NCBI GenBank assembly: GCA_947459425.1
Contig: CANHDJ010000011.1
Coordinates: forward strand, 11,652-75,651
Origin: Ignavibacteria bacterium
GTDB taxonomy: Bacteria > Bacteroidota > Ignavibacteria > Kapaibacteriales > UBA4661
Direction: 5' to 3'
DNA: 64,000 nucleotides
Part shown: positions 1-64,000 of the stretch, piece after piece
Numbering within the stretch: the stretch's first letter is position 1
How the letters are laid out: every line of letters begins with the position of its first letter
Made by a program: the position numbers and the translations under genes
Notes under the pieces: generated by a model
The model's database searches: none
What the model was told of the DNA's origin: nothing
Seen by the model: the letters and a program-made list of their open reading frames with translations, nothing else

Positions 1-14
1 CAAAATGGTCACCC

Positions 15-1889
15 TTGGCGGGATTCTATCTATCGGCAGGATTGCGAGGCGCATGGATGCTGCAAACAGCTTTTGCACAAGAAGAACGATTGTTAGAAAC
101 AAAGCCACTGGCAGGGCAGACGACAACGATTACGGGCGGTTTTGATCGGCAAACCTTTTCACGGGTGCGAAACGAGCAACAGGGCGCGATTCCGGCGATA
201 GCGTCTGTACAATTTTTCGCACAAGCAGCGCTTGGTTATGAAATTCCTCTTGGTTTTATGCGACTTGCGCCGGAGGTGGGCTATGTTTTTGGGCTGACAA
301 ATTTGGTCAGTAATGGCTCTCTTTGGCGCACCAATCAGCTTCGAGCGGGCATTGCGGCGATATTCACTTTTCAGCCTTTGAGTAATGGGGCATTGCAAAT
401 GTCGGGGGATGCTTTGGATGAATTGCCGGAAAACCGCACTCTTCCTCGCTCTATTCCGCAAGACAGTACCACAATTGCTGCGGCAACGTCATCCACTTCG
501 GGTAATCCAAATGCAAACAACACATCATCAAGCGGAGCATCTGCCAACGGCGCTACAAATAATGCTTCCGGCACGACGACCAGTGCCGTGCGAGCAAGCA
601 GTGTTGATGTAGAAGCGCGGGGTATCGTCCGCGTAGCACGTCGTGCCTTGAAAGGGCGTACTGATAAAGAGTTTTCCGAAGAAAAGCCAACGATTGAGGA
701 AAAACAGGAAAAGACTTTGATTCTGCCAAAGCAAGAGGTGGTTGTGCGGCATAATTACTCGCTTTTGCCCTATATCTTTTTTGATGGTGACCGTTCGGCG
801 GCGCTTCCACAGCGCTATGCGCGGCTTTCAACAGAAGCAACGGCGGGGTTTGCACCGGAGCAGTTGCGTCCTTCCACGACCTTGATTGCCGGAGAACATC
901 CGTACTATCATCTTTTGAACATTATTGGCGCACGGATGCGGCGATTGCCTCTGGCAAAACTCAATATTTTGGGCGGTATTGATGCGGCAAGCGGTGAGCG
1001 GGATAACTTAAAACTGGCGCGAAATCGCGCTTCGTCGGTGGCAATGTATTTGCGGACGGTTTGGGGCATTGATTCGGCGCGTTTGGTGATGGGAGAAGCA
1101 CGGCTAACGGCAAAATCTTCGAGGAGTTTTAACGAACAAGATCGGCAAGCCGAAAATCGCCGCGTCGAGCTTTCGAGCGATACAACGGCGCTTTTGGAGC
1201 CAATTCAACTCACCGATACCGTGCAGCGCCAGATTTTACCGCGCTTACGGCTTTTTCCCACGCTAAAAGGCAACGATGACGTTATTTCATGGCACTTTGC
1301 GCTTCGTCAAGAAGGGCGCATCATCAAAGAATTGCGGGGCGACGGGGCTTTGCCGAAGGAATTGGACTGGCGCACTGATGAGCGTGAAAGCGCAGAATTG
1401 CGTCCGGCATTGCCGCTAGAAATAGCACTTACAACCCGCACAAAAAGTGGAGCGGCGCTCACTGCGCCCTTGCGCACAATACCACTACAATCCATGATAT
1501 TCCGCAGCGCCGATGAAGAATATTGCGCGAATCTCCTCATTGAAAAATATAACCTTATCCTGTTTGATGCCACCAAAAGTGCCGTTGCGCAATCACAAGC
1601 AACGACGCTCAAGAGCATGAACACGCGCATTACGGCAAAATCAACAGTGCTGGTGGAAGGGTTTATGGATAAATCCGACGACGAGGAAGCAAATAAGCGA
1701 CTCTCACGCGCACGAGCGCAATCGGCAGCACAATCGCTCAAGTTTCTCGCACGGGGCGCACAAATTGACGTGCAGGGCTATGGATCGCAAAAAACACTCT
1801 ACGATGAGCGATTGCCCGAAGGGCGCATCTACACACGCACGGTGCTGATAACGATTGAAACACCACTAGGCGAAGATTGGCAAAAATAG
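15..1889 (+). CDS. OmpA-family protein with two OmpA_C-like peptidoglycan-binding domains. The frame is open back to position 3, so the true 5' end may lie left of the window.
   Basis: OmpA_C signatures NRASSVAMYLRTVWGIDSARL...ENRRVELS and NKRLSRARAQSAAQSL...VQGYGSQ. The central linker is low-complexity and S/T/N-rich. The listed start is TTG and no stop lies upstream of it within the window. Confidence 0.7.
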   Translation: MAGFYLSAGLRGAWMLQTAFAQEERLLETKPLAGQTTTITGGFDRQTFSRVRNEQQGAIPAIASVQFFAQAALGYEIPLGFMRLAPEVGYVFGLTNLVSNGSLWRTNQLRAGIAAIFTFQPLSNGALQMSGDALDELPENRTLPRSIPQDSTTIAAATSSTSGNPNANNTSSSGASANGATNNASGTTTSAVRASSVDVEARGIVRVARRALKGRTDKEFSEEKPTIEEKQEKTLILPKQEVVVRHNYSLLPYIFFDGDRSAALPQRYARLSTEATAGFAPEQLRPSTTLIAGEHPYYHLLNIIGARMRRLPLAKLNILGGIDAASGERDNLKLARNRASSVAMYLRTVWGIDSARLVMGEARLTAKSSRSFNEQDRQAENRRVELSSDTTALLEPIQLTDTVQRQILPRLRLFPTLKGNDDVISWHFALRQEGRIIKELRGDGALPKELDWRTDERESAELRPALPLEIALTTRTKSGAALTAPLRTIPLQSMIFRSADEEYCANLLIEKYNLILFDATKSAVAQSQATTLKSMNTRITAKSTVLVEGFMDKSDDEEANKRLSRARAQSAAQSLKFLARGAQIDVQGYGSQKTLYDERLPEGRIYTRTVLITIETPLGEDWQK

Positions 1890-2209
1890 TGCAGTTTCGC
1901 CCTGAAAAAGGTAATACCATTTTGGTAATGGTCATATAGTACATGAGACGGGTCGTGGTGCAAGACTACATGATAGGAGTCATCACCTCATATTGGTAAT
2001 AATCTGATGCCAAAAGTCACACTTGGAAAACGAAAGCGTTTCGCTGACATACTGAGCAATGCGCTGAGGCAGGGTCTTGTTCCATCGCTCCAGATGAGTT
2101 GTCTAGCTGCTACACTTACCGCAGCTATGGGTGTGGTTTTCTGCGAATTTACACAAAATCATGTGTTTTTGTACCACTATCATACATTCCGATTCATTGG
2201 CTGTGGTCA

Positions 2210-2893
2210 TCAGCGTATCGGGAGAATAGCACCCGAAATTGCTTTGCCGCCCTCTCCGCAGAGCATCCATGCGGCTTCGGCGATGGTTTTCGGTGTTGTC
2301 CATTGGGCAATATCTGTCGGTGTTCCCCATTCACGGTTTGCTGGCGTGTCAATTGTGCCGGGAACGAGGCAGTTTGCACGAATGCCGTATTGCTTGCCTT
2401 CGTGGGCGGTTGCTTGGGTGAGGGCAATAAGAGCAGCTTTGGAGGAGGCGTAGGCCGATTTATTCTGCTCGGGTGAGAGGGCGGCATTCGCGCCAATTGT
2501 CAAGACCGTACCGCCACGTGCTTGCAGAAGCGGCAGCGTCGCCCGAAGCAGGTTGAATGCCGTCAAATAATTGATTTCCAGCATTGCATGAACCATTTCT
2601 GCGCTGGTTTCTTCGATGGACTTTCCTGCTTGAATGCCTCCGGCGCAGTGAATAACGGCATCGCATCGCTCAATGGTGCTTGCGTTCATAAAATGTTGCG
2701 TGGAAATCATGCTGGCGAGATCGCAGACGACGGTGTTGAGCTGCGAGGAGTATGGAGTGAAGTCGGCGGTGAGGGCTTTTGCCGCTTCTGTTTGCCTCAC
2801 AAGCGCGTAAACACGCCATTCGCCACGCAAAAAGCGCTCGACGATGCGTTTTCCCAATGCGCCGCTTGCGCCAGAAATAATGACAGTTTGCAT
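2210..2893 (-). CDS. Short-chain dehydrogenase/reductase (SDR) family oxidoreductase
   Basis: Track ORF 2210..2929 trimmed to the ATG at 2893 (MQTVIISGASGALG). It has the TGxxxGxG-like NAD(P) motif ISGASGALG and the catalytic motif YASSKAAL. Confidence 0.85.
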   Translation of the reverse strand: MQTVIISGASGALGKRIVERFLRGEWRVYALVRQTEAAKALTADFTPYSSQLNTVVCDLASMISTQHFMNASTIERCDAVIHCAGGIQAGKSIEETSAEMVHAMLEINYLTAFNLLRATLPLLQARGGTVLTIGANAALSPEQNKSAYASSKAALIALTQATAHEGKQYGIRANCLVPGTIDTPANREWGTPTDIAQWTTPKTIAEAAWMLCGEGGKAISGAILPIR

Positions 2894-3173
2894 ATTGTAG
2901 TAAAAAGGGCTAGAAATTGCGTTGTTCAAAGTTCAAAACCCTGAAAATTGAGCGATAGCAAGGTTTTTAATTCATCAGCGTACTTCAGATGAGCGATTGA
3001 AAAGGTGGTATTTCCAAAAAAGAGTTGCTTGAAAATAAATGACTTATAGGGTTGTTGTGCAACAAACGATAAAAAATCGGGAAAACGGCGTTGTTTTCTG
3101 AGGAATCTCAACTTTAGATCGTCTAAGTTCTTTACTTTCAAGCAATTCTTTTAGGACATAACCCCAAAAAGGC

Positions 3174-3881
3174 TTATTTTTTCTTGAGTTTATCTTTGAA
3201 AACTGCTTCAAATTTCTCAACTTTGGGGCGAATCACAAATGCGCAATAGCCTTGTCCCGGATTATCATTGAAGTAATTTTGATGATAGTCTTCGGCAGGA
3301 TAAAATGTTGATGTTGGGCTAATTTCCGTGACAAGTGGCTTGTCCCATGCGCCCGATGCGCCGAGTTCTTTTTTATATTTCTCCGCCAATGCTTTTTGCT
3401 GTTCGTTGTGATAAAAAATCACTGAGCGGTATTGCGTACCAACGTCATTCCCTTGACGATTGAGAGTTGTCGGGTCGTGGGTTTTCCAAAAGATTTTTAG
3501 GAGTTCGTCGTAACTGACTTTTGCCGGATCGAAGGTGATTTGTGTACATTCTGCGTGTCCGGTCGTGCCTTCGCAAACCTCTTTGTAGCTTGGGTTTTTC
3601 ACTGTGCCGCCTTCATAACCAGAGACGACTTTTACTACGCCATCAACGCGCTGAAAAATGGCTTCCGTACACCAAAAACAGCCGGAACCAAAGGTTGCGA
3701 CTTCTGTTTTGCCCGATGAAGGCGTATTTTCATTAACCGTGAACACAGGAATATTCCTTTCTGCCGAAGGTGGTGAAGATTGTTTGTCCGCAAGAGTTTG
3801 TTTGCTGGATTGCGCTGCACATGAGGTCGTGCCGAGAGCCAAGAATGCTGTGCTGATGCCGATAACCAGAAATGATTTCAT
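3174..3881 (-). CDS. msrA: Peptide-methionine (S)-S-oxide reductase MsrA, with an N-terminal signal or lipoprotein-like peptide
   Basis: Active-site motif GSGCFWC and overall MsrA-like sequence (VVSGYEGG...YHQNYF). Start moved to the internal Met (MKSFLVIGISTAFLALGTTSCA), because the upstream 42 codons look non-coding. Confidence 0.9.
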   Translation of the reverse strand: MKSFLVIGISTAFLALGTTSCAAQSSKQTLADKQSSPPSAERNIPVFTVNENTPSSGKTEVATFGSGCFWCTEAIFQRVDGVVKVVSGYEGGTVKNPSYKEVCEGTTGHAECTQITFDPAKVSYDELLKIFWKTHDPTTLNRQGNDVGTQYRSVIFYHNEQQKALAEKYKKELGASGAWDKPLVTEISPTSTFYPAEDYHQNYFNDNPGQGYCAFVIRPKVEKFEAVFKDKLKKK

Positions 3882-4023
3882 AAAAACCTGCAACAATAGT
3901 GGAGAAAATGAAGCGAAAAGTGATATGGATTGGACGAAAAATTGACAGCGATGGATTATCGCGCCCGAGAAAAAGAAACCAGTCGAGGCATTTTTCGTCC
4001 AATCCACTCTCCCGTAATGCGCA

Positions 4024-6147
4024 TCACTGCGTTATACCAAGCGTTTTGAGGAAAAATGCGTATTCAAAAGCGCGATCTTTGAGCGCATCGTAGCGCCCGG
4101 ACGCGCCGCCGTGTCCTACGCCCATGTTAATTTTGAAAATGAGCATATTGTTGTCGGTTTTCATTGTGCGGAGTTTTGCACAAAATTTCGCTGGCTCCCA
4201 ATACGGAACTTGCGAATCATTCAAACCGGTGGTCAAAAGCACGTTCGGATAAGACTTTGCGCCAATATTATCATACGGCGAATACGATTTCATGTACTCG
4301 TAATATTTTTTCTCATTGGGATTGCCCCATTCCTCATACTCGGAGGTTGTCAGAGGCAACGTCGCATCGAACATTGTGTTGATAACATCCACAAACGGAA
4401 CAGCCGCATGAATAGCTTTGAAGAGGTCGGGACGCATATTCAGCACCGCGCCCATCAGCAAGCCTCCCGCAGAGCCGCCATTACCAACCAATTTCTGCGA
4501 AGTTGTGTATTTCTGCGCAATCAAATATTCCGCGCAAGCAATGTAGTCCGTAAACGTGTTTTTCTTTTTGAGGAGTTTGCCGTCTTCGTACCAAGGCTTG
4601 CCCATTTCGCCGCCGCCACGTATATGCGCAATCGCATAGACAAAACCTCTGTCCAACAGGCTAATACGGCTGCTATTGAAGGTCGGGTCGATCGAAATAC
4701 CGTACGAACCGTAAGCATAAAGAAATGTCGGATTAGAGCCGTCTTTCCTTACACCTTTTTTATAGACAATCGACATCGGCACAAGTGCGCCATCTTTTGC
4801 TTTGACAAATGTGCGCTCGACGGTGTAATCTTCCGGCTTGAAGCCACCGGGTACTTCTTGGCGCTTGAGCAAGGTGGATTCACGCTTGGCAACATCGTAA
4901 TCATAGACCGAATTCGGCGTAATGAGCGATGTGTAGCCATAACGCAACTTCGTGGATTTGTACTGCGGATTCGTGCTGGTGTAAGACAAATACGCCACTT
5001 CGGGGAACGCGATACGATGGGATTTTTTGGTCGCCACATCATAGATTTCCAACGCCGTCAAACCGTTTTCCCGCACGGAAAATGCCCAAAATTTCTCAAA
5101 CGCATCAATATCGTCAAGTTTCACCTTTGGGCGGTGCGGTACGACTTCTTTCCAGTTTTTCATTCCCGGTTTGTCGGTGGGAGCAGACATGAGGCGGAAG
5201 TTTTTCGCTTTGTCGTTGGTAAGGATTAAAAAACTCTCTTCGTGGTGCGTAATGGAGTATTCATGCCCTGCTTTGCGTGGTTCGATGCAGCGAAATGACT
5301 CCTTCGGGCGGTCGGCAGCGAGATACCACGACTCTCCCGTCGTTTTGCTGCTGGTGCTGATGACGATATATTTTTCACTGCGTGTTTTGCCAACGTAGCA
5401 ATCGAATTTCTCGTCTTTTTCGTGAAAAACTTCCGTATCTGATTTCGCATCAAAGCCAAGTTCGTGGCGCAAAATCTTATACGAGCGCTGCGAAGAATCG
5501 TAAACATTGTAAAAAATGGTCTTGTTATCGTTGCCCCAGACGCAAGCGCCACCAGTTTCGGGGATTTGGTCTTTCAGAATTTCTCCCGTCTCAAGATTTT
5601 TCACATAAATCGTGAATTTCCGCGAGCCATCGAAATCCAACCCATAGCCAAGCAGTTTACCATCGGGGCTAACGGTGTATGCACCCAGACGAATAAATTT
5701 TTTTCCTTCAGCGAGGGCGTTCAAATCAATCGTGATCTGCTCCGGCGCATCCATTGAGCCTTTTTTGCGGCAGAAAATCGGGTATTGCTTGCCTTCGGCA
5801 GTGCGGGAATAATAGAAATAGCCTTGATCTTCGTAAGGAACACTCAAATCGGTCTCTTTGATACGAGACTTCATTTCGGTATAGAGTTTTTCCTGCAAAG
5901 GCTTGGTGTCCTGCATCATTGCTTGTGTGTAGGCATTTTCTTCTTCGAGATGTTTGATAACATCAGGGTTTTTCTTGTCGCGTAGCCAAAAGTAGTTATC
6001 CGTGCGGACATCACCATGCGCGGTGTCTTTTTTGGGAACAATTTTCGCTACGGGTGGTTTGGGAGTGTCGCTCATAGAAACAATGGGGAACAATGTCATG
6101 CCGCAAAGCAGCATACCGAGAGGAAAGACAGAAAATATGCGCTTCAT
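4024..6147 (-). CDS. ptrB: S9A serine peptidase, oligopeptidase B-like
   Basis: 707 aa with an N-terminal signal peptide. It carries the oligopeptidase-B N-terminal motif (DNYFWLRDKKNPDVIKHLEEENAYT), the catalytic Ser context GGSAGGLL and the C-terminal motif GHGG. Confidence 0.85.
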   Translation of the reverse strand: MKRIFSVFPLGMLLCGMTLFPIVSMSDTPKPPVAKIVPKKDTAHGDVRTDNYFWLRDKKNPDVIKHLEEENAYTQAMMQDTKPLQEKLYTEMKSRIKETDLSVPYEDQGYFYYSRTAEGKQYPIFCRKKGSMDAPEQITIDLNALAEGKKFIRLGAYTVSPDGKLLGYGLDFDGSRKFTIYVKNLETGEILKDQIPETGGACVWGNDNKTIFYNVYDSSQRSYKILRHELGFDAKSDTEVFHEKDEKFDCYVGKTRSEKYIVISTSSKTTGESWYLAADRPKESFRCIEPRKAGHEYSITHHEESFLILTNDKAKNFRLMSAPTDKPGMKNWKEVVPHRPKVKLDDIDAFEKFWAFSVRENGLTALEIYDVATKKSHRIAFPEVAYLSYTSTNPQYKSTKLRYGYTSLITPNSVYDYDVAKRESTLLKRQEVPGGFKPEDYTVERTFVKAKDGALVPMSIVYKKGVRKDGSNPTFLYAYGSYGISIDPTFNSSRISLLDRGFVYAIAHIRGGGEMGKPWYEDGKLLKKKNTFTDYIACAEYLIAQKYTTSQKLVGNGGSAGGLLMGAVLNMRPDLFKAIHAAVPFVDVINTMFDATLPLTTSEYEEWGNPNEKKYYEYMKSYSPYDNIGAKSYPNVLLTTGLNDSQVPYWEPAKFCAKLRTMKTDNNMLIFKINMGVGHGGASGRYDALKDRAFEYAFFLKTLGITQ

Positions 6148-6271
6148 AGTGGACGCGGGGTTTGAACGTGATAGAACGGGGTGAATTGACGCAAATCAAG
6201 GTTGTATCGGCGCAGCGCCGATGAGGATATGCAAGGGTAGGCGGAGAAATAGATCGTTCTCAGGGCAGAGT

Positions 6272-7219
6272 CTATCCCTTTTTGCCTTCCAGCCAGCGCT
6301 CCGCATCAATCGCTGCCATACAGCCACTTCCGGCAGCCGTGACTGCTTGGCGATAGACGGTATCTTGGAGGTCGCCACAAGCAAATATGCCGTCGGCATT
6401 GGTATAGGTTGATTTTCCTTGCGTGAGGACGTAACCGCTTTCGTCCATTTCGACTAAGCCTTTGACAAGACTACTATTGGGCTGATGACCGATAGCAACA
6501 AACACGCCATCAATGGGAATCTCTCGTGAGGTATTGTCCCGTGTATCGCGCAAAACTACACCGGTCATTTTCTTCATGCCTGTTTCCAGCGTTTCGCCCT
6601 TAAATTCATCAATGGTAGTGTTTAACGCAAAAGAAATTTTCTCGTTTTTGCGGGCGCGGTCGAGCATAATTTTCGAGGCGCGAAATTCCTCGCGGCGATG
6701 CACAATCATTACCGATTTACAGAAGCGCGTCAGGTAATTTGCCTCTTCCATCGCCGTATCGCCACCACCAACCACGATAACGTCTTGATTGCGAAAGAAA
6801 AAGCCATCGCACGTCGCACACGCCGATACGCCGTAGCCCATGTATTCGCTTTCACCCTTTGCGCCTAAAAGTTTTGCCGATGCGCCCATTGCCAAAATTA
6901 CTGCGTCGGCGTGATATTCCGTACCGCGCTCTGTCGTGAGGAGGAAATGATCATTGGTTTGCTTGAGCGCCGTAACGGTCTCATACACAGATTTTGCGCC
7001 AAAGCGGTGAACTTGCTTGCGCATAACGTCCATGAGTTCGGGTCCTTGAATACCATGCTCAAAGCCCGGATAATTCTCAACTTCGGTCGTGATGGTCAAC
7101 TGCCCGCCCGGTTGCTGCCCTTCAAACATGGTCACGTCCAAGTTTGCACGCGAGGCGTAGAGCGCTGCGGTGAAGCCAGCCGGACCAGAACCAATAATGG
7201 CGACTTTATGATGCGACAT
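6272..7219 (-). CDS. trxB: Thioredoxin-disulfide reductase
   Basis: FAD motif IIGSGPAG, redox-active CATCDG, NADPH motif VVGGGDTAMEEA, and a length of 315 aa. Confidence 0.93.
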   Translation of the reverse strand: MSHHKVAIIGSGPAGFTAALYASRANLDVTMFEGQQPGGQLTITTEVENYPGFEHGIQGPELMDVMRKQVHRFGAKSVYETVTALKQTNDHFLLTTERGTEYHADAVILAMGASAKLLGAKGESEYMGYGVSACATCDGFFFRNQDVIVVGGGDTAMEEANYLTRFCKSVMIVHRREEFRASKIMLDRARKNEKISFALNTTIDEFKGETLETGMKKMTGVVLRDTRDNTSREIPIDGVFVAIGHQPNSSLVKGLVEMDESGYVLTQGKSTYTNADGIFACGDLQDTVYRQAVTAAGSGCMAAIDAERWLEGKKG

Positions 7220-7282
7220 AGAATGGGAGAAAAAATGAAGAAGATAAAATAGTTCTTGAATTCAATGCTTGAATAAAGACGC

Positions 7283-7335
7283 AAAATCCCCGCTTGTGTT
7301 GCATTGCTGCTCCGCCAAGCGGGGATTTTTTACCC
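7283..7335 (-). terminator. Hairpin terminator downstream of the PpiD-like gene
   Basis: Arms AAAATCCCCGCTTG (7283-7296) and CAAGCGGGGATTTT (7317-7330) are perfectly complementary, and both sides are flanked by A/T runs. Confidence 0.5.
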
Positions 7336-7365
7336 TGCATCACCCTTCTCGAAAGGAGAAGATGA

Positions 7366-9564
7366 TTAGTCTCGGAAATACTTATTGCGATTGTCTTCAA
7401 TCTCTGCGCGGTCGCGGAGTTCGTTGCGCCATTTGAAGTAGAGCGTTCCTTGTGCTTTCGATTTTTCGCCCTGAACAAGCGTCTGGCGGGCGGCTGTGAA
7501 GCCGTTCATATCAGCATCTTTTTTGCCTTTGATTTGCGCAATGTAGTATGCCCGCTCGCCACGAATCGGAGCAAGAACTTTGCCCACAGAAGCCGCTTGG
7601 CTGAAGAGCGAGGAAGTTAGCGCCACATCCGAACCAAGTGCCGGTACACGACCATTGTCGGTAATGCCGCTTGAAACCACAACGTTCAGCGTTGAATCCA
7701 GTGTTTTTGCTTTCGAGAGCGAATCCAAACCGGAAACTTTACCAAAAACTTCTTGTGCTTTGTTTTTCAAGGCATCAAGTTTTTTCGCGCTCATCAGCTT
7801 CATTTTGATTTCGTCTTTTGCATCCTCAAGTGGCTTGATACCCATGAGTCGGCTTTGAACAAGCTGCGCAATGACGATACCATTATTTTTGAGTTCCACA
7901 GGGTCGGAAACATCGCCGACATTGCTGTCAAAGGCGAAGTTTGTCAGAGTGCGCGAACCCAAAATTGTTGCCACACGACGGAAATATGCGGTTTCGCTGG
8001 CAACAAGTCCCAAACGTTTTGCGGCGGTGTCAAATGCGATGCCGCTTTTGAGGCTTTCTTTCAGTGACGCTGCGGTGCGGAAAAGCTGGCTGCGTGTTGC
8101 CTGGCTAATAGTCGGATTCAGCGTGATTTCGCTAAACTTAATTTCGTCCGATTTTTTATCGGTGACTTTGATGATGTGCCAGCCGAATTGCGTTTCTACG
8201 GGACCAACAATAGAGCCAACCGCAGCCGCCGAAGCAGCTTCTTCAAAGGGTTTAACCATCATGCCTTTGCCGAAGAAACCCAAATCGCCACCATTTTGTG
8301 CCGCGCTGGGGTCTTGGGAGTTTTTCTTTGCTAATTCGGTAAAATCCTTGCCCGATTGCGCTTCTTGTAAGATTCCCTGCGCAACAGCTTTGGCACTGTC
8401 TTTGGATGCCGGATTATTTGCTGCGAAACGAATCAAAATATGGCTTGCTTTGGTCATCACGTTTGCACCAGTGCGGCGGTCGTCCAAACGAACAAAGGTC
8501 ATGCCTTGTTGGGTTTGAATCGGACCAACAACGCCGCGCACGGGAAGGTTGTTGAGCATCACCAGCGTTTGCGGCGGAACATCCTGAATAAATTTGTAAT
8601 CATTCACCACACCACCAAAATCGCCGATAAAGCGCTCAAACACTGTGTCGCGCTGCCCGGGAGTCGGAGCAGCATTCAAATCCGTCATCATGCGCTCAAA
8701 GCGTTTTTGGACGCGCTGCGAGTCGGCTTGCGACGGCACAACAGGCAACATGACATATTTCAATTTGCGAACGGGTTTTTGTTTGAACGAGGATTCATGC
8801 GCTGCGTAGTAATCGGCAATCTCTTTATCGCTGACACTGACGGCATTGTCGGGAATCAAATTTGCATTCAGAGCAATAATGCTGGCATCCATCGTCGAAT
8901 TTTCAGCACGGAAGCGCTGTTGCAAATAGAGCGGATCGAGTGCGCCGTATGCCGCACCAACAGCCGCTTTGAGATTGTTTTGCAATTTGTCTTGGCGAAT
9001 AGCATCTTCGATACGCACAAGATATTTTTTGAAGTCTGCCGTTTGCTTGGCAGCTTGCTGCGCAGCTTGTTGACCGCCTTGCTGCTGGGCGCGTTGAATC
9101 ATAATGTCGGGGTTGGTCACGTATTCAAGATACGTGTCGCGCAAAAAGCGTCCGGTGGAATCCATAAATGGGCGGCGAAGAACGTCTGGTGGATTTTCCA
9201 AAAGCACATCCAAAATCTCGTCATTGCTGACGCTGATGCCGAGTTTTTCGGATTCTTGACGCAAAAGAATATCATCCACCATTTCGTTCCAGACCTGCTC
9301 GCGCACGGGCGCTTCATCGAAGTCTTCGGCATTGGGGGATTGAGCGCGGGCTGCTTCTGCCTGCTCTTTAACACGGCGTTCAAATTCCGTGTACATAATT
9401 TTTTCGCCGTTTACATTGCCAACAACAGCAGAAGCAAGGTTCTGTCCGCGATTGGTGATGGACGGAATGTCTAAGTCAGAAATGACCATGAACACAATAA
9501 ACATCACTGCTACGGTGACAAGCACGTAGGGAGAGATTGTGCGCATTTTCGAGAGTGTACCCAT
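7366..9564 (-). CDS. Periplasmic chaperone / peptidyl-prolyl isomerase, PpiD-like (SurA_N-like plus parvulin domain)
   Basis: An N-terminal TM anchor (ISPYVLVTVAVMFIVFMVI) and parvulin motifs ASHILIRF...GGDLGFFGKGMMVKPFEEAA...GWHIIKV. Confidence 0.8.
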   Translation of the reverse strand: MGTLSKMRTISPYVLVTVAVMFIVFMVISDLDIPSITNRGQNLASAVVGNVNGEKIMYTEFERRVKEQAEAARAQSPNAEDFDEAPVREQVWNEMVDDILLRQESEKLGISVSNDEILDVLLENPPDVLRRPFMDSTGRFLRDTYLEYVTNPDIMIQRAQQQGGQQAAQQAAKQTADFKKYLVRIEDAIRQDKLQNNLKAAVGAAYGALDPLYLQQRFRAENSTMDASIIALNANLIPDNAVSVSDKEIADYYAAHESSFKQKPVRKLKYVMLPVVPSQADSQRVQKRFERMMTDLNAAPTPGQRDTVFERFIGDFGGVVNDYKFIQDVPPQTLVMLNNLPVRGVVGPIQTQQGMTFVRLDDRRTGANVMTKASHILIRFAANNPASKDSAKAVAQGILQEAQSGKDFTELAKKNSQDPSAAQNGGDLGFFGKGMMVKPFEEAASAAAVGSIVGPVETQFGWHIIKVTDKKSDEIKFSEITLNPTISQATRSQLFRTAASLKESLKSGIAFDTAAKRLGLVASETAYFRRVATILGSRTLTNFAFDSNVGDVSDPVELKNNGIVIAQLVQSRLMGIKPLEDAKDEIKMKLMSAKKLDALKNKAQEVFGKVSGLDSLSKAKTLDSTLNVVVSSGITDNGRVPALGSDVALTSSLFSQAASVGKVLAPIRGERAYYIAQIKGKKDADMNGFTAARQTLVQGEKSKAQGTLYFKWRNELRDRAEIEDNRNKYFRD

Positions 9565-9752
9565 TGTCAGGTTGCCCTTTCAAAAATCGTGAGAAGTTTG
9601 CGTAAAAAAGTGATTTTATTGGCTATTTTTAAGTGTAAGCATTTGATTTTGCAAGCATTACACACAACTATGCGGTCTATGCAAAAAGGCATAGACTACA
9701 AATATACGGCTTTGTCGTGATTTTCCAATGGTTTTTGCGTGTGAAAATTGTG

Positions 9753-11171
9753 TTAGGATACCTTTGGCGCACCTATGCGCCGCACACGTCCCCGCAATGC
9801 CGCATAAACGCTGAATAAGCGCGTAGTGTCGAAAAGGGGTAAATCTCGTGAAACCCGCCACATCAGGAATAATCCGAAAACTCCCAGCACAATATCGGCA
9901 AGCCACATCGAAAGCCACGGCGCGATAAAACCTCGGTCTGCAAGGCGCTCTCCCGTCATCAGGAACATCCAATAAATCACGTAGAACACCAGTGTAATTG
10001 CACCGCTAATGCCGAAATTGCCGCGCTTTGTCATAATCCCAAGCGGGCAGCCAATCAGCACAAACACAAGGCACGCAACGGGAATGACATATTTTTTGTG
10101 AATTTCCACCAAATATTTGTTTGCGTTTGCTTGACGGTCGCGGATTTGAAAAATATCAGCATCAAAACTTGCCATCATCCCCGTAATGCGGCTTTCGGCG
10201 CTCCATGCAGCATCTTTGCGGGTTGGCGGTTTTGTAGAATCTGCCGTCAAACGAATACTACTCATCTCCGGAGTGAGACTATCCCGAATACCGCTTGTGT
10301 ACTTGATTTGTCTGTCGAGATTTTTCTTGATATTCTGCTCCGAGAGAACAATCGCATTTTCATTTTCGTTCACAATATTCCGCATATCGGGAATCCGCAT
10401 TGTGCGGTCGCCGCGTGAATACACCCGCTCATCGGTGCGCGTGAAAGCAAAACCGCTTGCATCCATGATAATCCGATGCTGCTCAAATTTGATACGCCGA
10501 TAATCGCCCATATTTTGCTGATTGACCTGATGAATCTCGCCATTGGTGAGCATCAATACCACTTTCGCATAATCGGTCGTGAAATTGATGCGCCCAGTGT
10601 CGGCGGAAACGACGTTCAGCATTTCGAGAGATGTATTATCGTAAATCGTCACACCCAGCATCACTCCTTGCGCGGTGTCAATATTGCGTGATAAAATGCT
10701 ATATCCTTCAATTTGCGTTGAAAACTGCCCTTTATCAACGACAAACGTCGGTTTTTTGCGCTGTATGTCCACCATCAGCATTTGTGCGCGATAGTTTGCA
10801 TCGGGCAAAACAAAATCATTGAACCAAAACAGCGCAAGCGACAGCAGAACGCCTGTCACAAGCATCGGGCGCATCATACGAAGCAAACTGCCGCCGCCGG
10901 ATTTGATAATTGTGATTTCATTCGTAGAGCCGAGATTTCCAAATGCCATAAGCGAAGCCACCAGTACGCCCATCGGCACGGCAAGAGTTACCATCCACGC
11001 CAAGTTAAGCGCGATAAGCTGTGTGATAACCCAAGCACCCAAGCCCTTTCCAACCAATTGTGGCAAAAAATTGATAAGAAATTGCAGCAAAAACACGAAC
11101 ATCACCGTAAACGCCCCAAAAAAGAACGGTCCGATGTGTGCGCGGAAAATATAGCGGCTAATGTAGCTCAT
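9753..11171 (-). CDS. LptF/LptG (YjgP/YjgQ) family LPS export permease
   Basis: Typical N-terminus MSYISRYIFRAHIGPFFFGAF, six predicted TM segments and a large periplasmic insert. Start trimmed from 11213 to the ATG at 11171. Confidence 0.8.
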   Translation of the reverse strand: MSYISRYIFRAHIGPFFFGAFTVMFVFLLQFLINFLPQLVGKGLGAWVITQLIALNLAWMVTLAVPMGVLVASLMAFGNLGSTNEITIIKSGGGSLLRMMRPMLVTGVLLSLALFWFNDFVLPDANYRAQMLMVDIQRKKPTFVVDKGQFSTQIEGYSILSRNIDTAQGVMLGVTIYDNTSLEMLNVVSADTGRINFTTDYAKVVLMLTNGEIHQVNQQNMGDYRRIKFEQHRIIMDASGFAFTRTDERVYSRGDRTMRIPDMRNIVNENENAIVLSEQNIKKNLDRQIKYTSGIRDSLTPEMSSIRLTADSTKPPTRKDAAWSAESRITGMMASFDADIFQIRDRQANANKYLVEIHKKYVIPVACLVFVLIGCPLGIMTKRGNFGISGAITLVFYVIYWMFLMTGERLADRGFIAPWLSMWLADIVLGVFGLFLMWRVSRDLPLFDTTRLFSVYAALRGRVRRIGAPKVS

Positions 11172-11440
11172 AAGATTTTGGACAGAATTAGTTTCATGCT
11201 GTGAAAAGCGCAACGTGAGATCGAAAGCGCTCTTCAGCCCGAACTTGTTGAAGATTTTTACTGCTCAAATGCTTGGTTGTGATGAAATGTGTCTTGTAGG
11301 TTCACAAATTCATAGTTTTGGCAAGAATTTACCGACAAAGACTGCTCAATCATGCCTAAACTCAATATCCACCGTCACGTAATTGAGAACAAATATGTGG
11401 ATAAAATCAAAAAAATGTACGCAGAAAGATAAAAAATATC

Positions 11441-11479
11441 AAAAAGCCGCTCAAAACAGGAGTTTTGAAGCGGCTTTTT
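11441..11479. terminator. Strong bidirectional-looking hairpin inside a roughly 740-bp intergenic region
   Basis: AAAAAGCCGCTCAAAAC-AGGAG-TTTTGAAGCGGCTTTTT, with an A-run upstream and a T-run downstream. It lies 9 nt after a 26-codon sORF (11352-11432). Confidence 0.6.
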
Positions 11480-11914
11480 GCGTATCGCCATCTCGGGAAT
11501 ACTCAACGATGGAAATCAAAAATGACCTTTGGCAGACCTTTCTACACTGTACGCAACAGAATCTCGCTGATGCTCTTCAAATTGCGGTGAATTTCAGAAG
11601 ATTCCAGCCCAAATTTTTGTATATTTTCAGCAGCGACTATTTTCCCAGAATACGGAGCATTCTCAATGCAGAACACAGCAGAACACAGCATAAAACAGCA
11701 TCCGCTCCATAGCAAATTGCGTTTCGCACCGGACGTGGTGGTGCTTTTCGGCAGACCGCGAAGGCATTATGGCTTGTCTCAGTTCTATGGCAAAAATTTC
11801 GATATTTCACCCTGTGCGGGCAGACTCAGGGTGAAAATCGCATAAAATCTCATGTTAAGCCTGTCCACAGCATTACCCTAAATCTTTTGGCAAAGAACTT
11901 AACTACCTGTCCCA

Positions 11915-12691
11915 ATGCGCTACAATCTCATTTCGTGGAATGTCAATGGCATTCGTGCCGTGCAAAACAAAGGGCTTTTTGACTACCTCGACCGCGAAAA
12001 GCCCGATGTAATCTGCTTCCAAGAAACAAAAGCGCTTCCGGAGCAGTTGGACGCATCGCTCCGACAGCCCGACGGCTACGAAGCGCATTATCACTCATGC
12101 CGCCTTCGCAAGGGATATAGCGGCGTGGCGACATTTTCACAGCATTCGCCTCAAGCAGTCACAATGGCGCTTGGTGTGCAGAGGTTTGACGACGAAGGAC
12201 GCATGATTACGACGGATTTTGGTGATTTTGTCGTCGTGAATGTGTATTTTCCCAATGGGTCAATGGAAGAAAAAGGGCGCTTGCAGTATAAATTGGAATT
12301 TTATGATGCACTTTTCGCGTACACCCAGCGTTTGCGCTCGGAAGGGCGGAAAGTTGTTGTCTGCGGTGATTACAACACCGCGCACACCGCACTTGATCTT
12401 GCCAGACCGAAAGAAAACGAGAACACATCGGGCTTTATGCCTATTGAGCGCGAAAAATTAGACGCTATCGTGAAAATGGGCTATATTGACACATTCCGAG
12501 AGTTTGAGCCATCGTCTGGGCATTATTCGTGGTGGAGCTATCGTCAAATGGCGCGGGAACGAAATATCGGCTGGCGTTTGGATTATTTTTTCATCTCCGA
12601 CGACCTTCTGCCGCACTTGGAAAGCGCTTCGATTCAGCCTGAAGTGCTTGGTTCCGACCACTGCCCTGTTCAATTGGTACTGAAATTTTAA
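11915..12691 (+). CDS. xth: Exodeoxyribonuclease III
   Basis: Motifs ISWNVNGIRA, FQETK, GDYNTAH and SDHCPV at the C-terminus; 258 aa. Confidence 0.92.
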   Translation: MRYNLISWNVNGIRAVQNKGLFDYLDREKPDVICFQETKALPEQLDASLRQPDGYEAHYHSCRLRKGYSGVATFSQHSPQAVTMALGVQRFDDEGRMITTDFGDFVVVNVYFPNGSMEEKGRLQYKLEFYDALFAYTQRLRSEGRKVVVCGDYNTAHTALDLARPKENENTSGFMPIEREKLDAIVKMGYIDTFREFEPSSGHYSWWSYRQMARERNIGWRLDYFFISDDLLPHLESASIQPEVLGSDHCPVQLVLKF

Positions 12692-12702
12692 CTTGCCAAT
12701 GC

Positions 12703-14985
12703 TTGCAAAAGATACGTTCAAGGGAAAGAGATATGGTGTTGTGTTCACGAATTATTGCGCTTGTAGGTTTTTTTTCCTGCATTGTCGGGATATGCCCCTT
12801 CGCGGCAAATGCACAAATCTCTCGCTTGGTTAAGCCCTTGGTGATAGCAAATAGCGATGCCGCAGTGCCTGTGGGAAACTATGCTGATGTGTTTGAAGAT
12901 ACCAAGCGCTCGCTGACTATTCACGATGTGCAATCGCTACCATCTATTTTCACGCCAACAAAACATTCAATTATTCATTACGGATTCACCACATCGGCAA
13001 TTTGGATGCGGTTTTCCGTCCTGAATCCTAGCGGTGAGCGGTGTTTTTTGCAAATCTATAATGCGCCACTCGACACCTTAGATGTGTATATTCCTCGTCT
13101 CGATGGAAGTGTTTTTCATAAGCGCTTTGGCGCAGGAATACTGGGTTCACGGGAGTTTAGCAGTACCTATCCCGTCTTGGCACTGGAAGAATTAGACTCG
13201 GCGAAAACTCTGCCGCGTGATGTCTATGTGCGAGCAGTAAGCTACGGCGTGATGTACTTGGCAGGCGAAGTCGCCGGAACACAAGCGGTAATCCATACGT
13301 CGCTCTATTACTCGTGGTTCAATGCTATTTCCTTTACCGTACTTGTGGTATTGGTCATCTATAATTTCTTTATCTTCGCCACTGTTCGCCAGATGTCGTA
13401 TTTGTTGTATGTTCTTTATGGTATAGCGATAGCCGTGTTTTTTTCGTATCAAAAAGGATATGTGTTCTTGCTGGTGGGCGATAGCGTGGCTTCGTGGCTC
13501 TACAGCGTTCCGATGATGCCGAATATTCTGGTGTTGCTGCCCGCGATGTTGATATGCCTTTTTGCCGCATCATTCCTGCATACCCACGAGATTCTTCCGC
13601 ACTGGCACAAAGTATTGATGGGGCTAGTGATACTTTTTGCGGCAATAATGCTGGTGGGAAGCCTCACGGGGTTGAGCATTGCGCGGAAAGCGCTTTCCTT
13701 TTTAGTGATGGCTTCGTCGCTCACAACACTCGTTTGCGGCATACTTGCGCTCCGCAAAGGCTATGCTCCGGCGCGGTATTATCTTATCGGCTGGGGAACG
13801 TGGCTCACGGCAACGATTATCTATGCGCTTTTGGTCGAGCGAGTACTGCCGACAACGCGCTTTATTGAAATTGTCCTGCAACTCGGTGCGGCTTCCGAAG
13901 CGGTCTTGATGTCGTTTGCCCTTGGTGATCGTATTAATCTTTTGCAACGCAATCTTGCCAAAGAGCGCCAGCAACGCGCACTGTCGGAGCGCGAACGAGA
14001 ATTGGAGCATATTCGCATCGAAGAACTGGAAAAAGCCAATCAGCAAATACGGGAGCAACGCGATACCATCACCGATTACAATCTGAATATTGAAGCTGCT
14101 AATCTGGAATTACATCATATCAACGAACAACTAACCCAGCAACAGCGCCTTTTGGAGCAGCGAAGCCAAGAAATTGAGAAAATGAACGTACAGTTGCAAC
14201 AGCAAAACACGCAGTTGTACTCACTGAATGAAGAGAAAAATGAGTTTCTCGGCATTGCCGCCCACGACCTCAAAAACCCGCTTACAGGCTTGCGTGGAAT
14301 GTTGGAAATTTTTAATTCCGACGATGATTTGCCGAAAGAATATCGTAAAAAAATGGGTGTCGTCATGCGGCAGTCCGTTGACCGAATGTTCGAGATTGTG
14401 AGTAAATTTTTGGATGTTAATGCCATTGAGCAAGGCTCTATCAAGCCCAACGGGGAAATGTTTGTACTAATGCCGCTTGTGCAGTCGGTGGTCGGCAATT
14501 ACGCGCTTCCGGCAGCCGATAAGCATATTCGCTTGAGTGTTAATGGTGCTGAAGATGCGGAATGTTTTGCCGACAAACACCTCACCTTGCAAGTGCTGGA
14601 TAATCTTATATCGAACGCCGTTAAATACTCGTCCTTTGGCTCTCCCGTGCGTGTGTCCGTGCAAACAGATCTCTCGCCGGAACTTCAGGAATTATCAGCA
14701 AAACAGCACATTGCCGAAATTACGTCGCCACATATTTTCGTCATTGTTCACGATAGCGGACCGGGCATTACGCCAGATGACCGCAAAAAACTCTTTCGTA
14801 AATTTACTCGTCTCTCGGCAAAGCCCACCGGTGGCGAGCATTCAACGGGGCTTGGGCTGTCTATCGCCAAACGTCTCGTCGAGGCTATGCACGGCAATAT
14901 TTGGTGCCTCTCCGAAGGCAGCAATGGTGCGGTATTTATTCTTGCTCTACCGATAAATGACTGGCGGCGCTCCGGTCAAATGTAA
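12703..14985 (+). CDS. Sensor histidine kinase with a 7TMR-DISM-type extracellular and 7-TM input module
   Basis: It has an N-terminal signal, a periplasmic domain and seven hydrophobic helices. A coiled-coil is followed by the H-box AAHDLKNPL, N-box NLISNAVKYS, G1 DSGPGI and G2 GLGLSIA. An alternative start is the ATG at 12733. Confidence 0.85.
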   Translation: MQKIRSRERDMVLCSRIIALVGFFSCIVGICPFAANAQISRLVKPLVIANSDAAVPVGNYADVFEDTKRSLTIHDVQSLPSIFTPTKHSIIHYGFTTSAIWMRFSVLNPSGERCFLQIYNAPLDTLDVYIPRLDGSVFHKRFGAGILGSREFSSTYPVLALEELDSAKTLPRDVYVRAVSYGVMYLAGEVAGTQAVIHTSLYYSWFNAISFTVLVVLVIYNFFIFATVRQMSYLLYVLYGIAIAVFFSYQKGYVFLLVGDSVASWLYSVPMMPNILVLLPAMLICLFAASFLHTHEILPHWHKVLMGLVILFAAIMLVGSLTGLSIARKALSFLVMASSLTTLVCGILALRKGYAPARYYLIGWGTWLTATIIYALLVERVLPTTRFIEIVLQLGAASEAVLMSFALGDRINLLQRNLAKERQQRALSERERELEHIRIEELEKANQQIREQRDTITDYNLNIEAANLELHHINEQLTQQQRLLEQRSQEIEKMNVQLQQQNTQLYSLNEEKNEFLGIAAHDLKNPLTGLRGMLEIFNSDDDLPKEYRKKMGVVMRQSVDRMFEIVSKFLDVNAIEQGSIKPNGEMFVLMPLVQSVVGNYALPAADKHIRLSVNGAEDAECFADKHLTLQVLDNLISNAVKYSSFGSPVRVSVQTDLSPELQELSAKQHIAEITSPHIFVIVHDSGPGITPDDRKKLFRKFTRLSAKPTGGEHSTGLGLSIAKRLVEAMHGNIWCLSEGSNGAVFILALPINDWRRSGQM

Positions 14986-15043
14986 TGCTCTTGTTTTCCT
15001 CATGTGTATTTTTTTCTTGCAGGAACGAAACTTTTACTGTATT

Positions 15044-15065
15044 TTCATCGTAAAATTACGATGAA
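15044..15065. promoter_or_regulatory. Perfect 10-2-10 palindrome overlapping the arsR start codon; candidate ArsR operator
   Basis: TTCATCGTAA-AA-TTACGATGAA, read directly from the sequence. ArsR/SmtB repressors typically bind imperfect inverted repeats at their own promoters. Confidence 0.4.
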
Positions 15066-15426
15066 CGATTTAGAGAGAAAAACTTTTACGCAGAATACCA
15101 TGACACGAACGAAAAACGACCTTTTTCTGCCCGACGAAATGCGTCTGTCAGAACTCGCCAAAGCGCTTGCGCATCCTGCTCGCATCGCCATCTTGAAAAT
15201 GCTTGCCGAAAAAAACAGCTGTATTTGCGGGGAAATTGTTGATGAGTTGCCGCTTGCACAGGCAACCGTTTCACAGCATTTGAAGGAATTGAAAAATGTT
15301 GGGTTGATTAAAGGCGAAATTGATGGACCGAAGGTTTGTTACTGCCTCAATACCGATGGAATAGCGGAATTACGCGGTCTTTGGGCAAATCTTGAGCAAA
15401 GAGTTGCGGCAAAGATTTGTTGTTAA
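15061..15426 (+). CDS. arsR: ArsR/SmtB family metalloregulator
   Basis: wHTH region [13 protein letters not shown]...[30 protein letters not shown] with a CxC metalloid-site-like motif. Start trimmed to the ATG at 15061; the alternative is the ATG at 15100. Confidence 0.85.
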
Positions 15427-15461
15427 ACAACACTTTTATCATCCACTTTCGGATACTATTT

Positions 15462-15938
15462 ATGACTATCAGTTTTGTTCAAAACCACGATGAAGCAAGT
15501 GTTTATCAACTCTTGCAAGAAAGCGCTCTGCCGACGCAGGATTTAACAACAGAGCATTTTAAGCACTTTTTTGTGATGAAAGAAGAGGGTGAAATTCTCG
15601 GTGTGGCAGGAGTAGAGAGCCTGAGCGCACAGCGCGGGCTTATGCGCTCAATCGCCGTCAAACCCGAATATCGCGGTAAGCAAATTGCGACGCAATTATA
15701 CCACGCTGCCGAAGAACACGCTTGTTCGATGGGGATGCGCGAAGTCTACGCCTTCACAACCACGATAGAACCTTGGCTCACACGACTTGGATTCGAGCGC
15801 ATTGAGCGGGAGAGCGCTCCTGATGATATTCGCCAAACATCGGAGTTTAGCGGACTATGCCCGGCTTCTGCCGCCATTTTGCGAAAAACACTCCGTGTGT
15901 TGTCCGAAGAAAAACCACATTTGTATGTCTGCGCATAA
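15462..15938 (+). CDS. GNAT N-acetyltransferase of the ars-operon-associated ArsN2 type
   Basis: GNAT core MRSIAVKPEYRGKQIATQLY and a C-terminal motif SEFSGLCPASAAILRK that I recognise from ArsN2-type proteins. It sits between arsR and arsM. Confidence 0.7.
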   Translation: MTISFVQNHDEASVYQLLQESALPTQDLTTEHFKHFFVMKEEGEILGVAGVESLSAQRGLMRSIAVKPEYRGKQIATQLYHAAEEHACSMGMREVYAFTTTIEPWLTRLGFERIERESAPDDIRQTSEFSGLCPASAAILRKTLRVLSEEKPHLYVCA

Positions 15939-16045
15939 CCTCGCAGAGGCTTATCAATACTGATTTCCCAGACCATTCTTATCATTCCCTGCCTTGCGAT
16001 TTCACGCAATGGCACGGGATTTCATTACCCTATTTTTTTATTGCT

Positions 16046-16891
16046 ATGCAAACTTCCACTGCCACCCCATTCATCACCAATGATGAATCCCTCAAATCAC
16101 TTGTTCAAGAAAAATATGGCGCTATTGCCGAAAATGCGGAGGTGGGCGGCTGCGGTCCCTCATGTGGCTGCGGCCCGACTGACCTCAATATTCCAACGGT
16201 GATGAATGAAGATTATACGAAACTTGCGGGCTACACCCCTGATGCAGACTTGGCGTTGGGCTGCGGAATACCGACACAATTCGCACAAATTCGCGTCGGT
16301 GATACGGTTGTTGATTTAGGTTCAGGCGCGGGCAACGATGCATTTGTTGCACGGGCATTAGTCGGTAACGCAGGGCGCGTTATTGGGGTGGATTTCACCG
16401 AAGCGATGATTGCAAAAGCCCGAGCGAATAACGAAAAATTGGGCTTCGGCAATGTGGAATTTGTGCGCGGAGACATTGAAAATATGCCGCTTGCTGGTGA
16501 TGTTGCGGACGTTGTGGTGAGTAACTGTGTTTTGAACCTTGTCCCCAATAAGCCAGCCGCATTTAGCGAAATGTTTCGGATTATGAAGCCTAGTGCGCAC
16601 TTTGCCGTGTCGGATATTGTTCTCGGCGGCGACCTTCCAAAGGGCATTCGTCAAGCGGCAGAAATGTACGCGGGATGCGTGTCGGGGGCAATCTTGCAGA
16701 ATGACTATTTGGCAATAATTGAAGCGGCGGGTTTCCAGAATATTTCCGTACCCAAAGAGCGGGAAATTTTCCTGCCCGATACCTTGTTGTTATCGTACCT
16801 AACCCCTGCGGAACTTGCAGATTTTCGGGCATCAGGGGCAAAAATTCTGAGTATTACGGTTTATGGCGAAAAGCCTTCCATCAGGGTCTGA
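16046..16891 (+). CDS. arsM: Arsenite S-adenosylmethionine methyltransferase
   Basis: N-terminal Cys cluster GGCGPSCGCGP, SAM motif VVDLGSGAGND, and conserved Cys residues in SNCVLNLV and YAGCVSGA. Start trimmed to the ATG at 16046. Confidence 0.88.
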   Translation: MQTSTATPFITNDESLKSLVQEKYGAIAENAEVGGCGPSCGCGPTDLNIPTVMNEDYTKLAGYTPDADLALGCGIPTQFAQIRVGDTVVDLGSGAGNDAFVARALVGNAGRVIGVDFTEAMIAKARANNEKLGFGNVEFVRGDIENMPLAGDVADVVVSNCVLNLVPNKPAAFSEMFRIMKPSAHFAVSDIVLGGDLPKGIRQAAEMYAGCVSGAILQNDYLAIIEAAGFQNISVPKEREIFLPDTLLLSYLTPAELADFRASGAKILSITVYGEKPSIRV

Positions 16892-16902
16892 CTACACATT
16901 CT

Positions 16903-17014
16903 AGCCACTCGGACGGCGAAGAAAGCGCCGGACGGTGAGACCGCTCCCCGTTGGATGTCGCTAGACGAGAAGAGAACCGCGCCATCCGGCGGCTTCTTAG
17001 TCCGTCGGGTGGCT
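16903..17014 (-). repeat. Reverse-orientation, internally deleted copy of the roughly 140-bp MITE/REP-like element (see 49717-50789)
   Basis: The reverse complement reads AGCCACCCGACGGACTAAGAAGCCGCCGGATGGCGCGGTTC...GGAGCGGTCTCACCGTCCGGCGCTTTCTTCGCCGTCCG. Both ends match the full copies. Confidence 0.6.
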
Positions 17015-17226
17015 TCTTCTCCATCGGCTTCTTCTCCGCACTAAGTATTCCCTGCGCCAAGTTCGTGCTGTAATGCGGGAAATACCTTACCAAACACCAA
17101 AGCCGCTTGAAACGACGTTTCGAGCGGCTTTGATGCTTCAGAGAGGAGGCTTTCCCGTTGCCGGAATTGCCTCGCCCGTGTGCGTCCCCAGTACATAGCA
17201 CACGGTATTCGAGAGTTGTTGTCGTC

Positions 17227-18444
17227 TTACACGGTTGCCGTTTGTGGCAGGAGTTCGTGCATCATCGCGCCAAGGCGCTTGATTCCTTCTTCAATCATCG
17301 TTGCCTCAGCGCAGGAATAGTTTAAGCGCATCGTATTTGAGCCGCCGCCATTGACGTAGAATGGCAGCCCCGGCACAAATGCTACCTTTTGCTTGATTGC
17401 CACATCGAAAAACTTCACCGTCGAGAAATGCTCCGGCATCGTGACCCAGACAAACATACCGCCTTCGGGCTTGGTGGAAACGGCTTCCGTTGGGAAATGG
17501 CGCTCAATAGCGCCCAGCATCACTTCGCACTGCGCTTGGTATGCAGATTTGATGCGTCCGATATGCGCTTCGAGGTCGTTATTGACCAAGTATTCGTGCA
17601 TGATGCGCTGCCCGACAAAATTTGTATGCAGGTCGGTGGCTTGCTTGGCGATAATCAATTTTTCCATAATTGGTTTTGCTGCCACTACCCAACCCAAGCG
17701 GAATCCGGGCGCAGCGATTTTCGAGAATGAACCAAAAAGAATACATTGGTCGCCGAAGTAGGCACGAAGCGACTTTGCACGAACACCCGAAAAACGTAGG
17801 TCGCCATAAGGATCATCTTCGATAATGAGCGTATTGCGCCCCATCAGTGCCGTTGCAACGCGCTCCCGCGTAGCTTCGGTGTAGCTGATACCTGTTGGAT
17901 TTTGAAAGTTTGGAATCGCGGAAAACAGCTTCACATCTTGTTTGTCGTAGAGCGCTTCGAGTTCGTCCACGTCCACGCCTTCATTGGTGAGCGTAATTCC
18001 GGCGAAATTCGGCTGATACACCGAAAATGATTGAATCGCCCCCAAATATCCGGGACTTTCCATTGCAACGGTGTCGCCCGGATTCACGAGTACCTTGCCG
18101 ACAAGGTCAATCCCTTGCTGGGAGCCGCTTGTAATCAAGATTTCTTCGGGCTTAATATCCAAGCCTTGTATTTGTTTGTACCGTGCCGAAATATACTCAC
18201 GAAGCGGCAAGTAGCCTTCGGTTTGAGCATACTGAAGTGCATTTCGTCCACTTTTGGAAAATACGCTATCGGCTGCTGCTTGAAATGCCTCGACGGGAAA
18301 AAATGCCGGATTGGGAAGCCCGCCCGCAAACGAGATAACATCAGGCTGCACCGTCGTTTTCAAAATTTCACGAATAAACGACGTTGGAACGCCGCTCATA
18401 CGCTCGGCAAAGAGGCTCGTAGGATTAAAGTGGGCTGTATTCAT
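17227..18444 (-). CDS. PLP-dependent aminotransferase (class I/II, ARO8 / 2-aminoadipate aminotransferase-like)
   Basis: PLP-lysine context SFSKIAAPGFRLGW, 405 aa, overall fold-type I pattern. Confidence 0.88.
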   Translation of the reverse strand: MNTAHFNPTSLFAERMSGVPTSFIREILKTTVQPDVISFAGGLPNPAFFPVEAFQAAADSVFSKSGRNALQYAQTEGYLPLREYISARYKQIQGLDIKPEEILITSGSQQGIDLVGKVLVNPGDTVAMESPGYLGAIQSFSVYQPNFAGITLTNEGVDVDELEALYDKQDVKLFSAIPNFQNPTGISYTEATRERVATALMGRNTLIIEDDPYGDLRFSGVRAKSLRAYFGDQCILFGSFSKIAAPGFRLGWVVAAKPIMEKLIIAKQATDLHTNFVGQRIMHEYLVNNDLEAHIGRIKSAYQAQCEVMLGAIERHFPTEAVSTKPEGGMFVWVTMPEHFSTVKFFDVAIKQKVAFVPGLPFYVNGGGSNTMRLNYSCAEATMIEEGIKRLGAMMHELLPQTATV

Positions 18445-18474
18445 GCGCTTGTTCCGATAATACGTGAGAAAAAT

Positions 18475-18927
18475 TTATGGTAATTGCGGTGCGGGGAAAA
18501 CCTTGTGAAACGTGAAAGCAAATGCTGTTTCGCCATCTGCCTCAAGCGCTGCGAGGCGCTGTTTTGCTTCTTCCAGCGTAGGGGTGTGTCCTTCGGGAAT
18601 CCACCACAGCGCCAGATGGGGCGTGGTCATTGTTTCAAACCATTCGCGGCGGCGGCGCAAATATTGGGCGTGTCCGCTTTGAAATGCGTAATGCTGAAGT
18701 GCTTCCAGCGATTCCCAAACCGACATATTGACAATCAAAAGCGGGTCGTCGAAGACTTGTATGGATGTGGCATTGCCCGTTTCATCCTTCAAGCGCCAGA
18801 GAAAACCGTCGCTGGATTCTGCCAGCAGATTGATTGCCGCAATCGCCTGAGCGAAGTCCTTGATGCGCGGGTCGTCCATTGGTGCAACCAGACGTGCGAT
18901 GTTGATTTGTGCAAGATGATAGGGCAT
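18475..18927 (-). CDS. DUF3291 domain protein
   Basis: The sequence MPYHLAQINIARL...DGFLWRLKDE...MSVWESLEALQHYAF matches my recollection of DUF3291. Start trimmed to the ATG at 18927 so that it no longer overlaps the upstream GNAT gene. Confidence 0.75.
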   Translation of the reverse strand: MPYHLAQINIARLVAPMDDPRIKDFAQAIAAINLLAESSDGFLWRLKDETGNATSIQVFDDPLLIVNMSVWESLEALQHYAFQSGHAQYLRRRREWFETMTTPHLALWWIPEGHTPTLEEAKQRLAALEADGETAFAFTFHKVFPAPQLP

Positions 18928-18943
18928 GGAATAATCTCCGACG

Positions 18944-19477
18944 TTACGATTGCGAAGCGAGTTGCTCAAGTGTTGCGCCCGTGAGCCGAAAGACCGTCCA
19001 TTCATCCATTGGCGTTGCGCCAAGGCTTTGGTAAAAATCAATCGCGGGCGTGTTCCAATCCAATACCGACCATTCCAAACGCCCACAACCACGCTCTTGT
19101 GCGATACGAGCCAGATACATGAGCAAGGCTTTTCCGAAGCCTTTGCCCCGAAATTCCGGCTTGACAAAGAGGTCTTCGAGATAAATACCGGGTTTTGCCA
19201 AAAAGGTAGAATAATTGGAGAAAAAGAGTGCAAAGCCAGCAGGTATGCCGTTTTCGGTATAACCAATCACGACTTCTGCTGCCGGACGTTCCCCAAAAAG
19301 TGTTGTGCGGAGTGCTTCTTCCGTTGCTATCACTTCATGCGTTAATTTTTCGTAATCTGCCAGTGCTTTGATACAATCCAAAATGATGGAAACGTCGTCA
19401 ATACTGGCTGGGCGAATGTCTAAACCGTGAATGAGCATGGACAAGTGAGTCATATTGAAAGTGATGCTTGCGAACAC
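18944..19477 (-). CDS. GNAT family N-acetyltransferase (spermidine/spermine or diamine acetyltransferase-like)
   Basis: GNAT motif A LFVKPEFRGKGFGKALL and the C-terminal segment LEWSVLDWNTPAIDFYQSLGA. Alternative starts are the ATGs at 19453 and 19438. Confidence 0.85.
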   Translation of the reverse strand: MFASITFNMTHLSMLIHGLDIRPASIDDVSIILDCIKALADYEKLTHEVIATEEALRTTLFGERPAAEVVIGYTENGIPAGFALFFSNYSTFLAKPGIYLEDLFVKPEFRGKGFGKALLMYLARIAQERGCGRLEWSVLDWNTPAIDFYQSLGATPMDEWTVFRLTGATLEQLASQS

Positions 19478-19597
19478 GGTACAAAATTACAACAAAAGTG
19501 TTTTGCAAAACAGATACAATATTGTAGTTTCGCAACCAGCACAGTTAAAAACTGTATCCATTGCAATCAATCTCTCTTTATCAACACGTTTCATGTT

Positions 19598-20323
19598 ATG
19601 AGCAATACCAATAATCAAGAGGCATTTGAAATCGGCTCTTTTAAAGGCACGATTCAAGGCAAAACCGTTCTTGTCCAATGCGATAGCCGCCTTGAAGCAC
19701 AAGCCGCATGGCTGCTGAAAACTATCGAAGATGTTTCCGAAGAAAGCAACGACCCCATCCGCGACAACTGGACGCTGGAACTGGGCTTTTCTGTTGTGAT
19801 ACTCATTGAGCGCGACGGAATGTTTGTCGTCTGCGAACCGGATTTCGACGAAGACCCATTTGAAAGCGTTGTCGAAGATGTTTCGCGCTCCCTCTGGGTT
19901 GTGGTCATGCAAAACGAAATTGGCGAAACGACCGGCACCAGCGAACATTTCAAAATTCCTCGCTTCGATGAAACCGTGGTTTTACGCAAAGGCGCACTTG
20001 AGGAAGAGCGTATTTTCTTGCAGCGCGACGAAGCCGAACCCAGCGACGATGATGAGGACGGCGAAGCGGTTCAAGACTCCGGCTGGTACATTGGTGGTGC
20101 GGATGACGAGGACGATGATGAGGATGGCGGTGACGACTCAGACGACAAATACGAGGCGTGTTATGTCTATCAACTCTTAGAATCCCGTCCGATGGCGCTT
20201 TCCGTCATGGCGTTGCCTGTCGGCTATGTGGCGGTCTTAGACGGCGAAGATATTGAAGCAATTTACGATGAGGAGGATGAAAATGTCTGGCACCCCGACG
20301 AGGACGAAGAAGAATCCAAGTAA
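19598..20323 (+). CDS. Highly acidic hypothetical protein whose C-terminal part resembles the Imm33/DUF2185 immunity-type domain
   Basis: Start trimmed to the ATG at 19598 (MSNTNNQEAF). Long D/E runs are present. The motif DSGWYIGG...YVYQLLESRP...LPVGYVAV resembles the DSGW-containing DUF2185 pattern; this comes from memory and is not verified. Confidence 0.55.
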   Translation: MSNTNNQEAFEIGSFKGTIQGKTVLVQCDSRLEAQAAWLLKTIEDVSEESNDPIRDNWTLELGFSVVILIERDGMFVVCEPDFDEDPFESVVEDVSRSLWVVVMQNEIGETTGTSEHFKIPRFDETVVLRKGALEEERIFLQRDEAEPSDDDEDGEAVQDSGWYIGGADDEDDDEDGGDDSDDKYEACYVYQLLESRPMALSVMALPVGYVAVLDGEDIEAIYDEEDENVWHPDEDEEESK

Positions 20324-21869
20324 ATCAAAGCCTTCTTCGGAAGGACAAACACGATCGCACACAAGTAATGGAGCAGCGCTCAGGTCATTTGACCAGAGTG
20401 CTGCTTCTGCTGTTTTGCCCGCCGCCGCAATCACCTTTGACGGGCATTTATACGAGCAGATTGCGCGGGAAATCCGGGCGCAAATTGAGCATCGCGTCTT
20501 GCAGCCCGGCAACCGCTTGCCGTCGGTGCGCAAACTCAGCCGTCAAAAAGGCGTAAGTATTTCGACGGTGCTGCAAGCCTATATGAATCTTGAGGACGTT
20601 GGCGTGATTGAAGCCCGACCGCAATCCGGCTATTACGTGCGCCAACAATTCCGCAAATTGCCGCCGGAGCCGACCATTCAACGCTTTGCGCCGATGGCAA
20701 AGCCTGTCAAAAATGTGGTCACGCTTGTCGAAGACCTCATCAATACTTATCAATACTCTGACTTTGTGCCGTTTGGCGCAGCGATGCCCGCGCCAGATTT
20801 GCTGCCTATTACCAAAATTTCTAAACTCTATGCTTCAATAGCCCGTGCCGAGATGCACACGATAGCCCGCTACGAGCATCCGAGCGGGAATCTGGAATTA
20901 CGCCGTCAAATCGTGCTTCGGGCTATGGATTGGGGCGGTGTTTTCAAGCCTGATGATGTGATTATTACAGGAGCGGCGACAGAGGCGATCAATATCTGCC
21001 TCCGCGCGGTTGCCCGCGAAGGTGATACGATTGCGGTCGAATCACCATGCTACTTTGGTATTTTGCGGGTAATTGAAGGCTTGGGCATGAAGGCGCTGGA
21101 AATCCCGACTGACCCCAAACACGGTATTTCGCTGGAAAGTTTAGAACCCGTGATGCGCAAACGGGCTATCAAAGCAGTGATTCTCGTACCAAACTTCAGC
21201 AACCCGCTTGGATGCTGTATGCCGGACGAAAACAAAGCAAAACTTGCATTGCTGGCAGCAGAGCATGAGATTCCGATTATTGAGGATGATGTCTATGGCG
21301 ATATTTACTTCGGAAGCCAGCGTCCACGCCCTTTGAAAGCATTCGACCACGATGGCTGGGTGATGCTGTGCGATTCCTTTTCCAAGACCGTTTCGCCCGG
21401 ATTGCGCGTCGGCTACACGCTTCCGGGACGATTTTATGAGAACACCTATCGGCTGAAAATCGCATCAACGCTGTCCTCACCAACACTTCCTCAACTCGTC
21501 ATGGCGAAATTTCTGCAAACCGGCGGCTACGAACACCAAATGCGGGCGCTGCGGAAGGCATTTGCGGTGCAGATACAAAAAACCATCGAAGCAGTCGGCG
21601 ATTATTTTCCCGAAGGAACCAAGGTCACGCGCCCCAATGGAGGATTTGTGATTTGGGTGGAATGTCCCCCGGAAGTTGATGCTATCACGCTTCACGGCGA
21701 GGCGATGCGTAAAAAAATCAGTATTGCGCCCGGTCCGGCATTCTCCAAAACAGAGCAGTACAATCATTATATTCGGCTGAACTGCGGTTATCCTTGGTCG
21801 GAGCGGATGGAAGGCGCTATCATCACGCTTGGAGAGATTGCGAGCAATATGTGCCGAACGCCCTCGTGA
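20283..21869 (+). CDS. MocR/PdxR-type transcriptional regulator (GntR wHTH fused to an aminotransferase-like domain)
   Basis: wHTH LPSVRKLSRQKGVSISTVLQAYMNLEDVGVIEARPQSGYYV and PLP-lysine context DSFSKTVSPGLRVGY. The start is uncertain: ATG 20283 overlaps the previous gene by 41 nt, and TTG 20415 is an alternative. Confidence 0.85.
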   Translation: MSGTPTRTKKNPSKSKPSSEGQTRSHTSNGAALRSFDQSAASAVLPAAAITFDGHLYEQIAREIRAQIEHRVLQPGNRLPSVRKLSRQKGVSISTVLQAYMNLEDVGVIEARPQSGYYVRQQFRKLPPEPTIQRFAPMAKPVKNVVTLVEDLINTYQYSDFVPFGAAMPAPDLLPITKISKLYASIARAEMHTIARYEHPSGNLELRRQIVLRAMDWGGVFKPDDVIITGAATEAINICLRAVAREGDTIAVESPCYFGILRVIEGLGMKALEIPTDPKHGISLESLEPVMRKRAIKAVILVPNFSNPLGCCMPDENKAKLALLAAEHEIPIIEDDVYGDIYFGSQRPRPLKAFDHDGWVMLCDSFSKTVSPGLRVGYTLPGRFYENTYRLKIASTLSSPTLPQLVMAKFLQTGGYEHQMRALRKAFAVQIQKTIEAVGDYFPEGTKVTRPNGGFVIWVECPPEVDAITLHGEAMRKKISIAPGPAFSKTEQYNHYIRLNCGYPWSERMEGAIITLGEIASNMCRTPS

Positions 21870-21914
21870 AGCCCGCTTTATTCTCAATTCACCAACATAA
21901 TGTTGATTTTATCC

Positions 21915-22784
21915 TCAGTCTTTCTCGCTCATAAGCGCTTCACGCGCCATTTGAAGTGCCTCGCGCTGTTCTTTACTTACTTCGGGATAGCGTAAATTCA
22001 ATTTTTCCAGTCTAGCGGTGATAATATCGTTCAAAACGATGCGTGTGAACCATTTGTTATCGGCAGGAATAATGTGCCAAGGAGCATATTTTGTGCTGGT
22101 TTGCGTGAAAACATCCTCGTAGGCGTGTTGATACTCTTTCCAATGCCGACGGTCTTCCACATCGGAGAGCGCAAATTTCCAGTTTTTATCGGGGTTATCT
22201 ATCCGTTCCAGAAAGCGGCGTTTCTGCTCTTCTCTGGAGACATTCAAGAAAAATTTCACGACAACGATACCATTTTGCACCAGATGTTTCTCGAAGGCGT
22301 TTATTTGCTCAAAGCGGTCTCGCCAGATATGTTTGTGGCGGGTTTCGTCGGGAAGTTGTTGTTTTGCTAAAATGTGCGGATGGACTCGTGCAATCAATAC
22401 TTCCTCGTAATACGACCGATTGAAAATGCCGATGCTGCCTCGTTCCGGCATATCTTTGTGCGCTCGCCAGAGATAGTCGTGGTCGAGTTCCATTGCCGAT
22501 GGCGATTTGAAATTGACAACCGTACAACCTTGCGGATTCACCCCCGAAAACACGTGTTTCACCGCGCTGTCCTTGCCCGCAGCGTCCATTGCTTGAATAA
22601 TTATCAGCAAGCCGTAGGTGTTTTGCGCATAGAGAATATCCTGCAATTTCGCCATTTTGCGAATGCCTTTTTCCAATTTGTCTTTGGTTGCTTCTTCGTT
22701 GGCGTATTTGCCGCTATAGGCAGGGTCGTATTGGCTCAGACGAACAGTTTTTCCCGCAGGAACGAGGAATGGAGCGTGTTTCAT
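21915..22784 (-). CDS. ppk2: Polyphosphate kinase 2 family (polyphosphate:nucleotide phosphotransferase)
   Basis: PPK2 signatures IIIQAMDAAGKDS (Walker A-like), FNRSYYEEV and PWHIIPADNKW; single-domain size of 289 aa. Confidence 0.9.
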   Translation of the reverse strand: MKHAPFLVPAGKTVRLSQYDPAYSGKYANEEATKDKLEKGIRKMAKLQDILYAQNTYGLLIIIQAMDAAGKDSAVKHVFSGVNPQGCTVVNFKSPSAMELDHDYLWRAHKDMPERGSIGIFNRSYYEEVLIARVHPHILAKQQLPDETRHKHIWRDRFEQINAFEKHLVQNGIVVVKFFLNVSREEQKRRFLERIDNPDKNWKFALSDVEDRRHWKEYQHAYEDVFTQTSTKYAPWHIIPADNKWFTRIVLNDIITARLEKLNLRYPEVSKEQREALQMAREALMSEKD

Positions 22785-23169
22785 GGCTTTTGGTGAGATA
22801 GGTGAACGATAATCAGAAGTCAGGTGGAAAATTGAGCATTATTTTTAGCAAAATCAAGAGAAATCGTGACTGGTCAGGTCTGTTGTTAAAATTGTCTACG
22901 AATCACACGAATTGGCGCGAATCAAGAGCATTTTTTTGAAGGATAATCCGTTTAAACCTCGCTATTCGTGAGGATTCTTGCAATTCGTGGATGATTTTTC
23001 GAGACTTGACCCGTTGCCAATTTTTCGCAATGTTACAATTTGGTAATATGACTTTTTTTTGACGAATTGCTTGGCAGAGAGCGTGTATATTAGCCGCTTG
23101 TATCGTGACAATTGTGCGAATGTGTGTGCCTGCTTTCGAGCAGGAATTACGCGAATACTGGAGCAATGA

Positions 23170-25230
23170 ATGAAACAACTGCGACTATCGTTATACCGAA
23201 AAATACTTGGGTTAGCGTGTATTATTCTCGCGTTTAGCGGGATTATCATCATGCTCAATTCATGGCAACGCGAAGCGCTCAATGAGCGAGGAACGATGCG
23301 CCTTGCAAAGATATTTTTCTTGGAAGCACGCTCCGCCGAACGGGATTTTCTCGCAAAACGCGATACGGCGTTAGTGCGGAGCATGAAGAACAGCATTGAA
23401 GCGCTCTTGCAGACCTTATCGGCTCATAATGACCCGTCGCTTGCGGTGATTCTTCGGCATATTGAGGAATATCGTTCTTTGGCAAACAATCTTGTTTCGG
23501 GTGTCAAAGAGCGTGGTTTGACGCAGGATTTGGGGATTGAAGGGCAGTTCCGCAAACAAGTCCATGCCGTCGAAGAAGCAACGAAAACGTCTGGTCAAAC
23601 CTCGCTGTTGGTCGAAATGTATCTTGCCAGGCGGCATGAAAAAGATTTTATCAATCGCGGTTCGGCAAAATATGTTCAAAACGTCAAAGAGACCGTTCAA
23701 ACGTTTCTTCGGAGTCTTGATAAAACCTCGCTTTCCAAGCAAGAGCAGCTATCACTACGCGAACTGATGCTCACCTATCAAAGCGGTTTTGAGGATTATG
23801 TTCGCGTAACAACGCTCATTAACACCGAGCGCAATCGCCTAGACAGCGTGAGTGCCAGCCTTACGCCGATGATGGATGCCGTTGTCAAAGACCGCGATGC
23901 AAAAGCAGAGCGGTATCAAAATTTTACTCGTATTGCCGTCGTTACGCTGTTTATCTTCGCCATTGGAATTGCGGTATTTTTAGCCAAACGCATCTCCGAA
24001 CCCGTTCAAGCGCTCAAAGAGATGGCAAATGAGGTCGCGTCGGGCAATCATAACGCTCACATCGAACTTTCCACCGGCGATGAATTTGAGGCGCTTGGCG
24101 AGGCGTTTAATTCGATGCTGGCGAGTTTGCGCACGTCGTTGGAGGAAGTCCGCGAAAAAAGCGCCGAAGCCGAACGCTCGGCAGAAGAAGCACAGCTCAC
24201 CCGCGCCATTGTCGAAGAAAGCAGCGAACACCTTGCACAAAGCATACAGAGTATGCTCTTGGCAATGCAAAATTTCGCTATGGGCGATTTAACCGTGAAA
24301 CTGCCGCCAGACTCCAATCCTGCTATTAACAATCTTTTTCGCGGGTTCAATGGTGTAGTGCGTGATATTGGCTTGCTCGTCTGGGAAGTGGTCAGTGCAA
24401 CGCAAGCAATTACGATTGCCGGTTCGCTTATTGCCCGCAGCACGACGGATATTGCCAATGGAATGAAAGCGCAAAAGGAGCGTACAAGCGAGATTGCGGC
24501 GGCAGTAGAGCAGATAAGCGTCACGACAAACGAAAGCACAAAACAAGCAACGTTTATTGCCCAAGAAGCCTCCGAAGCCAGTGGTGCTGCACAGTACGGC
24601 GGTGAGTCCATGCGACAAATGGTTCAGAATGTTGGGCAAGTAAGCCGCGTTGTGATGGATTCGTCCAATACGATTGAGCATCTTGGAAAGTCCGGCGAGG
24701 AAATTGGCGAAATTGTCTCGGTTATCGAAGATATTGCCGACCAAACCAATCTTTTAGCACTCAATGCCGCCATCGAAGCTGCCCGTGCAGGTGAGCAGGG
24801 ACGAGGCTTTGCGGTCGTTGCCGATGAAGTTCGCAAACTCGCCGAGCGTACACAAAAAGCGACCAAAGAAATTTCGGCGACCATTGTGCTGATTCAGCAA
24901 AACACGAAAAACTCGGTGCGATCCATGAATACCGCTACCAATCTCGTCCGCGAGGGCGGGCGCTTTGTGAATGAGACAACAAGCGCTTTGGAAAACATTA
25001 TTGCCAAGACCAGCACCGTTGCAGAGTTTATGAATCAACTGGCAAAATCTACCAGCGAGGAAGCAGAAGCAAGCGCCCTGATTGCCGAGCGCATCGGTTT
25101 TGTTGATATCCTGACCGAAAGTTCCTACGCGAAAGCACAAAATATCGCCGATTCTGCCGAAGAACTGGCGGAACTCACCGAAAAACTTCAGACTGTTGTC
25201 AGCCGATTTGTGTTGGTTTCGGGCGAGTGA
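23170..25230 (+). CDS. Methyl-accepting chemotaxis protein (2 TM, periplasmic sensor, HAMP)
   Basis: Signalling hairpin [40 protein letters not shown], with HAMP following TM2 ([22 protein letters not shown]). Confidence 0.9.
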
Positions 25231-25312
25231 GACGACTCAGGCGATTTTTCATGCGACTGGTATGCAATCTTTTGTTAGGCAACCCCTTTTTTTCACTTTT
25301 TAGGAAAATTTT

Positions 25313-28300
25313 ATGAAAAAAATGTACGATTATCTCAAGAACGTGTGCTTCCTGTGCGCAGCTCTGCTGCTTGCCACCAGCGCAGACGCTCTTGCACAGG
25401 GCGTGACAACCGCAGGTTTGAGCGGCTCGGTCACCGATGCCAGCGAATACCTGAAAGCAATGGACGATGCTTTGGCGGGAAAAATTTCTATGGATGCTAT
25501 TGTGATGAAAAACATCCCGTCGGCAAAAGTCTTGGCAATTCACCTTCCAAGCGGCACGAAATATGGCACTGTCGCTCGTGCCGATGGACGCTACAACCTC
25601 AAAGGCTTGCAAGTTGGCGGACCGTACCAAATCACGGTGTCGAGTTTGGGCTACAAAGAAGAGGTTCAAAAAAATGTGTTTTTGGGGTTGGGCGAAATCA
25701 AGCGTATTGATTTTGCGCTCAATCAGCAGGACGTGACGACCAAAGAACTCGTCGTTACCGCCGTCAAGGACAATCGCTTTACGGCATCCCGCACTGGTGC
25801 TGGCACGGAAATCAACACGGCGCAACTCAACAGCGTCCCGACGATTTCCCGTAGCTTTCAAGACATCGTGCGTACAAACCCGCTTACGGTTTCGTCGAAT
25901 TTCGACAACAATGGCGATGCTGGCGCAATCAGCATTGCAGGGCAGAACAATCGCTACAACAACCTCCAAGTGGACGGTTCGGTGATTAACGATATTTTTG
26001 GTTTGTCGTTTAGCGGTGCGCCCAGTGGTCAAGCGGGTGCGCAGCCGATTAGCTTGGACGCGCTTCAAGCCGTGCAGGTCTCGATTGCACCCTTTGATGT
26101 ACGCCAAAGCGGTTTTACAGGCGGTTTGATTAACTCCATCACCCGTTCCGGCTCGAATACTGTCGAAGGCTCGGTCTATAGCTTTTTCCGCAATGCGGCG
26201 CTTGCCGGCGGCAGCCCCGATTCACTCCGCACGCCGCTCAACACCTTTAGCGATATTTTGCTGGGCGCTCGTGTTGGCGGTCCGATTATTCAAGACAAAC
26301 TCTTTTTCTTTGTCAATGCAGAAACCAGAACCCGCACCGAACCTGTCACTGTCGGCATCAACGACCCACGCGCCGCGAATAATTTTGCAGTTTCGGCGGA
26401 TTCGCTTCGTCGTATTATTGACATTGCCAAAACGCAATACGGCTATGACCCGGGTAATTTCGACACCTTCAACCGCACCATCAGCGATTTTAAGGTTTTT
26501 GCGCGTTTGGATTGGAACATCGCTGACAATCACCGTCTGACCTTGCGCCACAGCTACGTGAACGCCCGCCAAGATCGTGGCGTTGACCGCAGCGCTATCA
26601 ATCTTGCGCTTTCCAATGCGAAATATGTGTTTTCCAGCGTTCAGAACAACACCGTTTTGCAATTAAACAGCACCTTCGGCAGTGATGCCAGCAATGAGTT
26701 CCGCGTTTCCTACATGAGCGTCAGAGACCGTCGGGGCGAATTTGCTGCGGGGAATTTCCCGTATGTTCAGATTGGCGCAGCGCCCGGGCGCACCGTCATT
26801 CTTGGTGTTGAGCAGTTTTCGCATGGTAATTATTTGAACCAAGACAATATCGAAATCACGAATGATTTTTCGCTCTTCATCGGCGCACACACGCTGACCA
26901 TCGGGACGCACAATGAATTTTTCTCTTCAGAAAACCTCTTTTTCCCTTGGTCATTTGGTTCGTATTCCTACGGCAGCATCAGCGATTTTGCTAACGGTAC
27001 GCCCTTCGGCTATATCAATCGCTTCGTGACCAATCCGGCACAGTACGGAGAGCGCCCCGTTACGCCATTTCGCTCCATGCAGTTCAGTTTGTATGCTCAA
27101 GACGATTGGGATATTTCGCCAAATTTCCGCGTGACGGGCGGTATTCGCGGCGATATTTATCTTTTCCCTCTTACTCCGTTTAAGAACGATTCAGCTGCTA
27201 AGGCATTTCCGGGCTATCGTACCGACCGCGTACCTGCGCCATCGCTGCTGCTTTCGCCACGCATCGGCTTTAATTGGGATGTTTCAGGCGGAAGCCGTGT
27301 GATGCAAGTACGCGGCGGAACGGGCATTTTTGCTGGGCGCACCCCGATTGTTTGGCTCTCGAATCAATACAGCAACACGGGAGTTGACGTAGCGACCAAT
27401 TTTATTTTCAACGGCTCCGTTACTCGCGCCCGCTATCCGCAGCAATTTATGAATCAGAGCAATCCTCCGGCACGGCAACAAGGCTTGCAGCCGGGGCAGT
27501 ATCCGGCAACCGTCAATTTTGTGGATGATAATTTCCGCATTCCGCAGACGTGGCGCTCAAGCATTGGATTAGATCGTCAGCTTGTGGGCGGCTTTTCAGC
27601 GACAGCGGAGTTTGTTTTCTCACAACTCTTGACTTCCCCGACCTACAAAAATCTCCGCCTTGGTACATCCAAGTTTAATGATTTTCTTGGACGACCTGTG
27701 TATAACTACGACGGCGGCGGCATGACGGCAAGTACGCTCAACTATGCGTTTTTGCTCACGAGTGTTCAAGCGGGTTTCCAGACGAATTTCACGATTCAAC
27801 TGGAAAAACGTGCCGGAGACGGCGGCGATGTGGAAGCGGAATGGTACAAAAATCTGGGCGTGAATCTGAGCTATACCAACGGTTCGTCGTGGGATGTCAA
27901 CAGCAACCCCGCATTTATTGCCGATGAAAACTTCAACGTTCCCGCCGCCGACCCGAATAATCTGCCACTCACGCGCTCCAGTTTTGATTTGCCGCACCGC
28001 ATTTTGGCGATATTGAACTACCGCTTTGAGTACGGCGCAAGTGAGAATGGAACGTTTGCCACAAGCATTGGTCTTATCTACGAAGGTCGCACGGGTCGTC
28101 CGTTTAGCTATGTTTACAACGGTGACGTAAACAACGACCAGCAAGTGATTTACCCAACCAATAACGACCTGCTTTTTGTTCCAAAAGACCGCAGCCAAGT
28201 CTCCATGAGCGATGCGGAATGGACTGCGTTTGACCGCTATATTACCAATGATGCACTTTTGAGCCAATATCGCGGTAAAGTGATGCCCCGCAACGATGCC

Positions 28301-28639
28301 CGCGAACCTTGGCTCAATCAGCTAGATTTGCAACTCACGCAAGATATTCCGACCTTCAAAGGTCAGAAAATTCAAATCTCGCTTAACATTACCAATGTTC
28401 TTAATCTCCTCAATCCCGATTGGGGCTGGCAATATTTCGTGCCGCTTCCGCCAGGCGACTTTAGCGGTCAAAGCCGTTACGCACTGGTGGATTTCAAAGG
28501 TCTTGAGGCTGATGGTCGCCCAAGACTCGGCTTCCGCAGCCCGACTACTGACGCGCGGACGGGCGTTTCCGATATTTTCCAACGAGACTTTATCTTGTCG
28601 CGCTGGCAGATGCAGATTGGTCTGCGGTATTCGTTCTAA
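25313..28639 (+). CDS. TonB-dependent outer-membrane receptor with an N-terminal CarboxypepD_reg-like domain
   Basis: Signal peptide, a CarboxypepD_reg-like segment (ADGRYNLKGLQVGGPYQITVSSLGY), a plug-like region (ISIAGQNNRYNNLQVDGSV) and a terminal beta-strand ending in ...GLRYSF. Confidence 0.88.
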   Translation: MKKMYDYLKNVCFLCAALLLATSADALAQGVTTAGLSGSVTDASEYLKAMDDALAGKISMDAIVMKNIPSAKVLAIHLPSGTKYGTVARADGRYNLKGLQVGGPYQITVSSLGYKEEVQKNVFLGLGEIKRIDFALNQQDVTTKELVVTAVKDNRFTASRTGAGTEINTAQLNSVPTISRSFQDIVRTNPLTVSSNFDNNGDAGAISIAGQNNRYNNLQVDGSVINDIFGLSFSGAPSGQAGAQPISLDALQAVQVSIAPFDVRQSGFTGGLINSITRSGSNTVEGSVYSFFRNAALAGGSPDSLRTPLNTFSDILLGARVGGPIIQDKLFFFVNAETRTRTEPVTVGINDPRAANNFAVSADSLRRIIDIAKTQYGYDPGNFDTFNRTISDFKVFARLDWNIADNHRLTLRHSYVNARQDRGVDRSAINLALSNAKYVFSSVQNNTVLQLNSTFGSDASNEFRVSYMSVRDRRGEFAAGNFPYVQIGAAPGRTVILGVEQFSHGNYLNQDNIEITNDFSLFIGAHTLTIGTHNEFFSSENLFFPWSFGSYSYGSISDFANGTPFGYINRFVTNPAQYGERPVTPFRSMQFSLYAQDDWDISPNFRVTGGIRGDIYLFPLTPFKNDSAAKAFPGYRTDRVPAPSLLLSPRIGFNWDVSGGSRVMQVRGGTGIFAGRTPIVWLSNQYSNTGVDVATNFIFNGSVTRARYPQQFMNQSNPPARQQGLQPGQYPATVNFVDDNFRIPQTWRSSIGLDRQLVGGFSATAEFVFSQLLTSPTYKNLRLGTSKFNDFLGRPVYNYDGGGMTASTLNYAFLLTSVQAGFQTNFTIQLEKRAGDGGDVEAEWYKNLGVNLSYTNGSSWDVNSNPAFIADENFNVPAADPNNLPLTRSSFDLPHRILAILNYRFEYGASENGTFATSIGLIYEGRTGRPFSYVYNGDVNNDQQVIYPTNNDLLFVPKDRSQVSMSDAEWTAFDRYITNDALLSQYRGKVMPRNDAREPWLNQLDLQLTQDIPTFKGQKIQISLNITNVLNLLNPDWGWQYFVPLPPGDFSGQSRYALVDFKGLEADGRPRLGFRSPTTDARTGVSDIFQRDFILSRWQMQIGLRYSF

Positions 28640-28675
28640 ATTTGTTCTCGCAGTCTCTCCAGACACCACCACAGA

Positions 28676-28725
28676 AAAAGCGCCTTCAACACGTGTGTTG
28701 AAGGCGCTTTTGTCGTTCTATTTTT
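28676..28725 (+). terminator. Rho-independent terminator after the TonB-dependent receptor gene
   Basis: AAAAGCGCCTTCAACAC-GT-GTGTTGAAGGCGCTTTT (a 17-bp perfect stem) followed by T-rich sequence. Confidence 0.7.
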
Positions 28726-28819
28726 CACCTTGTGCGTCTCTGGAAGAAAGCGTAAGTTCCGCCTGACGGGTACAATCTTGGATACAAGAATATTTTTCTC
28801 ACCTCATTTTACCAACGTA

Positions 28820-29572
28820 ATGTTGTATTTCATTATCGCCGCCATTGGCGCAAGCATTGGCTTCAGTGCTGGTCTTTTCGGCATTGGCGGGGCGCTGATT
28901 GCTACGCCACTGCTGAAAATATTCGTGGGACTCGCTCCGATGCTTGCTTTGGCAACACCGCTTCCTACGGCACTTCCATCGGCACTTTCTGGCACAATCG
29001 CCTACTACCGCGAAAAATTGATTCGATTTGAATTGGTGAAATGGGTATTAATGGGGGCGCTGCCGATGAATATTGCCGGAACATGGCTGACCAAATATGT
29101 TGCCGGTGAAGCAATGATGCTTGCGACAGGCGCATTTATGCTGCTTGTGGGCGGAACATTTTTTGTTCGAGGATGGCTATTGAAGGAATCCCATGAACCA
29201 GAGCATTTTACATCAAAGAGTCTCGTTCTAACGGGGGCAGTCGCAGGCTTTCTCGCGGGCTTTTTAGCCATTGGCGGCGGTTTAGTGATGGTTCCGGCTT
29301 TCGTGCGCATCAATCGCATGAAATTCAAGCAAGCAACCGCCACGTCGCTGTTTTGTGTTGCGGTGCTTTCTATTCCCGCCACGCTTGGACACTGGTATTT
29401 GGGGCATATAGATTGGACGATTGCACTCGTTTTAGCGCTTTTTTCGACCCCAATGTCATTTCTGGGAGCGCGACTCGCAATAAGGCTCCGCAACCGCACA
29501 TTGGAACGCATCTATGGAACGTTTATGATTGTTTTTGCGTTATATTTCCTTTGGCAACAATGGTCGGCATAG
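28820..29572 (+). CDS. TauE/SafE family sulfite/anion exporter-like membrane protein
   Basis: Seven to eight hydrophobic helices, a duplicated GxGGG pattern (GLFGIGGALIATPLL; LAIGGGLVMVPAF) and a length of 250 aa from the ATG at 28820. Confidence 0.85.
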   Translation: MLYFIIAAIGASIGFSAGLFGIGGALIATPLLKIFVGLAPMLALATPLPTALPSALSGTIAYYREKLIRFELVKWVLMGALPMNIAGTWLTKYVAGEAMMLATGAFMLLVGGTFFVRGWLLKESHEPEHFTSKSLVLTGAVAGFLAGFLAIGGGLVMVPAFVRINRMKFKQATATSLFCVAVLSIPATLGHWYLGHIDWTIALVLALFSTPMSFLGARLAIRLRNRTLERIYGTFMIVFALYFLWQQWSA

Positions 29573-29692
29573 AGAAACTACGTGAAAACGATACAGAAGC
29601 TAGCAAAATTGTTGCCCTTGCATACATCGACACCACACGTGCGGTTTTCGCAAGCAAGCACGTTTTTCTTCTTCTTATTCTCAAAAACTACG

Positions 29693-30409
29693 ATGGAAAA
29701 AATTTCTGGCAAACATATTCTTGTCGTTGGAGCAACTGGTGGTATAGGCAGCGAAAGCGCACGATTACTGAAATTATCGGGTGCAAATCTTTTTTTGATG
29801 GGACGCAATCGGTCAAAACTTTTGACATTGGCAGAGAAAATTGGTCTTGCGCAACAAAAGTGCTTTGCTGTTGATATTACTCATCCCAGCGAGGTAGAGA
29901 GTGCGGCGCAAGCTATTCACCGTGAAATCGGTCAATTAGACATTCTTATCAATGCTGCCGGTGTGGGCATTATTAAGCCGATAGACACGCTCACCTACGA
30001 CGATTTTATGCAGAGTCTGAATGTGAATCTCGTAGGCGCGTTTAACCTGCTAAAAGCATTTTTACCACCGATGAAAGTGCAAAAAAAGGGCTTAATCATC
30101 AATTTGCCGGGAGTTTTGGGAAAAACGCCGATGGCAGGTGCAGCAGCCTATTCCGCGTCAAAATACGGCTTACAAGGAATGCTCAAATCCGTAAGAGAAG
30201 ACCTCAAACGCACCGATATCCGCATCACCAATATTTTCCTCGGCGGAACCGATACGGCATTTTGGGACACGATTGATATGCGCGTCCAACGTGATAAATT
30301 CGTCAGTGCAGAAGAAGCGGCAAAAGCCATTTGGTTTTTGTGCCAACAGCCCGAATCGGGCGTTGTTTCTGAATTAGTTTTACAGCCGTTTAATCATCAA
30401 GCAATTTAG
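29693..30409 (+). CDS. SDR family oxidoreductase
   Basis: Motifs VVGATGGIGSE, NAAG and YSASKYGL. Start trimmed to the ATG at 29693. Confidence 0.85.
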   Translation: MEKISGKHILVVGATGGIGSESARLLKLSGANLFLMGRNRSKLLTLAEKIGLAQQKCFAVDITHPSEVESAAQAIHREIGQLDILINAAGVGIIKPIDTLTYDDFMQSLNVNLVGAFNLLKAFLPPMKVQKKGLIINLPGVLGKTPMAGAAAYSASKYGLQGMLKSVREDLKRTDIRITNIFLGGTDTAFWDTIDMRVQRDKFVSAEEAAKAIWFLCQQPESGVVSELVLQPFNHQAI

Positions 30410-30742
30410 AGGCTGGTTGGGCTTGTCAAGACGGCATCAATACTTGCCCTCATCTCACAATAAGTCAAACATACATTCAAAAGTTTTCTCCAAAAAAACT
30501 ACTACTTTTTTGTGCCTTCCAAACATTTGCTCATCATGAAGAATTTAAATACATTGCCAAGTCCATTTTTACGGTATTTTTTTGCCGAAATATCGCCCCA
30601 AATCATGCCATAGAACCCTACGTTTCACCAGTCCCAAACAGGAGTTGCGTATGAACATCTTTACCCTCTTCTCACGCCGAACGCAGTCCCGTGCAGAACG
30701 CACGAATACTTGGAGGAAGGTATATGCGATGGGCATATATGC

Positions 30743-30803
30743 TCACAATGGCAAGCCGCCCGACATATCCTGTTTGGAATGAACAATAGCCAATATCATA
30801 CCA
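30743..30803 (-). pseudogene. 3'-terminal remnant (last roughly 20 codons plus stop) of a ParE/RelE toxin gene paralogous to 50077-50367
   Basis: Positions 30743-30795 align to 50077-50129 with 2 mismatches in 53 nt and encode ...ILAIVHSKQDMSGGLPL*. Homology starts exactly at the stop codon and is lost next to the IS630 remnant. Confidence 0.6.
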
Positions 30804-30804
30804 T

Positions 30805-31574
30805 TTAATTCACCTTTCGGCAGAAGCATTGCGTCGCTTGGATGAACGCTGCGCCGAAGGCTTTTCTACCCTGCAATCAGCGGCAGGTTGGGTAAAGGAG
30901 ATCTTTGCGGTGTCCTATACGCCAAGCGGGTATGTGGACACTGTTTCAACGCTTGGGTTACAAAGCCAAGACCGGTCGCCCGTGCCACCACAAACAGGAC
31001 ATTGAGGCGCAGGCAGACTTTAAAAAAAATTCAGTCTGAACAAGACCCCTTGAAACTCCCTCGATGGTTCGGCGATGAAATGCGCTTCGGCTTGCATACT
31101 TCTGACAAGCGGCAGTGGACACCCTGTGGCATTCGCCCGAAGTGGACAACGAAACTCTGTTACGACTTTGGTTATCTCTACGTTGCAATCGAACCCTTGC
31201 GGGGCGACCTGATTGCCGCGTTTCTTCCCGATATGACCCCAGAAAGCCATCAAGCATTTCTGGACCTTGTTGCCGACGAAGTAGAAACAGGCATTGCCCT
31301 CTACCAAGACCAAGCCGGAGCGCATCGTGCCGAAGAGGTCATCAGTGCTTCCCATGTCCACATCCGCGATATTCCGCCCTACAGCCCAGAACTCAATCCC
31401 TGCGAGCGCTTTTTTGAGGAACTCCGTAAAAAGATAGCCAACACGGTCTTTGAGTCCCTTGATGAGATTGAACAGGTTTTGACCGATGCTTTGCGGCATT
31501 ACTGGGACAATCCAAAGCTATTAACTCGGCTAACAGCGTATTCCTGGATACGAAAAGCACCAAAATATAATTAA
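30805..31574 (+). mobile_element. IS630-family (Tc1/mariner-like DDE) transposase gene, 5'-truncated and frameshifted (pseudogene)
   Basis: The DDE region runs DEMRFGL...LYQDQAGAHRA...PELNPCERFFEEL (track ORF 30888..31574). The upstream HTH part is spread over two other frames (EALRRLDERCAEG...YTPSG, then MWTLFQRLGYKAKTGRP...DFKKN), requiring +1 shifts near 30928 and in the A8 run at 31022-31029. The N-terminal 60 or so codons are missing. Confidence 0.75.
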
Positions 31575-31903
31575 AATGGTATAATATTCGCATGATGTAA
31601 TATTCGCAGAGAGCAATCACCAGTATTTCGACGAGAGGATATTCCACCTTCACCGCTTGGCGAGGGTTGTTCAATGGGGTAAAGGCTTCTTGGGGCGAGA
31701 GTATCGGCATGAGAAAGAGTGAAAATACGGATGAAATAGTTCTTGGCTAGAAAAACAACTTTCCGTACCATCCGCCGTCTTTCCTACCTTTTTCATGCGA
31801 TTGCCCGACCGTCAGCCTTTTCTATTTTTGCTGAAAGCTACAAACGTTGTAAATTTGTAGCCTTTGCAAAACACAATTTTCCGGCTTTTCAAGGAATACC
31901 CTG

Positions 31904-32896
31904 TTGAACTCCCCTTCAAAAACTTTCCTCATCACTGGTGGTGCGGGCTTTATCGGTTCGCATTTGTCGAAATACCTCTTGCAGCGCGGGCATACGGTCT
32001 ATGCGCTGGACAACCTTTCCACGGGTTCGATGGAAAATATTACCGACATCCGCTCTAATCCTGATTTCCACAGCCGTTTTCATTTTGTCCGCGATGATAT
32101 TATGAACGAAATGGTGCTTGACCGTATCACTTCCCAAGTTGATATTGTCGTGCATCTGGCAGCAGCCGTCGGTGTACAGCTTATCGTGGAAAAGCCCGTG
32201 CATACGATTGAAACAAATATCATGGGCAGCGAAGCCGTCTTGAAAACTGCCTTGCGCTATGGCTGCCGCGTGATGCTTGCCAGCACATCGGAAGTCTATG
32301 GCAAAGGCGTAAAAATCCCGTTTAATGAAAATGACGATGTATTGCTTGGCAATACTGGTAAATCGCGGTGGGCGTATGCTGCCAGCAAAATGATTGACGA
32401 GTTTTTGGGCTTGGCATATCACCAAGAGTATGGTTTGGACGTTGTACCATTCCGCCTCTTTAACACCGTCGGAGCGCGTCAAACGGGGCGTTACGGCATG
32501 GTGATACCGCGTTTTGTCCAACAAGCACTTCGCGGCGAGCCGATTCGTGTCTTTGGCGATGGCACACAAAGCCGATGCTTCTGCGATGTGCGCGATGTCG
32601 TCGAGGCAATCTATGGTCTCTCGCTGAGTAATGAAGCCGCCGGAACACTCTTCAACGTTGGCAGCAGCGAGGAAATTAGCATTATGGATTTGGCAAAAAA
32701 AGTGAAGCATCTCTCCGGCAGTGCGTCGGAGATTGCTCTGATTCCATACTCGGAAGCATATCCGCCCGGATTTGAGGATATGCAACGTCGTATGCCCGAC
32801 ACAACCCGCATCAATACCCTGCTTGGCTGGAAACCGACGCATTCCCTAGATCAGATATTGCAAAGTGTGATTGATTTTGAGCGCTCTCGCCGATAA
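31904..32896 (+). CDS. NAD-dependent nucleotide-sugar epimerase/dehydratase (extended SDR)
   Basis: Rossmann motif ITGGAGFIGSH and catalytic YAASK. The start codon is TTG and the product is 330 aa. Confidence 0.88.
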   Translation: MNSPSKTFLITGGAGFIGSHLSKYLLQRGHTVYALDNLSTGSMENITDIRSNPDFHSRFHFVRDDIMNEMVLDRITSQVDIVVHLAAAVGVQLIVEKPVHTIETNIMGSEAVLKTALRYGCRVMLASTSEVYGKGVKIPFNENDDVLLGNTGKSRWAYAASKMIDEFLGLAYHQEYGLDVVPFRLFNTVGARQTGRYGMVIPRFVQQALRGEPIRVFGDGTQSRCFCDVRDVVEAIYGLSLSNEAAGTLFNVGSSEEISIMDLAKKVKHLSGSASEIALIPYSEAYPPGFEDMQRRMPDTTRINTLLGWKPTHSLDQILQSVIDFERSRR

Positions 32897-32920
32897 GTAA
32901 AGCGAGGATAAATGCTGTAC

Positions 32921-32960
32921 GAACGCGCCATCCGGCAGTTTCTTAGCCTGTCGGGTGGCT
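32921..32960 (-). repeat. Solo terminal segment of the MITE/REP-like element
   Basis: The reverse complement AGCCACCCGACAGGCTAAGAAACTGCCGGATGGCGCGTTC matches the left end of the copies at 49717, 49878 and 50650. Confidence 0.45.
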
Positions 32961-33057
32961 TCTTTGTCAATAATGACAAATTTTCTTCCTTGATATTCCG
33001 CCTGAAAATTCCTACCTTTCGGAATAATGAATAGTTTTTTCACTACTTCCAGTCTGT

Positions 33058-34254
33058 ATGCAAAGTTCCAACACCTTTGGTAACGCATTTAGTTTTGTCA
33101 CCTTTGGCGAGAGCCACGGCGCGTATATTGGCGTTGTGCTAGACGGCATAAAACCGAATATTCCGATTGACACCGAGGCAATTCAACATGATTTGAACCG
33201 TCGCAAACCCGGTCAAAGCAGCGTCACAACGCCCCGCAACGAACCCGACTCCGCCCAGATTGTAAGCGGTATTTACAACGGTAAAACCACCGGAACGCCG
33301 ATTTGTATTCTCATCAAAAACCAAGACCAACGCTCAAAAGATTACGGCGACATCGCAGAAATACTGCGCCCCGGACACGCCAGTCACACGTATTTGCAAA
33401 AATATGGGGTGTTCGATTATCGTGGCGGCGGCAGAGCTAGCGGACGGGAGACCGCGCTTCGTGTGGCTGCGGGCGGCATTGCCAAACAAATTTTAGCAGA
33501 GCGCGGCGCGAGAATTATCGGTTTTACGCGGCAGGTGGGCGATGTTCGCTCGGAGATTTCCACCGATGTCATTGATGCGGCAAGTATCGAAAGCAATATC
33601 GTTCGCGCTCCCGATGCGGCTTCGGCGGAAAAAATGATTGCCGTTATTCATGCTGCGCAAGCCGATGGTGATTCGGTTGGCGGTGTGGTAGAGGTTGTCG
33701 TTAAGGGCTGTCCGGTGGGTTTGGGCGAACCGATTTATCACAAATTAGACGCAGATCTCGCACACGCCCTGATGACGCTGGGCGCAATTAAGGGCTTTGA
33801 AATTGGCAACGGCTTTGAAAGCGTGCTGTTGCGCGGGAGCGAGAACAACGACCCGTATTATCAGGACGAACACGGCAATTTCCGCACCACGACCAATAAA
33901 GCGGGCGGCGTGATTGGTGGTATTTCCAACGGCGAAGATATTGTTGTGCGTATCGCCGTCAAGCCTGCCTCATCTATCACCAAGCCTGTCCAAACGGCAA
34001 ATCGCGCCGGAGAAATGGTGGATTTCAAAGTCGAAGGGCGGCACGACCCTTGTATTTGTCCGCGTGTTGTGCCAGTGGCAGAGGCAATGGTAGCGCTGGT
34101 GCTGCTCGACCACGTATTGCTGCAAGAGCGCATCGCAACAAGCTCCACAGCCGAACAACTCCAACAAAAATTGGCAACGATTGATGCCGAAATGCAGCTT
34201 TTGGCAATGCAGAAAAAATTGTACGAAGAAGAACTCGCCGCTCTCGGCGCATAA
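33058..34254 (+). CDS. aroC: Chorismate synthase
   Basis: N-terminal FGESHG, RPGHAS and GGGRASGRETA motifs; 398 aa. Confidence 0.95.
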   Translation: MQSSNTFGNAFSFVTFGESHGAYIGVVLDGIKPNIPIDTEAIQHDLNRRKPGQSSVTTPRNEPDSAQIVSGIYNGKTTGTPICILIKNQDQRSKDYGDIAEILRPGHASHTYLQKYGVFDYRGGGRASGRETALRVAAGGIAKQILAERGARIIGFTRQVGDVRSEISTDVIDAASIESNIVRAPDAASAEKMIAVIHAAQADGDSVGGVVEVVVKGCPVGLGEPIYHKLDADLAHALMTLGAIKGFEIGNGFESVLLRGSENNDPYYQDEHGNFRTTTNKAGGVIGGISNGEDIVVRIAVKPASSITKPVQTANRAGEMVDFKVEGRHDPCICPRVVPVAEAMVALVLLDHVLLQERIATSSTAEQLQQKLATIDAEMQLLAMQKKLYEEELAALGA

Positions 34255-34303
34255 CGCAGACCAGTAGCGCTACAAAAGCGCATCACCACACATTTTTGAG
34301 ACT

Positions 34304-35224
34304 ATGCCCGACCAATCTCTGCCGCCGTCGTTATCGCTTCCCGCAAAATTTTGGCTTGAACCAGAATTACGCATTTCCTTCGAGACGGCAAAGCGTATCA
34401 CGGCTCACTTTGCGAAGAGTTTTTACTTTTCTGCCAGTATTTTGCCCACCGACCGCCGTTGGGCAACCTACGCGGTCTATGGCTTTTGCCGATATGCAGA
34501 CAATTTAATTGACTGCCCCAGAGACCGCACAGATGCTGAGTTGTACAATGAAATTGAGGCTTTGCGCCAAGAACTCCATATTTGCTTTCGTACTGGCGAA
34601 TCCGAACACCCCGTCATGCGAGCATTTGCGCCCGTTTCGCAGCTTTATCGTATTCCGATTGCCTATCCGCTTGATTTGCTCAAAGGCGTGACGATGGATA
34701 TGGAGCAGTCTCGCTATCAAACCTTCGATGAACTCTATGTTTTTTGTTACCGCGTCGCGTCGGTTGTGGGGCTGATGATGACGTGTGTACTTGGCTACAA
34801 GGATGCAAGTGCTTTCGAGTATGCCGAAAAAATGGGTGTGGCAATGCAACTCACCAATATTTTGCGCGACGTGCAGGAAGATAAGGATATGGGGCGTATT
34901 TACTTGCCGTTGGATGATTTGCAGCGTTTTGGTATTGACGAAACCGATATTGTGCAGGAGCGCTGTTCGCCGGAATTGCGGAAAATGATGCAATTTCAGG
35001 TCGAAAGGGCGCATCATTACTACGACGAAGGCGATAAAGGGATTCCGCTTTTGCCGAAAGAGTCACAGTACGCTATTTCATCGGCAAGCAAGATTTATCG
35101 CGGCATTCTGCGGAAAATCGAAGAGCGCGATTACAACCCATTTTTGGGACGAGTCTTTGTGCCGCAAGGCAAGAAAATGGGAATTTTGCTGGGGGAAGTG
35201 GTGCGCACGAAGTTGTTTGGGTGA
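34304..35224 (+). CDS. crtB: Phytoene/squalene synthase family enzyme (phytoene synthase-like)
   Basis: Asp-rich motifs FCRYADNLID and NILRDVQEDKDMGRIYLP, plus YCYRVASVVGLM. Confidence 0.85.
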   Translation: MPDQSLPPSLSLPAKFWLEPELRISFETAKRITAHFAKSFYFSASILPTDRRWATYAVYGFCRYADNLIDCPRDRTDAELYNEIEALRQELHICFRTGESEHPVMRAFAPVSQLYRIPIAYPLDLLKGVTMDMEQSRYQTFDELYVFCYRVASVVGLMMTCVLGYKDASAFEYAEKMGVAMQLTNILRDVQEDKDMGRIYLPLDDLQRFGIDETDIVQERCSPELRKMMQFQVERAHHYYDEGDKGIPLLPKESQYAISSASKIYRGILRKIEERDYNPFLGRVFVPQGKKMGILLGEVVRTKLFG

Positions 35225-35253
35225 ACATCACAAGAAGAACGCATCACAAAAAC

Positions 35254-35727
35254 TCAGAGTAAGGCGATAATTGCTTCTCGTGCATCGCAAACACGCCGTG
35301 CCGCCAATTCAATAATACGCCGATGGATTTCTGCTTTGTCAGCGCTTGAACTTGTATAGCGCACCAATTCTGCTTCCGTGAATTGCCCCACTATTACGCC
35401 AACAACCAGCATTCGCAAACTCACCTCTTTTTTTAGGGCATTGGTAAGAAAATCGCATTGCTGCTTGATGGAAAGCTGCAAAAACGACGAGCGGTGCGGA
35501 GCGACGTGCATTGCCACCAAACGCACCAGCGATTCATGCTGCAACTTGAGAATTGACCGTAATGTTGAGTGAAGAAAATATTCAAGCGTGAGCGGCTCGT
35601 GAGCGCTCTGCTCTCGTGCAAGGGCGCTTACTGCTTCGCTCATAGCGGGTGTTGTGGGGCGCATGGACAGAAGCGCTGCGTCGCGGGGGCTGACTATTTG
35701 GTCACTTGCTCTTTGGTCATTTGTCAT
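35254..35727 (-). CDS. Hypothetical protein (no family recognised)
   Basis: A 157-codon ORF convergent with crtB. No competing ORF is present and the composition looks coding. Confidence 0.5.
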   Translation of the reverse strand: MTNDQRASDQIVSPRDAALLSMRPTTPAMSEAVSALAREQSAHEPLTLEYFLHSTLRSILKLQHESLVRLVAMHVAPHRSSFLQLSIKQQCDFLTNALKKEVSLRMLVVGVIVGQFTEAELVRYTSSSADKAEIHRRIIELAARRVCDAREAIIALL

Positions 35728-35833
35728 CGGCTTATTGCTTGATTTGTGGTGGCTGTGCCACCCTAAAGGAGTTGATATGAGAGTAGTGTAAAAATACGTG
35801 ATGGTATGTTCTTGTCTGCCGCAAAATGCGCAC

Positions 35834-37609
35834 TTACTCCAACGCTAAAATTTCGTCCTCCAACAGCTGCCGTGAGTACATTGCCGCATAGATACCGCCT
35901 TGCTCCACAAGCTGCTCGTGCGTACCACTTTCGGCTATCATACCGTGTTCCAGAACAATGATTCTATCGGCATTTTTCACCGTCGAGATGCGGTGCGCAA
36001 TGATAATGCTGGTGCGGTTCTGCATCACCTCGCGCAAGCCGCGTAAAATCTTCTCTTCGGTCTCGGTGTCCACCGCCGAAAGCGAATCATCAAAAATCAC
36101 GATATTCGGTTGGCGAATAATGGCGCGGGCTATTGCAGTACGCTGTTTCTGACCGCCGGAAAGCGTCACACCGCGCTCACCGACTAATGTTGAGTAGCCT
36201 TCAGAAAAACCCTTCACGTTCTCGTGCAACTGCGCTGTAATGCTGGCTTCCACGACTTCATCCATCGACACCGACGGTTTGCCAAAGCGGATATTATCGG
36301 CAATGCTCATGGAAAACAAGAACGATTCCTGTGGAACAATCGCAATGGCTGAACGCAAGGTGTGGAGAGGCATTTGGCGAATCGGTACGCCATCAATAAG
36401 TAGTTCACCATCGGCAATATCAAACAGACGCGGAATCAGATTCACAAGCGTTGTTTTGCCGCTTCCCGTCTCGCCGACAATCCCAATGGTTTCACCCGCT
36501 TTGATGGAAAATGACACGCCGCCTTCTTCGCTTCCAAGAGCAAACGGTAGATTTGGTGCGTACTTCATGCGGACGTTGCGAAACTCGACACTGCCTTGCA
36601 CGGTTGTAATGGCGTGGTTGGTTGTTTCGGAGTCTGCAATATCGGGAATTTCATCAAAAACACGTCCTAAACGCCCTGTGGACGCGGCAGCGCGTTGAAT
36701 CAAATTTGTCACCCAACCAATCGCAATGACGGGCCAGATAAGTAAGTTGAGATAAATGAAAAACTGCGTAACGTCACCAATCGTTGCTTGCCCACGCATG
36801 ACCAAATAGCCGCCTGTCCCCAGTACCAAGACTTGTGACAGCCCGATAAGGCTAATCATAAGCGGCATCATCACGGCTTCAATACTGACTAAACGCATCA
36901 TTTTGCGAAAATATCCTTCGCCCATGCCGTAAAACGCCTTGATTTCGTCCTCTTCCCGCCCGTAGGCACGTATTACCCTCACACCGGACAAGTTTTCTTG
37001 CGCCTTTGCGGTCATTTTCGCATAATGGTCTTGTGCGTCCTTAAAGAGCAAATGCACCTTCGAGCCGATACGATACACGCCAAAGGAAACAAACGGCATT
37101 GGTAAAAGCGCCATCACGGTAATAAGCGGCGAAAGGGCAATCATCATCGAAAGTGCAAAAACAAACGTTGTCAGCGTATTGGCAGAGTACATCACCGCCG
37201 GACCGAAAAATTCCCGAATTGCAGAAATATCATTGGTGGAATATGCCATAAGCTCGCCGGTCGGGGTACGCTGAAAGTACCGCAACGGCAAGCGTTCAAG
37301 CGCTCTCAGAACATCTGCCCTGAGTTCATATTCAATTTTGCGCGAAGCCACAATCATCGTTTTTCGCGTCAAAAACATAAAAAAACCACTTCCCGCCGTC
37401 AGCGCAAACATCATCCCAATATGCAAGGCAATATCGGTATTGCTAAAGGTGTTTTTGCCAACGCTATGAGCGATGGAATCTATCGTTTTGCCCACCACAC
37501 GCGGTAGCGAGGTAGAGCAGATATTGGATATCGTCACAAAGACGAATCCTAAAATAAACATCCACTTATGGCGGATGAAATAGGGTTTGAGGCGAAGGAG
37601 TTCTTTCAT
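35834..37609 (-). CDS. ABC transporter, fused permease/ATPase (MsbA / multidrug exporter type)
   Basis: Six TM helices, Walker A GETGSGKTT, signature LSGGQKQR and Walker B IVIFDDSLSAVD. Start trimmed to the ATG at 37609 (MKELLRLKPYF). Confidence 0.9.
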   Translation of the reverse strand: MKELLRLKPYFIRHKWMFILGFVFVTISNICSTSLPRVVGKTIDSIAHSVGKNTFSNTDIALHIGMMFALTAGSGFFMFLTRKTMIVASRKIEYELRADVLRALERLPLRYFQRTPTGELMAYSTNDISAIREFFGPAVMYSANTLTTFVFALSMMIALSPLITVMALLPMPFVSFGVYRIGSKVHLLFKDAQDHYAKMTAKAQENLSGVRVIRAYGREEDEIKAFYGMGEGYFRKMMRLVSIEAVMMPLMISLIGLSQVLVLGTGGYLVMRGQATIGDVTQFFIYLNLLIWPVIAIGWVTNLIQRAAASTGRLGRVFDEIPDIADSETTNHAITTVQGSVEFRNVRMKYAPNLPFALGSEEGGVSFSIKAGETIGIVGETGSGKTTLVNLIPRLFDIADGELLIDGVPIRQMPLHTLRSAIAIVPQESFLFSMSIADNIRFGKPSVSMDEVVEASITAQLHENVKGFSEGYSTLVGERGVTLSGGQKQRTAIARAIIRQPNIVIFDDSLSAVDTETEEKILRGLREVMQNRTSIIIAHRISTVKNADRIIVLEHGMIAESGTHEQLVEQGGIYAAMYSRQLLEDEILALE

Positions 37610-37652
37610 AGTAATAATGGGGATAGTGGGAATAGTTTCGTTGCTTGGTGCG

Positions 37653-38543
37653 TTAGGCTTCGGGCGTAATGCCCAACGAGCGCAACTGCTCTGCAAGCCG
37701 TACAGCACGTTCTTCGGCAGTACTGGCGCGTTCTTCGGCAGTACTAGCACGTTCTTCGGCGAAAAGCGCCCGTTGATTGGCAGCATCGGCGAGTTCTTTG
37801 CCTGTTGGGATAAGATTGCCCTTCTCGTCGCACCAGCGAAGCCACGACAGATCCTTGCCTTCAAATACTCCTTCCCAAATCCTCAAGCCAAGCCCAATTT
37901 CTTCCATCCAAAAATCACGGTGCGGTTGATATTTACTGCCGTGCAGAATGTGCAGGACAAAAACCTCGCCGCGCAGGAGGAGAAACGGGTCGTACACGGC
38001 ATAATACGGGATACGCATTTGAGCATATTTCCTCATTTTCTGCGCCATTTCGCCACCTTTGCGATTAGAAACAATCTCCAATACGAACTCAGGCATTTTT
38101 CCAAAAACCCACGCAAAGTAGGCGCGAGTATCGTTAAAATCAAGCGTTGCCTCTGGTGGTGTTTCAAGGCTCAGAAAGACATCCGGTGCTATTGGCGGCT
38201 CTTTGATGGCAGCAAATATGCCCACATTTGCTGCGGCGATAAAGGGCTGTCCGGTCTTGTTCCATGCCGAAGCATTACTATAAAGCGTTTCGACAAGAAG
38301 GCGCTGTTGTTTTTCAGAAAGAAGATTGTCCACAGGTTCATCGTCCTCCGTAATGAGATCTGAAGTATCGGGTATGGGGATACCATTCCAAAAAGCAGAT
38401 TTTGCGCCGTTGGTGGCGGGCTGCTCTTTGAGATTTTCGGTGTTGTGAGCGAAAAGGATTTCCGTGAGCGGTTCTTCGACCTCTTCCTCAATCTGTTCGG
38501 TCATTATATCGGATTGCATCGTGGTAAGGAAAAAAGTGGACAA
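37653..38543 (-). CDS. Uma2 (DUF820) family PD-(D/E)XK endonuclease-like protein with a repetitive C-terminal tail
   Basis: Core segment PEFVLEIVSNRKGGEMAQKMRKYAQMRIPYYAVYDP and C-terminal repeats AEERASTAEERASTAEERAVRLAEQLRSLGITPEA. The start is uncertain because there are several N-terminal Met codons. Confidence 0.8.
   Translation of the reverse strand: MSTFFLTTMQSDIMTEQIEEEVEEPLTEILFAHNTENLKEQPATNGAKSAFWNGIPIPDTSDLITEDDEPVDNLLSEKQQRLLVETLYSNASAWNKTGQPFIAAANVGIFAAIKEPPIAPDVFLSLETPPEATLDFNDTRAYFAWVFGKMPEFVLEIVSNRKGGEMAQKMRKYAQMRIPYYAVYDPFLLLRGEVFVLHILHGSKYQPHRDFWMEEIGLGLRIWEGVFEGKDLSWLRWCDEKGNLIPTGKELADAANQRALFAEERASTAEERASTAEERAVRLAEQLRSLGITPEA
37708..37765. repeat. 21-bp tandem repeat (2.7 copies) within the Uma2 3' coding region
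   Basis: GTTCTTCGGCAGTACTGGCGC / GTTCTTCGGCAGTACTAGCAC / GTTCTTCGGCGAAAAGCGC. Confidence 0.6.
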
Positions 38544-38559
38544 CTATCTGCGTATTTGA

Positions 38560-39384
38560 CTAATAAAGAATAATCTCATCACCCACCGAAAGCCGACCAA
38601 TGCTTGCGTGAACGATATTTTGACCAAACAACACTTTTGTACCATCGGCACTGCGACGAAATTTTTTGAGGGTTGCAATCGGCTCTGCGCCTGTTTTTGT
38701 GCCGCTTTCTTGGTCAATTGTTGTTACGATACAGCGTCCGCAAGGTTTCACGCCGTTCATTGCCACCTCTCCGGCGCTATTTTTCACAATAAAGCGCACC
38801 CACGAATCCTCCGCAAATTCTTCACAGCCTCGCACAACAATATTGGGGCGGAAACGGTTCATCGGCACAGGCTCACTACCTGTTTCAATCAAGCGCGAAT
38901 TAAGGCTTTCCAGCGATGCCTCCGATGCCAGCAGCATCGGGTAACCATCGGCAAATCCCGTGTGGTCGCTTGGGCGCACGGTATATTCGGGGTCGAGTGT
39001 GCGGCGGAAATCTCGGTGCATCGCCACGAGCTGCGCTTTCACGCCCAACACCGTACTGAGCCACTCTGCCGCTTCGTCTCCCTGCGAAACCGCTTCGCAG
39101 CTATCGCCCCAAACGACGACCGATTTCTCTGCGCCTTGGTCGGTGTGCTGCAAATGCAGCGTTTCTGCGCCCGGAGCGCTCAAAGAAAGCGTACCGTTGT
39201 GCAGTGTTGGTGCGATAAGCGCCATTTTCGGATGCTCGCGCTGCGTCAAAAATCGCCCTTCGGGGGTAACAATCATAAAATGGCGGTCGAAAGCAATACC
39301 GCGCTCGGAAAGCGTTGCACTGTCCAGCGCCCAGCCCCTGCAGCCTTTTATCGGGTAGTAGAACAGCCCTGTTATGGTTATCAT
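38560..39384 (-). CDS. MOSC domain protein (MOSC_N beta-barrel plus MOSC)
   Basis: N-terminal LFYYPIKGCRG and a C-terminal Cys context GVKPCGRCIVTTIDQESG. Start trimmed to the ATG at 39384. Confidence 0.88.
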   Translation of the reverse strand: MITITGLFYYPIKGCRGWALDSATLSERGIAFDRHFMIVTPEGRFLTQREHPKMALIAPTLHNGTLSLSAPGAETLHLQHTDQGAEKSVVVWGDSCEAVSQGDEAAEWLSTVLGVKAQLVAMHRDFRRTLDPEYTVRPSDHTGFADGYPMLLASEASLESLNSRLIETGSEPVPMNRFRPNIVVRGCEEFAEDSWVRFIVKNSAGEVAMNGVKPCGRCIVTTIDQESGTKTGAEPIATLKKFRRSADGTKVLFGQNIVHASIGRLSVGDEIILY

Positions 39385-39430
39385 GCGTTTATTTGAGAAC
39401 GTAAGAAAAGGAGCGTTGTAGAGGGACAAA

Positions 39431-40411
39431 TTAGCGGATTTTTCGGCGGGAAGCAACAGGTTTATTTGTCATTGTTCGCAGAGCAATAGACCAAAGAGCT
39501 TGCGGAAGCTGCGCTTCAAAAAACGCCTCCGCCAGTGCCACCAAGACCCGCACAGGCGGCTGTTCCCTAGAAAATGAGCAATAAAGCGGCTTCCACACAT
39601 CAGGGAGAAATTTCGCCTTAAAGCGCTCCAAACCTCGCGCATTGTACCAATGACCGCCAAAGCGCTCCATTGCTTGCAAATACCGTTCCATTGCAAGTGA
39701 GCGCGTTGCCAAGGGCAGACCAGAGGGCGCTTTGCGAGAAAACGGCGCAAAATGGAGACTCATTCTTGTAATGCCTTCCTTGGCAAGTGTTTCGGCGACA
39801 GAACATATCAGCAGTTCCATCGTGCCATTGGGTGCGTCCGGTGAGCGCACAAAATGTTCAACGCAATACTCGGCAGGATTGCTATTAACACCGCTCCATA
39901 TCGGGCTTGCAATGCTGTATGCCAGCACGTTTTCAGCACATTCGACAACAAACAATCGCTTGCCGCCCACGCACAATGCTGTTTCGGCGACAAAGTGAAG
40001 AGGCGGTAAATGCTTGGTTTGAAGCCAACGAGAGCGAACATTGTCGCATTGCCAGAGCATTCCTGTATTCTCTGGTGATACTTCTTGTGCTTCGCAACCC
40101 TGCCGCCGAGCGGCTTGCAGACTGTTACGCACGGGCTTGTTCGCTTCTTGCCGCGATTGCCATAAAGCCAGATTCCACCAAGGCTCCGAACCAATATGCG
40201 CGTGGCGGTATTGCGCCGCACAAGAACGCGCACATTCTTCGTCAATGCCAAAAAAACTGACCTTGCGACCGCACAGTGACTGAGTTTCCTCGAAAGTTTG
40301 TATCTGCGACGAATATTGGTCTGCCGGACAGAGAGGATTGCCCGCAGCGATAGCAAAGGTGCGGGTTGCGGCGTAGAAAAATGAGTGGTTGCGGTCTTGC
40401 ATTTGAGGCAA
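39431..40411 (-). CDS. DUF2156 domain protein (homologous to the C-terminal aminoacyl-transferase domain of MprF/LysX)
   Basis: A 326-aa ORF whose overall pattern resembles stand-alone DUF2156 proteins (...RWLQTKHLPPLHFV...FVRSPDAPNGTMELLI...YNARGLERFKAKF). Confidence 0.65.
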   Translation of the reverse strand: MPQMQDRNHSFFYAATRTFAIAAGNPLCPADQYSSQIQTFEETQSLCGRKVSFFGIDEECARSCAAQYRHAHIGSEPWWNLALWQSRQEANKPVRNSLQAARRQGCEAQEVSPENTGMLWQCDNVRSRWLQTKHLPPLHFVAETALCVGGKRLFVVECAENVLAYSIASPIWSGVNSNPAEYCVEHFVRSPDAPNGTMELLICSVAETLAKEGITRMSLHFAPFSRKAPSGLPLATRSLAMERYLQAMERFGGHWYNARGLERFKAKFLPDVWKPLYCSFSREQPPVRVLVALAEAFFEAQLPQALWSIALRTMTNKPVASRRKIR

Positions 40412-40558
40412 AGCAGAGAAATTTTCGATGTGAAGAAGTGTTGCTGTGCGGAATATTCCAAAAGATTGTAATTTAGCGAATGTGATGGCAATGACAACGC
40501 TCCTTGCAGTCGCTTCTGTCCGCCCGATAATATTCTATCCACTTTCCATGCCCAAACT

Positions 40559-41218
40559 ATGGATACTAAAACACTGACAACTTTTCTCGCAGAACTCACC
40601 GAAAACAACACAAAAGCGTGGTTCGATGCCAACAAAAAGCGTTATGAAGCCCTGCGCAGCGATTGGATAGACCTCGTTGAAGCCGTCATTGTTGGCGTGG
40701 CAGGCTTTGATAGCAGTGTGCAGCATCTTGAGCCAAAACAGTGTTTGTTTCGCATCAACCGCGATATTCGCTTTTCGCAGGACAAAAGCCCCTACAAAAC
40801 ACACTTTTCGATGGTCATCAGCCCAGAAGGCAGGAAAACAGAGGGTCCGGCGTATTATATGCACATTGACGCAAAGAAAGAAGTATTGATCGCCGGCGGT
40901 GTTTGGATGCCGGAAAAAACTCAATTAGCCGCGATTCGTGCCTACATCGCCGAACATCCAGACCGCATAGAATCTGTGCTTGCAGATAAAACATTTCAAT
41001 CTGTTTTTGGCGATCTTGATCGCACAAATACGCTGACACGCCTTCCAAAAGGGTACGATGACGACGTTCCACACCCCGACCTCATCAAACTCAAAAACTA
41101 CGTCGTAGAACGCTCAATGCAATGGAAATTCTCCCAAGACCCAACGCTGGAACAGGAGATAGTACGCCATTTCGAGGCAATACATCCTCTTGTAGAGTGG
41201 CTGCGCGAGGCAAGATGA
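40559..41218 (+). CDS. DUF2461 (TIGR02453) family protein
   Basis: N-terminal FLAELTENNTKAWFDANKKRYE, then INRDIRFSQDKSPYKTHF and GGVWMP; 219 aa. Confidence 0.85.
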   Translation: MDTKTLTTFLAELTENNTKAWFDANKKRYEALRSDWIDLVEAVIVGVAGFDSSVQHLEPKQCLFRINRDIRFSQDKSPYKTHFSMVISPEGRKTEGPAYYMHIDAKKEVLIAGGVWMPEKTQLAAIRAYIAEHPDRIESVLADKTFQSVFGDLDRTNTLTRLPKGYDDDVPHPDLIKLKNYVVERSMQWKFSQDPTLEQEIVRHFEAIHPLVEWLREAR

Positions 41219-41267
41219 TTACCGAAATCAAACAAGCCGTATTTGAATCTTGCATGGAACAGACAAA

Positions 41268-41293
41268 GGCTTCACCGCACCAGTGGTGAAGCC
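41268..41293. terminator. Hairpin between the convergent DUF2461 and vWA-like genes
   Basis: GGCTTCACC-GCACCAGT-GGTGAAGCC, a 9-bp stem with no strong T-run. Confidence 0.4.
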
Positions 41294-41299
41294 CTTCCC

Positions 41300-43576
41300 T
41301 CACACCATTCCGCTCCGTTTCCGCAAGAACCACTCCAGCGCAAACATCACCAGCGCAGCGCCCAGTAACCACGCCACATTCCAAAGAGCAATATCGTTCC
41401 GCAGCGTTATGGGTCGGGGCTTGTAGGATGGGACGCTTTGTATTGCCCGCCGCACAGCGTCGGGATTAGCGGCAACTTCCTGTGCCGTAAAAAATTTCCC
41501 TCCCGTAGATTCCGCTAACCGCCGAAGAAATCCTGCGTTCATGCGTAAATTTTGATATTCGATGTTGACCTTGCCCACGCTGAAACGCCCTGAGTCTTCG
41601 CCATAGTTCTGATTGTTCACCAGCGCCGTTCCGACAAAGCTGTATTCACCTTCCCCCAAGCCCTCGACTGTTGCGGAATAACGCCCACCGCCGAGCGCTG
41701 TCAGGACGATTTCACGGGCTTGTTTGAGGGCTGCGCTTTGCAATGCCACGCGCACCTCTGCACCATCAAGCGGGCTGTAGCTGCGGTCATAGACCTGCGC
41801 GGTGATTTCAACACTTTCGCCGCTTCCATAGACTTTACGCGAGGATTTGACGCGCACAAATTTCCCTTGATCGCTGGTGGCAAGCCATCGCAAGCTGTTT
41901 TCAAAAAATGTCCCGAAAATATCCGGCACTTCGCGCCCCTTCGCTGCTTCCGCCGCATAACCCAGCAATTTCCATCGGTACAGCCCATAACCAAGAATTG
42001 CCAGCGATTTGGTATTGTTGAGCGTACGCTGCACGATAAGCGGCTCGGCAAGTGGCACATTGTTGAGTTTGACCGTCGAAAGCACTTCCGCTTCGGGCTT
42101 GACGCGCACAAGAGTTTCGGTACGAAAAAGCGGCGGAAGTTGATTCCACGCCTTCGCGTCGGTGTCCGTGCCGGAGAGTTTCATCACGGGGCTGGAAAGT
42201 GCTTGCTGCTTGACATCGGGCAGAGCCAGCATTTCTTGTTTGCTGCCCGTGAGCGTGGTAAAGGGCAGATAGGGTTCAAGCGGTCGAAGGCGCACCCAAT
42301 CAAGGTCTTGCGAAGCAATAAACAGGACGGGCTTATTGCGCGAAAGCTCTGTTTTGACCGCCTCAATGACCGCAAGCGGTGTAGCAGTGAGAGGAAAGCC
42401 TACCAGCACGATAGCTTCCGCCTCAGAAAGATCTTGCCGCAACATCTCCATAGTACGTTTTGGAGCAGCAGCATTCCCAGCAGAAGCCGCTTGGGAACTG
42501 GCGGCATCCTCCAGAAAACCGCCCTTCATATCTTCCACATAGACATTGCACTGCACATTGCTATTGGCTTCCAAGGACGAGCGGAGAAAGGAAATATCGG
42601 GCGAAATCTGCGAAGCCAGCACCAGCGTTTTGCGCTTATTTTTCAGAATATTGACGAACTCCGAGTACGTGTTGTTTTTGGTGGTGAGTTCGCCCTCTAA
42701 GCCGCTTTGATTCTTGATTTCCGCCGTAAGCGTGTGCATACCTGCCTGTGTGGGCTTGTAGATAACGCTCAGAGTGCGTGATTCTGTGCCGCGCACGGGT
42801 AGGATTTGTTCATGGACAACATTCCCATTATCCCGCAAAACCAGCCGCGCTGTGCCTTCACTAAAGCCGGAGGTTTGAAAGGTAATATTCACCGGCAGTT
42901 CACTTTCAACATAACCAACTTCATTGGTAATAATTGAGCGCACGGCAATATCCTTTGCTTCGGTGGAGTCGCCCACCCCAATAACAAACATCGGGCGACC
43001 CAGCATCTCTGCGGCATAGAGCGGGTTTTCTCCCTCGTTGAATGCGCCATCGGTCACGAGCAACACCGCTTGGGTATTGGTGCGCTCTGCGTCGTAAAAA
43101 ATGCTCTGAAGCGGCTTGGCAAGATTGGTAAACTGCCCTTCGAGCCGCATCGCATCGGGGCGGAAGTCTTTTGCTGCCACGACGGTGAGGTCGTTGTCGA
43201 AAAGCGTGAGTGTGGAAGCGGCTTCGGGAAGCGCTTCATTGAGTGTTTCGGGTTTGAGTGCCGTGAGTGCAGCGCGATAATCAACTTTGCGGTCACGCGA
43301 GGCATCGCGCAATGCTAAGGATTCGGAATTGTCGAGTAAAATCGCCACGCGCGGCGGTTCTTCAGTTGCCCTCAGAACGTTGACAATTGGCTCAAAAAGT
43401 GCAAATAACAACACCCAAAGCGCCATAAGCCGAAGTGCCATGAGTGCGTAGCGCCGCGACCGCGATACCGGAGGCGACGTTATACGATAGGCGTACCACG
43501 TCAGCGCAGCAGCCGCAATGCCGCAAAGAATAAGTAACCACCACGAGGCACTGAGGCTAAAACTGTAAGAAGTCAT
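41300..43576 (-). CDS. Large membrane-anchored protein with an N-terminal double-TM segment and a vWA-like domain (Bat/aerotolerance-type architecture)
   Basis: Two N-terminal TM helices, a MIDAS-like motif VAILLDNSESL, a C-terminal TM segment (IALWNVAWLLGAALVMFALEWF) and a length of 758 aa. Confidence 0.7.
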   Translation of the reverse strand: MTSYSFSLSASWWLLILCGIAAAALTWYAYRITSPPVSRSRRYALMALRLMALWVLLFALFEPIVNVLRATEEPPRVAILLDNSESLALRDASRDRKVDYRAALTALKPETLNEALPEAASTLTLFDNDLTVVAAKDFRPDAMRLEGQFTNLAKPLQSIFYDAERTNTQAVLLVTDGAFNEGENPLYAAEMLGRPMFVIGVGDSTEAKDIAVRSIITNEVGYVESELPVNITFQTSGFSEGTARLVLRDNGNVVHEQILPVRGTESRTLSVIYKPTQAGMHTLTAEIKNQSGLEGELTTKNNTYSEFVNILKNKRKTLVLASQISPDISFLRSSLEANSNVQCNVYVEDMKGGFLEDAASSQAASAGNAAAPKRTMEMLRQDLSEAEAIVLVGFPLTATPLAVIEAVKTELSRNKPVLFIASQDLDWVRLRPLEPYLPFTTLTGSKQEMLALPDVKQQALSSPVMKLSGTDTDAKAWNQLPPLFRTETLVRVKPEAEVLSTVKLNNVPLAEPLIVQRTLNNTKSLAILGYGLYRWKLLGYAAEAAKGREVPDIFGTFFENSLRWLATSDQGKFVRVKSSRKVYGSGESVEITAQVYDRSYSPLDGAEVRVALQSAALKQAREIVLTALGGGRYSATVEGLGEGEYSFVGTALVNNQNYGEDSGRFSVGKVNIEYQNLRMNAGFLRRLAESTGGKFFTAQEVAANPDAVRRAIQSVPSYKPRPITLRNDIALWNVAWLLGAALVMFALEWFLRKRSGMV

Positions 43577-43735
43577 AGAGGATTCTCAAACAAAAATCTG
43601 GTATAGAAAAGACGGCGAAGTGAGGGAGGAAGGCGTTCGCCAAGGTAAAAAATAATTTTGAAAATACGAAAAATCCCCGTAGCTTTGAAGCCTGTTTAGC
43701 ATATCGTTCAGATTTTAACAAAAAATATTGCTAGA

Positions 43736-43809
43736 CGGGGTGTAGCTCAGCCCGGTAGAGCGCTACGTTCGGGACGTAGAGGCCGGAGGTTCGAGTCCTC
43801 TCACCCCGA
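43736..43809 (+). tRNA. tRNA-Pro (anticodon CGG), CCA not encoded
   Basis: Manual cloverleaf fold: acceptor CGGGGTG/CACCCCG, D arm GCTC/GAGC, anticodon stem CTACG/CGTAG with loop TTCGGGA, T arm GGAGG-TTCGAGT-CCTCT, discriminator A. Confidence 0.93.
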
Positions 43810-43812
43810 CTC

Positions 43813-43845
43813 AAAGCCGCAAGAAATCGCGGCTTTGTCGTTTTT
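43813..43845 (+). terminator. Rho-independent terminator after tRNA-Pro
   Basis: AAAGCCGC-AAGAAATC-GCGGCTTT followed by GTCGTTTTT. Confidence 0.7.
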
Positions 43846-43997
43846 AAACCTGCCCAAGGGTTGAAGCAGAGGTCGAAGCAGAAAAAAACTAGCGATACTC
43901 GAAACAAGGATATAACGATATTCACAACAAACAGATAACAAAAAAGCCATCCGATGCGGCTAGCATTCAGACGGCTTTTTTTTTTACTTCATTTCTG

Positions 43998-44420
43998 TTA
44001 GTTGAGCCAGAACATCGCATCGACGCTCACTCCATCAGTCATCCAGCAATCTCGATAATGCGGATCGCGCTGGCGAGAAAGCGTAAAGGTATAAATCACA
44101 GTTTGGCTATTTTCGCCGACAATCATCACACGTTGTTGTGCTACTGCACCAGAAATCATGACTGATTCATAGCCGACGTAACGGTGATTGAGCATGACTG
44201 CATAGACGGGATTACGGACAATTTGCTTGAAGCGCGAAAGCGGTCCGGTATAAACTTTGTTGCCAGGCGAAGCAAAATTAAAGGCGGTAGCGATACCGAC
44301 ATCATTGCTCGCATCATTTTCGCGCAAAGCGTCAAGCTGAATACGGATCACCTCATCTGGCGAAAGATCCGGCTTCGGCTGAGGAAGCGTGTTGGGTTCA
44401 CGTTGTGATTGCATAGACAT
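43998..44420 (-). CDS. DUF4864 domain protein
   Basis: The segments PDEVIRIQLDALRENDASNDVGIATAFNFASPGN and RFKQIVRNPVYAVMLNH match my recollection of DUF4864. Start trimmed to the ATG at 44420. Confidence 0.75.
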   Translation of the reverse strand: MSMQSQREPNTLPQPKPDLSPDEVIRIQLDALRENDASNDVGIATAFNFASPGNKVYTGPLSRFKQIVRNPVYAVMLNHRYVGYESVMISGAVAQQRVMIVGENSQTVIYTFTLSRQRDPHYRDCWMTDGVSVDAMFWLN

Positions 44421-44561
44421 AGCGCAAAAATGCTTGAGAAAAGGTGGTTTAGCGTTGTTTATCGTTTGAGTTTGCAAAGTTACAAAAAATTCTCATAACC
44501 TCAATACAGGAATTACGTCTGCATTTTTTTCGTCTGTCGCTACAATGGAAATATGCGCTTT

Positions 44562-45821
44562 TTAGCCCACTCGAAGTTCTGCTCGATATTCCGAGGGTGT
44601 TTGTCCTGTATGCTTCTTGAAGGCTGTATTGAACGACGATTTAGAATTGAAGCCAACTTGAAACGCTAGCTCTTGAATAGTGCCGGAAGCAGATCCTTCC
44701 GACATCAGGCGTTTCCATTCTTCAACACGATATTGATTGATGACATCGAAGAAATTTTGATGAAGATGTGAGTTCATCATCTGCGAAAGCCGATACGCCG
44801 GAACGCCAATCTGCTCAGAGAGCCTTTGCAGGTTCAATTCGCTGTCCAAAAATGGTTTTTCCGTTTCCATGAACAGTTTGAACTGCTCCAAGAGTATTGC
44901 GCTTTCAGGCGATACCAATGCTGATTCTTTTGCGTCAAATCCTTGTCGAGATATATTCAAAATAGCGCGTTCATGCTGCTCGTACTGCTCGTGCTGTGCG
45001 GCTAACTGAGCGGCTTGCGTAGCGCTCATCGGTACGACCGGGCTGATAACATTCATCACAAAGGGGTCTGCTTTTAGAAATGCAACATACCCCAAAAGGT
45101 ACATCCACAATGCTCCCAAAAAGCCAATAATCATATTGACGACGGGAAGATTGAGGTAGCCAAAAAATGGACTGAGCGTCGTGATAAATTGGGGAACCCA
45201 CCAAATAGCCATTGCGACAAGGACATTCCGCAACCAGCTAAAATTGATGCGCTCTACGGAAGAAAACAAGTCCTGAATCCGCGATGAATATCGGCGCAAA
45301 ACCCGAAACGACAACCCCAAATACAGCACAAAATATAGCGCCCGTGCCACAAGATACACATTATATGAAAACGATTTCCCTGCTTGTGCTTCAGTGATAA
45401 AACTAATACGCTCCGCAAATGGCAGCACATAAAAGGTCGGTATCAAATACAAGACATAAAGGGCAAATGGCGTAAAATGGAGCAGCGAATGCTTATTTAT
45501 CTGCCCACCCGTTAAAGAGACAACATAAAGAAAAATGAGCGGCGCAAAAAGTAGCCGCATCGGGTCGGAAATGCGTATCAAATACGGAACGGCGGTATAA
45601 ACCGCCGGATAGAGCAGAAGCGTGGAGGCAAGGGCGACAGAGATAACAAAAACTAACGCTGCAAGAATGCGATTGGCTTGGCGATTTCCGCGCTTGAGCA
45701 GTGCCAGCATGAGCGACAAGAACAACCCTTGTGCTGCACCAAGAAGATTGATACCGGTAAAAACAAGTGAAAGTGATATCATAGCGTGCATGAATACAAG
45801 TGTGCAGGGATAGTATGGCAA
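44562..45821 (-). CDS. AraC-family transcriptional regulator with a polytopic N-terminal membrane domain
   Basis: About eight hydrophobic helices, then a C-terminal AraC HTH (LSEQIGVPAYRLSQMMN...IQELAFQVGFNSKSSFNTAFKKHTGQTPSEYR). Alternative starts are the ATGs at 45791 and 45782. Confidence 0.85.
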   Translation of the reverse strand: MPYYPCTLVFMHAMISLSLVFTGINLLGAAQGLFLSLMLALLKRGNRQANRILAALVFVISVALASTLLLYPAVYTAVPYLIRISDPMRLLFAPLIFLYVVSLTGGQINKHSLLHFTPFALYVLYLIPTFYVLPFAERISFITEAQAGKSFSYNVYLVARALYFVLYLGLSFRVLRRYSSRIQDLFSSVERINFSWLRNVLVAMAIWWVPQFITTLSPFFGYLNLPVVNMIIGFLGALWMYLLGYVAFLKADPFVMNVISPVVPMSATQAAQLAAQHEQYEQHERAILNISRQGFDAKESALVSPESAILLEQFKLFMETEKPFLDSELNLQRLSEQIGVPAYRLSQMMNSHLHQNFFDVINQYRVEEWKRLMSEGSASGTIQELAFQVGFNSKSSFNTAFKKHTGQTPSEYRAELRVG

Positions 45822-45974
45822 ATCGTTGTTGGCATTTCCACAGGATCGACCCCAAAGTTACGGAAAATGGCAAGGCTGCACAAGTTACCAAAAGTCATAG
45901 TTATACCATAGGACTTTCGCAAAAGCCGGAAAAGTGAGATTAGGAGAGTGTAAATTGTTTTGTGTAAACGCCAC

Positions 45975-46335
45975 AAAAGAGGAAAGTCTGAGCAAACGAT
46001 TTTTTGAGCGGATGCTTTAAACCGAGATGGCGCATCATCTAGGCTATGCCAAGCATCAGAAAACCGATGACGATGCCCGTCTTCACGATAGCGGCAACGC
46101 CCGGAACGGCTCATCAAGCAAAAACCTAAAAACCGCCCAAAATCAAGTAACTATCGATATTCCCCGCGACCGTAAAGGGGAATTTGAGCTGTAGATTATT
46201 CCCAAAGAAACAACCCGTTTACCGGAAAATTGAGCGGACAATTCTCGCCCTCTATGGCGACGGAATCTCCACTCGCGATATTGCTGCCGAAGTACGCCGC
46301 AGCGCCTTGGGGCAACAAACCCCAACGGTACAGAT
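45975..46335 (+). pseudogene. Fragment of an IS256 (mutator) family transposase gene with in-frame stops
   Basis: It translates as FFERML*TEMAHHLGYAKHQ...NARNGSSSKNLKTAQNQVTIDIPRDRKGEFEL*IIPKKQ...ILALYGDGISTRDIAAEV. This is the N-terminal third only, with TAA and TAG interruptions. Confidence 0.7.
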
Positions 46336-46503
46336 TGCGATTTGATGCTGCTTTCTTGTAAACGAGTATGGAGTATCTCGTCCTACGCGCAGAAGCCGCA
46401 CTAGAGCGAGATTCTCTCCTCATCAAACGAGCAGAAAAGCCCCGCCCAAGCGGCTTCTTCGCCGTCCGGCGACTTTGTGCCTGACGAGCAGAGGCGATCC
46501 CCC

Positions 46504-46545
46504 AAAAAAAAAAGCGAGACTCTCGTTCAGAAACGAGAGCCTCGC
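46504..46545 (-). terminator. Rho-independent terminator of the NHL/T9SS gene
   Basis: On the minus strand, GCGAGGCTCTCGTT-TCTG-AACGAGAGTCTCGC is followed by T10. Confidence 0.75.
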
Positions 46546-46565
46546 AAAACTTGACAAGCAAAAAC

Positions 46566-49500
46566 CTATCTCTTCACCATACGCTGCCGCAGAACACGAC
46601 CATCCGCCGCCTCGACAACCACCATGTATGCACCCGCGCCAAGCGCCGACACATTCACCACACCAGAAACAGTGCGCTCTTCCAGCACTACACCGCCGCG
46701 CATATCGTACAGCCGTACCGTGCGCATTCCCACGCCGCCTACACGCAATTCCCCGTCCACAGGGTTCGGGTAAACACTCAACTCCTGTGAAGCGCTCTGT
46801 TGATGCTTTCCAGTGACTATCTCCGCAATCTCCAACCCCGAAGCCGTGTTCGCCCACACCCGATCGCTCTGCTCCGCCCCCAATGCCGCTTGGAACGATG
46901 CCGTACTTTCAAAAAACGAACGTGGCAAAAGTACACCATGTGCTTGGCGGTCGGAGTTATTGACCAGAAGCGAAACCGTTGGCGAATTGGGCGTGAGGCG
47001 GAACGTGGACGGGATTTGTGCCATAAACGCCGTGTCGCTGTTTTGTGACAAAAGCGCAAGCGGCGCACCGCCAAGCGTCGAGCGAATATCGATAAGGAAA
47101 TTTATTCCTCGCACCCGCAGTATTCCGCCGCTTTGCAGCGTTACTCCCAGAATCGTCGGTGGTGGGCGGCGATTGATGCGCACAGAAGCACTGGTGCTTT
47201 GCCCATCGGTATTGGCGAGGCGCAGCGCCAGCGTGATGCCGCCTACATCGTTGAAGGAAGCGGGGATTTCCACAATCGCTTCGGTCGAAGACGGCACGGT
47301 GACTCGTGCCGGAGCATCATTCAGCCATGCCGTTGCAGTGCGAAAGATGCCCGTTCCCACAAGCCGCACACTGAAGGCAGAGCCGGAAGCCGTCGTGGAG
47401 CGCACCAGCGATTCCGCCCGCAGCTGTGGTGCTGCGCCCAATGTGACGGTGAGCGTGGTCGAAGTCGTCTGTCCGTCGGGGTTGGTGATCGTGATGGTTT
47501 TTATGCCGACGGACTGCAATATGCCCGGAAATGTGGTCTCCAAGACTGGTGCTGTCACGCTTTTCACGCCCACACTCACGCCCGTTCTGCCGTCGCTGGC
47601 TTGCACTCGCGCTCCGGCAAGGAAATCTGCACCCGAAAACGCAAGCGGAATATCCTCTCCCGTAGCTGGAAAACTCGCCGGAGAAGCCGTGATGATGCGT
47701 GGTGGGGGAAGGCGATTGTAGCGGAGTCCCAGCCCACTCATGTCGGCATTTGCGCCCGCGCCGCCTGTCAGCACAACACGGTCGTTGACAGGAACGCCGC
47801 CGACAGTGGCGGTGATTGTACCGTCGTTGACGACGACAAAGTTCGTAACAGGTACGCCACCAATGAGCAGCCCCGTCGCGCCCGTAAACCCTGAGCCACT
47901 CAGGGTGATGGGCGCACCAAAGCTGAGATTGCTAGTCGAAAAATTCCCCAGCACGGCAGATTGTGGCATGGAAACGCCGGAAGCCGCACTACCACTTGCG
48001 CCAGCAGTTCCCACAAAAAAGCCGCCCAAGGTGCTTAACCCAGCAGGCGAGGAGACGATGACGAGTTGCGCCCCACCTGTGACGATAGTTCCACTACCGA
48101 CAACGGCGGTGATTTGGGTGTTGCTGTTCACGACAAAACTTGCTGCGGGAACACCGCCGAAGCTGACCGAAGTTGCGCCTGTGAAGCCTGTGCCTGTGAT
48201 GACGACCGTTGTGCCAGGACTGGTGCGGTTGGGGGTGAAGGAGGTAATGCCCATCACGCCGACGGTGATGGAGATCGGAACAGAAGCAAGAGTACCACCG
48301 CAATTAGCGGCTTGGACAACAAAGGGGCCAAACGTACCAAGTATTGTAGGTGTACCAGAGAGAACACCCGTCCCCGACAATGACAAGCCCGGTGGCAATG
48401 CTCCCGACTGGAGAGAGAAGGTGAGCGGTGCGCCGCCATTGGCAGTAAACGTATATGTGTAGGGCTGCCCCAGAATGCTAAAGGGTGGTGTGGCAGTGGC
48501 AGCAGTAAAAAGTGTAGGCGGTGGTGGAGGGGGAGAAATTTTGCGGATGAGGCTGTTGCCATTGTCCGCCACATAGATATTTCCAGCGGCATCGGCGCAG
48601 ATTCCGGCAGGAGCACCAAATTGCGCGGTCAAGGCGCAACCGTCAGCCGAGCCTGCCCCGCCGCTTCCAGCGTAGGTAGTAACATTGCCACTGCCGTCAA
48701 TTTTGCGGATGCAGCGGTTGAATTGATCCGCCACATAGATATTCCCAGTGGCATCGGCGCAGACTCCGCTAGGATAGTCAAACTGCGCGGTAGCGGCGGC
48801 TCCGTTGGCAAAGCCTGCCGTGCCGCTTCCGGCGTAGGTGGTTACGTTCCCGCTGCCATCAATTTTACGGATGCGGTTATTGCCCGCGTCTGCCACATAG
48901 ATATTCCCAGCGGCATCGGCGCAGACTCCGACAGGGGAGTCAAACTGCGCAGTGGCTGCTGCTCCATTGACGAAGCCGAATGCCCCGCTTCCGGCGTAGG
49001 TACTTACATTGCCACTGCCGTCAATTTTGCGGATGCGGCTGTTGTTTAGGTCTGCTACATAGATATTCCCAGCGGCATCGGCGCAGACTCCGAAAGGATT
49101 TGAAAACTGCGCAGTGGCGGCTGCTCCATTAGCAAAACCTCCCGTTCCGCTTCCAGCGTAGGTACTTACATTGCCGCTGCCGTCAATTTTGCGGATACGC
49201 TGGTTGCTTATGTCTGCTACATAGATATTCCCAGCGGCATCGGCGCAGACCCCGTTAAGATTGTCAAACTGTGCAGTGGCGGCAACTCCATTAGCGAAAC
49301 CTGCCGTACCAGTTCCAGCGTATGTGGTTACATTGCCGCTGCCGTCAATTTTGCGGACGCGATTGTTGAAGTAATCGGCCACATAGATATTCCCAGCGGC
49401 ATCGGCGCAGACTCCGCCAGGACCGTTAAACCGGGCTGTAGCGGCTGCTCCATTGGCGAAGCCTGGAAAGGCTCCGGCGTAGGTAGAAACGGTTTGCGCG

Positions 49501-49622
49501 TGTGCAGTGTGCAGCAGAAAAGGGAGCAAAAGGACACATAGCCATCGCTGTAAAATTTTGATTGTTATAGGCTTATGGGGAGATATGGGGGCAGGTAAAT
49601 GCTGCAATATCATAGCAAACAT
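46566..49622 (-). CDS. Secreted surface protein: six-bladed NHL-repeat propeller, several IPT/TIG-like Ig domains and a T9SS type-A C-terminal sorting domain
   Basis: Signal peptide (WLCVLLLPFLLHTAHA). There are six repeats of GNIYVAD..N.IRKIDGSGNV.TYAGSG. IPT-like segments include TVVITGTGFTGATSVSFGGVPA. The C-terminus SVYPNPVDGELRV...VRLYDMRGGVV...LGAGAYMVVV is typical of TIGR04183-type CTDs. The track ORF (to 49883) was trimmed because its first 87 codons read through a repeat element. Confidence 0.88.
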   Translation of the reverse strand: MFAMILQHLPAPISPHKPITIKILQRWLCVLLLPFLLHTAHAQTVSTYAGAFPGFANGAAATARFNGPGGVCADAAGNIYVADYFNNRVRKIDGSGNVTTYAGTGTAGFANGVAATAQFDNLNGVCADAAGNIYVADISNQRIRKIDGSGNVSTYAGSGTGGFANGAAATAQFSNPFGVCADAAGNIYVADLNNSRIRKIDGSGNVSTYAGSGAFGFVNGAAATAQFDSPVGVCADAAGNIYVADAGNNRIRKIDGSGNVTTYAGSGTAGFANGAAATAQFDYPSGVCADATGNIYVADQFNRCIRKIDGSGNVTTYAGSGGAGSADGCALTAQFGAPAGICADAAGNIYVADNGNSLIRKISPPPPPPTLFTAATATPPFSILGQPYTYTFTANGGAPLTFSLQSGALPPGLSLSGTGVLSGTPTILGTFGPFVVQAANCGGTLASVPISITVGVMGITSFTPNRTSPGTTVVITGTGFTGATSVSFGGVPAASFVVNSNTQITAVVGSGTIVTGGAQLVIVSSPAGLSTLGGFFVGTAGASGSAASGVSMPQSAVLGNFSTSNLSFGAPITLSGSGFTGATGLLIGGVPVTNFVVVNDGTITATVGGVPVNDRVVLTGGAGANADMSGLGLRYNRLPPPRIITASPASFPATGEDIPLAFSGADFLAGARVQASDGRTGVSVGVKSVTAPVLETTFPGILQSVGIKTITITNPDGQTTSTTLTVTLGAAPQLRAESLVRSTTASGSAFSVRLVGTGIFRTATAWLNDAPARVTVPSSTEAIVEIPASFNDVGGITLALRLANTDGQSTSASVRINRRPPPTILGVTLQSGGILRVRGINFLIDIRSTLGGAPLALLSQNSDTAFMAQIPSTFRLTPNSPTVSLLVNNSDRQAHGVLLPRSFFESTASFQAALGAEQSDRVWANTASGLEIAEIVTGKHQQSASQELSVYPNPVDGELRVGGVGMRTVRLYDMRGGVVLEERTVSGVVNVSALGAGAYMVVVEAADGRVLRQRMVKR
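48540..49500. repeat. Six tandem 162-bp coding repeats (NHL blades) with long near-identical DNA stretches
   Basis: The string ACATAGATATTCCCAGCGGCATCGGCGCAGAC recurs at a 162-nt (54-codon) period. Confidence 0.7.
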
Positions 49623-49716
49623 CCTTGGAAAAAATGCACAAAAGAGGGAATTGCGGCGTAAAAATAGGGGAATGGGGGGAGAGGGGCAAGTTTTTTTTCG
49701 TTTCGGGAGAAGATAA

Positions 49717-49854
49717 AGCCACCCGACGGCGAAGAAGCCGCCGGATGGCGGGGTTCGTGCGGCGTGTGATGGCGTAGGTAACGTAGCGTTTGTGGTGCGA
49801 ATAAGAAAGAGCGGTCTCCCCGTCGGGCGCTTTCTTGAGCGTCCGGCGGGTGGG
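49717..49854 (+). repeat. MITE/REP-like intergenic element, copy A (about 138 bp)
   Basis: AGCCACCCGACGGCGAAGAAGCCGCCGGATGGCG...GGAGCGGTCTCCCCGTCGGGCGCTTTCTTGAGCGTCCGGCGGGTGGG. The ends form imperfect inverted repeats. Confidence 0.65.
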
Positions 49855-49877
49855 CGTAGGCTTGAGCGCGTTATGAC

Positions 49878-50028
49878 AGCCACCCGACGGGCTAAGAAGC
49901 CGCCGGATGGCGCGGTTCGTGCATGGTTCGTGCAATGTGTGATGGCGTAGGTAACGCAGCGGTTGTGGTGCGAAGAAGCAGGAGCGGTCTCCCCGTCGGG
50001 CGCTTTTCTTGAGCGTCCGGCGGGTGGG
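49878..50028 (+). repeat. MITE/REP-like element, copy B (about 151 bp, with an internal 11-bp duplication)
   Basis: Collinear with copy A, with few substitutions by eye. It contains GGTTCGTGCAT GGTTCGTGCAA. Confidence 0.65.
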
Positions 50029-50076
50029 TGTTGGTTGTCGGGTGCTTGGGTGCGTACCTCGTCCTACGCGGCTTCT

Positions 50077-50367
50077 TCACAATGGCAAACCGCCCGACAT
50101 ATCCTGTTTGGAATGGACAATAGCCAATATGATCACATCAGCATCAACGATGCCATAGATAAGCCGATAAGAGTACACCAGAAGTTCACGGATATTCTCG
50201 TCATTGAGCTCCGGCACAATACGCCCCATGCGCGGAAACTCCGCCAGCATTTCGCTTTTACGCACAAGTTCTTGCGTAACGCGCTTGGCATACATAGGAG
50301 AATCGGCTGCAATAAAATTATGCAATCGCTTCAAACGCTCTTTGGCGGGATTTGTCCAGCTTGCCAC
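50077..50367 (-). CDS. Type II toxin, RelE/ParE family
   Basis: (V)ASWTNPAKERLKRLHNFIAADSPMYAKRV...FPRMGRIVPELNDENIRELLVYSYRLIYGI...ILAIVHSKQDM matches the ParE/RelE pattern. The start is GTG at 50367. The rest of track ORF 50077..50838 is read-through of the antitoxin region and repeat copy C. Confidence 0.8.
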   Translation of the reverse strand: MASWTNPAKERLKRLHNFIAADSPMYAKRVTQELVRKSEMLAEFPRMGRIVPELNDENIRELLVYSYRLIYGIVDADVIILAIVHSKQDMSGGLPL

Positions 50368-50570
50368 TGCTCTATCTCGCGCTTGAGGTCGCTGAGTGCC
50401 GTTGTCTGGCTGTCTGCCGCAGCCTGTACGCCTTGCCGAACCTGCTCCAATACATACAGCCGATACATCATTTCTTCGGTCGTGGCGTTCTCTGGTAACG
50501 ATGTGAGTGCTTGTAAAGCAGCGTGTTTGGGGCTGCTGTTCTGACCAACAATAGAGGTAAATGCTTGCAT
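50331..50570 (-). CDS. Putative cognate antitoxin (79 aa)
   Basis: A small ORF immediately upstream of, and overlapping, the toxin. It has the motif EEMMYRLYVLEQVRQGVQAA...LKREIEQW seen in antitoxins paired with this ParE subgroup (from memory). Confidence 0.7.
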   Translation of the reverse strand: MQAFTSIVGQNSSPKHAALQALTSLPENATTEEMMYRLYVLEQVRQGVQAAADSQTTALSDLKREIEQWQAGQIPPKSV

Positions 50571-50649
50571 AACCGCTTCTCATGTTCAAATGGTGAATAC
50601 AGTGTCGTCCATTCCCACAAATATACGCAAAAAAAAACAACCCACCAGC

Positions 50650-50789
50650 AGCCACCTCGGACGGGGAAGAAGTCGCCGTAGGGCGCGGTTCGTGCAGCGT
50701 TTGACGGCGTAGATAACGCAGCGTTTGTGGTGCGTAAAAGAAGGAGCGGTCTCCCCGCCCGAGGCGCTTTCTTGAGCGTCCGGCGGGTG
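50650..50789 (+). repeat. MITE/REP-like element, copy C (about 140 bp)
   Basis: AGCCACCTCGGACGGGGAAGAAGTCGCCGTAGGGCGCGGTTCGTGCAGCG...GGAGCGGTCTCCCCGCCCGAGGCGCTTTCTTGAGCGTCCGGCGGGTG. It has the same orientation as copies A and B. Confidence 0.65.
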
Positions 50790-50838
50790 TCGTCATTGGC
50801 GCATTGACACAAGCACCGTCAATATACCGCCAGCACAA

Positions 50839-50962
50839 TCACCCACCCCATCCCCATCTTCTCGCTTCCTACAATCCTTTTGCCCTTCTCCCCAACCCTT
50901 TTCCCTCATCCCCCATCCCTTTTCCCCTCTCCCCGACCGACCCAAAGTTTTCCCCATTTCCC
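50839..50962. repeat. Polypyrimidine (C-run-rich) tract with a 21-bp sub-periodicity upstream of the giant gene
   Basis: By my count about 102 of 124 nt are C/T, with at least 14 runs of C3-C5. CCTTTTGCCC, CCCTTTTCCC and CCCTTTTCCCC start at 50876, 50896 and 50917. Confidence 0.6.
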
Positions 50963-51027
50963 GAAAGTCGGACACTATTTTTTGCAAATTCGAGAAAGTC
51001 GGACGTTCATTCGAGAAAGTCGGACAC
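50963..51027. promoter_or_regulatory. Three direct copies of GAAAGTCGGAC(A/G); the last two lie inside a 21-bp tandem ATTCGAGAAAGTCGGAC. Candidate operator array 140-200 bp upstream of the giant ORF.
   Basis: Copies at 50963-50975, 50994-51005 and 51015-51027, read directly from the sequence. Confidence 0.4.
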
Positions 51028-51177
51028 AATAAAAAAAAACATTTCCTTGCTTTTTCGTATTTTTGTAGCCTGTACCGAACATAGTTTTTTTGTTTCTTTG
51101 TGTCGACTCTTCATTCGTATCGGTATCAAACTGTGTTTTCCCTTTCTTGTTGCTTCTCTCATTTCATGGTGAACTTT

Positions 51178-54100
51178 ATGAACCTCTCCCGTACTCGTTT
51201 CGTTGTTGTCAATTTCTTGACGCTCCTTTGTTTTTTTGCCATCGCCGGAACAAATCTATCCTTGTGGGCAGCCACCTTTACCGTTACCAATACCAATGAT
51301 GCCGGAGCAAGCTCTTTGCGGCAGGCTATTCTTGATGCCAATGCCACTGGAGGCGCTACCGCAGTCGCACCACACATCATAGACGCAACGGGCGTAACAG
51401 GGACGATTACTCTAGCTTCAGCACTTCCGGCATTGAATAACCACATCACCATCAATGGTCCCGGTGCGGCTCTGATTGTCAGTGGCAATAACCTCTTCCC
51501 CGTGTTCTTTGCCAGCCAAACAGCACCGTTCACCATTCAGCTTAATAATTTTACGATTACCAATGGTCGGGCGCAAGGTAGTAATGGCGGTACTGGTGGT
51601 GTTGCAGGTGGTGGTGGTGGTGGTGGTGGTTTTGGAGGTGGATTGTTTGTTAATCAAGGAAGCATCACATTACAAAACATGATGTTCTCTGGCAACCAAG
51701 CCATCGGCGGTAATGGTGGTGCGGGCGGTGGTGGCAATGCTCCGGGAGGAATTGGCGGAACCCCATCCCCGTCAGTGCTTGGTACAGGAGGAACAAGCCC
51801 CTCTGGTAATCCGCCAGCAGCAGCGAATTGTGGTGGGAGGAACGGTACATTTGGCGGTGGCGGGAGCGGCGGCGCAATTGGTCCAGCTTTTTGCAACGGA
51901 TATGGCGGTGGTGGCGGTGGATTCGGTGGCGGTGGCGGTGGCGGCAGTTTTGGAGGTGGCGGTGGCTTAGGTGGTGGTCCATTTGGCGGTGCTGGTTCTG
52001 CGGGCAGCGCGTGTTCATATGGTGGTGCTGGTGGTGCTGGTGGTGGGCTTGGTGGTGCCGTATTCGTCGCTTCGGTGGCAACGTTTACGATGACAGGATG
52101 CACCTTTACAAGTAATTCCGCCACTGGTGGAACTGCTGGCAATAATGGTGGTTGTGGTGGTGCCGCTACAAACGGTCAAGGCAAAGGCGGCGCAATCTTC
52201 ATCCAAGCAGGCGCAACGGCAACCGAACTCGCTACAACGTACACCGGGAATACTGCCGGAAGTGCAGGAACGGCATATTTCAATCTTCCGCAAGACAACC
52301 CCAATGTGTGGGGAAATCTGAGTGGAACGTATTATTATCAATCCGGCGACCCGTCTGTGCCGGGGAATTGGAACTCTCTTCTTGGCGGTGGTGGCATTCC
52401 GGCAATTAATTTTACGACGGGCGGCGAAACATTTATTGTTCCGGCGACACGCACCGCAAACATCACCGTTAGCGATATTACCATCGGCTTGGGCGTTACC
52501 TTTCAAGTAGATCTCGGCGGCACACTGACCGTCGGAAGCGGCAGAGCAATCACCAATAATGGTGCGGTTACTGTTGCGGGGCTGTTCCGTCAAGATGGCG
52601 GATCGAGCTTTACTAATGCGGGGACGTTCACCGTCAATGCCGGAGGAACACTGCGAGTTCTGGATAATCCGACCATAACCGGAACGGCATTTGTCTATTC
52701 CGCCGCGACCTCGCTGCTGGAATATACCGGGACAACTGCCCGAATAACCTCCATCGAATTTCCTGCCGCTATGTCCGGCTCGGTAACGGTGGACAATACC
52801 GCCGGAATCACGATGAATGCTCTCAAAACGCTCAGTGCAACAAGTGTGGTGACGTTGACAAACGGAGAGCTTATCAATACGGCGTTTGCTTCCAGACTTG
52901 TTATGAACAATACGACCGCCGGAGCATTTACCCGCACCAACGGCGTTGTGAACGGCTATGTTGAGCGCCTTGTGCCAAGCAACGGTACGCCATATACTAT
53001 TCCTGTCGGTGTCGGCGCTTCGTATTTACCGTTAGAATTTACGCCCACAGCCGGCGCGGGAACAAACATCGTTGCCCGCGCCTACGCTGGTGCAAGTCCG
53101 GGTACCCCCGGATCGGGTATGACAAGTTTGAACGCTTTTGGCTATTGGGAAGTGCTGACGAGTGCCGGGACGCGCAATGGAACGGTAAGCCTCACGCCTT
53201 CCTCAGTGCTGCCAGCCGGAAATGCTGTTGCTTTAGCAGCAACGGTCGGCGGTGCATACAACAGCATTGGTCCTCTGAATTTTGCGGGTGGTGCTAGCAT
53301 TACACAAACCCTTGCGAATGCGTACACCACTACGTCAGGTTTTCTTGTGACGGGTGTGGTGGGGCAGTATTACTACAATAATGCCAACGTATTTCCGGGC
53401 GGTGCAAATAACCCTGCAAACTGGGATACAACACCCGGCGCGGGTTATGGCACGGCGGCAGGAAATTTTACTTCGTTGGGAACGAGCTTTTTCGTTGAAA
53501 ACGGTGCAACCGCAACGCTTACCGCTAATTTGACTATCGGCACGGCTTCATCGGGAACAAATTTCACCATTCAAAGCGGCGGAATGCTGAACACAGTGGG
53601 CTTTGTGCTGACAATAGGTGGCAATAACGGCGCATTTACCGCCCAAAATAACTCTACTATTCGCTTGGCACATATTCAAGGGCTGCACGGCACCGCCAAT
53701 AATCAAGGCGCAATCCAAGTCCCGCTTGCGCCCGTCGGTATCACCATCTCCTATCTCGGCAACGTTAATTTCTTTTTCGACCCGCCGGCACCTGCTGGCG
53801 GGTATTCGATGAATATCGGGGCGACAACGAACAAGCCCGCCCTGACTGTCTGCGGAAATCTTACCATGAATCAAACCGGTCTCAATTCGTGGATGCTTGG
53901 TAGCTCTTTAACCGTAAACGGTACGTTTACCTTGCAAACAGGCAATTTTAATCTGACGGGTGTCGGGGTTTCCACCTTAACCTTGGCAGGTACCGGAAAT
54001 GTGGTGATGAGCGGGCGAGTAATGACCATCGGTACAAATTTTGTCTTGGCAAATCCAAACGACCTGACCATTCAAAACGGTATCGGTCAGTTTATTGTTT

Positions 54101-57100
54101 CCAGTGTGAATCAATTTCCGTTTGTAACGGGTATGCCCATTACTTATCAGCCCGGGTCGCGGTTGGCGTACAACAATCTCGCTCCTGCACTCAGCCCTGG
54201 TTTAGAATGGCCGTCCACGATGGACGGCGACATTCTCACTAATGTTGCTTCGGGGGCAATCACGCTTCTCGCGCCCCGCACTCTTTCCGGCACAGGCACT
54301 ATCAATTTTGCCAACGTCATCAACACCGCATCGGGTTTGCTGACGGTGAATAACACCAACGCCGGAGCCGTAAGCTACTCTTCGTCGGGGCGCATACTCG
54401 GTCCTCTTCGCCGCTTACTTCCTGATGCGGGCGGTGCAGGCACGTGGCAATTCCCCATGGGCGTGGGCGCAAGCCAACTTCCGTTTGCGATTGTCAATCC
54501 TGCCGTAGGAAACTCATCACCCTTAATTGAAGTAGAAGCATTTGCCGGACCAAGCGGTAGTGCCGATGGTACAACGCTTACCGCTCTTTCGGGGGCGGAA
54601 TACTGGCAGGCGCGTTTGGTGAGCGGTACATTCTCCACAGGGCAGATGCAAGCCGCAAAAACAGGCATTGCTGCGCCGACAGTCGTTGGCTCCTCGACCA
54701 CACTTGCGGGAACGATGTATGCGTCCACTGGTCCGAACACGTACCCGGGCGGTGTGCCTCCAGCAGCGCGGCGCTCCGTCGCCGAGACGCTTACGGGCGC
54801 ATTCACATACTTTGCGCTTGGAACACAGATTATCCCTTCCATCTACTACTATTCTGCCGGCGACCCGAGCAATGCGACGAACTACTGGTCGAACATTGGC
54901 GGAACGGGTTTTCAAGGCGTAAGTTTTGGTACGTCCGGGCAGACATTCATCATTCCAAACACCTACACAACGACTGTTCCGGCAGCAAATATCGCGCTTT
55001 CAGCGGGGGTAACGCTGCGAGTGGCGAACGGCGGAACGCTGAATGTCGGCGCTAATGCCGTAACAGGTGCCGGAAGTTTCGACCTCCAAGCAGGCGGAAC
55101 ACTGAGAACATCGAATACCCAAGGAGTGAACGGACCAGGACCCGGCGCAGGGTTTGGGGCTATTCAAACAACGACCATCAACTACGACCCGCAAGGCAAC
55201 TATTACCTTGATGTGTCGTCTATGAGCAATCTCAATTTTGCTGCTGTTGCCGGAAAGCCTGCTATCACCGATGCACGAACCCTCACTATCGTCGGTAATA
55301 ATCAAGGAACACTCCGCACGAGTTTGAATGTGAGCATCTCATTAACGATTAACTGCTCCGTGGCGGGTGCGGGGCTGAATCTTATCGGAACTACCCCACA
55401 GACTCTCACGCTCAGCGGCACAGGAAGTCAGGTGCAAGCAGGCTCACTCAGGGTGGGAGAGTATTTCACTTTGGTAAACGGCACCGTGTTGACCGTTCAG
55501 AATGCCGCTTCGCTGCAAATGGTGAGTACAATTAGTACGCCGCCGTTTCCTGCTGTTATCGGAACGCCCGTGAATTACGCATCAGGCGGTATTTTGCGCT
55601 ACAACGACATTATCACGGGAACGATGCCGACCGGGGCAGAACTGCCTGCTACTATGCTCGGTGATGTAGTTGTCAACCGCACGGGACCTGTTTCCCTCAG
55701 CGCACCGACAACGTTGAACGGTACGCTTACCTTCTCGTCTGGGCGTATTCAAACCACGGCAACTAATCTTTTGACCATCGGCAATCCTGCCCCGACTGCC
55801 ATCATCGGTGCAACAGCGACTATGTGTGTGCAAGGTCCGCTCGCCCGCGCTATTACCACTGCCGCGAGCACGTACACCTTTCCCGTCGGTGGTGGCACAG
55901 CACCAACATACACACCCGTAACCTTTGCCTACACATCTGCCGCACCTGCTTCCACCGTTGTAACCGTCGAGGGCTTCAACGCTGCTACTCCCGGCACACC
56001 CGGCGGCGCGTTGGGAAGCCTCAGTTCGACGGAGTATTGGCGTGTGAATCCGAATAATGCTGTTCCCAACGTAACGCTCACATTTACCCGCAATGCAGCC
56101 ATTCCAGCAGGGAACACGCTCAGTAATTCCGCAACGGCAGGAGGAACATACAATCCTGTCGCAAGCAACATCGCCAGCCCAAGTATCAACAATGCCCCAG
56201 CGCTTGCGTCGCTTGCTGCGGGTGATGGTTTTTACAGTATTGCTATCCCGGCGGTTGCCTATTACTATGAATCCGGCGACCCCGCAGCACCGGGAAGCTG
56301 GGGAACAACCTCTGGTGCAGGTTTAGGAACAGCCGCCACGAACTTTACGACACCGGGAAGCATATTCGTGGTGGAAAATACTTACACAACGGCTGCGGCA
56401 TCAGCAAATATCTCACTCGGTGCAAGTGTTACGATGCGAGTGCTGAATGGCGGTACGTTGAATCTCGGTATTCGTTCGCTAATTGGTACAGGTTCGTTTG
56501 ATTTGCAAGCGGGCGGTACACTACGCACTTCTCGTACGGACGGCATCAACGGAATATCGGCAGCAACAGGTGCAATCCAAGTAACGGGCAGCGCAACCTA
56601 CAATAACGCCGCTAATTATTGGTTCGACAGCCCAGTTGCTGCCGCTGACCTCAATTTTGCGGCGCAAGGTACAAAAGCAGCTATCACGCAAGCAAACAAT
56701 ATCACTATTACTAGCCCGACTCCCGGTGTACAATGGACGCTTGGTACTCCTCTGATAGTGGATGGCACACTCAGCATCACGCAGTCGCAGCTAAGACTGA
56801 TTGCTGCTGCCTCTTCTACATTGACGCTAAACGGACCGACTCTCATAAATACACAGGGAGAAATACGGGTTGGCAGTAATTTTCAGGTCAATAACCTTGG
56901 CACAATGACTGTTGGGGCAAATGCCTCATTTACTATTGCACCCACAACCCTAGCGCCGATACCGTTTATTGGCAATAGCCCTATATACACCAATACAACA
57001 AGTAGATTGTTCTATTCGAACAGCATCGGAATCACCACAGGCGCAGAACTGCCTGCCACCATGCCGGGAGAGCTTGCTGTTAATGGCTCTGCACCACTCA

Positions 57101-60100
57101 CCTTAGCGGCGGGCTTAACAACCATCACGGGATTCTTTGGTGTTGCACCTTCGTCGTTCCTCAACACCGGAAGCACAAATATGCTCCGTATTGACCAAGT
57201 AGCAGGTGGTGACGTACTTGGATATCTAGGGATAGTCAATGGTCCCGTGCAGTGGAATTTGCTGGTAGGAACCTCCGCCAATCGTTGGCTGCCCGTAGGC
57301 AAATCTGCTACACCGCTTTGGGTACAGTTCGATTACAATGCCGCTTCGGGCGGGCTGTTGGAATTTGAGGCGTTTAATACAGGCAGTGGCGGTATGGTCG
57401 GCACAGGGATTTCCACCGTGAACGGCAGCGAATACTGGACAGTCAAGCAACTCAGTGGTGGTGCGGTATCAATTCAACCAACCTTGGTTAGTGCGGCAGG
57501 TACCGGATCCGGAAAAGCTATTGCGACATCAACTTTGCAAATGGGAACCTATAACACCGCCAGCCCTACGACATATAATGCTTTCGGTTTCTCCGGTAAT
57601 TCGTATAATCAAGCCAACAATAGTTTTTCTCTCCTAGGTCCAACGACGTATATAGCGATGGGGAATGCTATTCCGACGTATTATTATGAATCCGGCGACC
57701 CCTCTGTGCCGGGAAGCTGGGGAACAACCTCCGGTGCTGGTTTGGGAACACCTGCGACCAGTTTTGCTACACCCGGACAGCTCTTTGTCGTTGAAAATGG
57801 CTATACGACAAGTCCGGTTCCCGCAGCAAATATTTCTCTCGGCAATAGTGTAACGATGCGTGTGCTGGCAGGCGGTACGTTGAACATGGGTACTGTTTCC
57901 CTTGCTGGCACAGGTTCATTTGATTTGCAAGCGGGCGGTACGCTTCAAACCTCCAACCCTCTCGGTATCAACGGTATTGGCGGAGCGATTGATGTTCCTG
58001 CAGCAAATATCACCTACAGCCCAACGGCAAACTATATCTTCGGCGCACTGGCAGCGAGTGGAACGTGTAATCTCGGATCAGTCGGAGGAAAGCCCGCTAT
58101 TACGCAATCTCAAAATGTAACCATCAATCCGGGTGCCACAAGATCATGGTCAATGAATACACCACTGAACGTGGCGGCAACGGGCGCACTGACTATTTCG
58201 TCAGGACAATTCCAGTATTCCGGCGCTACGCTGACACTGAACTCTGCCACCAATACTCTTGCTTCGGGAGCGGAAATACTGATATTGGGTGGCACAACGC
58301 TGAATAATCTTGGCACCTTTACGGTTGATGGCGTGTTTACACCGTTTAGCCAGCCCCTTACGTTCACGGGAAATTCACCCACATTCACTGCCGCAGGCGA
58401 ACTCCGCTACGGCAATGGCTTGGGAACATACAACACCAGCCTTGAGTTTCCCGCTTCCGCGATGCCGGGTAGGGTGTCGCTTTATGGTGGGATTACCGTA
58501 AACTTAACAGCACCGCGCACCATTGGCGCAACAGGAATCTTACAGCTTGGCGGTATCTTGAATACAAGCGGCGGACTTTTGACCATCAATAACCCGCTAA
58601 CAGGCGCTATCACTGGCGGTTCAGCAACGTCGTATATTGACGGACCGCTTGCTCGTGCTTTGCCTGCCGGAGCAGGTGTAGGGCAGTGGCTGTTTCCTGT
58701 TGGTAAAGTCGGAACATATCTGCCCTTCGCTATCAACACTCCAACCTCCGGCGGTGCAGGTTCGACCGTGCAAGTAGAGGCATTTAACAGCGCTCCTGTC
58801 GGTGGCTCTGCCGATGCGACCACCCTTCTCGGACCTCTCGGCAGCGAATATTGGCAAGCACAAGTAACCACAGCACCAGGGTCATTTACGAGTGGTTTCG
58901 TGCAAGCAGCCAGAGCGGGTATAACGGCAACAAACAGTATCGGCGCAAGCACGATTGCGCCTCCGACGGCAACCACGTATTCCTCCAATGGCGGCAACAC
59001 GCTGGGAACACTAAGCGCGATTTCCTCGCTTACCCGCACTGCGACGGATAATCTTGCCGCGCCAACGTATTTTGCGGTGGGAACGGCAATAATTACCTAC
59101 TACTACAACAACGCCAATGTCTTTCCAGGCGGTGCAAATAACCGTTTGAATTGGGATACCAGTCCCGGCGTAACTTACGGCACAGCAGCACCAAACTTCA
59201 CCACCGCAGGAACAGCATTTTCGATTGACGCTGGCTCGACGGCAGTGCTGACGGCAGACCTTCCTTTTGGTGCGGGCGCAAACAACGTAACACTCACCGT
59301 TCCAAGCGGCGCAACGCTGAACACGGGTATATCTGCCGTACAGTTTGGAGGAAATAATAGCCGCTTCAATCTTCAAAACGGCGGAACCCTGCAAACAAGC
59401 CATGCAAGCGGTATCAATGGTACCAGTAATGCTGATGGTGCGGTACAAATCAACCCGCCTCTGACAACAGGCGTAGTCATCAGCTACGGACCTACGGCAA
59501 ATTATGTTTTGGGGGCAGTCGGCGCAACCACGACGGCATATTTTCAGGATATTTCCGGCAACAAACAAGCAATCACCCAAGCCGCAAGCCTTACCGTTAA
59601 TCCGGGTGCCTTACGAACGTGGCTTATCTCCGGCGGACCGCTCACGATTTCTCCGGGAGCATTAACTGTGCAAAGCGGTACGTTGTCTCTGAGTGCAAGC
59701 CTTCTGACGCTTGGCGGTGCGGGCAGCATCGTACAAAATGCAGCAGCGCTCCAACTGAACGGTGGCGCACAGATAGTCAATACGGGCGGTCTAACTATTC
59801 AAAGTGGCGGTAGGTTTGAAGTAGCAGGTGTTACCACGCTTCCGATTGTTGCCACAAACCCGATTAGCTACGCGCTTGGCAGCAATCTGAGTTATTTTTC
59901 GCATCCTGCACTCTCAACAGGGCTGGAATTTCCTTCCCCGATGGATGGCAATGTCTCGGTGCAAAGCGGTGGTCCGCTTATGCTCAATGGCGCAAAATCA
60001 CTCAATGGCATCTTTGGAATATCGGGTGTGCTTATCACCGATAATACAAATATGCTCACGGTTGCCAATACTGCGGCGGCAGCAGTTATCTACGGTGCAG

Positions 60101-63100
60101 GTGGTGAGGTGCGCGGACCCATGCGCCGTGCGTTGCCAAACGCAGGCGGCGCGGGCACATGGCTTTTCCCCGTCGGCAAAGGCGGAACATACTTGCCCTT
60201 TGCCGTGGTGAATCCTGCTGCGGGTAGCGTCGGCGCAGTGGTCGAAGCAGAGGCATACAACAGCACAAGTGGCGGTACGCCCGACGGCACGACGATTCTC
60301 GCGGCTTCACTTTCCGCCACCGAATACTGGCGGGCGCAAGTGGCAAGCGGGACGTTCTCAAACGCTCTCACGCAGGTCGGTAAAGCTGGCTTAACAGCAA
60401 CGAACATCATCGGCTCTTCAACCACTATGCCGTCTGGCGGGACATATGTATCCAACGGTGTAAATACCTTTTCCGCTGGAACACCGCCCACGCTCACCCG
60501 CACGGTGGCGGACAACCTCGCGGCGCAAACGTATTTTGCTGTCGGTACTGTTCCGCCGCCGCCGCCGATGAACGTCCAAAACAACGCCCCGCCTTTCGGC
60601 ATTCCGCCCACCACGCCTGCTTTCAATACCATGAACGCAGCTGTGGGAACAAACATCTCCATTCCTTTCAGTGCAAATCTGAATCCCGGAACGGTGAATA
60701 CACCACAATTCCGTGTGAATGGCACGATGCGCGGCTTGCGGAATGTAACAACTTACGGCGTGTCGGGTTTGAACACCGCGACGCTGACGGGCTTCACTTC
60801 AGGTCTTACTACCGGTTTTGCGCCAAATGAACAAGTATTTGTCAGCGTTACCAATGCCCAAAGCACGGGCGGCGCATTCACGCGCCCCTTTGTGATGGGC
60901 TTCCGCACACGTGCAGGAAGCGGACCGGCCCAATTTCAGCCACAATCAGTTCCCGGTGTAACACAGACATCTGGCGTGTGTGCGGGCGACTTCGACGGGG
61001 ATGGCAATGTGGATGTCGCTTTTGCATCTCAATCCGGGAATCAAGTCGTGATTCTCCGCAACCTCGGCGGAGGTGTCTTTGGTGCTCCGACTACCGTTAG
61101 TGTGGGATCAACTCCTACCGGTATTGCTGCCGGGGATATTGATAACGACGGCGACCTTGATATTGCTGTCACCAATTCGGCAAATACCATTAGCATCATT
61201 CAGAATAACGGTTCGTTCTCGTTTGCAGTTTTGGCTACTCTTTCTACGTCAAATGATCCGCGAGGTTTTGCTTTCGCTGACTTCAATGCTGACGGAATTT
61301 TGGATATTATCACGACCGCTCGGGGATCCGCGAATGTGAACTATTTTCGCGGTTTGGGTGGCGGTTCTTTTGCTGCCGGAACAGTTATACCTATTGGCTC
61401 TAGTGATGCCTACTGTCTTACTGTCGCTGATGTGGATAATGACGGTGATATTGATGCAATTATTTCTATATCCTTCGCTGATACGATACGTTTTCTTTTG
61501 AATGACGGGAACGGTAATTTTTCCCTTGGATCTGGATTAGCGGCTGGTGGTTTCCCGCGTGAGATTGTTGCTGGTGATTGGGATAACGATGGCGATATGG
61601 ATTTAGCCGTCGCAAATAGCGGCGGTCTCTCTGTCTTGACATTCATCAATAATCCAGTCGGAACCTTCACTGCTGGTGCCACTATGCCTATCGGTTTCGG
61701 CACACAACCCATTGGCTTGACATCGGGGGATTTTGACGGGAATGGCTTCCTTGACCTTGCCACAGGAAATTTGGCAAATGCCACATCTACCATTCTGATG
61801 AATACTGCTGGGGTATTTGCAGTCTCTTCTACTGTTTCAACTGGCTGGAATCCCATTAGTAATGCGGCAGCAGATTTCGACGGTGACGGCGATATTGACA
61901 TTATGACGGCAAATAGTGGGGCAGGAGCTAATCCCACACTGCTTATCAATGGTCTGTCAATGACTGTTCAAAACAACGCGCCGCCTTTTGGTATTCCGCC
62001 CGTTACGCCGACCTTTAACACGATGAATGCTGCTCCCGCAACCAATATCAGTATTCCGTTTAATCAAAATCTCAACGCCGGAACGGTAACAGCACCAAAC
62101 TTCCGCGTTCACGGCACGATGCGTGGCTTGCGGACAGCCACCTACGGTGTTGCTCCGGCAAATACTGCCACGCTGACGGGCATCACTCCAAGTTTCCTGC
62201 CGAATGAACAAGTATTTGTCAGCGTTACCAATGCCCAAAGCACGGGCGGCGCGAATACACGCCCCTTTGTGATGGGTTTCCGCACGGCGGCAGGCTTGGG
62301 TCCGGCGACGTTTGTGCAAAATGCATCTTACCCGACGGCGAATTTCGGTTATGCCATGACCACCGCCGACATCAACAACGACAACCGATTGGACATGATT
62401 ACCGCCGACCGTAGTGGTAGCAACATTCGTGTTCGTACGGGCAATGGCGACGGGACGTTTGCAGGAACATTCACCGACTTGCCCGTAAATAGCGATCCGG
62501 GACGTGTTCGTACTGCGGACTTCAATAACGACGGGCTGCCCGACCTTGTTGCTTCTTCCGAAGGTTCAAACAACGTCTCGGTACGCATGAATACAACAGG
62601 CACGCCCGGCACGTTTGGCGCGACAGTGAATTTGAACGCCGGTTCTGTCACGTATTCCGTTACGGTTGGCGATTACAACGGCGACGGCAATATGGACGTT
62701 GCTGCGACCCATCAAAGCGCGATTCGTGTATTCTTGGGGAATGGCGACGGAACATTTCAAGCCGTTGCGTCGTATTCACACGCAGGAGCAGCAGGATTTA
62801 GCAGCATTGCCGAAACAGGCGACTTGGACGGCGACGGCGATATGGATATTGCTGTTTCGCACGAAGGTTCAAACACGATTTATTCCATGCTGAATGATGG
62901 TACGGGGAAATTTGCACAAGAATATGCACAAGCCACAGGCGGCACAAGTTCTCACACGATTGCGCTTGGTGATGTGAACGCGGACGGGCGTTTAGATGCG
63001 GTTGTAACCGCCTACGGCACAAACGATGTCCGCGTATTCATTGGTGCGGGGAACGGCTCCTTTGCCGCGCCTGTTGTGTATTCGACGGGTGTCGGTTCTG

Positions 63101-64000
63101 CACCGCGCACGGTCGTGTTGGCAGATTTTGACGGCGTAAACGGCTTGGATATTGCCACCGCAAATTTAGGAACAAACACCATCGGTATTTTGCTGAACAA
63201 CGGTGGCGGTACATTTGCTGCGGTCAGCTCATACCCAACGTCGGGCATTCAGCCCGCAGGTCTTGCGATGGGGGATTTTGATGGGGATAACGATATAGAC
63301 TTGCTGGTGAATTACAGCGGCTCTGCTCTGGCAACGGTGCATCTGAACGCGCCTATTCCGACTACGTTCTACTACCGTTCCGGCGACGCTGGATTGCCGG
63401 GAAGCTGGTTCAGCACACCGAATCCGACAGGCGGCACTCCGGCAACAGGTTTTACCAGCCCCGCAACGGACTTCTACGTCATGGGCGAAAATCCGATTAC
63501 CCTGCCAACCACTGTCGCAACGGTGAATGCATCGTTTATGATTGGTCCAAACGTCAGCCTCCACGTAACCACGCCATCGGTGCTGGCAGTGGCAAACGGC
63601 GTAACGATAACGAACAACGGCTTTTTGAATGTGTCGGGCAATACCGTCCAATCATCGTCGCTGCGGCTCGTGGGAACAGGCGCGGTCGTGGGTAATACGG
63701 TAAAGTATTGGAGTACAAACGCGACGCTGGAATATCAACCGACTGGTTCGCGTTTAACGACCGATGTAGAGTTTCCACCTGCTATGTACGGCTCGGTACT
63801 TATTAGTGGTTCGCAGGTTATTATGCAGAGTAATAAGACTATCACTGGCACAACGACCATACAGCCTACTGGTGCCTTATCTACCAATGCTGCTTTTGTT
63901 CCGACCTTTGACGGTAGCCTTGTGAATGCAGGCGGCACAATGGATATTGGTCCATCAGCATCGGTGATTTTCAACAGCCGTGTTGTTGGTCCTTGGATTG
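51178..64000 (+). CDS. Giant secreted surface / adhesin-like protein, 3'-partial (more than 4,270 aa in the window). Domains: signal peptide, Gly-rich parallel-beta-helix-like head, 6-7 tandem modules of about 470 aa, and two Ig-like + FG-GAP/VCBS 7-blade cassettes.
   Basis: Frame +1 was checked codon by codon. The last upstream stop is TAG at 51082-51084, and no stop occurs through 64000. ATG candidates are 51166 and 51178 (MNLSRTRFVVVNFLTLLCFFAIAGTNLSLWA). The ORF is not in the supplied track because it has no stop in the window. No other + frame-1 ORF is listed between 51 and 64 kb. Confidence 0.9.
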   Translation, partial: MNLSRTRFVVVNFLTLLCFFAIAGTNLSLWAATFTVTNTNDAGASSLRQAILDANATGGATAVAPHIIDATGVTGTITLASALPALNNHITINGPGAALIVSGNNLFPVFFASQTAPFTIQLNNFTITNGRAQGSNGGTGGVAGGGGGGGGFGGGLFVNQGSITLQNMMFSGNQAIGGNGGAGGGGNAPGGIGGTPSPSVLGTGGTSPSGNPPAAANCGGRNGTFGGGGSGGAIGPAFCNGYGGGGGGFGGGGGGGSFGGGGGLGGGPFGGAGSAGSACSYGGAGGAGGGLGGAVFVASVATFTMTGCTFTSNSATGGTAGNNGGCGGAATNGQGKGGAIFIQAGATATELATTYTGNTAGSAGTAYFNLPQDNPNVWGNLSGTYYYQSGDPSVPGNWNSLLGGGGIPAINFTTGGETFIVPATRTANITVSDITIGLGVTFQVDLGGTLTVGSGRAITNNGAVTVAGLFRQDGGSSFTNAGTFTVNAGGTLRVLDNPTITGTAFVYSAATSLLEYTGTTARITSIEFPAAMSGSVTVDNTAGITMNALKTLSATSVVTLTNGELINTAFASRLVMNNTTAGAFTRTNGVVNGYVERLVPSNGTPYTIPVGVGASYLPLEFTPTAGAGTNIVARAYAGASPGTPGSGMTSLNAFGYWEVLTSAGTRNGTVSLTPSSVLPAGNAVALAATVGGAYNSIGPLNFAGGASITQTLANAYTTTSGFLVTGVVGQYYYNNANVFPGGANNPANWDTTPGAGYGTAAGNFTSLGTSFFVENGATATLTANLTIGTASSGTNFTIQSGGMLNTVGFVLTIGGNNGAFTAQNNSTIRLAHIQGLHGTANNQGAIQVPLAPVGITISYLGNVNFFFDPPAPAGGYSMNIGATTNKPALTVCGNLTMNQTGLNSWMLGSSLTVNGTFTLQTGNFNLTGVGVSTLTLAGTGNVVMSGRVMTIGTNFVLANPNDLTIQNGIGQFIVSSVNQFPFVTGMPITYQPGSRLAYNNLAPALSPGLEWPSTMDGDILTNVASGAITLLAPRTLSGTGTINFANVINTASGLLTVNNTNAGAVSYSSSGRILGPLRRLLPDAGGAGTWQFPMGVGASQLPFAIVNPAVGNSSPLIEVEAFAGPSGSADGTTLTALSGAEYWQARLVSGTFSTGQMQAAKTGIAAPTVVGSSTTLAGTMYASTGPNTYPGGVPPAARRSVAETLTGAFTYFALGTQIIPSIYYYSAGDPSNATNYWSNIGGTGFQGVSFGTSGQTFIIPNTYTTTVPAANIALSAGVTLRVANGGTLNVGANAVTGAGSFDLQAGGTLRTSNTQGVNGPGPGAGFGAIQTTTINYDPQGNYYLDVSSMSNLNFAAVAGKPAITDARTLTIVGNNQGTLRTSLNVSISLTINCSVAGAGLNLIGTTPQTLTLSGTGSQVQAGSLRVGEYFTLVNGTVLTVQNAASLQMVSTISTPPFPAVIGTPVNYASGGILRYNDIITGTMPTGAELPATMLGDVVVNRTGPVSLSAPTTLNGTLTFSSGRIQTTATNLLTIGNPAPTAIIGATATMCVQGPLARAITTAASTYTFPVGGGTAPTYTPVTFAYTSAAPASTVVTVEGFNAATPGTPGGALGSLSSTEYWRVNPNNAVPNVTLTFTRNAAIPAGNTLSNSATAGGTYNPVASNIASPSINNAPALASLAAGDGFYSIAIPAVAYYYESGDPAAPGSWGTTSGAGLGTAATNFTTPGSIFVVENTYTTAAASANISLGASVTMRVLNGGTLNLGIRSLIGTGSFDLQAGGTLRTSRTDGINGISAATGAIQVTGSATYNNAANYWFDSPVAAADLNFAAQGTKAAITQANNITITSPTPGVQWTLGTPLIVDGTLSITQSQLRLIAAASSTLTLNGPTLINTQGEIRVGSNFQVNNLGTMTVGANASFTIAPTTLAPIPFIGNSPIYTNTTSRLFYSNSIGITTGAELPATMPGELAVNGSAPLTLAAGLTTITGFFGVAPSSFLNTGSTNMLRIDQVAGGDVLGYLGIVNGPVQWNLLVGTSANRWLPVGKSATPLWVQFDYNAASGGLLEFEAFNTGSGGMVGTGISTVNGSEYWTVKQLSGGAVSIQPTLVSAAGTGSGKAIATSTLQMGTYNTASPTTYNAFGFSGNSYNQANNSFSLLGPTTYIAMGNAIPTYYYESGDPSVPGSWGTTSGAGLGTPATSFATPGQLFVVENGYTTSPVPAANISLGNSVTMRVLAGGTLNMGTVSLAGTGSFDLQAGGTLQTSNPLGINGIGGAIDVPAANITYSPTANYIFGALAASGTCNLGSVGGKPAITQSQNVTINPGATRSWSMNTPLNVAATGALTISSGQFQYSGATLTLNSATNTLASGAEILILGGTTLNNLGTFTVDGVFTPFSQPLTFTGNSPTFTAAGELRYGNGLGTYNTSLEFPASAMPGRVSLYGGITVNLTAPRTIGATGILQLGGILNTSGGLLTINNPLTGAITGGSATSYIDGPLARALPAGAGVGQWLFPVGKVGTYLPFAINTPTSGGAGSTVQVEAFNSAPVGGSADATTLLGPLGSEYWQAQVTTAPGSFTSGFVQAARAGITATNSIGASTIAPPTATTYSSNGGNTLGTLSAISSLTRTATDNLAAPTYFAVGTAIITYYYNNANVFPGGANNRLNWDTSPGVTYGTAAPNFTTAGTAFSIDAGSTAVLTADLPFGAGANNVTLTVPSGATLNTGISAVQFGGNNSRFNLQNGGTLQTSHASGINGTSNADGAVQINPPLTTGVVISYGPTANYVLGAVGATTTAYFQDISGNKQAITQAASLTVNPGALRTWLISGGPLTISPGALTVQSGTLSLSASLLTLGGAGSIVQNAAALQLNGGAQIVNTGGLTIQSGGRFEVAGVTTLPIVATNPISYALGSNLSYFSHPALSTGLEFPSPMDGNVSVQSGGPLMLNGAKSLNGIFGISGVLITDNTNMLTVANTAAAAVIYGAGGEVRGPMRRALPNAGGAGTWLFPVGKGGTYLPFAVVNPAAGSVGAVVEAEAYNSTSGGTPDGTTILAASLSATEYWRAQVASGTFSNALTQVGKAGLTATNIIGSSTTMPSGGTYVSNGVNTFSAGTPPTLTRTVADNLAAQTYFAVGTVPPPPPMNVQNNAPPFGIPPTTPAFNTMNAAVGTNISIPFSANLNPGTVNTPQFRVNGTMRGLRNVTTYGVSGLNTATLTGFTSGLTTGFAPNEQVFVSVTNAQSTGGAFTRPFVMGFRTRAGSGPAQFQPQSVPGVTQTSGVCAGDFDGDGNVDVAFASQSGNQVVILRNLGGGVFGAPTTVSVGSTPTGIAAGDIDNDGDLDIAVTNSANTISIIQNNGSFSFAVLATLSTSNDPRGFAFADFNADGILDIITTARGSANVNYFRGLGGGSFAAGTVIPIGSSDAYCLTVADVDNDGDIDAIISISFADTIRFLLNDGNGNFSLGSGLAAGGFPREIVAGDWDNDGDMDLAVANSGGLSVLTFINNPVGTFTAGATMPIGFGTQPIGLTSGDFDGNGFLDLATGNLANATSTILMNTAGVFAVSSTVSTGWNPISNAAADFDGDGDIDIMTANSGAGANPTLLINGLSMTVQNNAPPFGIPPVTPTFNTMNAAPATNISIPFNQNLNAGTVTAPNFRVHGTMRGLRTATYGVAPANTATLTGITPSFLPNEQVFVSVTNAQSTGGANTRPFVMGFRTAAGLGPATFVQNASYPTANFGYAMTTADINNDNRLDMITADRSGSNIRVRTGNGDGTFAGTFTDLPVNSDPGRVRTADFNNDGLPDLVASSEGSNNVSVRMNTTGTPGTFGATVNLNAGSVTYSVTVGDYNGDGNMDVAATHQSAIRVFLGNGDGTFQAVASYSHAGAAGFSSIAETGDLDGDGDMDIAVSHEGSNTIYSMLNDGTGKFAQEYAQATGGTSSHTIALGDVNADGRLDAVVTAYGTNDVRVFIGAGNGSFAAPVVYSTGVGSAPRTVVLADFDGVNGLDIATANLGTNTIGILLNNGGGTFAAVSSYPTSGIQPAGLAMGDFDGDNDIDLLVNYSGSALATVHLNAPIPTTFYYRSGDAGLPGSWFSTPNPTGGTPATGFTSPATDFYVMGENPITLPTTVATVNASFMIGPNVSLHVTTPSVLAVANGVTITNNGFLNVSGNTVQSSSLRLVGTGAVVGNTVKYWSTNATLEYQPTGSRLTTDVEFPPAMYGSVLISGSQVIMQSNKTITGTTTIQPTGALSTNAAFVPTFDGSLVNAGGTMDIGPSASVIFNSRVVGPWI
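51577..52190 (+). repeat. Extreme glycine-rich low-complexity coding region, including a (GGT)8 microsatellite at 51607-51630
   Basis: It translates as GSNGGTGGVAGGGGGGGGFGGGLF...GYGGGGGGFGGGGGGGSFGGGGGLGGGPFGGAG...GGAGGAGGGLGG, interspersed with GGAIF/FxxN-like beta-helix motifs and five Cys residues. Confidence 0.8.
52330..60552 (+). repeat. Six tandem coding super-repeats (modules M1-M6: 1038, 1476, 1416, 1419, 1419 and 1455 nt). A seventh begins at 63367.
   Basis: Module starts are marked by YYYxSGDPxxPGxW (52330, 54844, 56260, 57679, 63367) or YYYNNANVFPGGANNxxNWDT (53368, 59098). Recurring internal motifs are GTGSFDLQAGGTL(R/Q)TS, KPAITQ and LEFP...M.G. The terminal subdomain reads W.FPVG...YLPF...EAFN...SEYW. 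Confidence 0.8.
60553..63366 (+). repeat. Two tandem cassettes of about 1.4 kb, each an Ig-like (SbsA/Big_5-like) domain plus a seven-blade FG-GAP/VCBS propeller
   Basis: NVQNNAPPFGIPPTTPAFNTMNAA... aligns with TVQNNAPPFGIPPVTPTFNTMNAA.... Each cassette has seven D-x-D/N-x-D-G-x-x-D blades (for example GDFDGDGNVDVAF, GDIDNDGDLDIAV). A 50-nt perfect DNA identity links 60826-60875 to 62203-62252. Confidence 0.8.

Follow-up and report, generated by a model that had tools for sequence, protein, structure and literature searches.

Three Hairpin Doublets and a Toxin–Antitoxin Pair

The window analyzed in this study is a stretch of 64,000 nucleotides (C11:11652-75651) from the 3.4-Mb draft genome of an uncultured Ignavibacteria bacterium, which is assembled into 93 contigs and is 86.6% complete. 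Between positions 49717 and 50789, it contains three copies of a short repeat (A, B, and C), the last two of which enclose a pair of small overlapping genes:

49717-49854, plus strand: copy A, a Type I head-to-head hairpin doublet made of a 5′ unit (49718-49749, folding on the minus strand), a spacer (49750-49818), and a 3′ unit (49819-49850, folding on the plus strand)
49878-50028, plus strand: copy B, a Type I doublet with units at about 49879-49911 and about 49992-50024
50077-50367, minus strand: ParE/RelE-type toxin, 96 aa as publicly called (PF05016, E = 1e-16)
50331-50570, minus strand: putative antitoxin, 79 aa, overlapping the toxin gene by 37 nt
50650-50789, plus strand: copy C, a Type I doublet with units at 50651-50684 (with indels) and 50756-50787

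By using a repeat search and a MAFFT alignment, we recovered the arrangement described in the initial annotation, that is, three collinear and similar copies at these coordinates, A and B in tandem with a gap of 23 bp, and B and C flanking the ParE/antitoxin pair as direct repeats. The three copies share 80–87% pairwise identity, with a mean column identity of 81%. Copy C is the most diverged of them, and copy B contains an internal 11-nt duplication (GGTTCGTGCAT/GGTTCGTGCAA); between B and C, identity is 80% and the longest stretch of exact match measures 22 nt. The three are not mutual nearest relatives, their similarity to copies located on contigs C7 and C23 being as high as that among themselves (A is 88% identical to the latter copies and 86–87% identical to B or C). 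According to the public gene calls, A lies upstream of a minus-strand gene encoding an NHL protein, at 104 nt from its start (49613). Copy B lies downstream of the ParE gene, 49 nt from its stop codon, the toxin–antitoxin (TA) genes being on the minus strand, and C is located 80 nt upstream of the antitoxin start, inside the divergent gap that faces a giant gene (start at 51166).

Three minus-strand open reading frames (46566-49883, 49892-50080, and 50468-50812) run through the elements and have peptides in common (RPTGRPL...RTTNA..PTPSHAART). Open frames and similar peptides in three ORFs are what would be expected if these segments were the translated N-terminal parts of real proteins, but any reading frame is disrupted by the indels of 1, 2, and 11 nt that distinguish the copies, and the element is found in both orientations and in convergent gaps. 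Moreover, the publicly called NHL start is signal-peptide-like. Because of these frame-breaking indels and of the NHL start at 49613, the ORF extensions are artefacts, as had been proposed from the sequence; the copies are noncoding and intergenic, and the chance that they encode parts of proteins, an idea already refuted by the broken frames, is negligible.

The association of a toxin domain with a small, overlapping partner encoded upstream identifies the gene pair as a type II TA system. The toxin also matches TIGR02385, with an E-value of 5e-5 that is below the cut-off of that model, and no family in Pfam or NCBIfam matches the antitoxin. Among 5.8 billion proteins, the nearest relative of ParE is 60% identical and is encoded by an unrelated metagenome-assembled genome (MAG), with no hairpin unit nearby (L043). 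Because ParE has no close relative, there is no second repeat-flanked copy of the cassette, and the cassette was probably acquired recently. When population variants were sought, a 1.8-kb region encompassing the TA pair was 100% identical in four assemblies obtained from different samples. An orthologous TA locus was not found in relatives, whose available loci do not cover the region, and a metagenome scan with the N-terminus of the giant gene retrieved only distant, paralogue-like matches (61% identity at most).

A Conserved 32-nt Hairpin as Building Block

The ends of A, B, and C had been described as imperfect inverted repeats. Such repeats are indeed present, and they are better read as a single 32-nt hairpin unit present twice, in inverse orientation, CCCGTCGGGCGGC-TTCTTC-GCCGTCCGGCGGG, which is GC-rich and consists of a 13-bp stem closed by a TTCTTC loop. 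We analyzed base pairing in 40 distinct variants of this unit from the draft genome and two relatives. The stem was paired in 96% of cells, compared with 34–59% in a control where the partner was slid by 1–3 columns. Compensatory double changes were observed at 7 of the 13 stem pairs, for example at the loop-closing pair (C-G to U-A in 13 variants) and at pair 7-26 (G-C to C-G), in a count that includes related copies, so that a few subfamily events are counted repeatedly. The G.T wobbles at pairs 5-28 and 9-24 are preserved in 36–37 of the 40 variants; consequently, one strand of the unit folds perfectly while the other contains C.A mismatches. Judged from these patterns, it is clearly the structure that has been conserved in the unit, which has the properties of the 20–40-nt imperfect palindromes, conserved as stem-loops, that form repetitive extragenic palindromes (REPs) and the mosaic elements made of them (BIMEs).

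In the Type I arrangement, found in A, B, C, and about 18 other copies, two units are placed head-to-head, that is, unit(−)/spacer/unit(+). A compensated variant (GCCATCCGGCGGC...GCCGTCGGGTGGC on the folding strand) makes up the 5′ unit, which mismatches its partner at 6 of 32 positions, each unit folding on itself with compensation within the unit. Mean identity is 90% for the 5′ unit and 77% for the 3′ unit. The edges of the spacer (GCGGTTC ... GAGCGGT) pair with each other around a variable centre of 36% mean identity. In the fold of the family consensus, the spacer edges form a 6-bp stem, in addition to the hairpins of the two units. Folding of whole elements, which had been suggested as a check, gave modest z-scores of −1.3 to −2.4, and no Rfam family matched at E ≤ 1 over positions 49000-51500.

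Genome-Wide Distribution of the Family

The family extends well beyond the three copies initially noticed. BLASTN and three iterated nhmmer rounds identified 46 merged loci in the draft genome, about 45 of them intergenic, against a gene background provided by a crude codon-usage gene call that assigns about 88% of the genome to coding sequence. A Hamming scan based on the best-conserved core retrieved 58 units, and the 30-nt core is exact in 16 of them. All loci except one weak match are intergenic or overlap only the over-extended 5′ ends of ORFs. Preferential residence in intergenic DNA, which the initial annotation had offered as a fallback explanation of the arrangement around the TA pair, is the best fit to this distribution, nearly all loci being located between genes. 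As expected for REPs and BIMEs, the 58 units are dispersed outside genes over some 46 loci as singles, inverted pairs, and clusters, with tandem clusters at A-B, at C6:66692-66940, and at C31:36529-36736. Elsewhere in the window, we found the following sequences:

16903-17014, minus strand: Type I copy between convergent genes, with a short spacer (nhmmer)
32907-32960, minus strand: Type I half copy, limited to the 5′ unit and the left spacer edge (nhmmer)
46443-46472, plus strand: degenerate single unit of the same family (REP-1), with six mismatches, downstream of the NHL gene stop
46508-46545, plus strand: single hairpin of another family, REP-2 (GCGAGAC.CTCG...CGAGAGCCTCGC), which flanks the only RAYT gene of the genome

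Identity between family members ranges from 60% to 90%, and the family looks old and largely quiescent now.

A Tail-to-Tail Form with IS66-Type Ends

Most of the units that seemed to be singlets proved to belong to a second form, Type II, of which they are the first unit and in which the units are placed tail-to-tail (GTAACTATTCAGGTAtcac/unit(+)/spacer of about 40 nt/unit(−) with a 19-nt loop/TACCTGAATAGTTAC). Intact Type II copies of the draft genome and of MAG JAAFIV have GTAACTNNTCAGGT ends and are bordered by 8-bp target duplications (GCTAAAAC, ATTTCACG, CTTACTAT, GTTATTTC, and AAAAAATC). The same ends bound a 203-bp miniature inverted-repeat transposable element (MITE), present in at least nine copies that are 98–100% identical (duplication GTCAATTC), as well as MITEs carrying three other types of hairpins. 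They also terminate an insertion sequence (IS) located at contig termini, where the assembly breaks and the full-length IS is not assembled. The fragments of this IS identify it as a member of the IS66 family: the C-terminal peptide of 42 aa aligns with the final 35 positions of NF033517 (IS66-family transposase) and has identities of 93% and 72% with the C-terminal ends of proteins with PF03050 (DDE_Tnp_IS66), zf-IS66, and DUF6444 domains, and the N-terminal 30 aa are identical at 21 of 30 positions to one of the latter proteins (P0136). IS66-family elements generate 8-bp target duplications (ISfinder). On the strength of these ends, transposase peptides, and duplications, Type II is an IS66-type MITE that shares its ends with a parent IS encoding a DDE_Tnp_IS66 enzyme.

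The inverted repeats of IS66 begin with GTAA (PMC12888890), and Type II resembles ISs and MITEs of the IS66 family (single-ORF, ISBst12-like) in its GTAA ends, its 8-bp duplications, and the sharing of its ends with an IS, whereas A, B, and C differ from them in having neither the ends nor the duplications. We also considered a likeness between the inverted repeats of classical proteobacterial IS66 elements (GTAAGCGTCCGGCG; PMC12888890) and the hairpin arm GCGTCCGGCG. It was rejected as a coincidence, the local IS66 ends lacking this box and its orientation being wrong for a terminus.

Conservation and Turnover in Related Genomes

Of 61 relatives, only members of the same genus have the unit, which was detected in three of the nine genomes of that genus. 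In a wider set of 185,579 species genomes, it was found only in two MAGs labelled Ignavibacteria bacterium, which belong to the same genus, and a search of viral contigs gave zero matches. The flanking DNA of MAG JAAFHM is 91–97% identical to that of the draft genome, and most element sites are orthologous between the two. At C7:26900, a Type I doublet is present in the draft genome while in JAAFHM the 3′ unit alone is found, and a different, Type II-like remnant precedes it. At two other sites, an element present in JAAFHM is replaced in the draft genome by unrelated intergenic DNA, and one orthologous Type I copy has undergone a 13-nt deletion in the draft genome. These comparisons indicate that inheritance is mostly vertical, with slow gain, loss, and remodelling, the turnover resting on three sites.

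Search for a Dedicated Transposase

A Pfam search identified three genes with a Y1 transposase domain in the draft genome. Two are TnpA genes of IS200/IS605 elements, the end hairpins of which are unrelated to the unit, and one, at C17:52704-53246, is RAYT-like (NF047646, 65 bits vs. a cut-off of 80) and has a different hairpin doublet, REP-2, on either side. Homologues of this gene in JAAFIV and in a JGI contig are flanked by hairpins that vary together with the gene (GCGAGGCTCTCGC vs. GTGAGGCTCTCAC), indicating that this RAYT belongs to REP-2. A search with a custom clade profile retrieved no second RAYT from the draft genome (86.6% complete), and no Y1 gene was found within about 4 kb of 36 exact-unit loci in relatives by tblastn. 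Searches of the draft genome thus tied no transposase to the Type I doublets. Neither of the two features of REPIN–RAYT systems was observed: a RAYT flanked by the same REP was not found in this 86.6%-complete assembly, and the two inverted units fold separately instead of forming one long hairpin.

Comparison with Known Repeat Families

The Type I family resembles the REPs and BIMEs of Enterobacteria and Pseudomonas, including REPINs. It shares with them a GC-rich, imperfectly palindromic, extragenic unit, occurrence in single copy, in inverted pairs joined by defined linkers, and in small clusters, absence of target duplications, heterodimeric partners, and strand-specific mismatches. It differs from them in having tens of copies, not hundreds, and in lacking both a GTAG tag and a RAYT flanked by the unit; and whereas a REPIN forms one long hairpin, the Type I partners, mismatched at 6 of 32 positions, do not. 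Some REP families are known to have no transposase of their own (PMC3733652). Among these, the CGTC-tagged REPs (Di Nocera, De Gregorio and Rocco 2013, PMC3733652) resemble the present family in the CC-CGTC start of the unit, in the predominance of head-to-head pairs, in having been reported in Bacteroidetes and Chlorobi, and in the absence of a dedicated transposase despite RAYT/IS200 genes in the genome. In that superfamily, however, CGTC is an unpaired tag on an 8–9-bp stem with A-T pairs at its base and a CCA tail (PMC3733652), whereas here CGTC (unit positions 3–6) is base-paired (pairs 3-30 to 6-27) within a 13-bp stem. Consequently, we did not assign the unit to the CGTC-tagged superfamily.

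A third point of comparison is QMITE2 of Coxiella burnetii, a single family that exists as a full form with terminal inverted repeats (TIRs) and direct repeats (DRs) and as a small REP-like form (PMC5896051). As in our case, the TIR form has direct repeats (of 7–11 nt) and the small form has neither; insertions are mostly intergenic or in 3′ regions, and positions are conserved between strains. The difference is that the TIR-less Type I is no truncation of the full form, its arrangement being inside-out and its spacer different.

Nature of Copies A, B, and C

The search for target-site duplications suggested in the initial annotation found none at the flanks of the 18 Type I copies inspected, as is the case for REPs and BIMEs, and GTAACTNNTCAGGT/GTAAC-type ends are absent from all Type I copies, including A, B, and C. 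In the absence of 8-bp duplications and of GTAAC-type ends, these copies are REP/BIME-like and not classical MITEs. Of the initial label "MITE/REP-like," the second half is therefore retained for A, B, and C, and the first, taken strictly as TIRs shared with an IS plus a target duplication, applies only to the sister Type II form. We put at about 70% the probability of the explanation as a whole, namely that A, B, and C are noncoding, nonautonomous repeats of the REP/BIME kind, genus-restricted hairpin doublets whose bracketing of the TA pair is incidental.

It could be argued that A, B, and C are classical MITEs after all, internally deleted derivatives of a DDE IS that move by cut-and-paste through their TIRs, given that their ends are imperfect inverted repeats, that a sister form with the same hairpin truly is an IS66-type MITE in this genome, and that an IS66-family IS is present. 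However, beside the lack of duplications and GTAACTNNTCAGGT ends in some 18 Type I copies, no IS of the genome has Type I termini (AGCCACCCGACGG...CCGGCGGGTGG), and the genes enclosed by pairs of units (ribH, mnmA/engB, a DUF3782-like gene, and, in a relative, dnaB) include no transposase, most of them (ribH, mnmA/engB, dnaB) being housekeeping genes. A derivation of the Type I spacer from the head-to-head junction of two MITE ends was tried and discarded, the similarity not being significant (p = 0.26–0.98). This reading is thus largely refuted already for the three copies and has very little probability left. The initial annotation had also raised the possibility of excision, capture, or duplication of the TA cassette by recombination; in this reading, B and C would serve as ends for recombination or transposition, as in a composite or cassette-type unit. 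Their direct orientation around the pair, the absence of a close ParE relative, which makes the cassette probably recent, and a comparable case on contig C35, where a DUF3782-like gene (12837-13489) is bracketed by two Type I elements in direct orientation, one complete and one consisting of a 3′ half, are in line with this idea. Pairs in adjacent intergenic regions are also commoner than predicted by random placement of about 20 loci, and we keep capture as a low-probability rival for this reason. Nevertheless, the four assemblies from different samples are identical over the 1.8-kb region, no second cassette copy exists, A, B, and C are as close to the C7 and C23 copies as to one another, and the 22-nt exact match between the 80% identical B and C is marginal for homologous recombination. 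Nor do the element ends have an integron-type core site: an attC-like reading was rejected, as no GTTRRRY/RYYYAAC core occurs there and the neighbouring genes are not cassettes. We found no evidence for capture or excision by B and C, and such a role is quite unlikely.

The hairpins might, on the other hand, be kept mainly for a host function, as terminators, stabilisers of mRNA 3′ ends, or protein-binding sites, their spread being secondary. This proposal has in its favour the compensatory stem changes, the strand-specific G.T wobbles, the 16 exact copies of the 30-nt core in the draft genome, and the location of about 17 of 25 single or Type II first units 14–49 nt past a stop codon, in the orientation that places the hairpin before a T-rich tail; on the minus strand, the 5′ unit of copy A, downstream of ParE, scores as terminator-like. 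Yet about one-third of the units are in the wrong orientation, the outer flanks of Type I copies usually have no T runs, there is no Rfam match, and the folding z-scores are modest. A host function would not conflict with the REP/BIME explanation, but we regard it as an improbable main reason for the persistence of the hairpins. As a side effect, a terminator-like or stabilising action on the minus-strand transcripts of the TA operon is plausible.

Origin of the Type I Doublets

Under the REP/BIME explanation, each doublet is a head-to-head pair of a single lineage-specific hairpin, joined by a spacer with paired edges and a variable centre, and the family, which resides almost only between genes, is transmitted mostly vertically within one Kapabacteria/Ignavibacteria genus. 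The tail-to-tail Type II form would be moved by the IS66-family DDE transposase, the IS of which is present in the genome. As the Type I doublets have neither IS66-type ends nor duplications, this enzyme presumably does not move them. The TA pair would simply lie in a repeat-rich accessory region, B and C bracketing it incidentally. The doublets themselves may have been formed, with somewhat less than even odds, by a hairpin-recognising, single-strand activity (HUH/Y1, RAYT-like) whose gene was lost or is unassembled. Recombination or gene conversion that started from hairpin units already in place is a possible, slightly less probable route, and other routes account for the remaining share.

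A more specific and rather doubtful proposal is that the hairpin, and not the element as a whole, is the persistent module, with two unrelated routes of spread, the IS66 DDE enzyme for the tail-to-tail form and an activity targeting the foot of the hairpin for the head-to-head form. According to this proposal, a module of about 100 nt (the 5′ unit plus the spacer, ending in GGAGCGGTCTCC) would be joined to the CGTC "head" of a unit already in place. The greater uniformity of the 5′ unit (90%) than of the 3′ unit (77%), the presence of only the 3′ unit at the C7 site in the sister species, and the lack of a RAYT flanked by the REP-1 family would each fit such an addition. If it were true, pairs of doublets might mark entry sites of small accessory genes such as the TA pair and the DUF3782-like gene.

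Significance for the Lineage

The Type I doublets are an ordinary kind of small repetitive DNA, belonging to the already known REP/BIME class, and this particular family is lineage-specific; nothing in it would be unexpected to specialists of bacterial repeats. The elements have practical consequences for genomics, as they yield false N-terminal extensions, so that masking them is advisable when annotating Kapabacteria/Ignavibacteria MAGs, and they interrupt short-read assemblies, two Logan contigs stopping 12 nt into copy B. The draft genome contains one and the same hairpin both as a naked, REP-type doublet and as the cargo of an IS66-type MITE, next to a separate RAYT that has its own hairpins. 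This lineage would therefore be a reasonable one in which to ask how REP families without a transposase arise and persist.

Type I Copies and Other Elements

Type I copies, which are head-to-head doublets of the 32-nt REP-1 hairpin unit, were also found on other contigs (C) of the same draft genome.

C35:12595-13570, DUF3782-like gene and the Type I copies bracketing it
C6:66692-66940 and C31:36529-36736, partial Type I copies clustered in tandem

The DUF3782-like gene (217 aa; PF12644, E = 1.6e-4, under the family cut-off) is a second small accessory gene flanked by Type I copies, and lies between a full doublet and a 3' half copy in direct orientation, the latter beginning directly past its stop codon. 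The clusters of partial copies, with periods of about 70 bp and 100 bp, sit upstream of other large genes.

Two further features lie outside these families.

C46:27739-28791, IS200/IS605 element (tnpA, then the beginning of a TnpB-like ORF)
Window 49000-49485, a 162-bp unit present three times in tandem within the NHL-repeat gene

The TnpB-like ORF is interrupted by the end of C46, and the left-end hairpin of the element, GCCGTAAATCCCC...GGGGATTTACGGC, bears no relation to the repeat families. The 162-bp units (86% and 72% identity to the first unit) match the propeller blades of the NHL-repeat gene product and are likewise unrelated to the hairpin family.

IS66-Type Ends and a 203-bp MITE

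An IS66-family insertion sequence of the single-ORF type (DUF6444, zf-IS66, and DDE_Tnp_IS66), with ends GTAACTGGTCAGGTC, interrupts the assembly at several contig termini; its full-length form is absent from this bin's assembly. An AT-rich 203-bp MITE shares its IS66-type ends with this element and has an 8-bp duplication, GTCAATTC.

C1:145956-146102, C85:1-128, C17:1-150, C35:1-149, C71:11954-12098, IS66-family ends at contig termini
C12:5278-5479, C22:1-202, C68:15326-15527, and six contig ends, copies of the 203-bp MITE

Because its copies (at least nine) share 98-100% mutual identity, this MITE looks recently active, in contrast to the diverged Type I doublets.

A RAYT-Like Gene and the Modular MITE Superfamily

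The genome contains a single RAYT-like gene (REP-associated transposase-like), outside the window, with doublets of a second hairpin family, REP-2, on either side.

C17:52704-53246, RAYT-like gene
C17:52550-53357, the same gene with its flanking REP-2 doublets
Window 46508-46545, one REP-2 unit in the window

REP-2 occupies about 15 loci in the genome. In the RAYT homologues of a same-genus MAG (JAAFIV) and of a JGI contig, the flanking hairpins co-vary with the gene. RAYT and REP-2 appear to be a Kapabacteria/Ignavibacteria example of the classic REP-RAYT pair.

GTAAC...GTTAC ends, as on the 203-bp MITE, surround at least four distinct hairpin cargoes (REP-1, REP-2, CGCCCCCTTGACAAAGGGGG, and CCGTCCTACGC...GCGTAGGACGG), as well as two-cargo hybrids.

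C1:54360-54427, C14:2171-2324, C14:47844-47975, C23:22260-22373, C36:15955-16122, C43:8034-8158, C64:5296-5451, and L035:2091-2256 (a locus from a relative), GTAAC...GTTAC MITEs with hairpin cargo

The GTAAC...GTTAC elements are a modular MITE superfamily that counts the RAYT-associated hairpin among its passengers.

Follow-up and report, generated by a model that had tools for sequence, protein, structure and literature searches.

The end of the window (the whole 64,000-nucleotide stretch of DNA that was analysed) is occupied by one very large open reading frame on the forward strand. Frame +1 is bounded upstream by a TAG codon at 51082-51084, and translation of 51085-64000 gave 4,305 codons with 0 stops; the remaining five frames contained 149, 192, 79, 102 and 276 stops over 51178-63999. 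The probability of such a run arising by chance, estimated from base composition for the window part alone, was ~1e-79. In the list of closed ORFs, 58 of at least 60 aa overlapped 51166-64000, every one off-frame or antisense, in agreement with the first-pass annotation, which had proposed a giant gene cut by the window edge and had regarded about 60 short ORFs as its shadows. The window was matched at 100% by two public contigs, ERZ27263785 k141_1401040 (79,258 bp) across 20,660 bp and ERZ28613002 scaffold_2323 (36,319 bp) across 20,027 bp, which may both have been assembled from a single set of reads and thus perhaps not be independent. The gene spans 5,480 codons in the former (16,442 nt; 79258-62817+1) and 5,448 in the latter, runs off the contig end in both, and continues past the window, stop-free, for at least 1,202 further codons. 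The window part (51178-64000) covers its first 4,274 codons; the gene as a whole exceeds 5,476 codons (>16.4 kb), and its C-terminus is unassembled because both public contigs end inside the gene.

Two in-frame start codons are available, ATG 51166 and ATG 51178. The first is used by the public gene call and had been adopted in the first-pass annotation; the second is more likely the true start, because nucleotide conservation with the homologous giant gene in L028 begins exactly there and ATG 51166 is unconserved. Translation from ATG 51178 begins with MNLSRTRFVVVNFLTLLCFFAIAGTNLSLWA (aa 1-31; 51178..51270, + strand), predicted to be a Sec signal peptide: its N-region is basic, its core is hydrophobic and it has an LWA|A site. 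A similar leader opens at least three other module-bearing Kapabacteria proteins (P0009, P0006 and P0042), and the signal peptide suggested earlier is plausible. A repeat search (family D4) detected three direct copies of TTCGAGAAAGTCGGAC(A) at 50958..51030 (+ strand), 150-220 nt upstream of the giant-gene start, and exact GAAAGTCGGAC occurs three times in the window, always at these positions. In L028 two such copies precede the homologous gene by a comparable distance, within flanking DNA that has diverged. The repeats are a candidate regulator-binding or promoter element.

The host is an uncultured Candidatus Kapaibacteriota (Kapabacteria; Bacteroidota-Chlorobiota relatives) bacterium and the gene is chromosomal; NCBI assigns Candidatus Kapaibacteriota/Kapabacteria to the 90% clusters of the window proteins and to the closest giants. 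A neighbouring gene in the window encodes type IX secretion system (T9SS) cargo with PF18962 (29.5 bits, cutoff 27). Its C-terminal domain (CTD) had been recognised previously, but the adhesion locus suggested on the strength of it was not borne out, as the gene lies 1.5 kb from the giant gene on the opposite strand, with a ParE toxin-antitoxin pair and repeat elements between them. No T9SS machinery genes were found within the window. A methyl-accepting chemotaxis protein is also encoded there, which is uninformative on gliding.

Domain organisation of the encoded protein

The protein consists, in order, of the signal peptide, a head with a Gly-rich insert, six modules, a PPPPP linker, two pairs of an Ig-like domain and a propeller, and the opening part of a seventh module. 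The head (aa 32-384; 51271..52329, +) contains the motifs TFTVTNTNDAGASSLRQAI...ITINGPG and others that are GGAIF/FxxN-like, and is also present on P0005. The glycine-rich region described earlier is its insert, at ~aa 134-292 of the translation (51577-52053, +). Searches of the head against Pfam and NCBIfam (E up to 10) and PDB gave no match, but 3 of its 108 short homologues carried PF02415 (Chlamydia Pmp repeat), one of them together with PF13229 (Beta_helix). The beta-helix assignment made previously thus finds support in homologues but not in a family match to the head itself, which is probably a beta-helix cap.

Self-BLAST and alignment delineated six modules, one of 346 aa and five of 472-492 aa, with mutual identities of 28-57%; repeats of about 470 aa had been noticed in the first-pass annotation. 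Module 1 (aa 385-730; 52330..53367, +; self-BLAST, alignment A1 and hmmsearch with the module profile) is of a short type without profile positions 80-189. Module 2 (aa 731-1222; 53368..54843, +), of the long type, spans profile positions 1-464 (E 7e-188). It is followed by module 3 (aa 1223-1694; 54844..56259, +), module 4 (aa 1695-2167; 56260..57678, +), module 5 (aa 2168-2640; 57679..59097, +; AlphaFold2 model and Foldseek) and module 6 (aa 2641-3125; 59098..60552, +), and the remaining copies, like module 2, were placed by self-BLAST, alignment and hmmsearch. The same three methods located the start of module 7, again of the short type (aa 4064-4274 onward; 63367..64000, +), inside which the window ends and the gene runs on. 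Only Y, G, F, T, L, E, P and M residues occupy invariant columns over the seven copies. The module sequence had no match in Pfam, NCBIfam or the PDB sequences, as the earlier failure to name a family for it had implied.

Modules 6 and 7 are separated by (CCG)5, read directly from the sequence as a PPPPP linker (aa 3126-3130; 60553..60567, +), and by two cassettes. The first (60568..61947, +; Pfam) comprises an Ig-like domain (~aa 3131-3255; weak Big_5, 5e-4, 21.1 bits against a cutoff of 23.6) and a seven-bladed FG-GAP/VCBS beta-propeller (~aa 3256-3590; FG-GAP_3 1.4e-47, FG-GAP 1.7e-22). The second (61960..63357, +; Pfam and self-BLAST) repeats this arrangement: its Ig-like domain (aa 3595-3715) shares 63-76% identity with that of the first cassette and is followed by a second seven-bladed propeller (aa 3716-4060). 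Each propeller has seven DxDxDG-type motifs (aa 3270-3565 and 3730-4032), which bears out the FG-GAP assignment made previously, and FG-GAP families were the only Pfam matches in the whole 4,274 aa. The propellers resemble those of integrin-alpha/VCBS proteins in score (FG-GAP_3, 266 bits) and in the ~50-aa spacing of the Ca2+-loop motifs, but differ in being two internal cassettes that follow Ig-like domains inside a bacterial beta-helix fibre.

Predicted structure of the module

The AlphaFold2 model of module 5 (pLDDT 84.2, pTM 0.85) was all-beta, with a predicted right-handed beta-helix of ~300 aa followed by a C-terminal beta-sandwich of ~175 aa; the latter gave a pLDDT of 83.7 when modelled by itself. 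The best Foldseek matches of module 5, all weak, were TibA (4q1q, 8.8e-3), Ag43 and the HK620 and Sf6 phage tailspikes. Foldseek searches of the models returned nothing at E<=1e-3, and the beta-sandwich matched no PDB structure at this threshold. The term adhesin-like therefore refers to the general beta-helix fold class. A right-handed beta-helix, as predicted for the module, forms the adhesion stalk of Ag43, TibA and Chlamydia Pmp-type proteins, and the Ag43/TibA group (4q1q, 7kob, 7koh) provided the best matches, a likeness of fold class only (TM 0.17-0.25). PF02415 of Chlamydia Pmp, found on a few head homologues, does not match the giant itself.

Relatives and export signals

An exhaustive profile search with the module recovered 1,865 representative proteins at E<=1e-3 and 97 at E<=1e-30; this class of protein is common in environmental bacteria. 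A local HMM placed a T9SS CTD at the end of 61 of the best 150 matches, among which the only ends observed were a T9SS CTD or truncation. The CTD was of type A in 50 of the 75 best matches of at least 2,000 aa, and a CTD was present on all 9 matches of at least 4,000 aa when the four closest giants, labelled partial at NCBI, were left out. Pfam PF18962 was found on 8 relatives (7 above the gathering score) and on 10 of 16 short homologues, and type B CHU_C on one relative at 19 bits only. The T9SS association drawn earlier from the neighbouring gene is strengthened by these sequence comparisons, in which complete module-bearing relatives end in type A CTDs.

Among the giant type A cargo proteins of Kapabacteria and Bacteroidota are P0033 (MCU0424161.1, 'IPT/TIG domain-containing protein'), a complete 4,289-aa Kapabacteria protein with PF18962, and P0011, P0013, P0016, P0023 and P0030. 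Like the giant, they are very large, have a signal peptide and contain the beta-helix/beta-sandwich module (profile E 1e-74 to 1e-126), and at least one is from the same phylum. IPT/TIG domains occur in cargo such as P0033 and also in the closest relatives of the giant. These proteins are complete, with PF18962 at the very C-terminus, whereas the giant is truncated; they mostly combine partial modules with NHL, LRR and Ig domains, and the giant, unlike them, has full-length modules in tandem as well as FG-GAP propellers.

The four closest relatives, P0004 (MCU0426425.1, 'FG-GAP-like repeat-containing protein, partial', 6,038 aa), P0005 (MBD1209843.1), P0006 (TAE24656.1) and P0009 (MBL7992119.1, 'VCBS repeat-containing protein, partial'), are all partial at NCBI and lack their C-termini; in this branch, to which the giant belongs, no CTD was seen. 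They are homologous to the giant over most of their length at 38-48% identity, with blocks of 84-98%, and share its modules, propellers and Ig-like domains, but differ in module number and order, and some carry a lectin-like Laminin_G_3 domain that the window part of the giant lacks. In P0004 the final module is followed by IPT/TIG domains (Pfam TIG 4e-13), and L027 ends in near-identical sequence. Residues 1618-1782 of the giant, which include the front part of module 4, are 91% identical to P0005 2052-2216, and residues 2224-2537 are 90% identical to P0005 2184-2497; between the two blocks the offset jumps by the length of one module (474 aa). P0007, in which residues 194-473 are 90% identical to module 6, has a module order shuffled relative to the giant. 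These alignments show that the gene evolves via recombination between modules, relatives differing by exactly one module and in module order.

Discussion

The giant protein is probably a fibre or adhesin that is exported by Sec and the T9SS, anchored at the surface and evolving through module shuffling. It would be made with a Sec signal peptide and cross the inner membrane. By analogy with its complete relatives, its C-terminus is expected to carry IPT/TIG domains and a type A CTD, which would take it through the T9SS outer-membrane translocon and then be cleaved off. Type A T9SS cargo in Bacteroidota is bonded covalently to anionic LPS (PMC9143113). The giant, too, would be fixed to the cell surface at its C-terminal end, so that the N-terminal beta-helix head would sit farthest from the cell, on the end of a long, stiff stalk. 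This stalk would consist of serial beta-helix and beta-sandwich modules, broken by two FG-GAP propellers of the Ca2+ type, which are likely to bind ligands, and we infer that the protein probably serves in adhesion, whether to a surface, to a polymer or to another cell.

It is unlikely that the protein is instead a mobile gliding adhesin of the SprB type, with a type B CTD and a PorP/SprF-like partner, dragged along the surface for gliding. SprB of Flavobacterium johnsoniae comprises roughly 6,500 aa, and the giant approaches it in size (>5,476 aa) and in its repetitive all-beta build. SprB is a T9SS-exported (type B CTD), repetitive all-beta surface filament from the same superphylum (PMC9143113), a likeness in outline that for surface location and T9SS export would extend to the giant. 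The host has T9SS cargo, and in Bacteroidota gliding is tied to the T9SS (PMC9143113, PMC10202324). However, a Pfam scan of the 4,274 aa gave no SprB repeat, no sprF/porP-like gene adjoins the giant gene, module-bearing relatives end in type A rather than type B CTDs, and no motility role is indicated.

More doubtful is a secreted or surface enzyme, in which the beta-helix modules, like those of pectate lyases and phage tailspikes, would act as polysaccharide lyases or depolymerases rather than as a passive stalk. The weak Foldseek matches do include tailspike depolymerases and pectate-lyase-like viral proteins, and there is a weak similarity (E 0.02) between the sandwich and an accessory domain found in a Bacteroides GH98 xylanase. 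Against this, TM-scores were 0.1-0.25, no catalytic family was found in Pfam or NCBIfam, the invariant residues are structural with no conserved acidic/basic catalytic set in the seven copies, and at least six serial copies suit a stalk more than an enzyme.

A different export route is less probable again. The protein could be exported as a type V autotransporter, or by type I secretion as an RTX adhesin, and its likeness to T9SS cargo would then reflect only shared shuffled domains; the self-associating passengers of TibA/Ag43 are the best single structural match, FG-GAP DxDxDG motifs bind Ca2+ as in RTX adhesins, and the C-terminus that would distinguish these routes lies in the unassembled part. 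The type V barrel used by Ag43, TibA and Pmp was nevertheless seen in no relative of the giant, and the complete Kapabacteria giants carry a T9SS CTD. Substrates of type I secretion are not known to use an N-terminal Sec signal, which the giant is predicted to have. Least likely of all is an assembly chimera or decaying pseudogene: the two public contigs do break within ~96 nt of each other inside the gene, related JGI contigs have frame shifts (L026, frame 1 to 3; L027, frame 1 to 2) and the terminal sequence of P0004 looks out-of-frame, but the gene is open for >16.4 kb, its domain order is coherent, a module is modelled with high confidence, Tandem Repeats Finder detected no DNA tandem array other than short GGT runs, and the module copies have diverged so far as protein that an assembler cannot collapse or duplicate them, which rules out the assembly artefact considered in the first-pass annotation.

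We therefore favour a surface-anchored, T9SS-exported fibre or adhesin. Although its repeat unit is absent from curated domain libraries, the kind of protein is a familiar one.

Extent of the giant gene

The first-pass annotation had proposed a giant open frame (51166-64000, frame +1) that continues past the end of the window. The sequence bears this out: the TAG at 51082-51084 is present, and the 4,305 codons of frame +1 from 51085 to the window end contain no stop, against 149, 192, 79, 102 and 276 stops in the other five frames across 51178-63999. The probability of so long an open frame arising from base composition is ~1e-79. Within the interval the list of closed ORFs holds 58 of at least 60 aa, every one off-frame or antisense, as had also been claimed; a track of closed ORFs only therefore hides the largest gene of the window and puts these shadows in its place. 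In-frame ATGs are found at 51166 and 51178, and the public gene call takes 51166. When the DNA was aligned with the region upstream of the homologous giant gene on the JGI metagenome contig L028, conservation started exactly at ATG 51178 (ATGAACCTCTC...GTTGTCAATTTCTTGAC), and ATG 51166 showed none. Residue numbers here therefore count from 51178, and 4,274 aa of the protein then lie inside the window.

Source contigs were found by an exact-sequence look-up of the complete neighbouring DUF2461 protein (40559-41218), which is present on two ENA metagenome contigs, ERZ27263785 k141_1401040 (79,258 bp) and ERZ28613002 MEHR18-2 scaffold_2323 (36,319 bp). These are 100% identical to the window across 20,660 and 20,027 bp, respectively. 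The giant is called at 5,480 aa on the former and 5,448 aa on the latter and, by arithmetic, each call reaches the contig end; it follows that the gene exceeds 16.4 kb and that its 3' end is unassembled. The two break points lie ~96 nt apart inside the gene, which suggests that a repeat ~16.4 kb into it, impassable for short-read assembly, caused both breaks; the two contigs may be non-independent assemblies. The gene was broken in every assembly examined, and all four of its closest relatives are flagged 'partial' at NCBI.

Tandem Repeats Finder detected no DNA array in the giant gene. Since, in addition, the copies of its repeated ~470-aa module are only 28-57% identical to one another, assembly collapse or expansion was excluded. 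Explanations at the DNA or RNA level were dropped as well, because there were no tandem DNA repeats and Rfam gave a single RNA gene in the window, a tRNA-Pro (CGG; 43736-43810, +). We consider it very likely that this is a real gene for an exported surface protein, and the idea of an artefact or a pseudogene carries little weight.

Anatomy of the giant protein

The protein opens with a putative signal peptide (aa 1-31); in this leader (MNLSRTRFVVVNFLTLLCFFAIAGTNLSLWA/A), n-, h- and c-regions of the expected kind can be recognised by eye. A similar leader recurs in two of the closest giant relatives, P0009 (MBL7992119.1) and P0006 (TAE24656.1), and in a further module-bearing protein, P0042. 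The head (aa 32-384) contains the motifs quoted in the first-pass annotation and a Gly-rich insert. For its first 118 mature residues, 108 short homologues were found in diverse bacteria; three of these carry PF02415 (Chlamydia polymorphic membrane protein repeat), one of the three also PF13229. In the giant itself, the head matched no Pfam family at E values up to 10, PF02415 and PF13229 included. Given this result and the count of 3/108, we treat the GGAIF/FxxN resemblance to Pmp-type proteins as a lead only. A beta-helix head is plausible from the sequence.

Six modules follow (aa 385-3125), each opening with [FY]YY-x-SGD/NNAN. Module 1 is of a short type (346 aa) that lacks profile positions 80-189, and modules 2-6 are 472-492 aa long. 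A PPPPP tract (aa 3126-3130) is encoded by (CCG)5; phase variation at this tract was considered and rejected, since slippage would remain in frame. Two cassettes come after the tract, each consisting of an Ig-like domain and then an FG-GAP propeller with seven DxDxDG-type repeats, and the giant contains 14 motifs of this type as two sets of seven. The match of the Ig-like domain to Big_5 is weak and under the cutoff (21.1 bits), and the propellers are well supported in Pfam (FG-GAP_3, 266.4 bits, cutoff 26.9; FG-GAP, 107.4 bits, cutoff 22.1). Module 7, again of the short type, starts at aa 4064 and runs past the window end. The protein is rich in Gly (14.9%), Thr (12.9%), Ala (11.7%) and Asn (8.2%), and Lys, Glu, His and Cys are very scarce, a composition typical of extracellular beta-solenoid proteins. 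The whole-protein Pfam scan gave FG-GAP families only; an enzymatic role for the giant appears very improbable.

The module is a predicted all-beta unit of no catalogued family

The module matched no curated family in Pfam-A, nor any in NCBIfam at E values up to 10, its profile had 0 matches at E<=1 among PDB sequences, and P0008, a protein built of modules only, has 0 Pfam families. We ran AlphaFold2 on module 5 using an alignment of 22 sequences. The model (pLDDT 84.2, pTM 0.85) is all beta, with many short strands at regular intervals and, after them, a compact sheet domain. In Foldseek searches of the PDB, the best matches were right-handed beta-helices of adhesins and tailspikes, namely TibA (4q1q; E 8.8e-3, TM 0.17/0.25), Ag43, the HK620 and Sf6 tailspikes, Ssp and EspC, none of which reached E<=1e-3 and all of which had low TM-scores; likeness to the type V autotransporters Ag43 and TibA is thus at the level of fold only. 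A Foldseek search of viral models had the same outcome, with nothing at E<=1e-3.

When modelled alone, the C-terminal 178 aa of the module formed a beta-sandwich (pLDDT 83.7), for which Foldseek found no convincing solved counterpart in the PDB; the best matches were a GH98 accessory domain (E 0.02) and MYDGF (TM 0.49). Naming the sandwich MYDGF-like or GH98-accessory-like was rejected, as a TM below 0.5 is too weak. On these models, the module is read as a predicted beta-helix stalk of ~300 aa and a beta-sandwich of ~175 aa of no assigned family.

The size of the family was estimated by an exhaustive search of 1.84 billion representative proteins with a profile built from the seven window copies. 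This gave 1,865 proteins at E<=1e-3, 630 at E<=1e-10 and 97 at E<=1e-30. The top matches were giants of 2,000-6,038 aa, in which as many as 16 stretches matched, and distant matches mostly covered the sandwich half alone (profile positions ~265-463). Word-indexed searches returned only proteins of approximately query length and never giants, for which an exhaustive profile search is needed. The module can reasonably be put forward as a candidate new domain family.

Secretion route

Export signals were sought in the relatives with a local HMM built from the C-terminal domains (CTDs) of short homologues and of the neighbouring NHL-repeat gene. A terminal T9SS type A CTD was detected by this HMM in 61 of the 150 best module matches and in 50 of the 75 among them with a length of 2,000 aa or more. 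It was present in all nine matches of at least 4,000 aa, the four closest NCBI-'partial' giants being left out. Pfam PF18962 confirmed eight CTD-bearing relatives, seven of them over the gathering score; these include P0033 (MCU0424161.1), a complete 4,289-aa 'IPT/TIG domain-containing protein' from Candidatus Kapabacteria. Among short homologues obtained by word-indexed search, 10/16 carry PF18962. Close relatives that extend further have IPT/TIG domains after the last module, as in P0004 (MCU0426425.1, 6,038 aa; Pfam TIG, 4e-13), and the end sequence of the JGI contig L027 is near-identical to this stretch of P0004.

In the window, PF18962 was found on the NHL-repeat protein (1,015 aa; 46566-49613, -) with 29.5 bits against a cutoff of 27, which suggests that T9SS signals are in use in the organism; inspection by eye also showed IPT-like segments and a PPPPPP linker in this protein. 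No T9SS machinery genes were detected within the window. By analogy with its relatives, the giant is probably exported by the T9SS as a type A cargo, and another secretion route is very unlikely. In Bacteroidota, type A cargo loses its CTD and becomes linked to anionic LPS (PMC9143113; review, PMC10202324), and the giant would be processed and anchored in the same manner.

A gliding adhesin like SprB, also a surface protein, was weighed as an alternative. The Pfam scan of the giant, with its FG-GAP families only, showed no SprB repeats; moreover, the relatives carry type A CTDs, CHU_C appeared on one relative under threshold (19 bits), and no sprF/porP-like partner gene lies nearby. We regard a SprB-like protein as very unlikely.

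Mosaic evolution and the shared 5' region

The giant is 44-48% identical overall to P0004 and P0005 (MBD1209843.1), with blocks of 84-98%. Residues 1618-1782 correspond to P0005 2052-2216 (91%) and residues 2224-2537 to P0005 2184-2497 (90%), so that the offset shifts by 474 aa, that is, by one module. Such a shift is as expected from unequal recombination at the common GTGSFDLQAGGTL stretch. In another module-bearing protein, P0007, a segment like module 6 stands before a segment like the end of module 5 (giant aa 2548-2919 compared). The offset and the shuffled order together show that the giant family is mosaic, and at the level of sequence they are evidence of unequal recombination, both inside a giant gene and between different ones.

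Upstream of the giant gene, TTCGAGAAAGTCGGAC occurs as three direct repeats (50958-51030). The L028 giant has two copies of GAAAGTCGGAC upstream at a comparable distance (L028 1016-1057), where the flanking DNA has diverged. The three matches to the 11-mer in the window, with one mismatch allowed, are not significant alone (14/100 shuffles reach 3), and the argument for an upstream element therefore rests on the clustering and on conservation in L028. The TTCGAGAAAGTCGGAC repeats are a possible operator or promoter element common to the giant-gene family.

Several relatives appear interrupted. The JGI contig L026 passes from frame 1 to 3 near nt 3336-3591, L027 passes from frame 1 to 2 near nt 2978-3345 and has a stop at 8155, and the C-terminus of P0004 has out-of-frame-looking sequence directly after an 'LPPP' motif in the IPT/TIG region. 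Assembly errors could explain these interruptions, as could genuine decay or slippage.

Genomic surroundings

At NCBI, the closest giant relatives are entered under Candidatus Kapabacteria/Kapaibacterium and, in one case, under 'Ignavibacteria bacterium'; they are named hypothetical, FG-GAP-like or VCBS repeat proteins. The 90%-identity clusters of the phytoene synthase-like protein and of a 758-aa protein of the window include NCBI entries labelled 'Candidatus Kapaibacteriota bacterium'; the latter (41300-43576, -) has no Pfam family and has relatives of at least 90% identity in Candidatus Kapaibacteriota MAGs. A scan of GTDB representative genomes with the last 680 aa of the giant gave FG-GAP look-alikes only, at identities of <=35%, and hence no close relative of the gene. 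JGI metagenomes scanned with module 7 yielded three relatives (53-66% identity), two frame-shifted and none with a clean C-terminus.

The remaining part of the window is ordinary chromosomal sequence, with genes for an OmpA-family protein, a prolyl oligopeptidase, a SurA-like PPIase, LptF/G, aminotransferases, a TonB-dependent-like barrel, chorismate synthase, an ABC exporter, an AraC regulator, a 7TMR-DISM sensor histidine kinase (12703-14985, +) and a HAMP-MCP chemoreceptor (23170-25230, +), whose sequence hints at chemotaxis in this uncultured lineage. The opposite strand carries, directly upstream of the giant gene, a ParE-family toxin (96 aa, PF05016; 50077-50367, -) and, upstream of and overlapping it, a 79-aa partner that is a probable antitoxin (50331-50570, -). 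In the interval from the NHL-repeat T9SS gene to the giant gene, this pair is flanked by three copies of an intergenic element of ~135 nt (49725-49860, 49898-50034 and 50660-50797). The copies are 71-87% identical to the reference copy over a 98-nt core, and a REP-like element, a MITE or a small RNA is conceivable.

Discussion

The first-pass interpretation was essentially right. We favour, as the probable reading, a beta-helical fibre that is exported by the T9SS, anchored at its C-terminus, and presents FG-GAP propellers and an N-terminal head. That it functions in adhesion is somewhat better than an even prospect. In bacteria, giant repetitive surface proteins form a recognised class (PMC11573180), and the present findings do not overturn current understanding. 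Our literature search found nothing relevant on giant proteins or type IX secretion in Kapabacteria, and a preprint on giant genes (10.1101/2023.11.21.568195) mentions neither the Kapabacteria lineage nor Bacteroidota, T9SS or FG-GAP. New here are the uncatalogued module and a lineage of mosaic giants in Kapabacteria, of which not one has an assembled end.

A bolder proposal, which we hold to be rather unlikely, is that the module represents an undescribed, widespread family of T9SS-cargo domains, and that Kapabacteria possess a repertoire of giants that have the upstream GAAAGTCGGAC element and the leader in common and exchange modules by recombination, giving a set of co-regulated, fast-diversifying surface fibres. 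If true, this set would be analogous to variable surface-protein systems and could help the bacteria attach, within microbial mats, to cells of partners or prey. The module itself, a confidently modelled all-beta two-domain unit that is absent from Pfam and NCBIfam, occurs in ~1,900 representative proteins, many of its best matches being T9SS cargo, and it offers a pointer to cell-surface biology in a phylum from which very few members have been cultured.

Follow-up and report, generated by a model that had tools for sequence, protein, structure and literature searches.

Tandem modules of predicted beta-solenoid and beta-sandwich fold in a giant gene of an uncultured Kapabacteria/Ignavibacteria-group bacterium

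Results

The giant gene and its surroundings

The window (the whole 64,000-nucleotide stretch of DNA that was analyzed) contains a single plus-strand frame that is open from 51085 to the window end and encodes 4,305 aa within it, the likely start being either the ATG at 51166, which is the one called on identical ENA contigs, or the ATG at 51178. Two independent ENA assemblies match the window exactly over 31300-53576. On the ENA contigs the gene product extends to 5,480 aa or more and remains truncated by the contig end; the protein thus runs past the window end and past both ENA contigs, with its C-terminus lying beyond both. The region covers the middle portion of a single giant gene of an uncultured Kapabacteria/Ignavibacteria-group bacterium, and its features are as follows.

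50963..51025, plus strand: three exact copies of GAAAGTCGGAC, at 50963, 50994, and 51015, the sole copies in the window
51166..51270, plus strand: start codon and putative Sec-type signal peptide (MNLSRTRFVVVNFLTLLCFFAIAGTNLSLWA / ATF), from the translation and gene call
51271..52329, plus strand: N-terminal Gly-rich region, from the translation and composition
52330..53367, plus strand: module M1, 346 aa, short, flavor A, without profile positions ~80-182 (BLASTP, alignment, profile)
53368..54843, plus strand: module M2, 492 aa, flavor B (YYYNNANVFPGGANN), full-length profile match of 606 bits
54844..56259, plus strand: module M3, 472 aa, flavor A (BLASTP, alignment, profile)
56260..57678, plus strand: module M4, 473 aa, flavor A (BLASTP, alignment, profile)
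57679..59097, plus strand: module M5, 473 aa, flavor A (BLASTP, alignment, profile, AF2 model)
59098..60552, plus strand: module M6, ~485 aa, flavor B (BLASTP, alignment, profile)
60553-60567, plus strand: PPPPP linker after M6, from the sequence
60568..60918, plus strand: Big_5 bacterial Ig-like domain, copy 1 (Pfam PF13205, E 6.6e-5, 24.0 bits against a cut-off of 23.6)
60919..61959, plus strand: FG-GAP/VCBS repeat region 1, six DxDxDG motifs (Pfam)
61960..62295, plus strand: Big_5-like domain, copy 2 (PF13205, E 0.0016, 19.6 bits, below the cut-off)
62296..63366, plus strand: FG-GAP/VCBS repeat region 2 (Pfam, motif positions)
63367..63999, plus strand: start of module M7, FYYRSGDAG head, cut by the window end (head motif, profile)

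A ParE toxin/antitoxin pair adjoins the giant gene, an AraC-family regulator is encoded nearby, and a methyl-accepting chemotaxis protein is also encoded in the window. [quoted passage not shown] Lying ~150 nt ahead of the start codon, the last two copies of GAAAGTCGGAC make up a direct repeat, TTCGAGAAAGTCGGAC. The orthologous giant genes in L002, L003, and L004 have this pair unchanged in their upstream DNA, where the flanking sequence has diverged; the GAAAGTCGGAC/TTCGAGAAAGTCGGAC repeats are a candidate operator or promoter element.

The signal peptide, read by eye, has a positively charged n-region, a hydrophobic core, and an LWA-A site. The Gly-rich region that follows (69% TSGAN, 2.5% DEKR, motifs of GGA[IV]F...F/TxxN-like form) returned zero Pfam or NCBIfam matches, the PATR repeat (PF12951) and the Chlamydial Pmp repeat (PF02415) included, and is probably another beta-helical segment. 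A 91-residue stretch at its C-terminal end is 72% identical to the counterpart in MBD1209843.1 (P0061).

Repeat modules

The original prediction placed six tandem modules at 52330-60552 and the beginning of a seventh at 63367, with heads of flavor A (YYYxSGDP) or flavor B (YYYNNANVFPGGANN) in the order A-B-A-A-A-B...A. Flavors and order are as it described and the heads lie exactly where it put them: the 4,305-aa frame contains six instances of YYY (52330, 53368, 54844, 56260, 57679, and 59098), against a chance expectation of roughly 0.1 with Y at ~3%, and FYY occurs at 63367. M3 to M6 have the predicted lengths of 1416-1455 nt, and the predicted size of about 470 aa holds for M2-M6 but not for M1 and M7, which are short variants without part of the solenoid (in M7, profile positions ~93-216). 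Total module length varies from 346 to 492 aa, which we propose reflects gain or loss of solenoid coils.

In all-against-all BLASTP the modules share 30-44% protein identity, over nearly the full length for M2-M6, which match one another at 31-44% identity and E values of 1e-35 to 1e-103. The predicted motif periodicity is retained in a multiple alignment of the modules, where GxGSFDLQAGGTL, KxAIT, ExPxxMxG, FPVG, EAFN, and EYW fall in register. M2-M6 cover positions 1-463 of a 464-position profile (557-618 bits), while M1 and M7 match it as split hits. At the DNA level the modules are 41-52% identical to one another, higher values (73-94%) being confined to short local stretches that lie mostly at the heads, and Tandem Repeats Finder detected no long-period repeat in the DNA; moderate protein conservation with low DNA identity had been noted from the outset. 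TSGAN makes up 54-58% of the modules and charged residues 5-7%; charge is conserved at just five positions across the six modules (E256 in every one, the other four, Glu/Arg/Lys, in five or more), and comparison of the six found no conserved acidic cluster in the solenoid. This composition, lacking such a cluster, is typical of passenger/adhesin beta-helices.

Paralogous modules are synonymously saturated (pS 0.70-0.75), and orthologous modules compared with a related MAG have dN/dS of 0.14-0.17, M5 being at 0.14. The M5 pair has a dS of 0.6, against 2.1-2.4 for neighboring modules in the same genome pair. Because the paralogues are saturated and the orthologue dN/dS is ~0.14, the repeats are old and under purifying selection, in line with what the original prediction had argued.

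Fold and database status

The AF2 model of M5 (pLDDT 92.7, pTM 0.89) bears out the expected beta-solenoid middle and compact terminal subdomain: short strands recur over residues ~35-315, followed by a beta-sandwich at ~320-473, which divides the module into ~315 residues of beta-solenoid (~57679-58635) and a ~155-residue beta-sandwich tail (~58636-59097). A two-module AF2 model has a pTM of 0.52, which falls short of demonstrating a rigid rod. The modules had been thought to fall outside any named Pfam family, and searches of Pfam and NCBIfam returned zero matches to them even at E<=1-10, sequence and profile searches of the PDB gave nothing significant (one chance-level match, E 1.9), and Foldseek gave zero matches at E<1e-3. 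The weak Foldseek neighbors were Ag43, VacA p55, tapirin, SRRP, and phage tailspikes, and, as a small sandwich, MYDGF. The module is real, ancient, and uncatalogued. The proposal that it was possibly undescribed therefore stands as regards the databases but not as a claim of rarity or of a new kind of protein, a beta-helix joined to a beta-sandwich within a giant surface protein being an already familiar class of fold.

Ig-like and FG-GAP interludes

Between M6 and M7, the second Big_5 copy closely parallels the first, with identical opening and closing motifs, and FG-GAP/VCBS region 1 is presumed to form a seven-bladed beta-propeller. The whole protein matches FG-GAP_3 (PF13517) in 13 stretches (E 1.3e-80, 266 bits against a cut-off of 26.9) and FG-GAP (PF01839; E 2.5e-31, 107 bits), and so belongs with FG-GAP proteins; the repeats occupy 60919-63366 and are not part of the modules. 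P0064, P0067, and P0070 show the same succession of module, Big_5, and FG-GAP.

Distribution and relatives

A profile search of public data, as the original prediction had proposed, recovered 1,939 protein clusters (at 50% identity) matching the module profile at E<=1e-3, so the module is widespread and not rare. Tandem arrays of up to ~14 copies occur in Kapabacteria and Ignavibacteria MAGs; members in Bacteroidota mostly carry one copy, in proteins ending in a T9SS sorting domain. By local HMM, 35 homologues with at least two modules end in a T9SS C-terminal sorting domain, and PF18962 is present on most of the shorter homologues. Giant relatives include MCU0426425.1 (P0060), P0061, TAE24656.1 (P0062), and MBL7992119.1 (P0064). 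The window modules are closer to their positional counterparts elsewhere (56-86%) than to one another: the best counterparts of M3 are in P0004 (61%) and P0061 (59%), M5 is 86% identical to residues 2129-2597 of P0061, and the counterparts of M7 are in P0005 (61%), P0064 (59%), and P0060 (55%). P0060, read by eye, goes on with further modules and IPT/TIG-like repeats.

Neither PATR (PF12951) nor Chlamydial Pmp (PF02415) matched the window modules. The only listed homologue with PATR is P0017 (residues 874-902, near the C-terminal end); the A1 profile gave no domain match on this protein.

Discussion

We consider it reasonably likely that the giant gene encodes a long, multivalent adhesin or surface fiber built of beta-helix modules, exported by Sec and delivered by the T9SS; for the window protein itself, T9SS export, surface location, and adhesive function are what we infer. 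The protein, bearing a putative Sec signal peptide, would cross the outer membrane through the T9SS and stay on the cell surface. Its body would be a chain of composite modules, each a parallel beta-solenoid of right-handed type and variable length that is opened by an aromatic YYY/W head and closed by the ~155-residue sandwich (GP...FPVGKGG.Y.P...EAFN...EYW). Such modules could serve as a stiff, protease-resistant stalk, as binding units, or both, and might space and present ligand-binding elements, namely the Big_5 Ig and FG-GAP propeller units; the aromatic-rich sandwich domains may themselves bind ligands.

A bolder proposal, which we regard as unlikely, is that the ~155-residue tail is a hitherto unrecognized ligand-binding beta-sandwich without a solved relative and the array a multivalent, cassette-shuffled recognition device, in which every anciently diverged module would recognize its own surface or glycan target, whole modules would be swapped between Kapabacteria lineages, and expression would be switched on via the TTCGAGAAAGTCGGAC repeats, perhaps by the AraC-family regulator.

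The size and repetitive architecture of the protein, the T9SS association of its family, and the spread of that family across the Bacteroidota-Ignavibacteria-Kapabacteria group would also suit a motility adhesin like Flavobacterium SprB/RemA, a giant T9SS cargo propelled along the surface for gliding. We judge this improbable, as the whole protein has no match to the SprB repeat (PF13573), no search returned SprB similarity, the scan of window genes showed neither gld nor spr genes, and the methyl-accepting chemotaxis protein points to flagellar-type behavior. Gliding is, to our knowledge, not known for a Kapabacteria-like lineage, and searching the literature on Kapabacteria, T9SS, adhesins, and gliding turned up nothing that bears on the question.

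That the modules are enzymes, with a beta-helix lyase or hydrolase of the pectate-lyase or tailspike-depolymerase type and the sandwich as a carbohydrate-binding module, together making a multi-catalytic surface glycan degrader, is suggested by Foldseek, in which the top rows for the solenoid include the tailspike depolymerases 5w6h, 4urr, and 6c72 along with BFVD tailspikes and pectate-lyase-superfamily proteins, and the tail matched, among others, beta-sandwich domains from GH98, chondroitin ABC lyase, and GH63/GH65 enzymes. All of these matches, however, are weak (E>0.009, TM<0.25 over the query), Pfam gives no Beta_helix, pectate lyase, or glycosyl hydrolase match (none to Beta_helix/PbH1 at E<=1 for 25 family members), and the five conserved charged positions of these charge-poor modules (5-7%) are unclustered in the solenoid; we find this quite improbable.

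Giant beta-helical filaments often bear terminal toxins, and the modules could accordingly be only the filament of a stalk that delivers an effector or toxin carried at the C-terminus (CdiA/FHA-like or polymorphic-toxin logic), a reading left room by a C-terminus beyond the available contigs and touched on by the adjoining ParE pair, which is probably unrelated. Complete multi-module homologues, however, end in T9SS sorting domains and not in toxin domains, and P0060 continues with modules and IPT/TIG-like repeats, which makes such a stalk highly improbable.

Last, although the composition is strongly biased and the contig comes from a metagenome assembly, there is next to no chance that the repeat is a compositional or assembly artefact of T/S/G/N-rich low-complexity sequence, a reading contradicted by BLASTP E values to 1e-103 with composition-based statistics, aromatic and Pro/Gly positions conserved in register, the high-confidence AF2 model, the dN/dS of 0.14, the exact agreement of the two ENA assemblies over 31300-53576, and inter-module DNA identity (41-52%) too low for repeat collapse.

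Whichever function applies, a family of ~1,900 clusters absent from Pfam and NCBIfam and without a PDB relative accounts for the greater part of some of the biggest proteins that Kapabacteria, Ignavibacteria, and many Bacteroidota encode. With the family defined, thousands of proteins now annotated as "hypothetical" or "beta strand repeat-containing" would gain a recognizable architecture of head, solenoid, sandwich, and T9SS tail; the sandwich domain would be a structural target, and the family offers a model for giant adhesin evolution by module gain, loss, and exchange. No understanding of a pathway is changed and no long-standing question opened, giant beta-helical surface proteins being expected in these bacteria.

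Among known systems, type V autotransporter passengers and other beta-helical adhesins (Ag43, VacA p55, PATR-repeat proteins, tapirins, SRRP) have in common with the adhesin or surface fiber that we favor a parallel beta-solenoid, a sequence rich in T/S/G/N and poor in charge, and a role in adhesion at the surface. They are unrelated in sequence, the window modules having no PATR or Pertactin match; the likely secretion route of the window protein is the T9SS and not the T5SS; and its solenoid, unlike theirs, is divided into repeat units that each end in a beta-sandwich. SprB and RemA of Flavobacterium johnsoniae, from the same superphylum, are T9SS cargo of giant size and repetitive sequence exposed on the surface, but they represent a different repeat family, the SprB repeat being absent from the window protein by Pfam. 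Foldseek ranked the beta-sandwich of MYDGF (PDB 6svk) first (probability 0.98, 158 aligned columns), at E 0.03, TM 0.47 (target-normalized), rmsd 8.5 A, and 11% identity; the 158-column length suggests that the match falls on the tail sandwich, and the likeness is topological at most, with no functional implication.

Single-module T9SS cargo of Bacteroidota (Chitinophagaceae, Cytophagales, Bacteroidales, Flavobacteriales), annotated "T9SS type A sorting domain-containing protein", shares the sandwich of the tail and the final coils of the solenoid (profile positions ~265-460, 26-45% identity) and has an N-terminal W-rich head and a C-terminal PF18962. These proteins usually carry one module in 700-1,000 aa and are without FG-GAP units; some have a Pfam G8 match at the head, whereas G8 (PF10162) found no match on the window modules. 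A profile-profile comparison of the window heads with the relatives' G8 regions gave a probability of 0.9%.

The giant FG-GAP/VCBS "beta strand repeat-containing" proteins of Kapabacteria and Ignavibacteria, all generically annotated, uncharacterized, and partial, with no T9SS sorting domain in the parts available, have the same module family in the same tandem arrangement, with 55-86% identity to the window modules; P0060 and P0064, which bear FG-GAP repeats, also have the Big_5 and FG-GAP interludes, and P0061 has part of the N-terminal domain. These relatives form a mosaic, in which each window module finds its best counterpart in a different protein and copy number and order differ.

Repeat modules of the giant gene

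The modules lie in a plus-strand reading frame that stays open between 51085 and the end of the window; translated from an ATG at 51166 or 51178, it gives an uninterrupted product of over 4,270 residues. Two ENA metagenome contigs that were assembled independently (source samples ERZ27263785 and ERZ28613002) match positions 31300-53576 exactly, with 0 mismatches; the gene start was called on them at ATG 51166, and the gene products reached 5,448 and 5,480 residues, both still running off the contig ends. The modules are therefore the middle of one giant gene. A putative signal peptide of typical sequence (MNLSRTRFVVVNFLTLLCFFAIAGTNLSLWA/ATF) was read from the translation at the N-terminus. The N-terminal ~350 residues (51271-52329, plus strand), which open with 'ATFTVTNTNDAGxxSLRQAILDAN', are extremely Gly-rich, with runs of GGGGGGGG and a TSGAN content of 69%, and contain GGA[IV]F...TxxN motifs that recall the Pmp-type beta-helix repeats of chlamydiae. 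At its C-terminal end, the region shares a 91-residue stretch, at 72% identity, with P0061, one of the homologous proteins recovered by our searches.

Six YYY heads are in frame exactly where the original prediction of a seven-module tandem repeat had placed them, and an FYY head begins the seventh module at 63367. Cut at the heads, modules M1 to M6 measure 346, 492, 472, 473, 473, and ~485 residues. An all-against-all BLASTP comparison of M2-M6 gave 31-44% identity over nearly the whole length (E 1e-35 to 1e-103), and M1 aligned with the other modules in two pieces. The motifs cited in the prediction all stay in register in a MAFFT alignment of the modules, and the profile derived from that alignment covers M2-M6 over their full length, with scores of 557-618 bits. 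The repeat was thus confirmed with a sole correction, namely that M1 and M7 are short variants: M1 is without profile positions ~80-182, and M7 is a shorter subtype without positions ~93-216.

The low DNA identity between modules that had been noted in the original prediction was measured at 41-52%, with a third-position identity of only 32-48% at identical amino acids; DNA identities of 73-94% occur only in short local stretches, mostly at the heads. Tandem Repeats Finder detected no long-period DNA repeat and saw only short Gly-codon repeats, as expected because the module copies are so diverged.

Predicted fold and database status

AlphaFold2 was given 25 module instances, comprising five from the window, 17 cut from relatives found in the profile search, and three full-length matches from the first search. 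The M5 model (mean pLDDT 92.7, pTM 0.89) contains a long series of 3-5-residue strands at residues ~35-315, as in a parallel beta-solenoid, and a sandwich of longer strands at residues ~320-473, matching the solenoid-like middle and compact terminal subdomain that had been proposed from the sequence. A two-module M4-M5 model, built on an 11-row alignment to probe whether successive modules make a rigid rod, had a pLDDT of 79 and a pTM of 0.52. Foldseek searches with the module model against PDB and BFVD gave no match at E<1e-3. The weak rows were beta-helical adhesins and tailspikes (CBA120 TSP4, Ag43, VacA p55, tapirin, SRRP, and the Sf6/P22 tailspikes), and the best row for a 158-column stretch was the small sandwich protein MYDGF (E 0.03, TM 0.47 on target); we rejected a function by likeness to MYDGF or to tailspikes, as these rows are too weak to support any. 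Searches of the PDB by module sequence and profile returned nothing significant, the lone match being at chance level (E 1.9).

Scans of the whole protein, of individual modules, of the isolated tail, of the N-terminal region, and of 25 family members gave no Pfam or NCBIfam match on the modules, and neither database holds a model matching 51271-52329. The whole-protein Pfam scan returned only FG-GAP_3 and FG-GAP, at 60919-63366, the NCBIfam scan returned nothing relevant, and the 25 family members, compared one by one with Pfam at E<=1, gave no consistent family. A Big_5 Ig-like domain of ~115 residues precedes each of the two FG-GAP regions (E 6.6e-5 and 1.6e-3). Pfam G8 matches at the N-terminal head of some distant single-module relatives; a G8 identity for the window heads is unsupported, with an hhalign probability of 0.9% against the G8 regions of those relatives. 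Literature searches on Kapabacteria, T9SS, and beta-helix adhesins turned up no description of the module. The suggestion that the module belongs to no named family therefore stands, given that Pfam, NCBIfam, PDB, and Foldseek searches yielded no significant match.

Distribution of the module

A first, word-indexed search with M5 found 3 proteins, and a profile of the modules and these first matches found 58, mostly with PF18962, a T9SS sorting domain. An exhaustive HMMER search of 1.84 billion representatives returned 1,939 clusters at E<=1e-3, of which 651 reached 1e-10 and 97 reached 1e-30. The top matches were giant proteins in which the profile matched as many as 16 stretches; the named ones came from MAGs of Candidatus Kapabacteria/Kapaibacteriota and Ignavibacteria, and their sole annotations were 'FG-GAP-like repeat-containing', 'VCBS repeat-containing', 'beta strand repeat-containing', or 'hypothetical'. 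A tail-motif scan of GTDB representative genomes located 28 loci, with tail identities of 56-68% in Kapaibacterium and Ignavibacteria MAGs and 28-45% in Chitinophagaceae, Bacteroidales, Cytophagales, and Flavobacteriales. Among the ~200 proteins and locus ORFs analysed, 62 had >=2 tails and 31 had >=3; the ORF of locus L002 exceeds 5,825 residues and holds about 14 modules. The most widely shared part comprises the last coils and the sandwich (profile positions ~265-460).

One module homologue, P0007 (E 1.3e-43, 35% identity across 79% of the query), carries the label Pyrinomonadaceae (Acidobacteriota). All other named matches fall within the Bacteroidota-Ignavibacteria-Kapabacteria range, and P0007 could represent a mis-binned contig or a lateral transfer.

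Evolution of the modules

The window modules resemble their positional counterparts from other genomes more closely than they resemble their own neighbours. Identity to the best counterpart was 86% for M5 (to P0061), 76-77% for M6 (to P0063), and 61% for M3 (to P0004), M4 was 56% identical to P0060 and 76% to P0004 in separate comparisons, and the Ig domains were 67-78% identical to those of P0064. Paralogous module pairs were saturated (pS 0.70-0.75), and dN/dS between the window modules and the Ignavibacteria MAG locus L004 was 0.14-0.17 (Nei-Gojobori); hence the duplications are ancient, and purifying selection acts on each copy, in agreement with the earlier reading of old, selectively maintained repeats.

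In comparisons of the window with P0060-P0064, P0004, and L004, each module's closest relative was found in a different genome, and the M5 pair had a dS of 0.60 versus 2.1-2.4 for M3/M6 in the same genome pair, i.e., 3-4 times lower. This mosaic pattern, together with the low M5 dS, suggests that whole modules were exchanged between lineages or replaced non-orthologously.

Upstream elements and probable secretion route

The following features were noted elsewhere in the window:

23170-25230, plus strand: methyl-accepting chemotaxis protein (HAMP and MCPsignal)
44562-45791, minus strand: AraC-family (HTH_18) regulator gene, whose adjacency to the giant gene is conserved (compare L004 1-870)
50077-50367, minus strand: ParE-family toxin gene, overlapping a 79-codon partner gene at 50331-50570
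50963-51025, plus strand: three copies of GAAAGTCGGAC, just upstream of the giant gene

The second and third copies of GAAAGTCGGAC are spaced 21 nt apart as a TTCGAGAAAGTCGGAC direct repeat. This pair is preserved without change ahead of the related giant genes of three other MAGs (L002 1709-1740, L003 4625-4666, and L004 932-963), even though the coding sequences are only ~45-60% identical. The GAAAGTCGGAC motif was absent from the rest of the window and from the other 26 loci. It probably represents a conserved operator or promoter. In L004, an AraC-family orthologue (51-60% identity, tblastx) sits directly upstream of the giant gene; in the window, the regulator gene and the giant gene are separated by an NHL gene and a likely toxin-antitoxin pair. 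The AraC-family protein is a candidate regulator that may act at the direct repeats. The ParE gene and its partner (50077-50570, minus strand), located between the NHL gene and the giant gene and divergent from the latter, are likely a toxin-antitoxin pair inserted into otherwise syntenic DNA.

A local HMM of the sorting domain, built from the last 85 residues of 28 PF18962-annotated matches, placed that domain at the extreme C-terminus of 35 homologues with >=2 modules; the multi-module proteins without it include the closest relatives, which are themselves contig-truncated. The second gene upstream of the giant gene (46566-49613, minus strand) encodes an NHL-repeat beta-propeller protein with a Por_Secre_tail. 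Given the sorting domains on multi-module homologues and this neighbour, the giant protein is likely exported by the T9SS. The NHL gene is itself a second T9SS cargo gene near the giant gene; its maximal ORF (GTG 49883) adds 90 codons to the gene as called on the ENA contigs. The presence of a chemotaxis protein and T9SS cargo in one genome fits the Kapabacteria/Ignavibacteria group and not classical Bacteroidota.

Functional interpretation

Residues T, S, G, A, and N make up 54-58% of the modules and charged residues only 5-7%; conservation falls on aromatic, Gly, and Pro positions that cluster in the head and tail, and no acidic cluster is conserved in the solenoid among the modules. Taking together the residue composition, the fold class, the putative signal peptide, the T9SS context, and the Big_5 and FG-GAP propeller units placed among the modules, we favour, with moderate confidence, a giant protein that would serve as a long surface fibre or multivalent adhesin and not as an enzyme. 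That it is specifically an SprB-like motility adhesin appears improbable. An array of enzymes is slightly less plausible still, and the scarcity of charged residues and the solenoid devoid of a conserved acidic cluster count against it. A toxin-delivery stalk is very unlikely, and the chance that the repeat is an artefact is negligible.

The observation and the interpretation of the original prediction both hold. As a domain family and a target for structural work, the module is of moderate interest. Although uncatalogued, it is common in public data, and it belongs to a familiar kind, the beta-helical repeat units of giant secreted adhesins.
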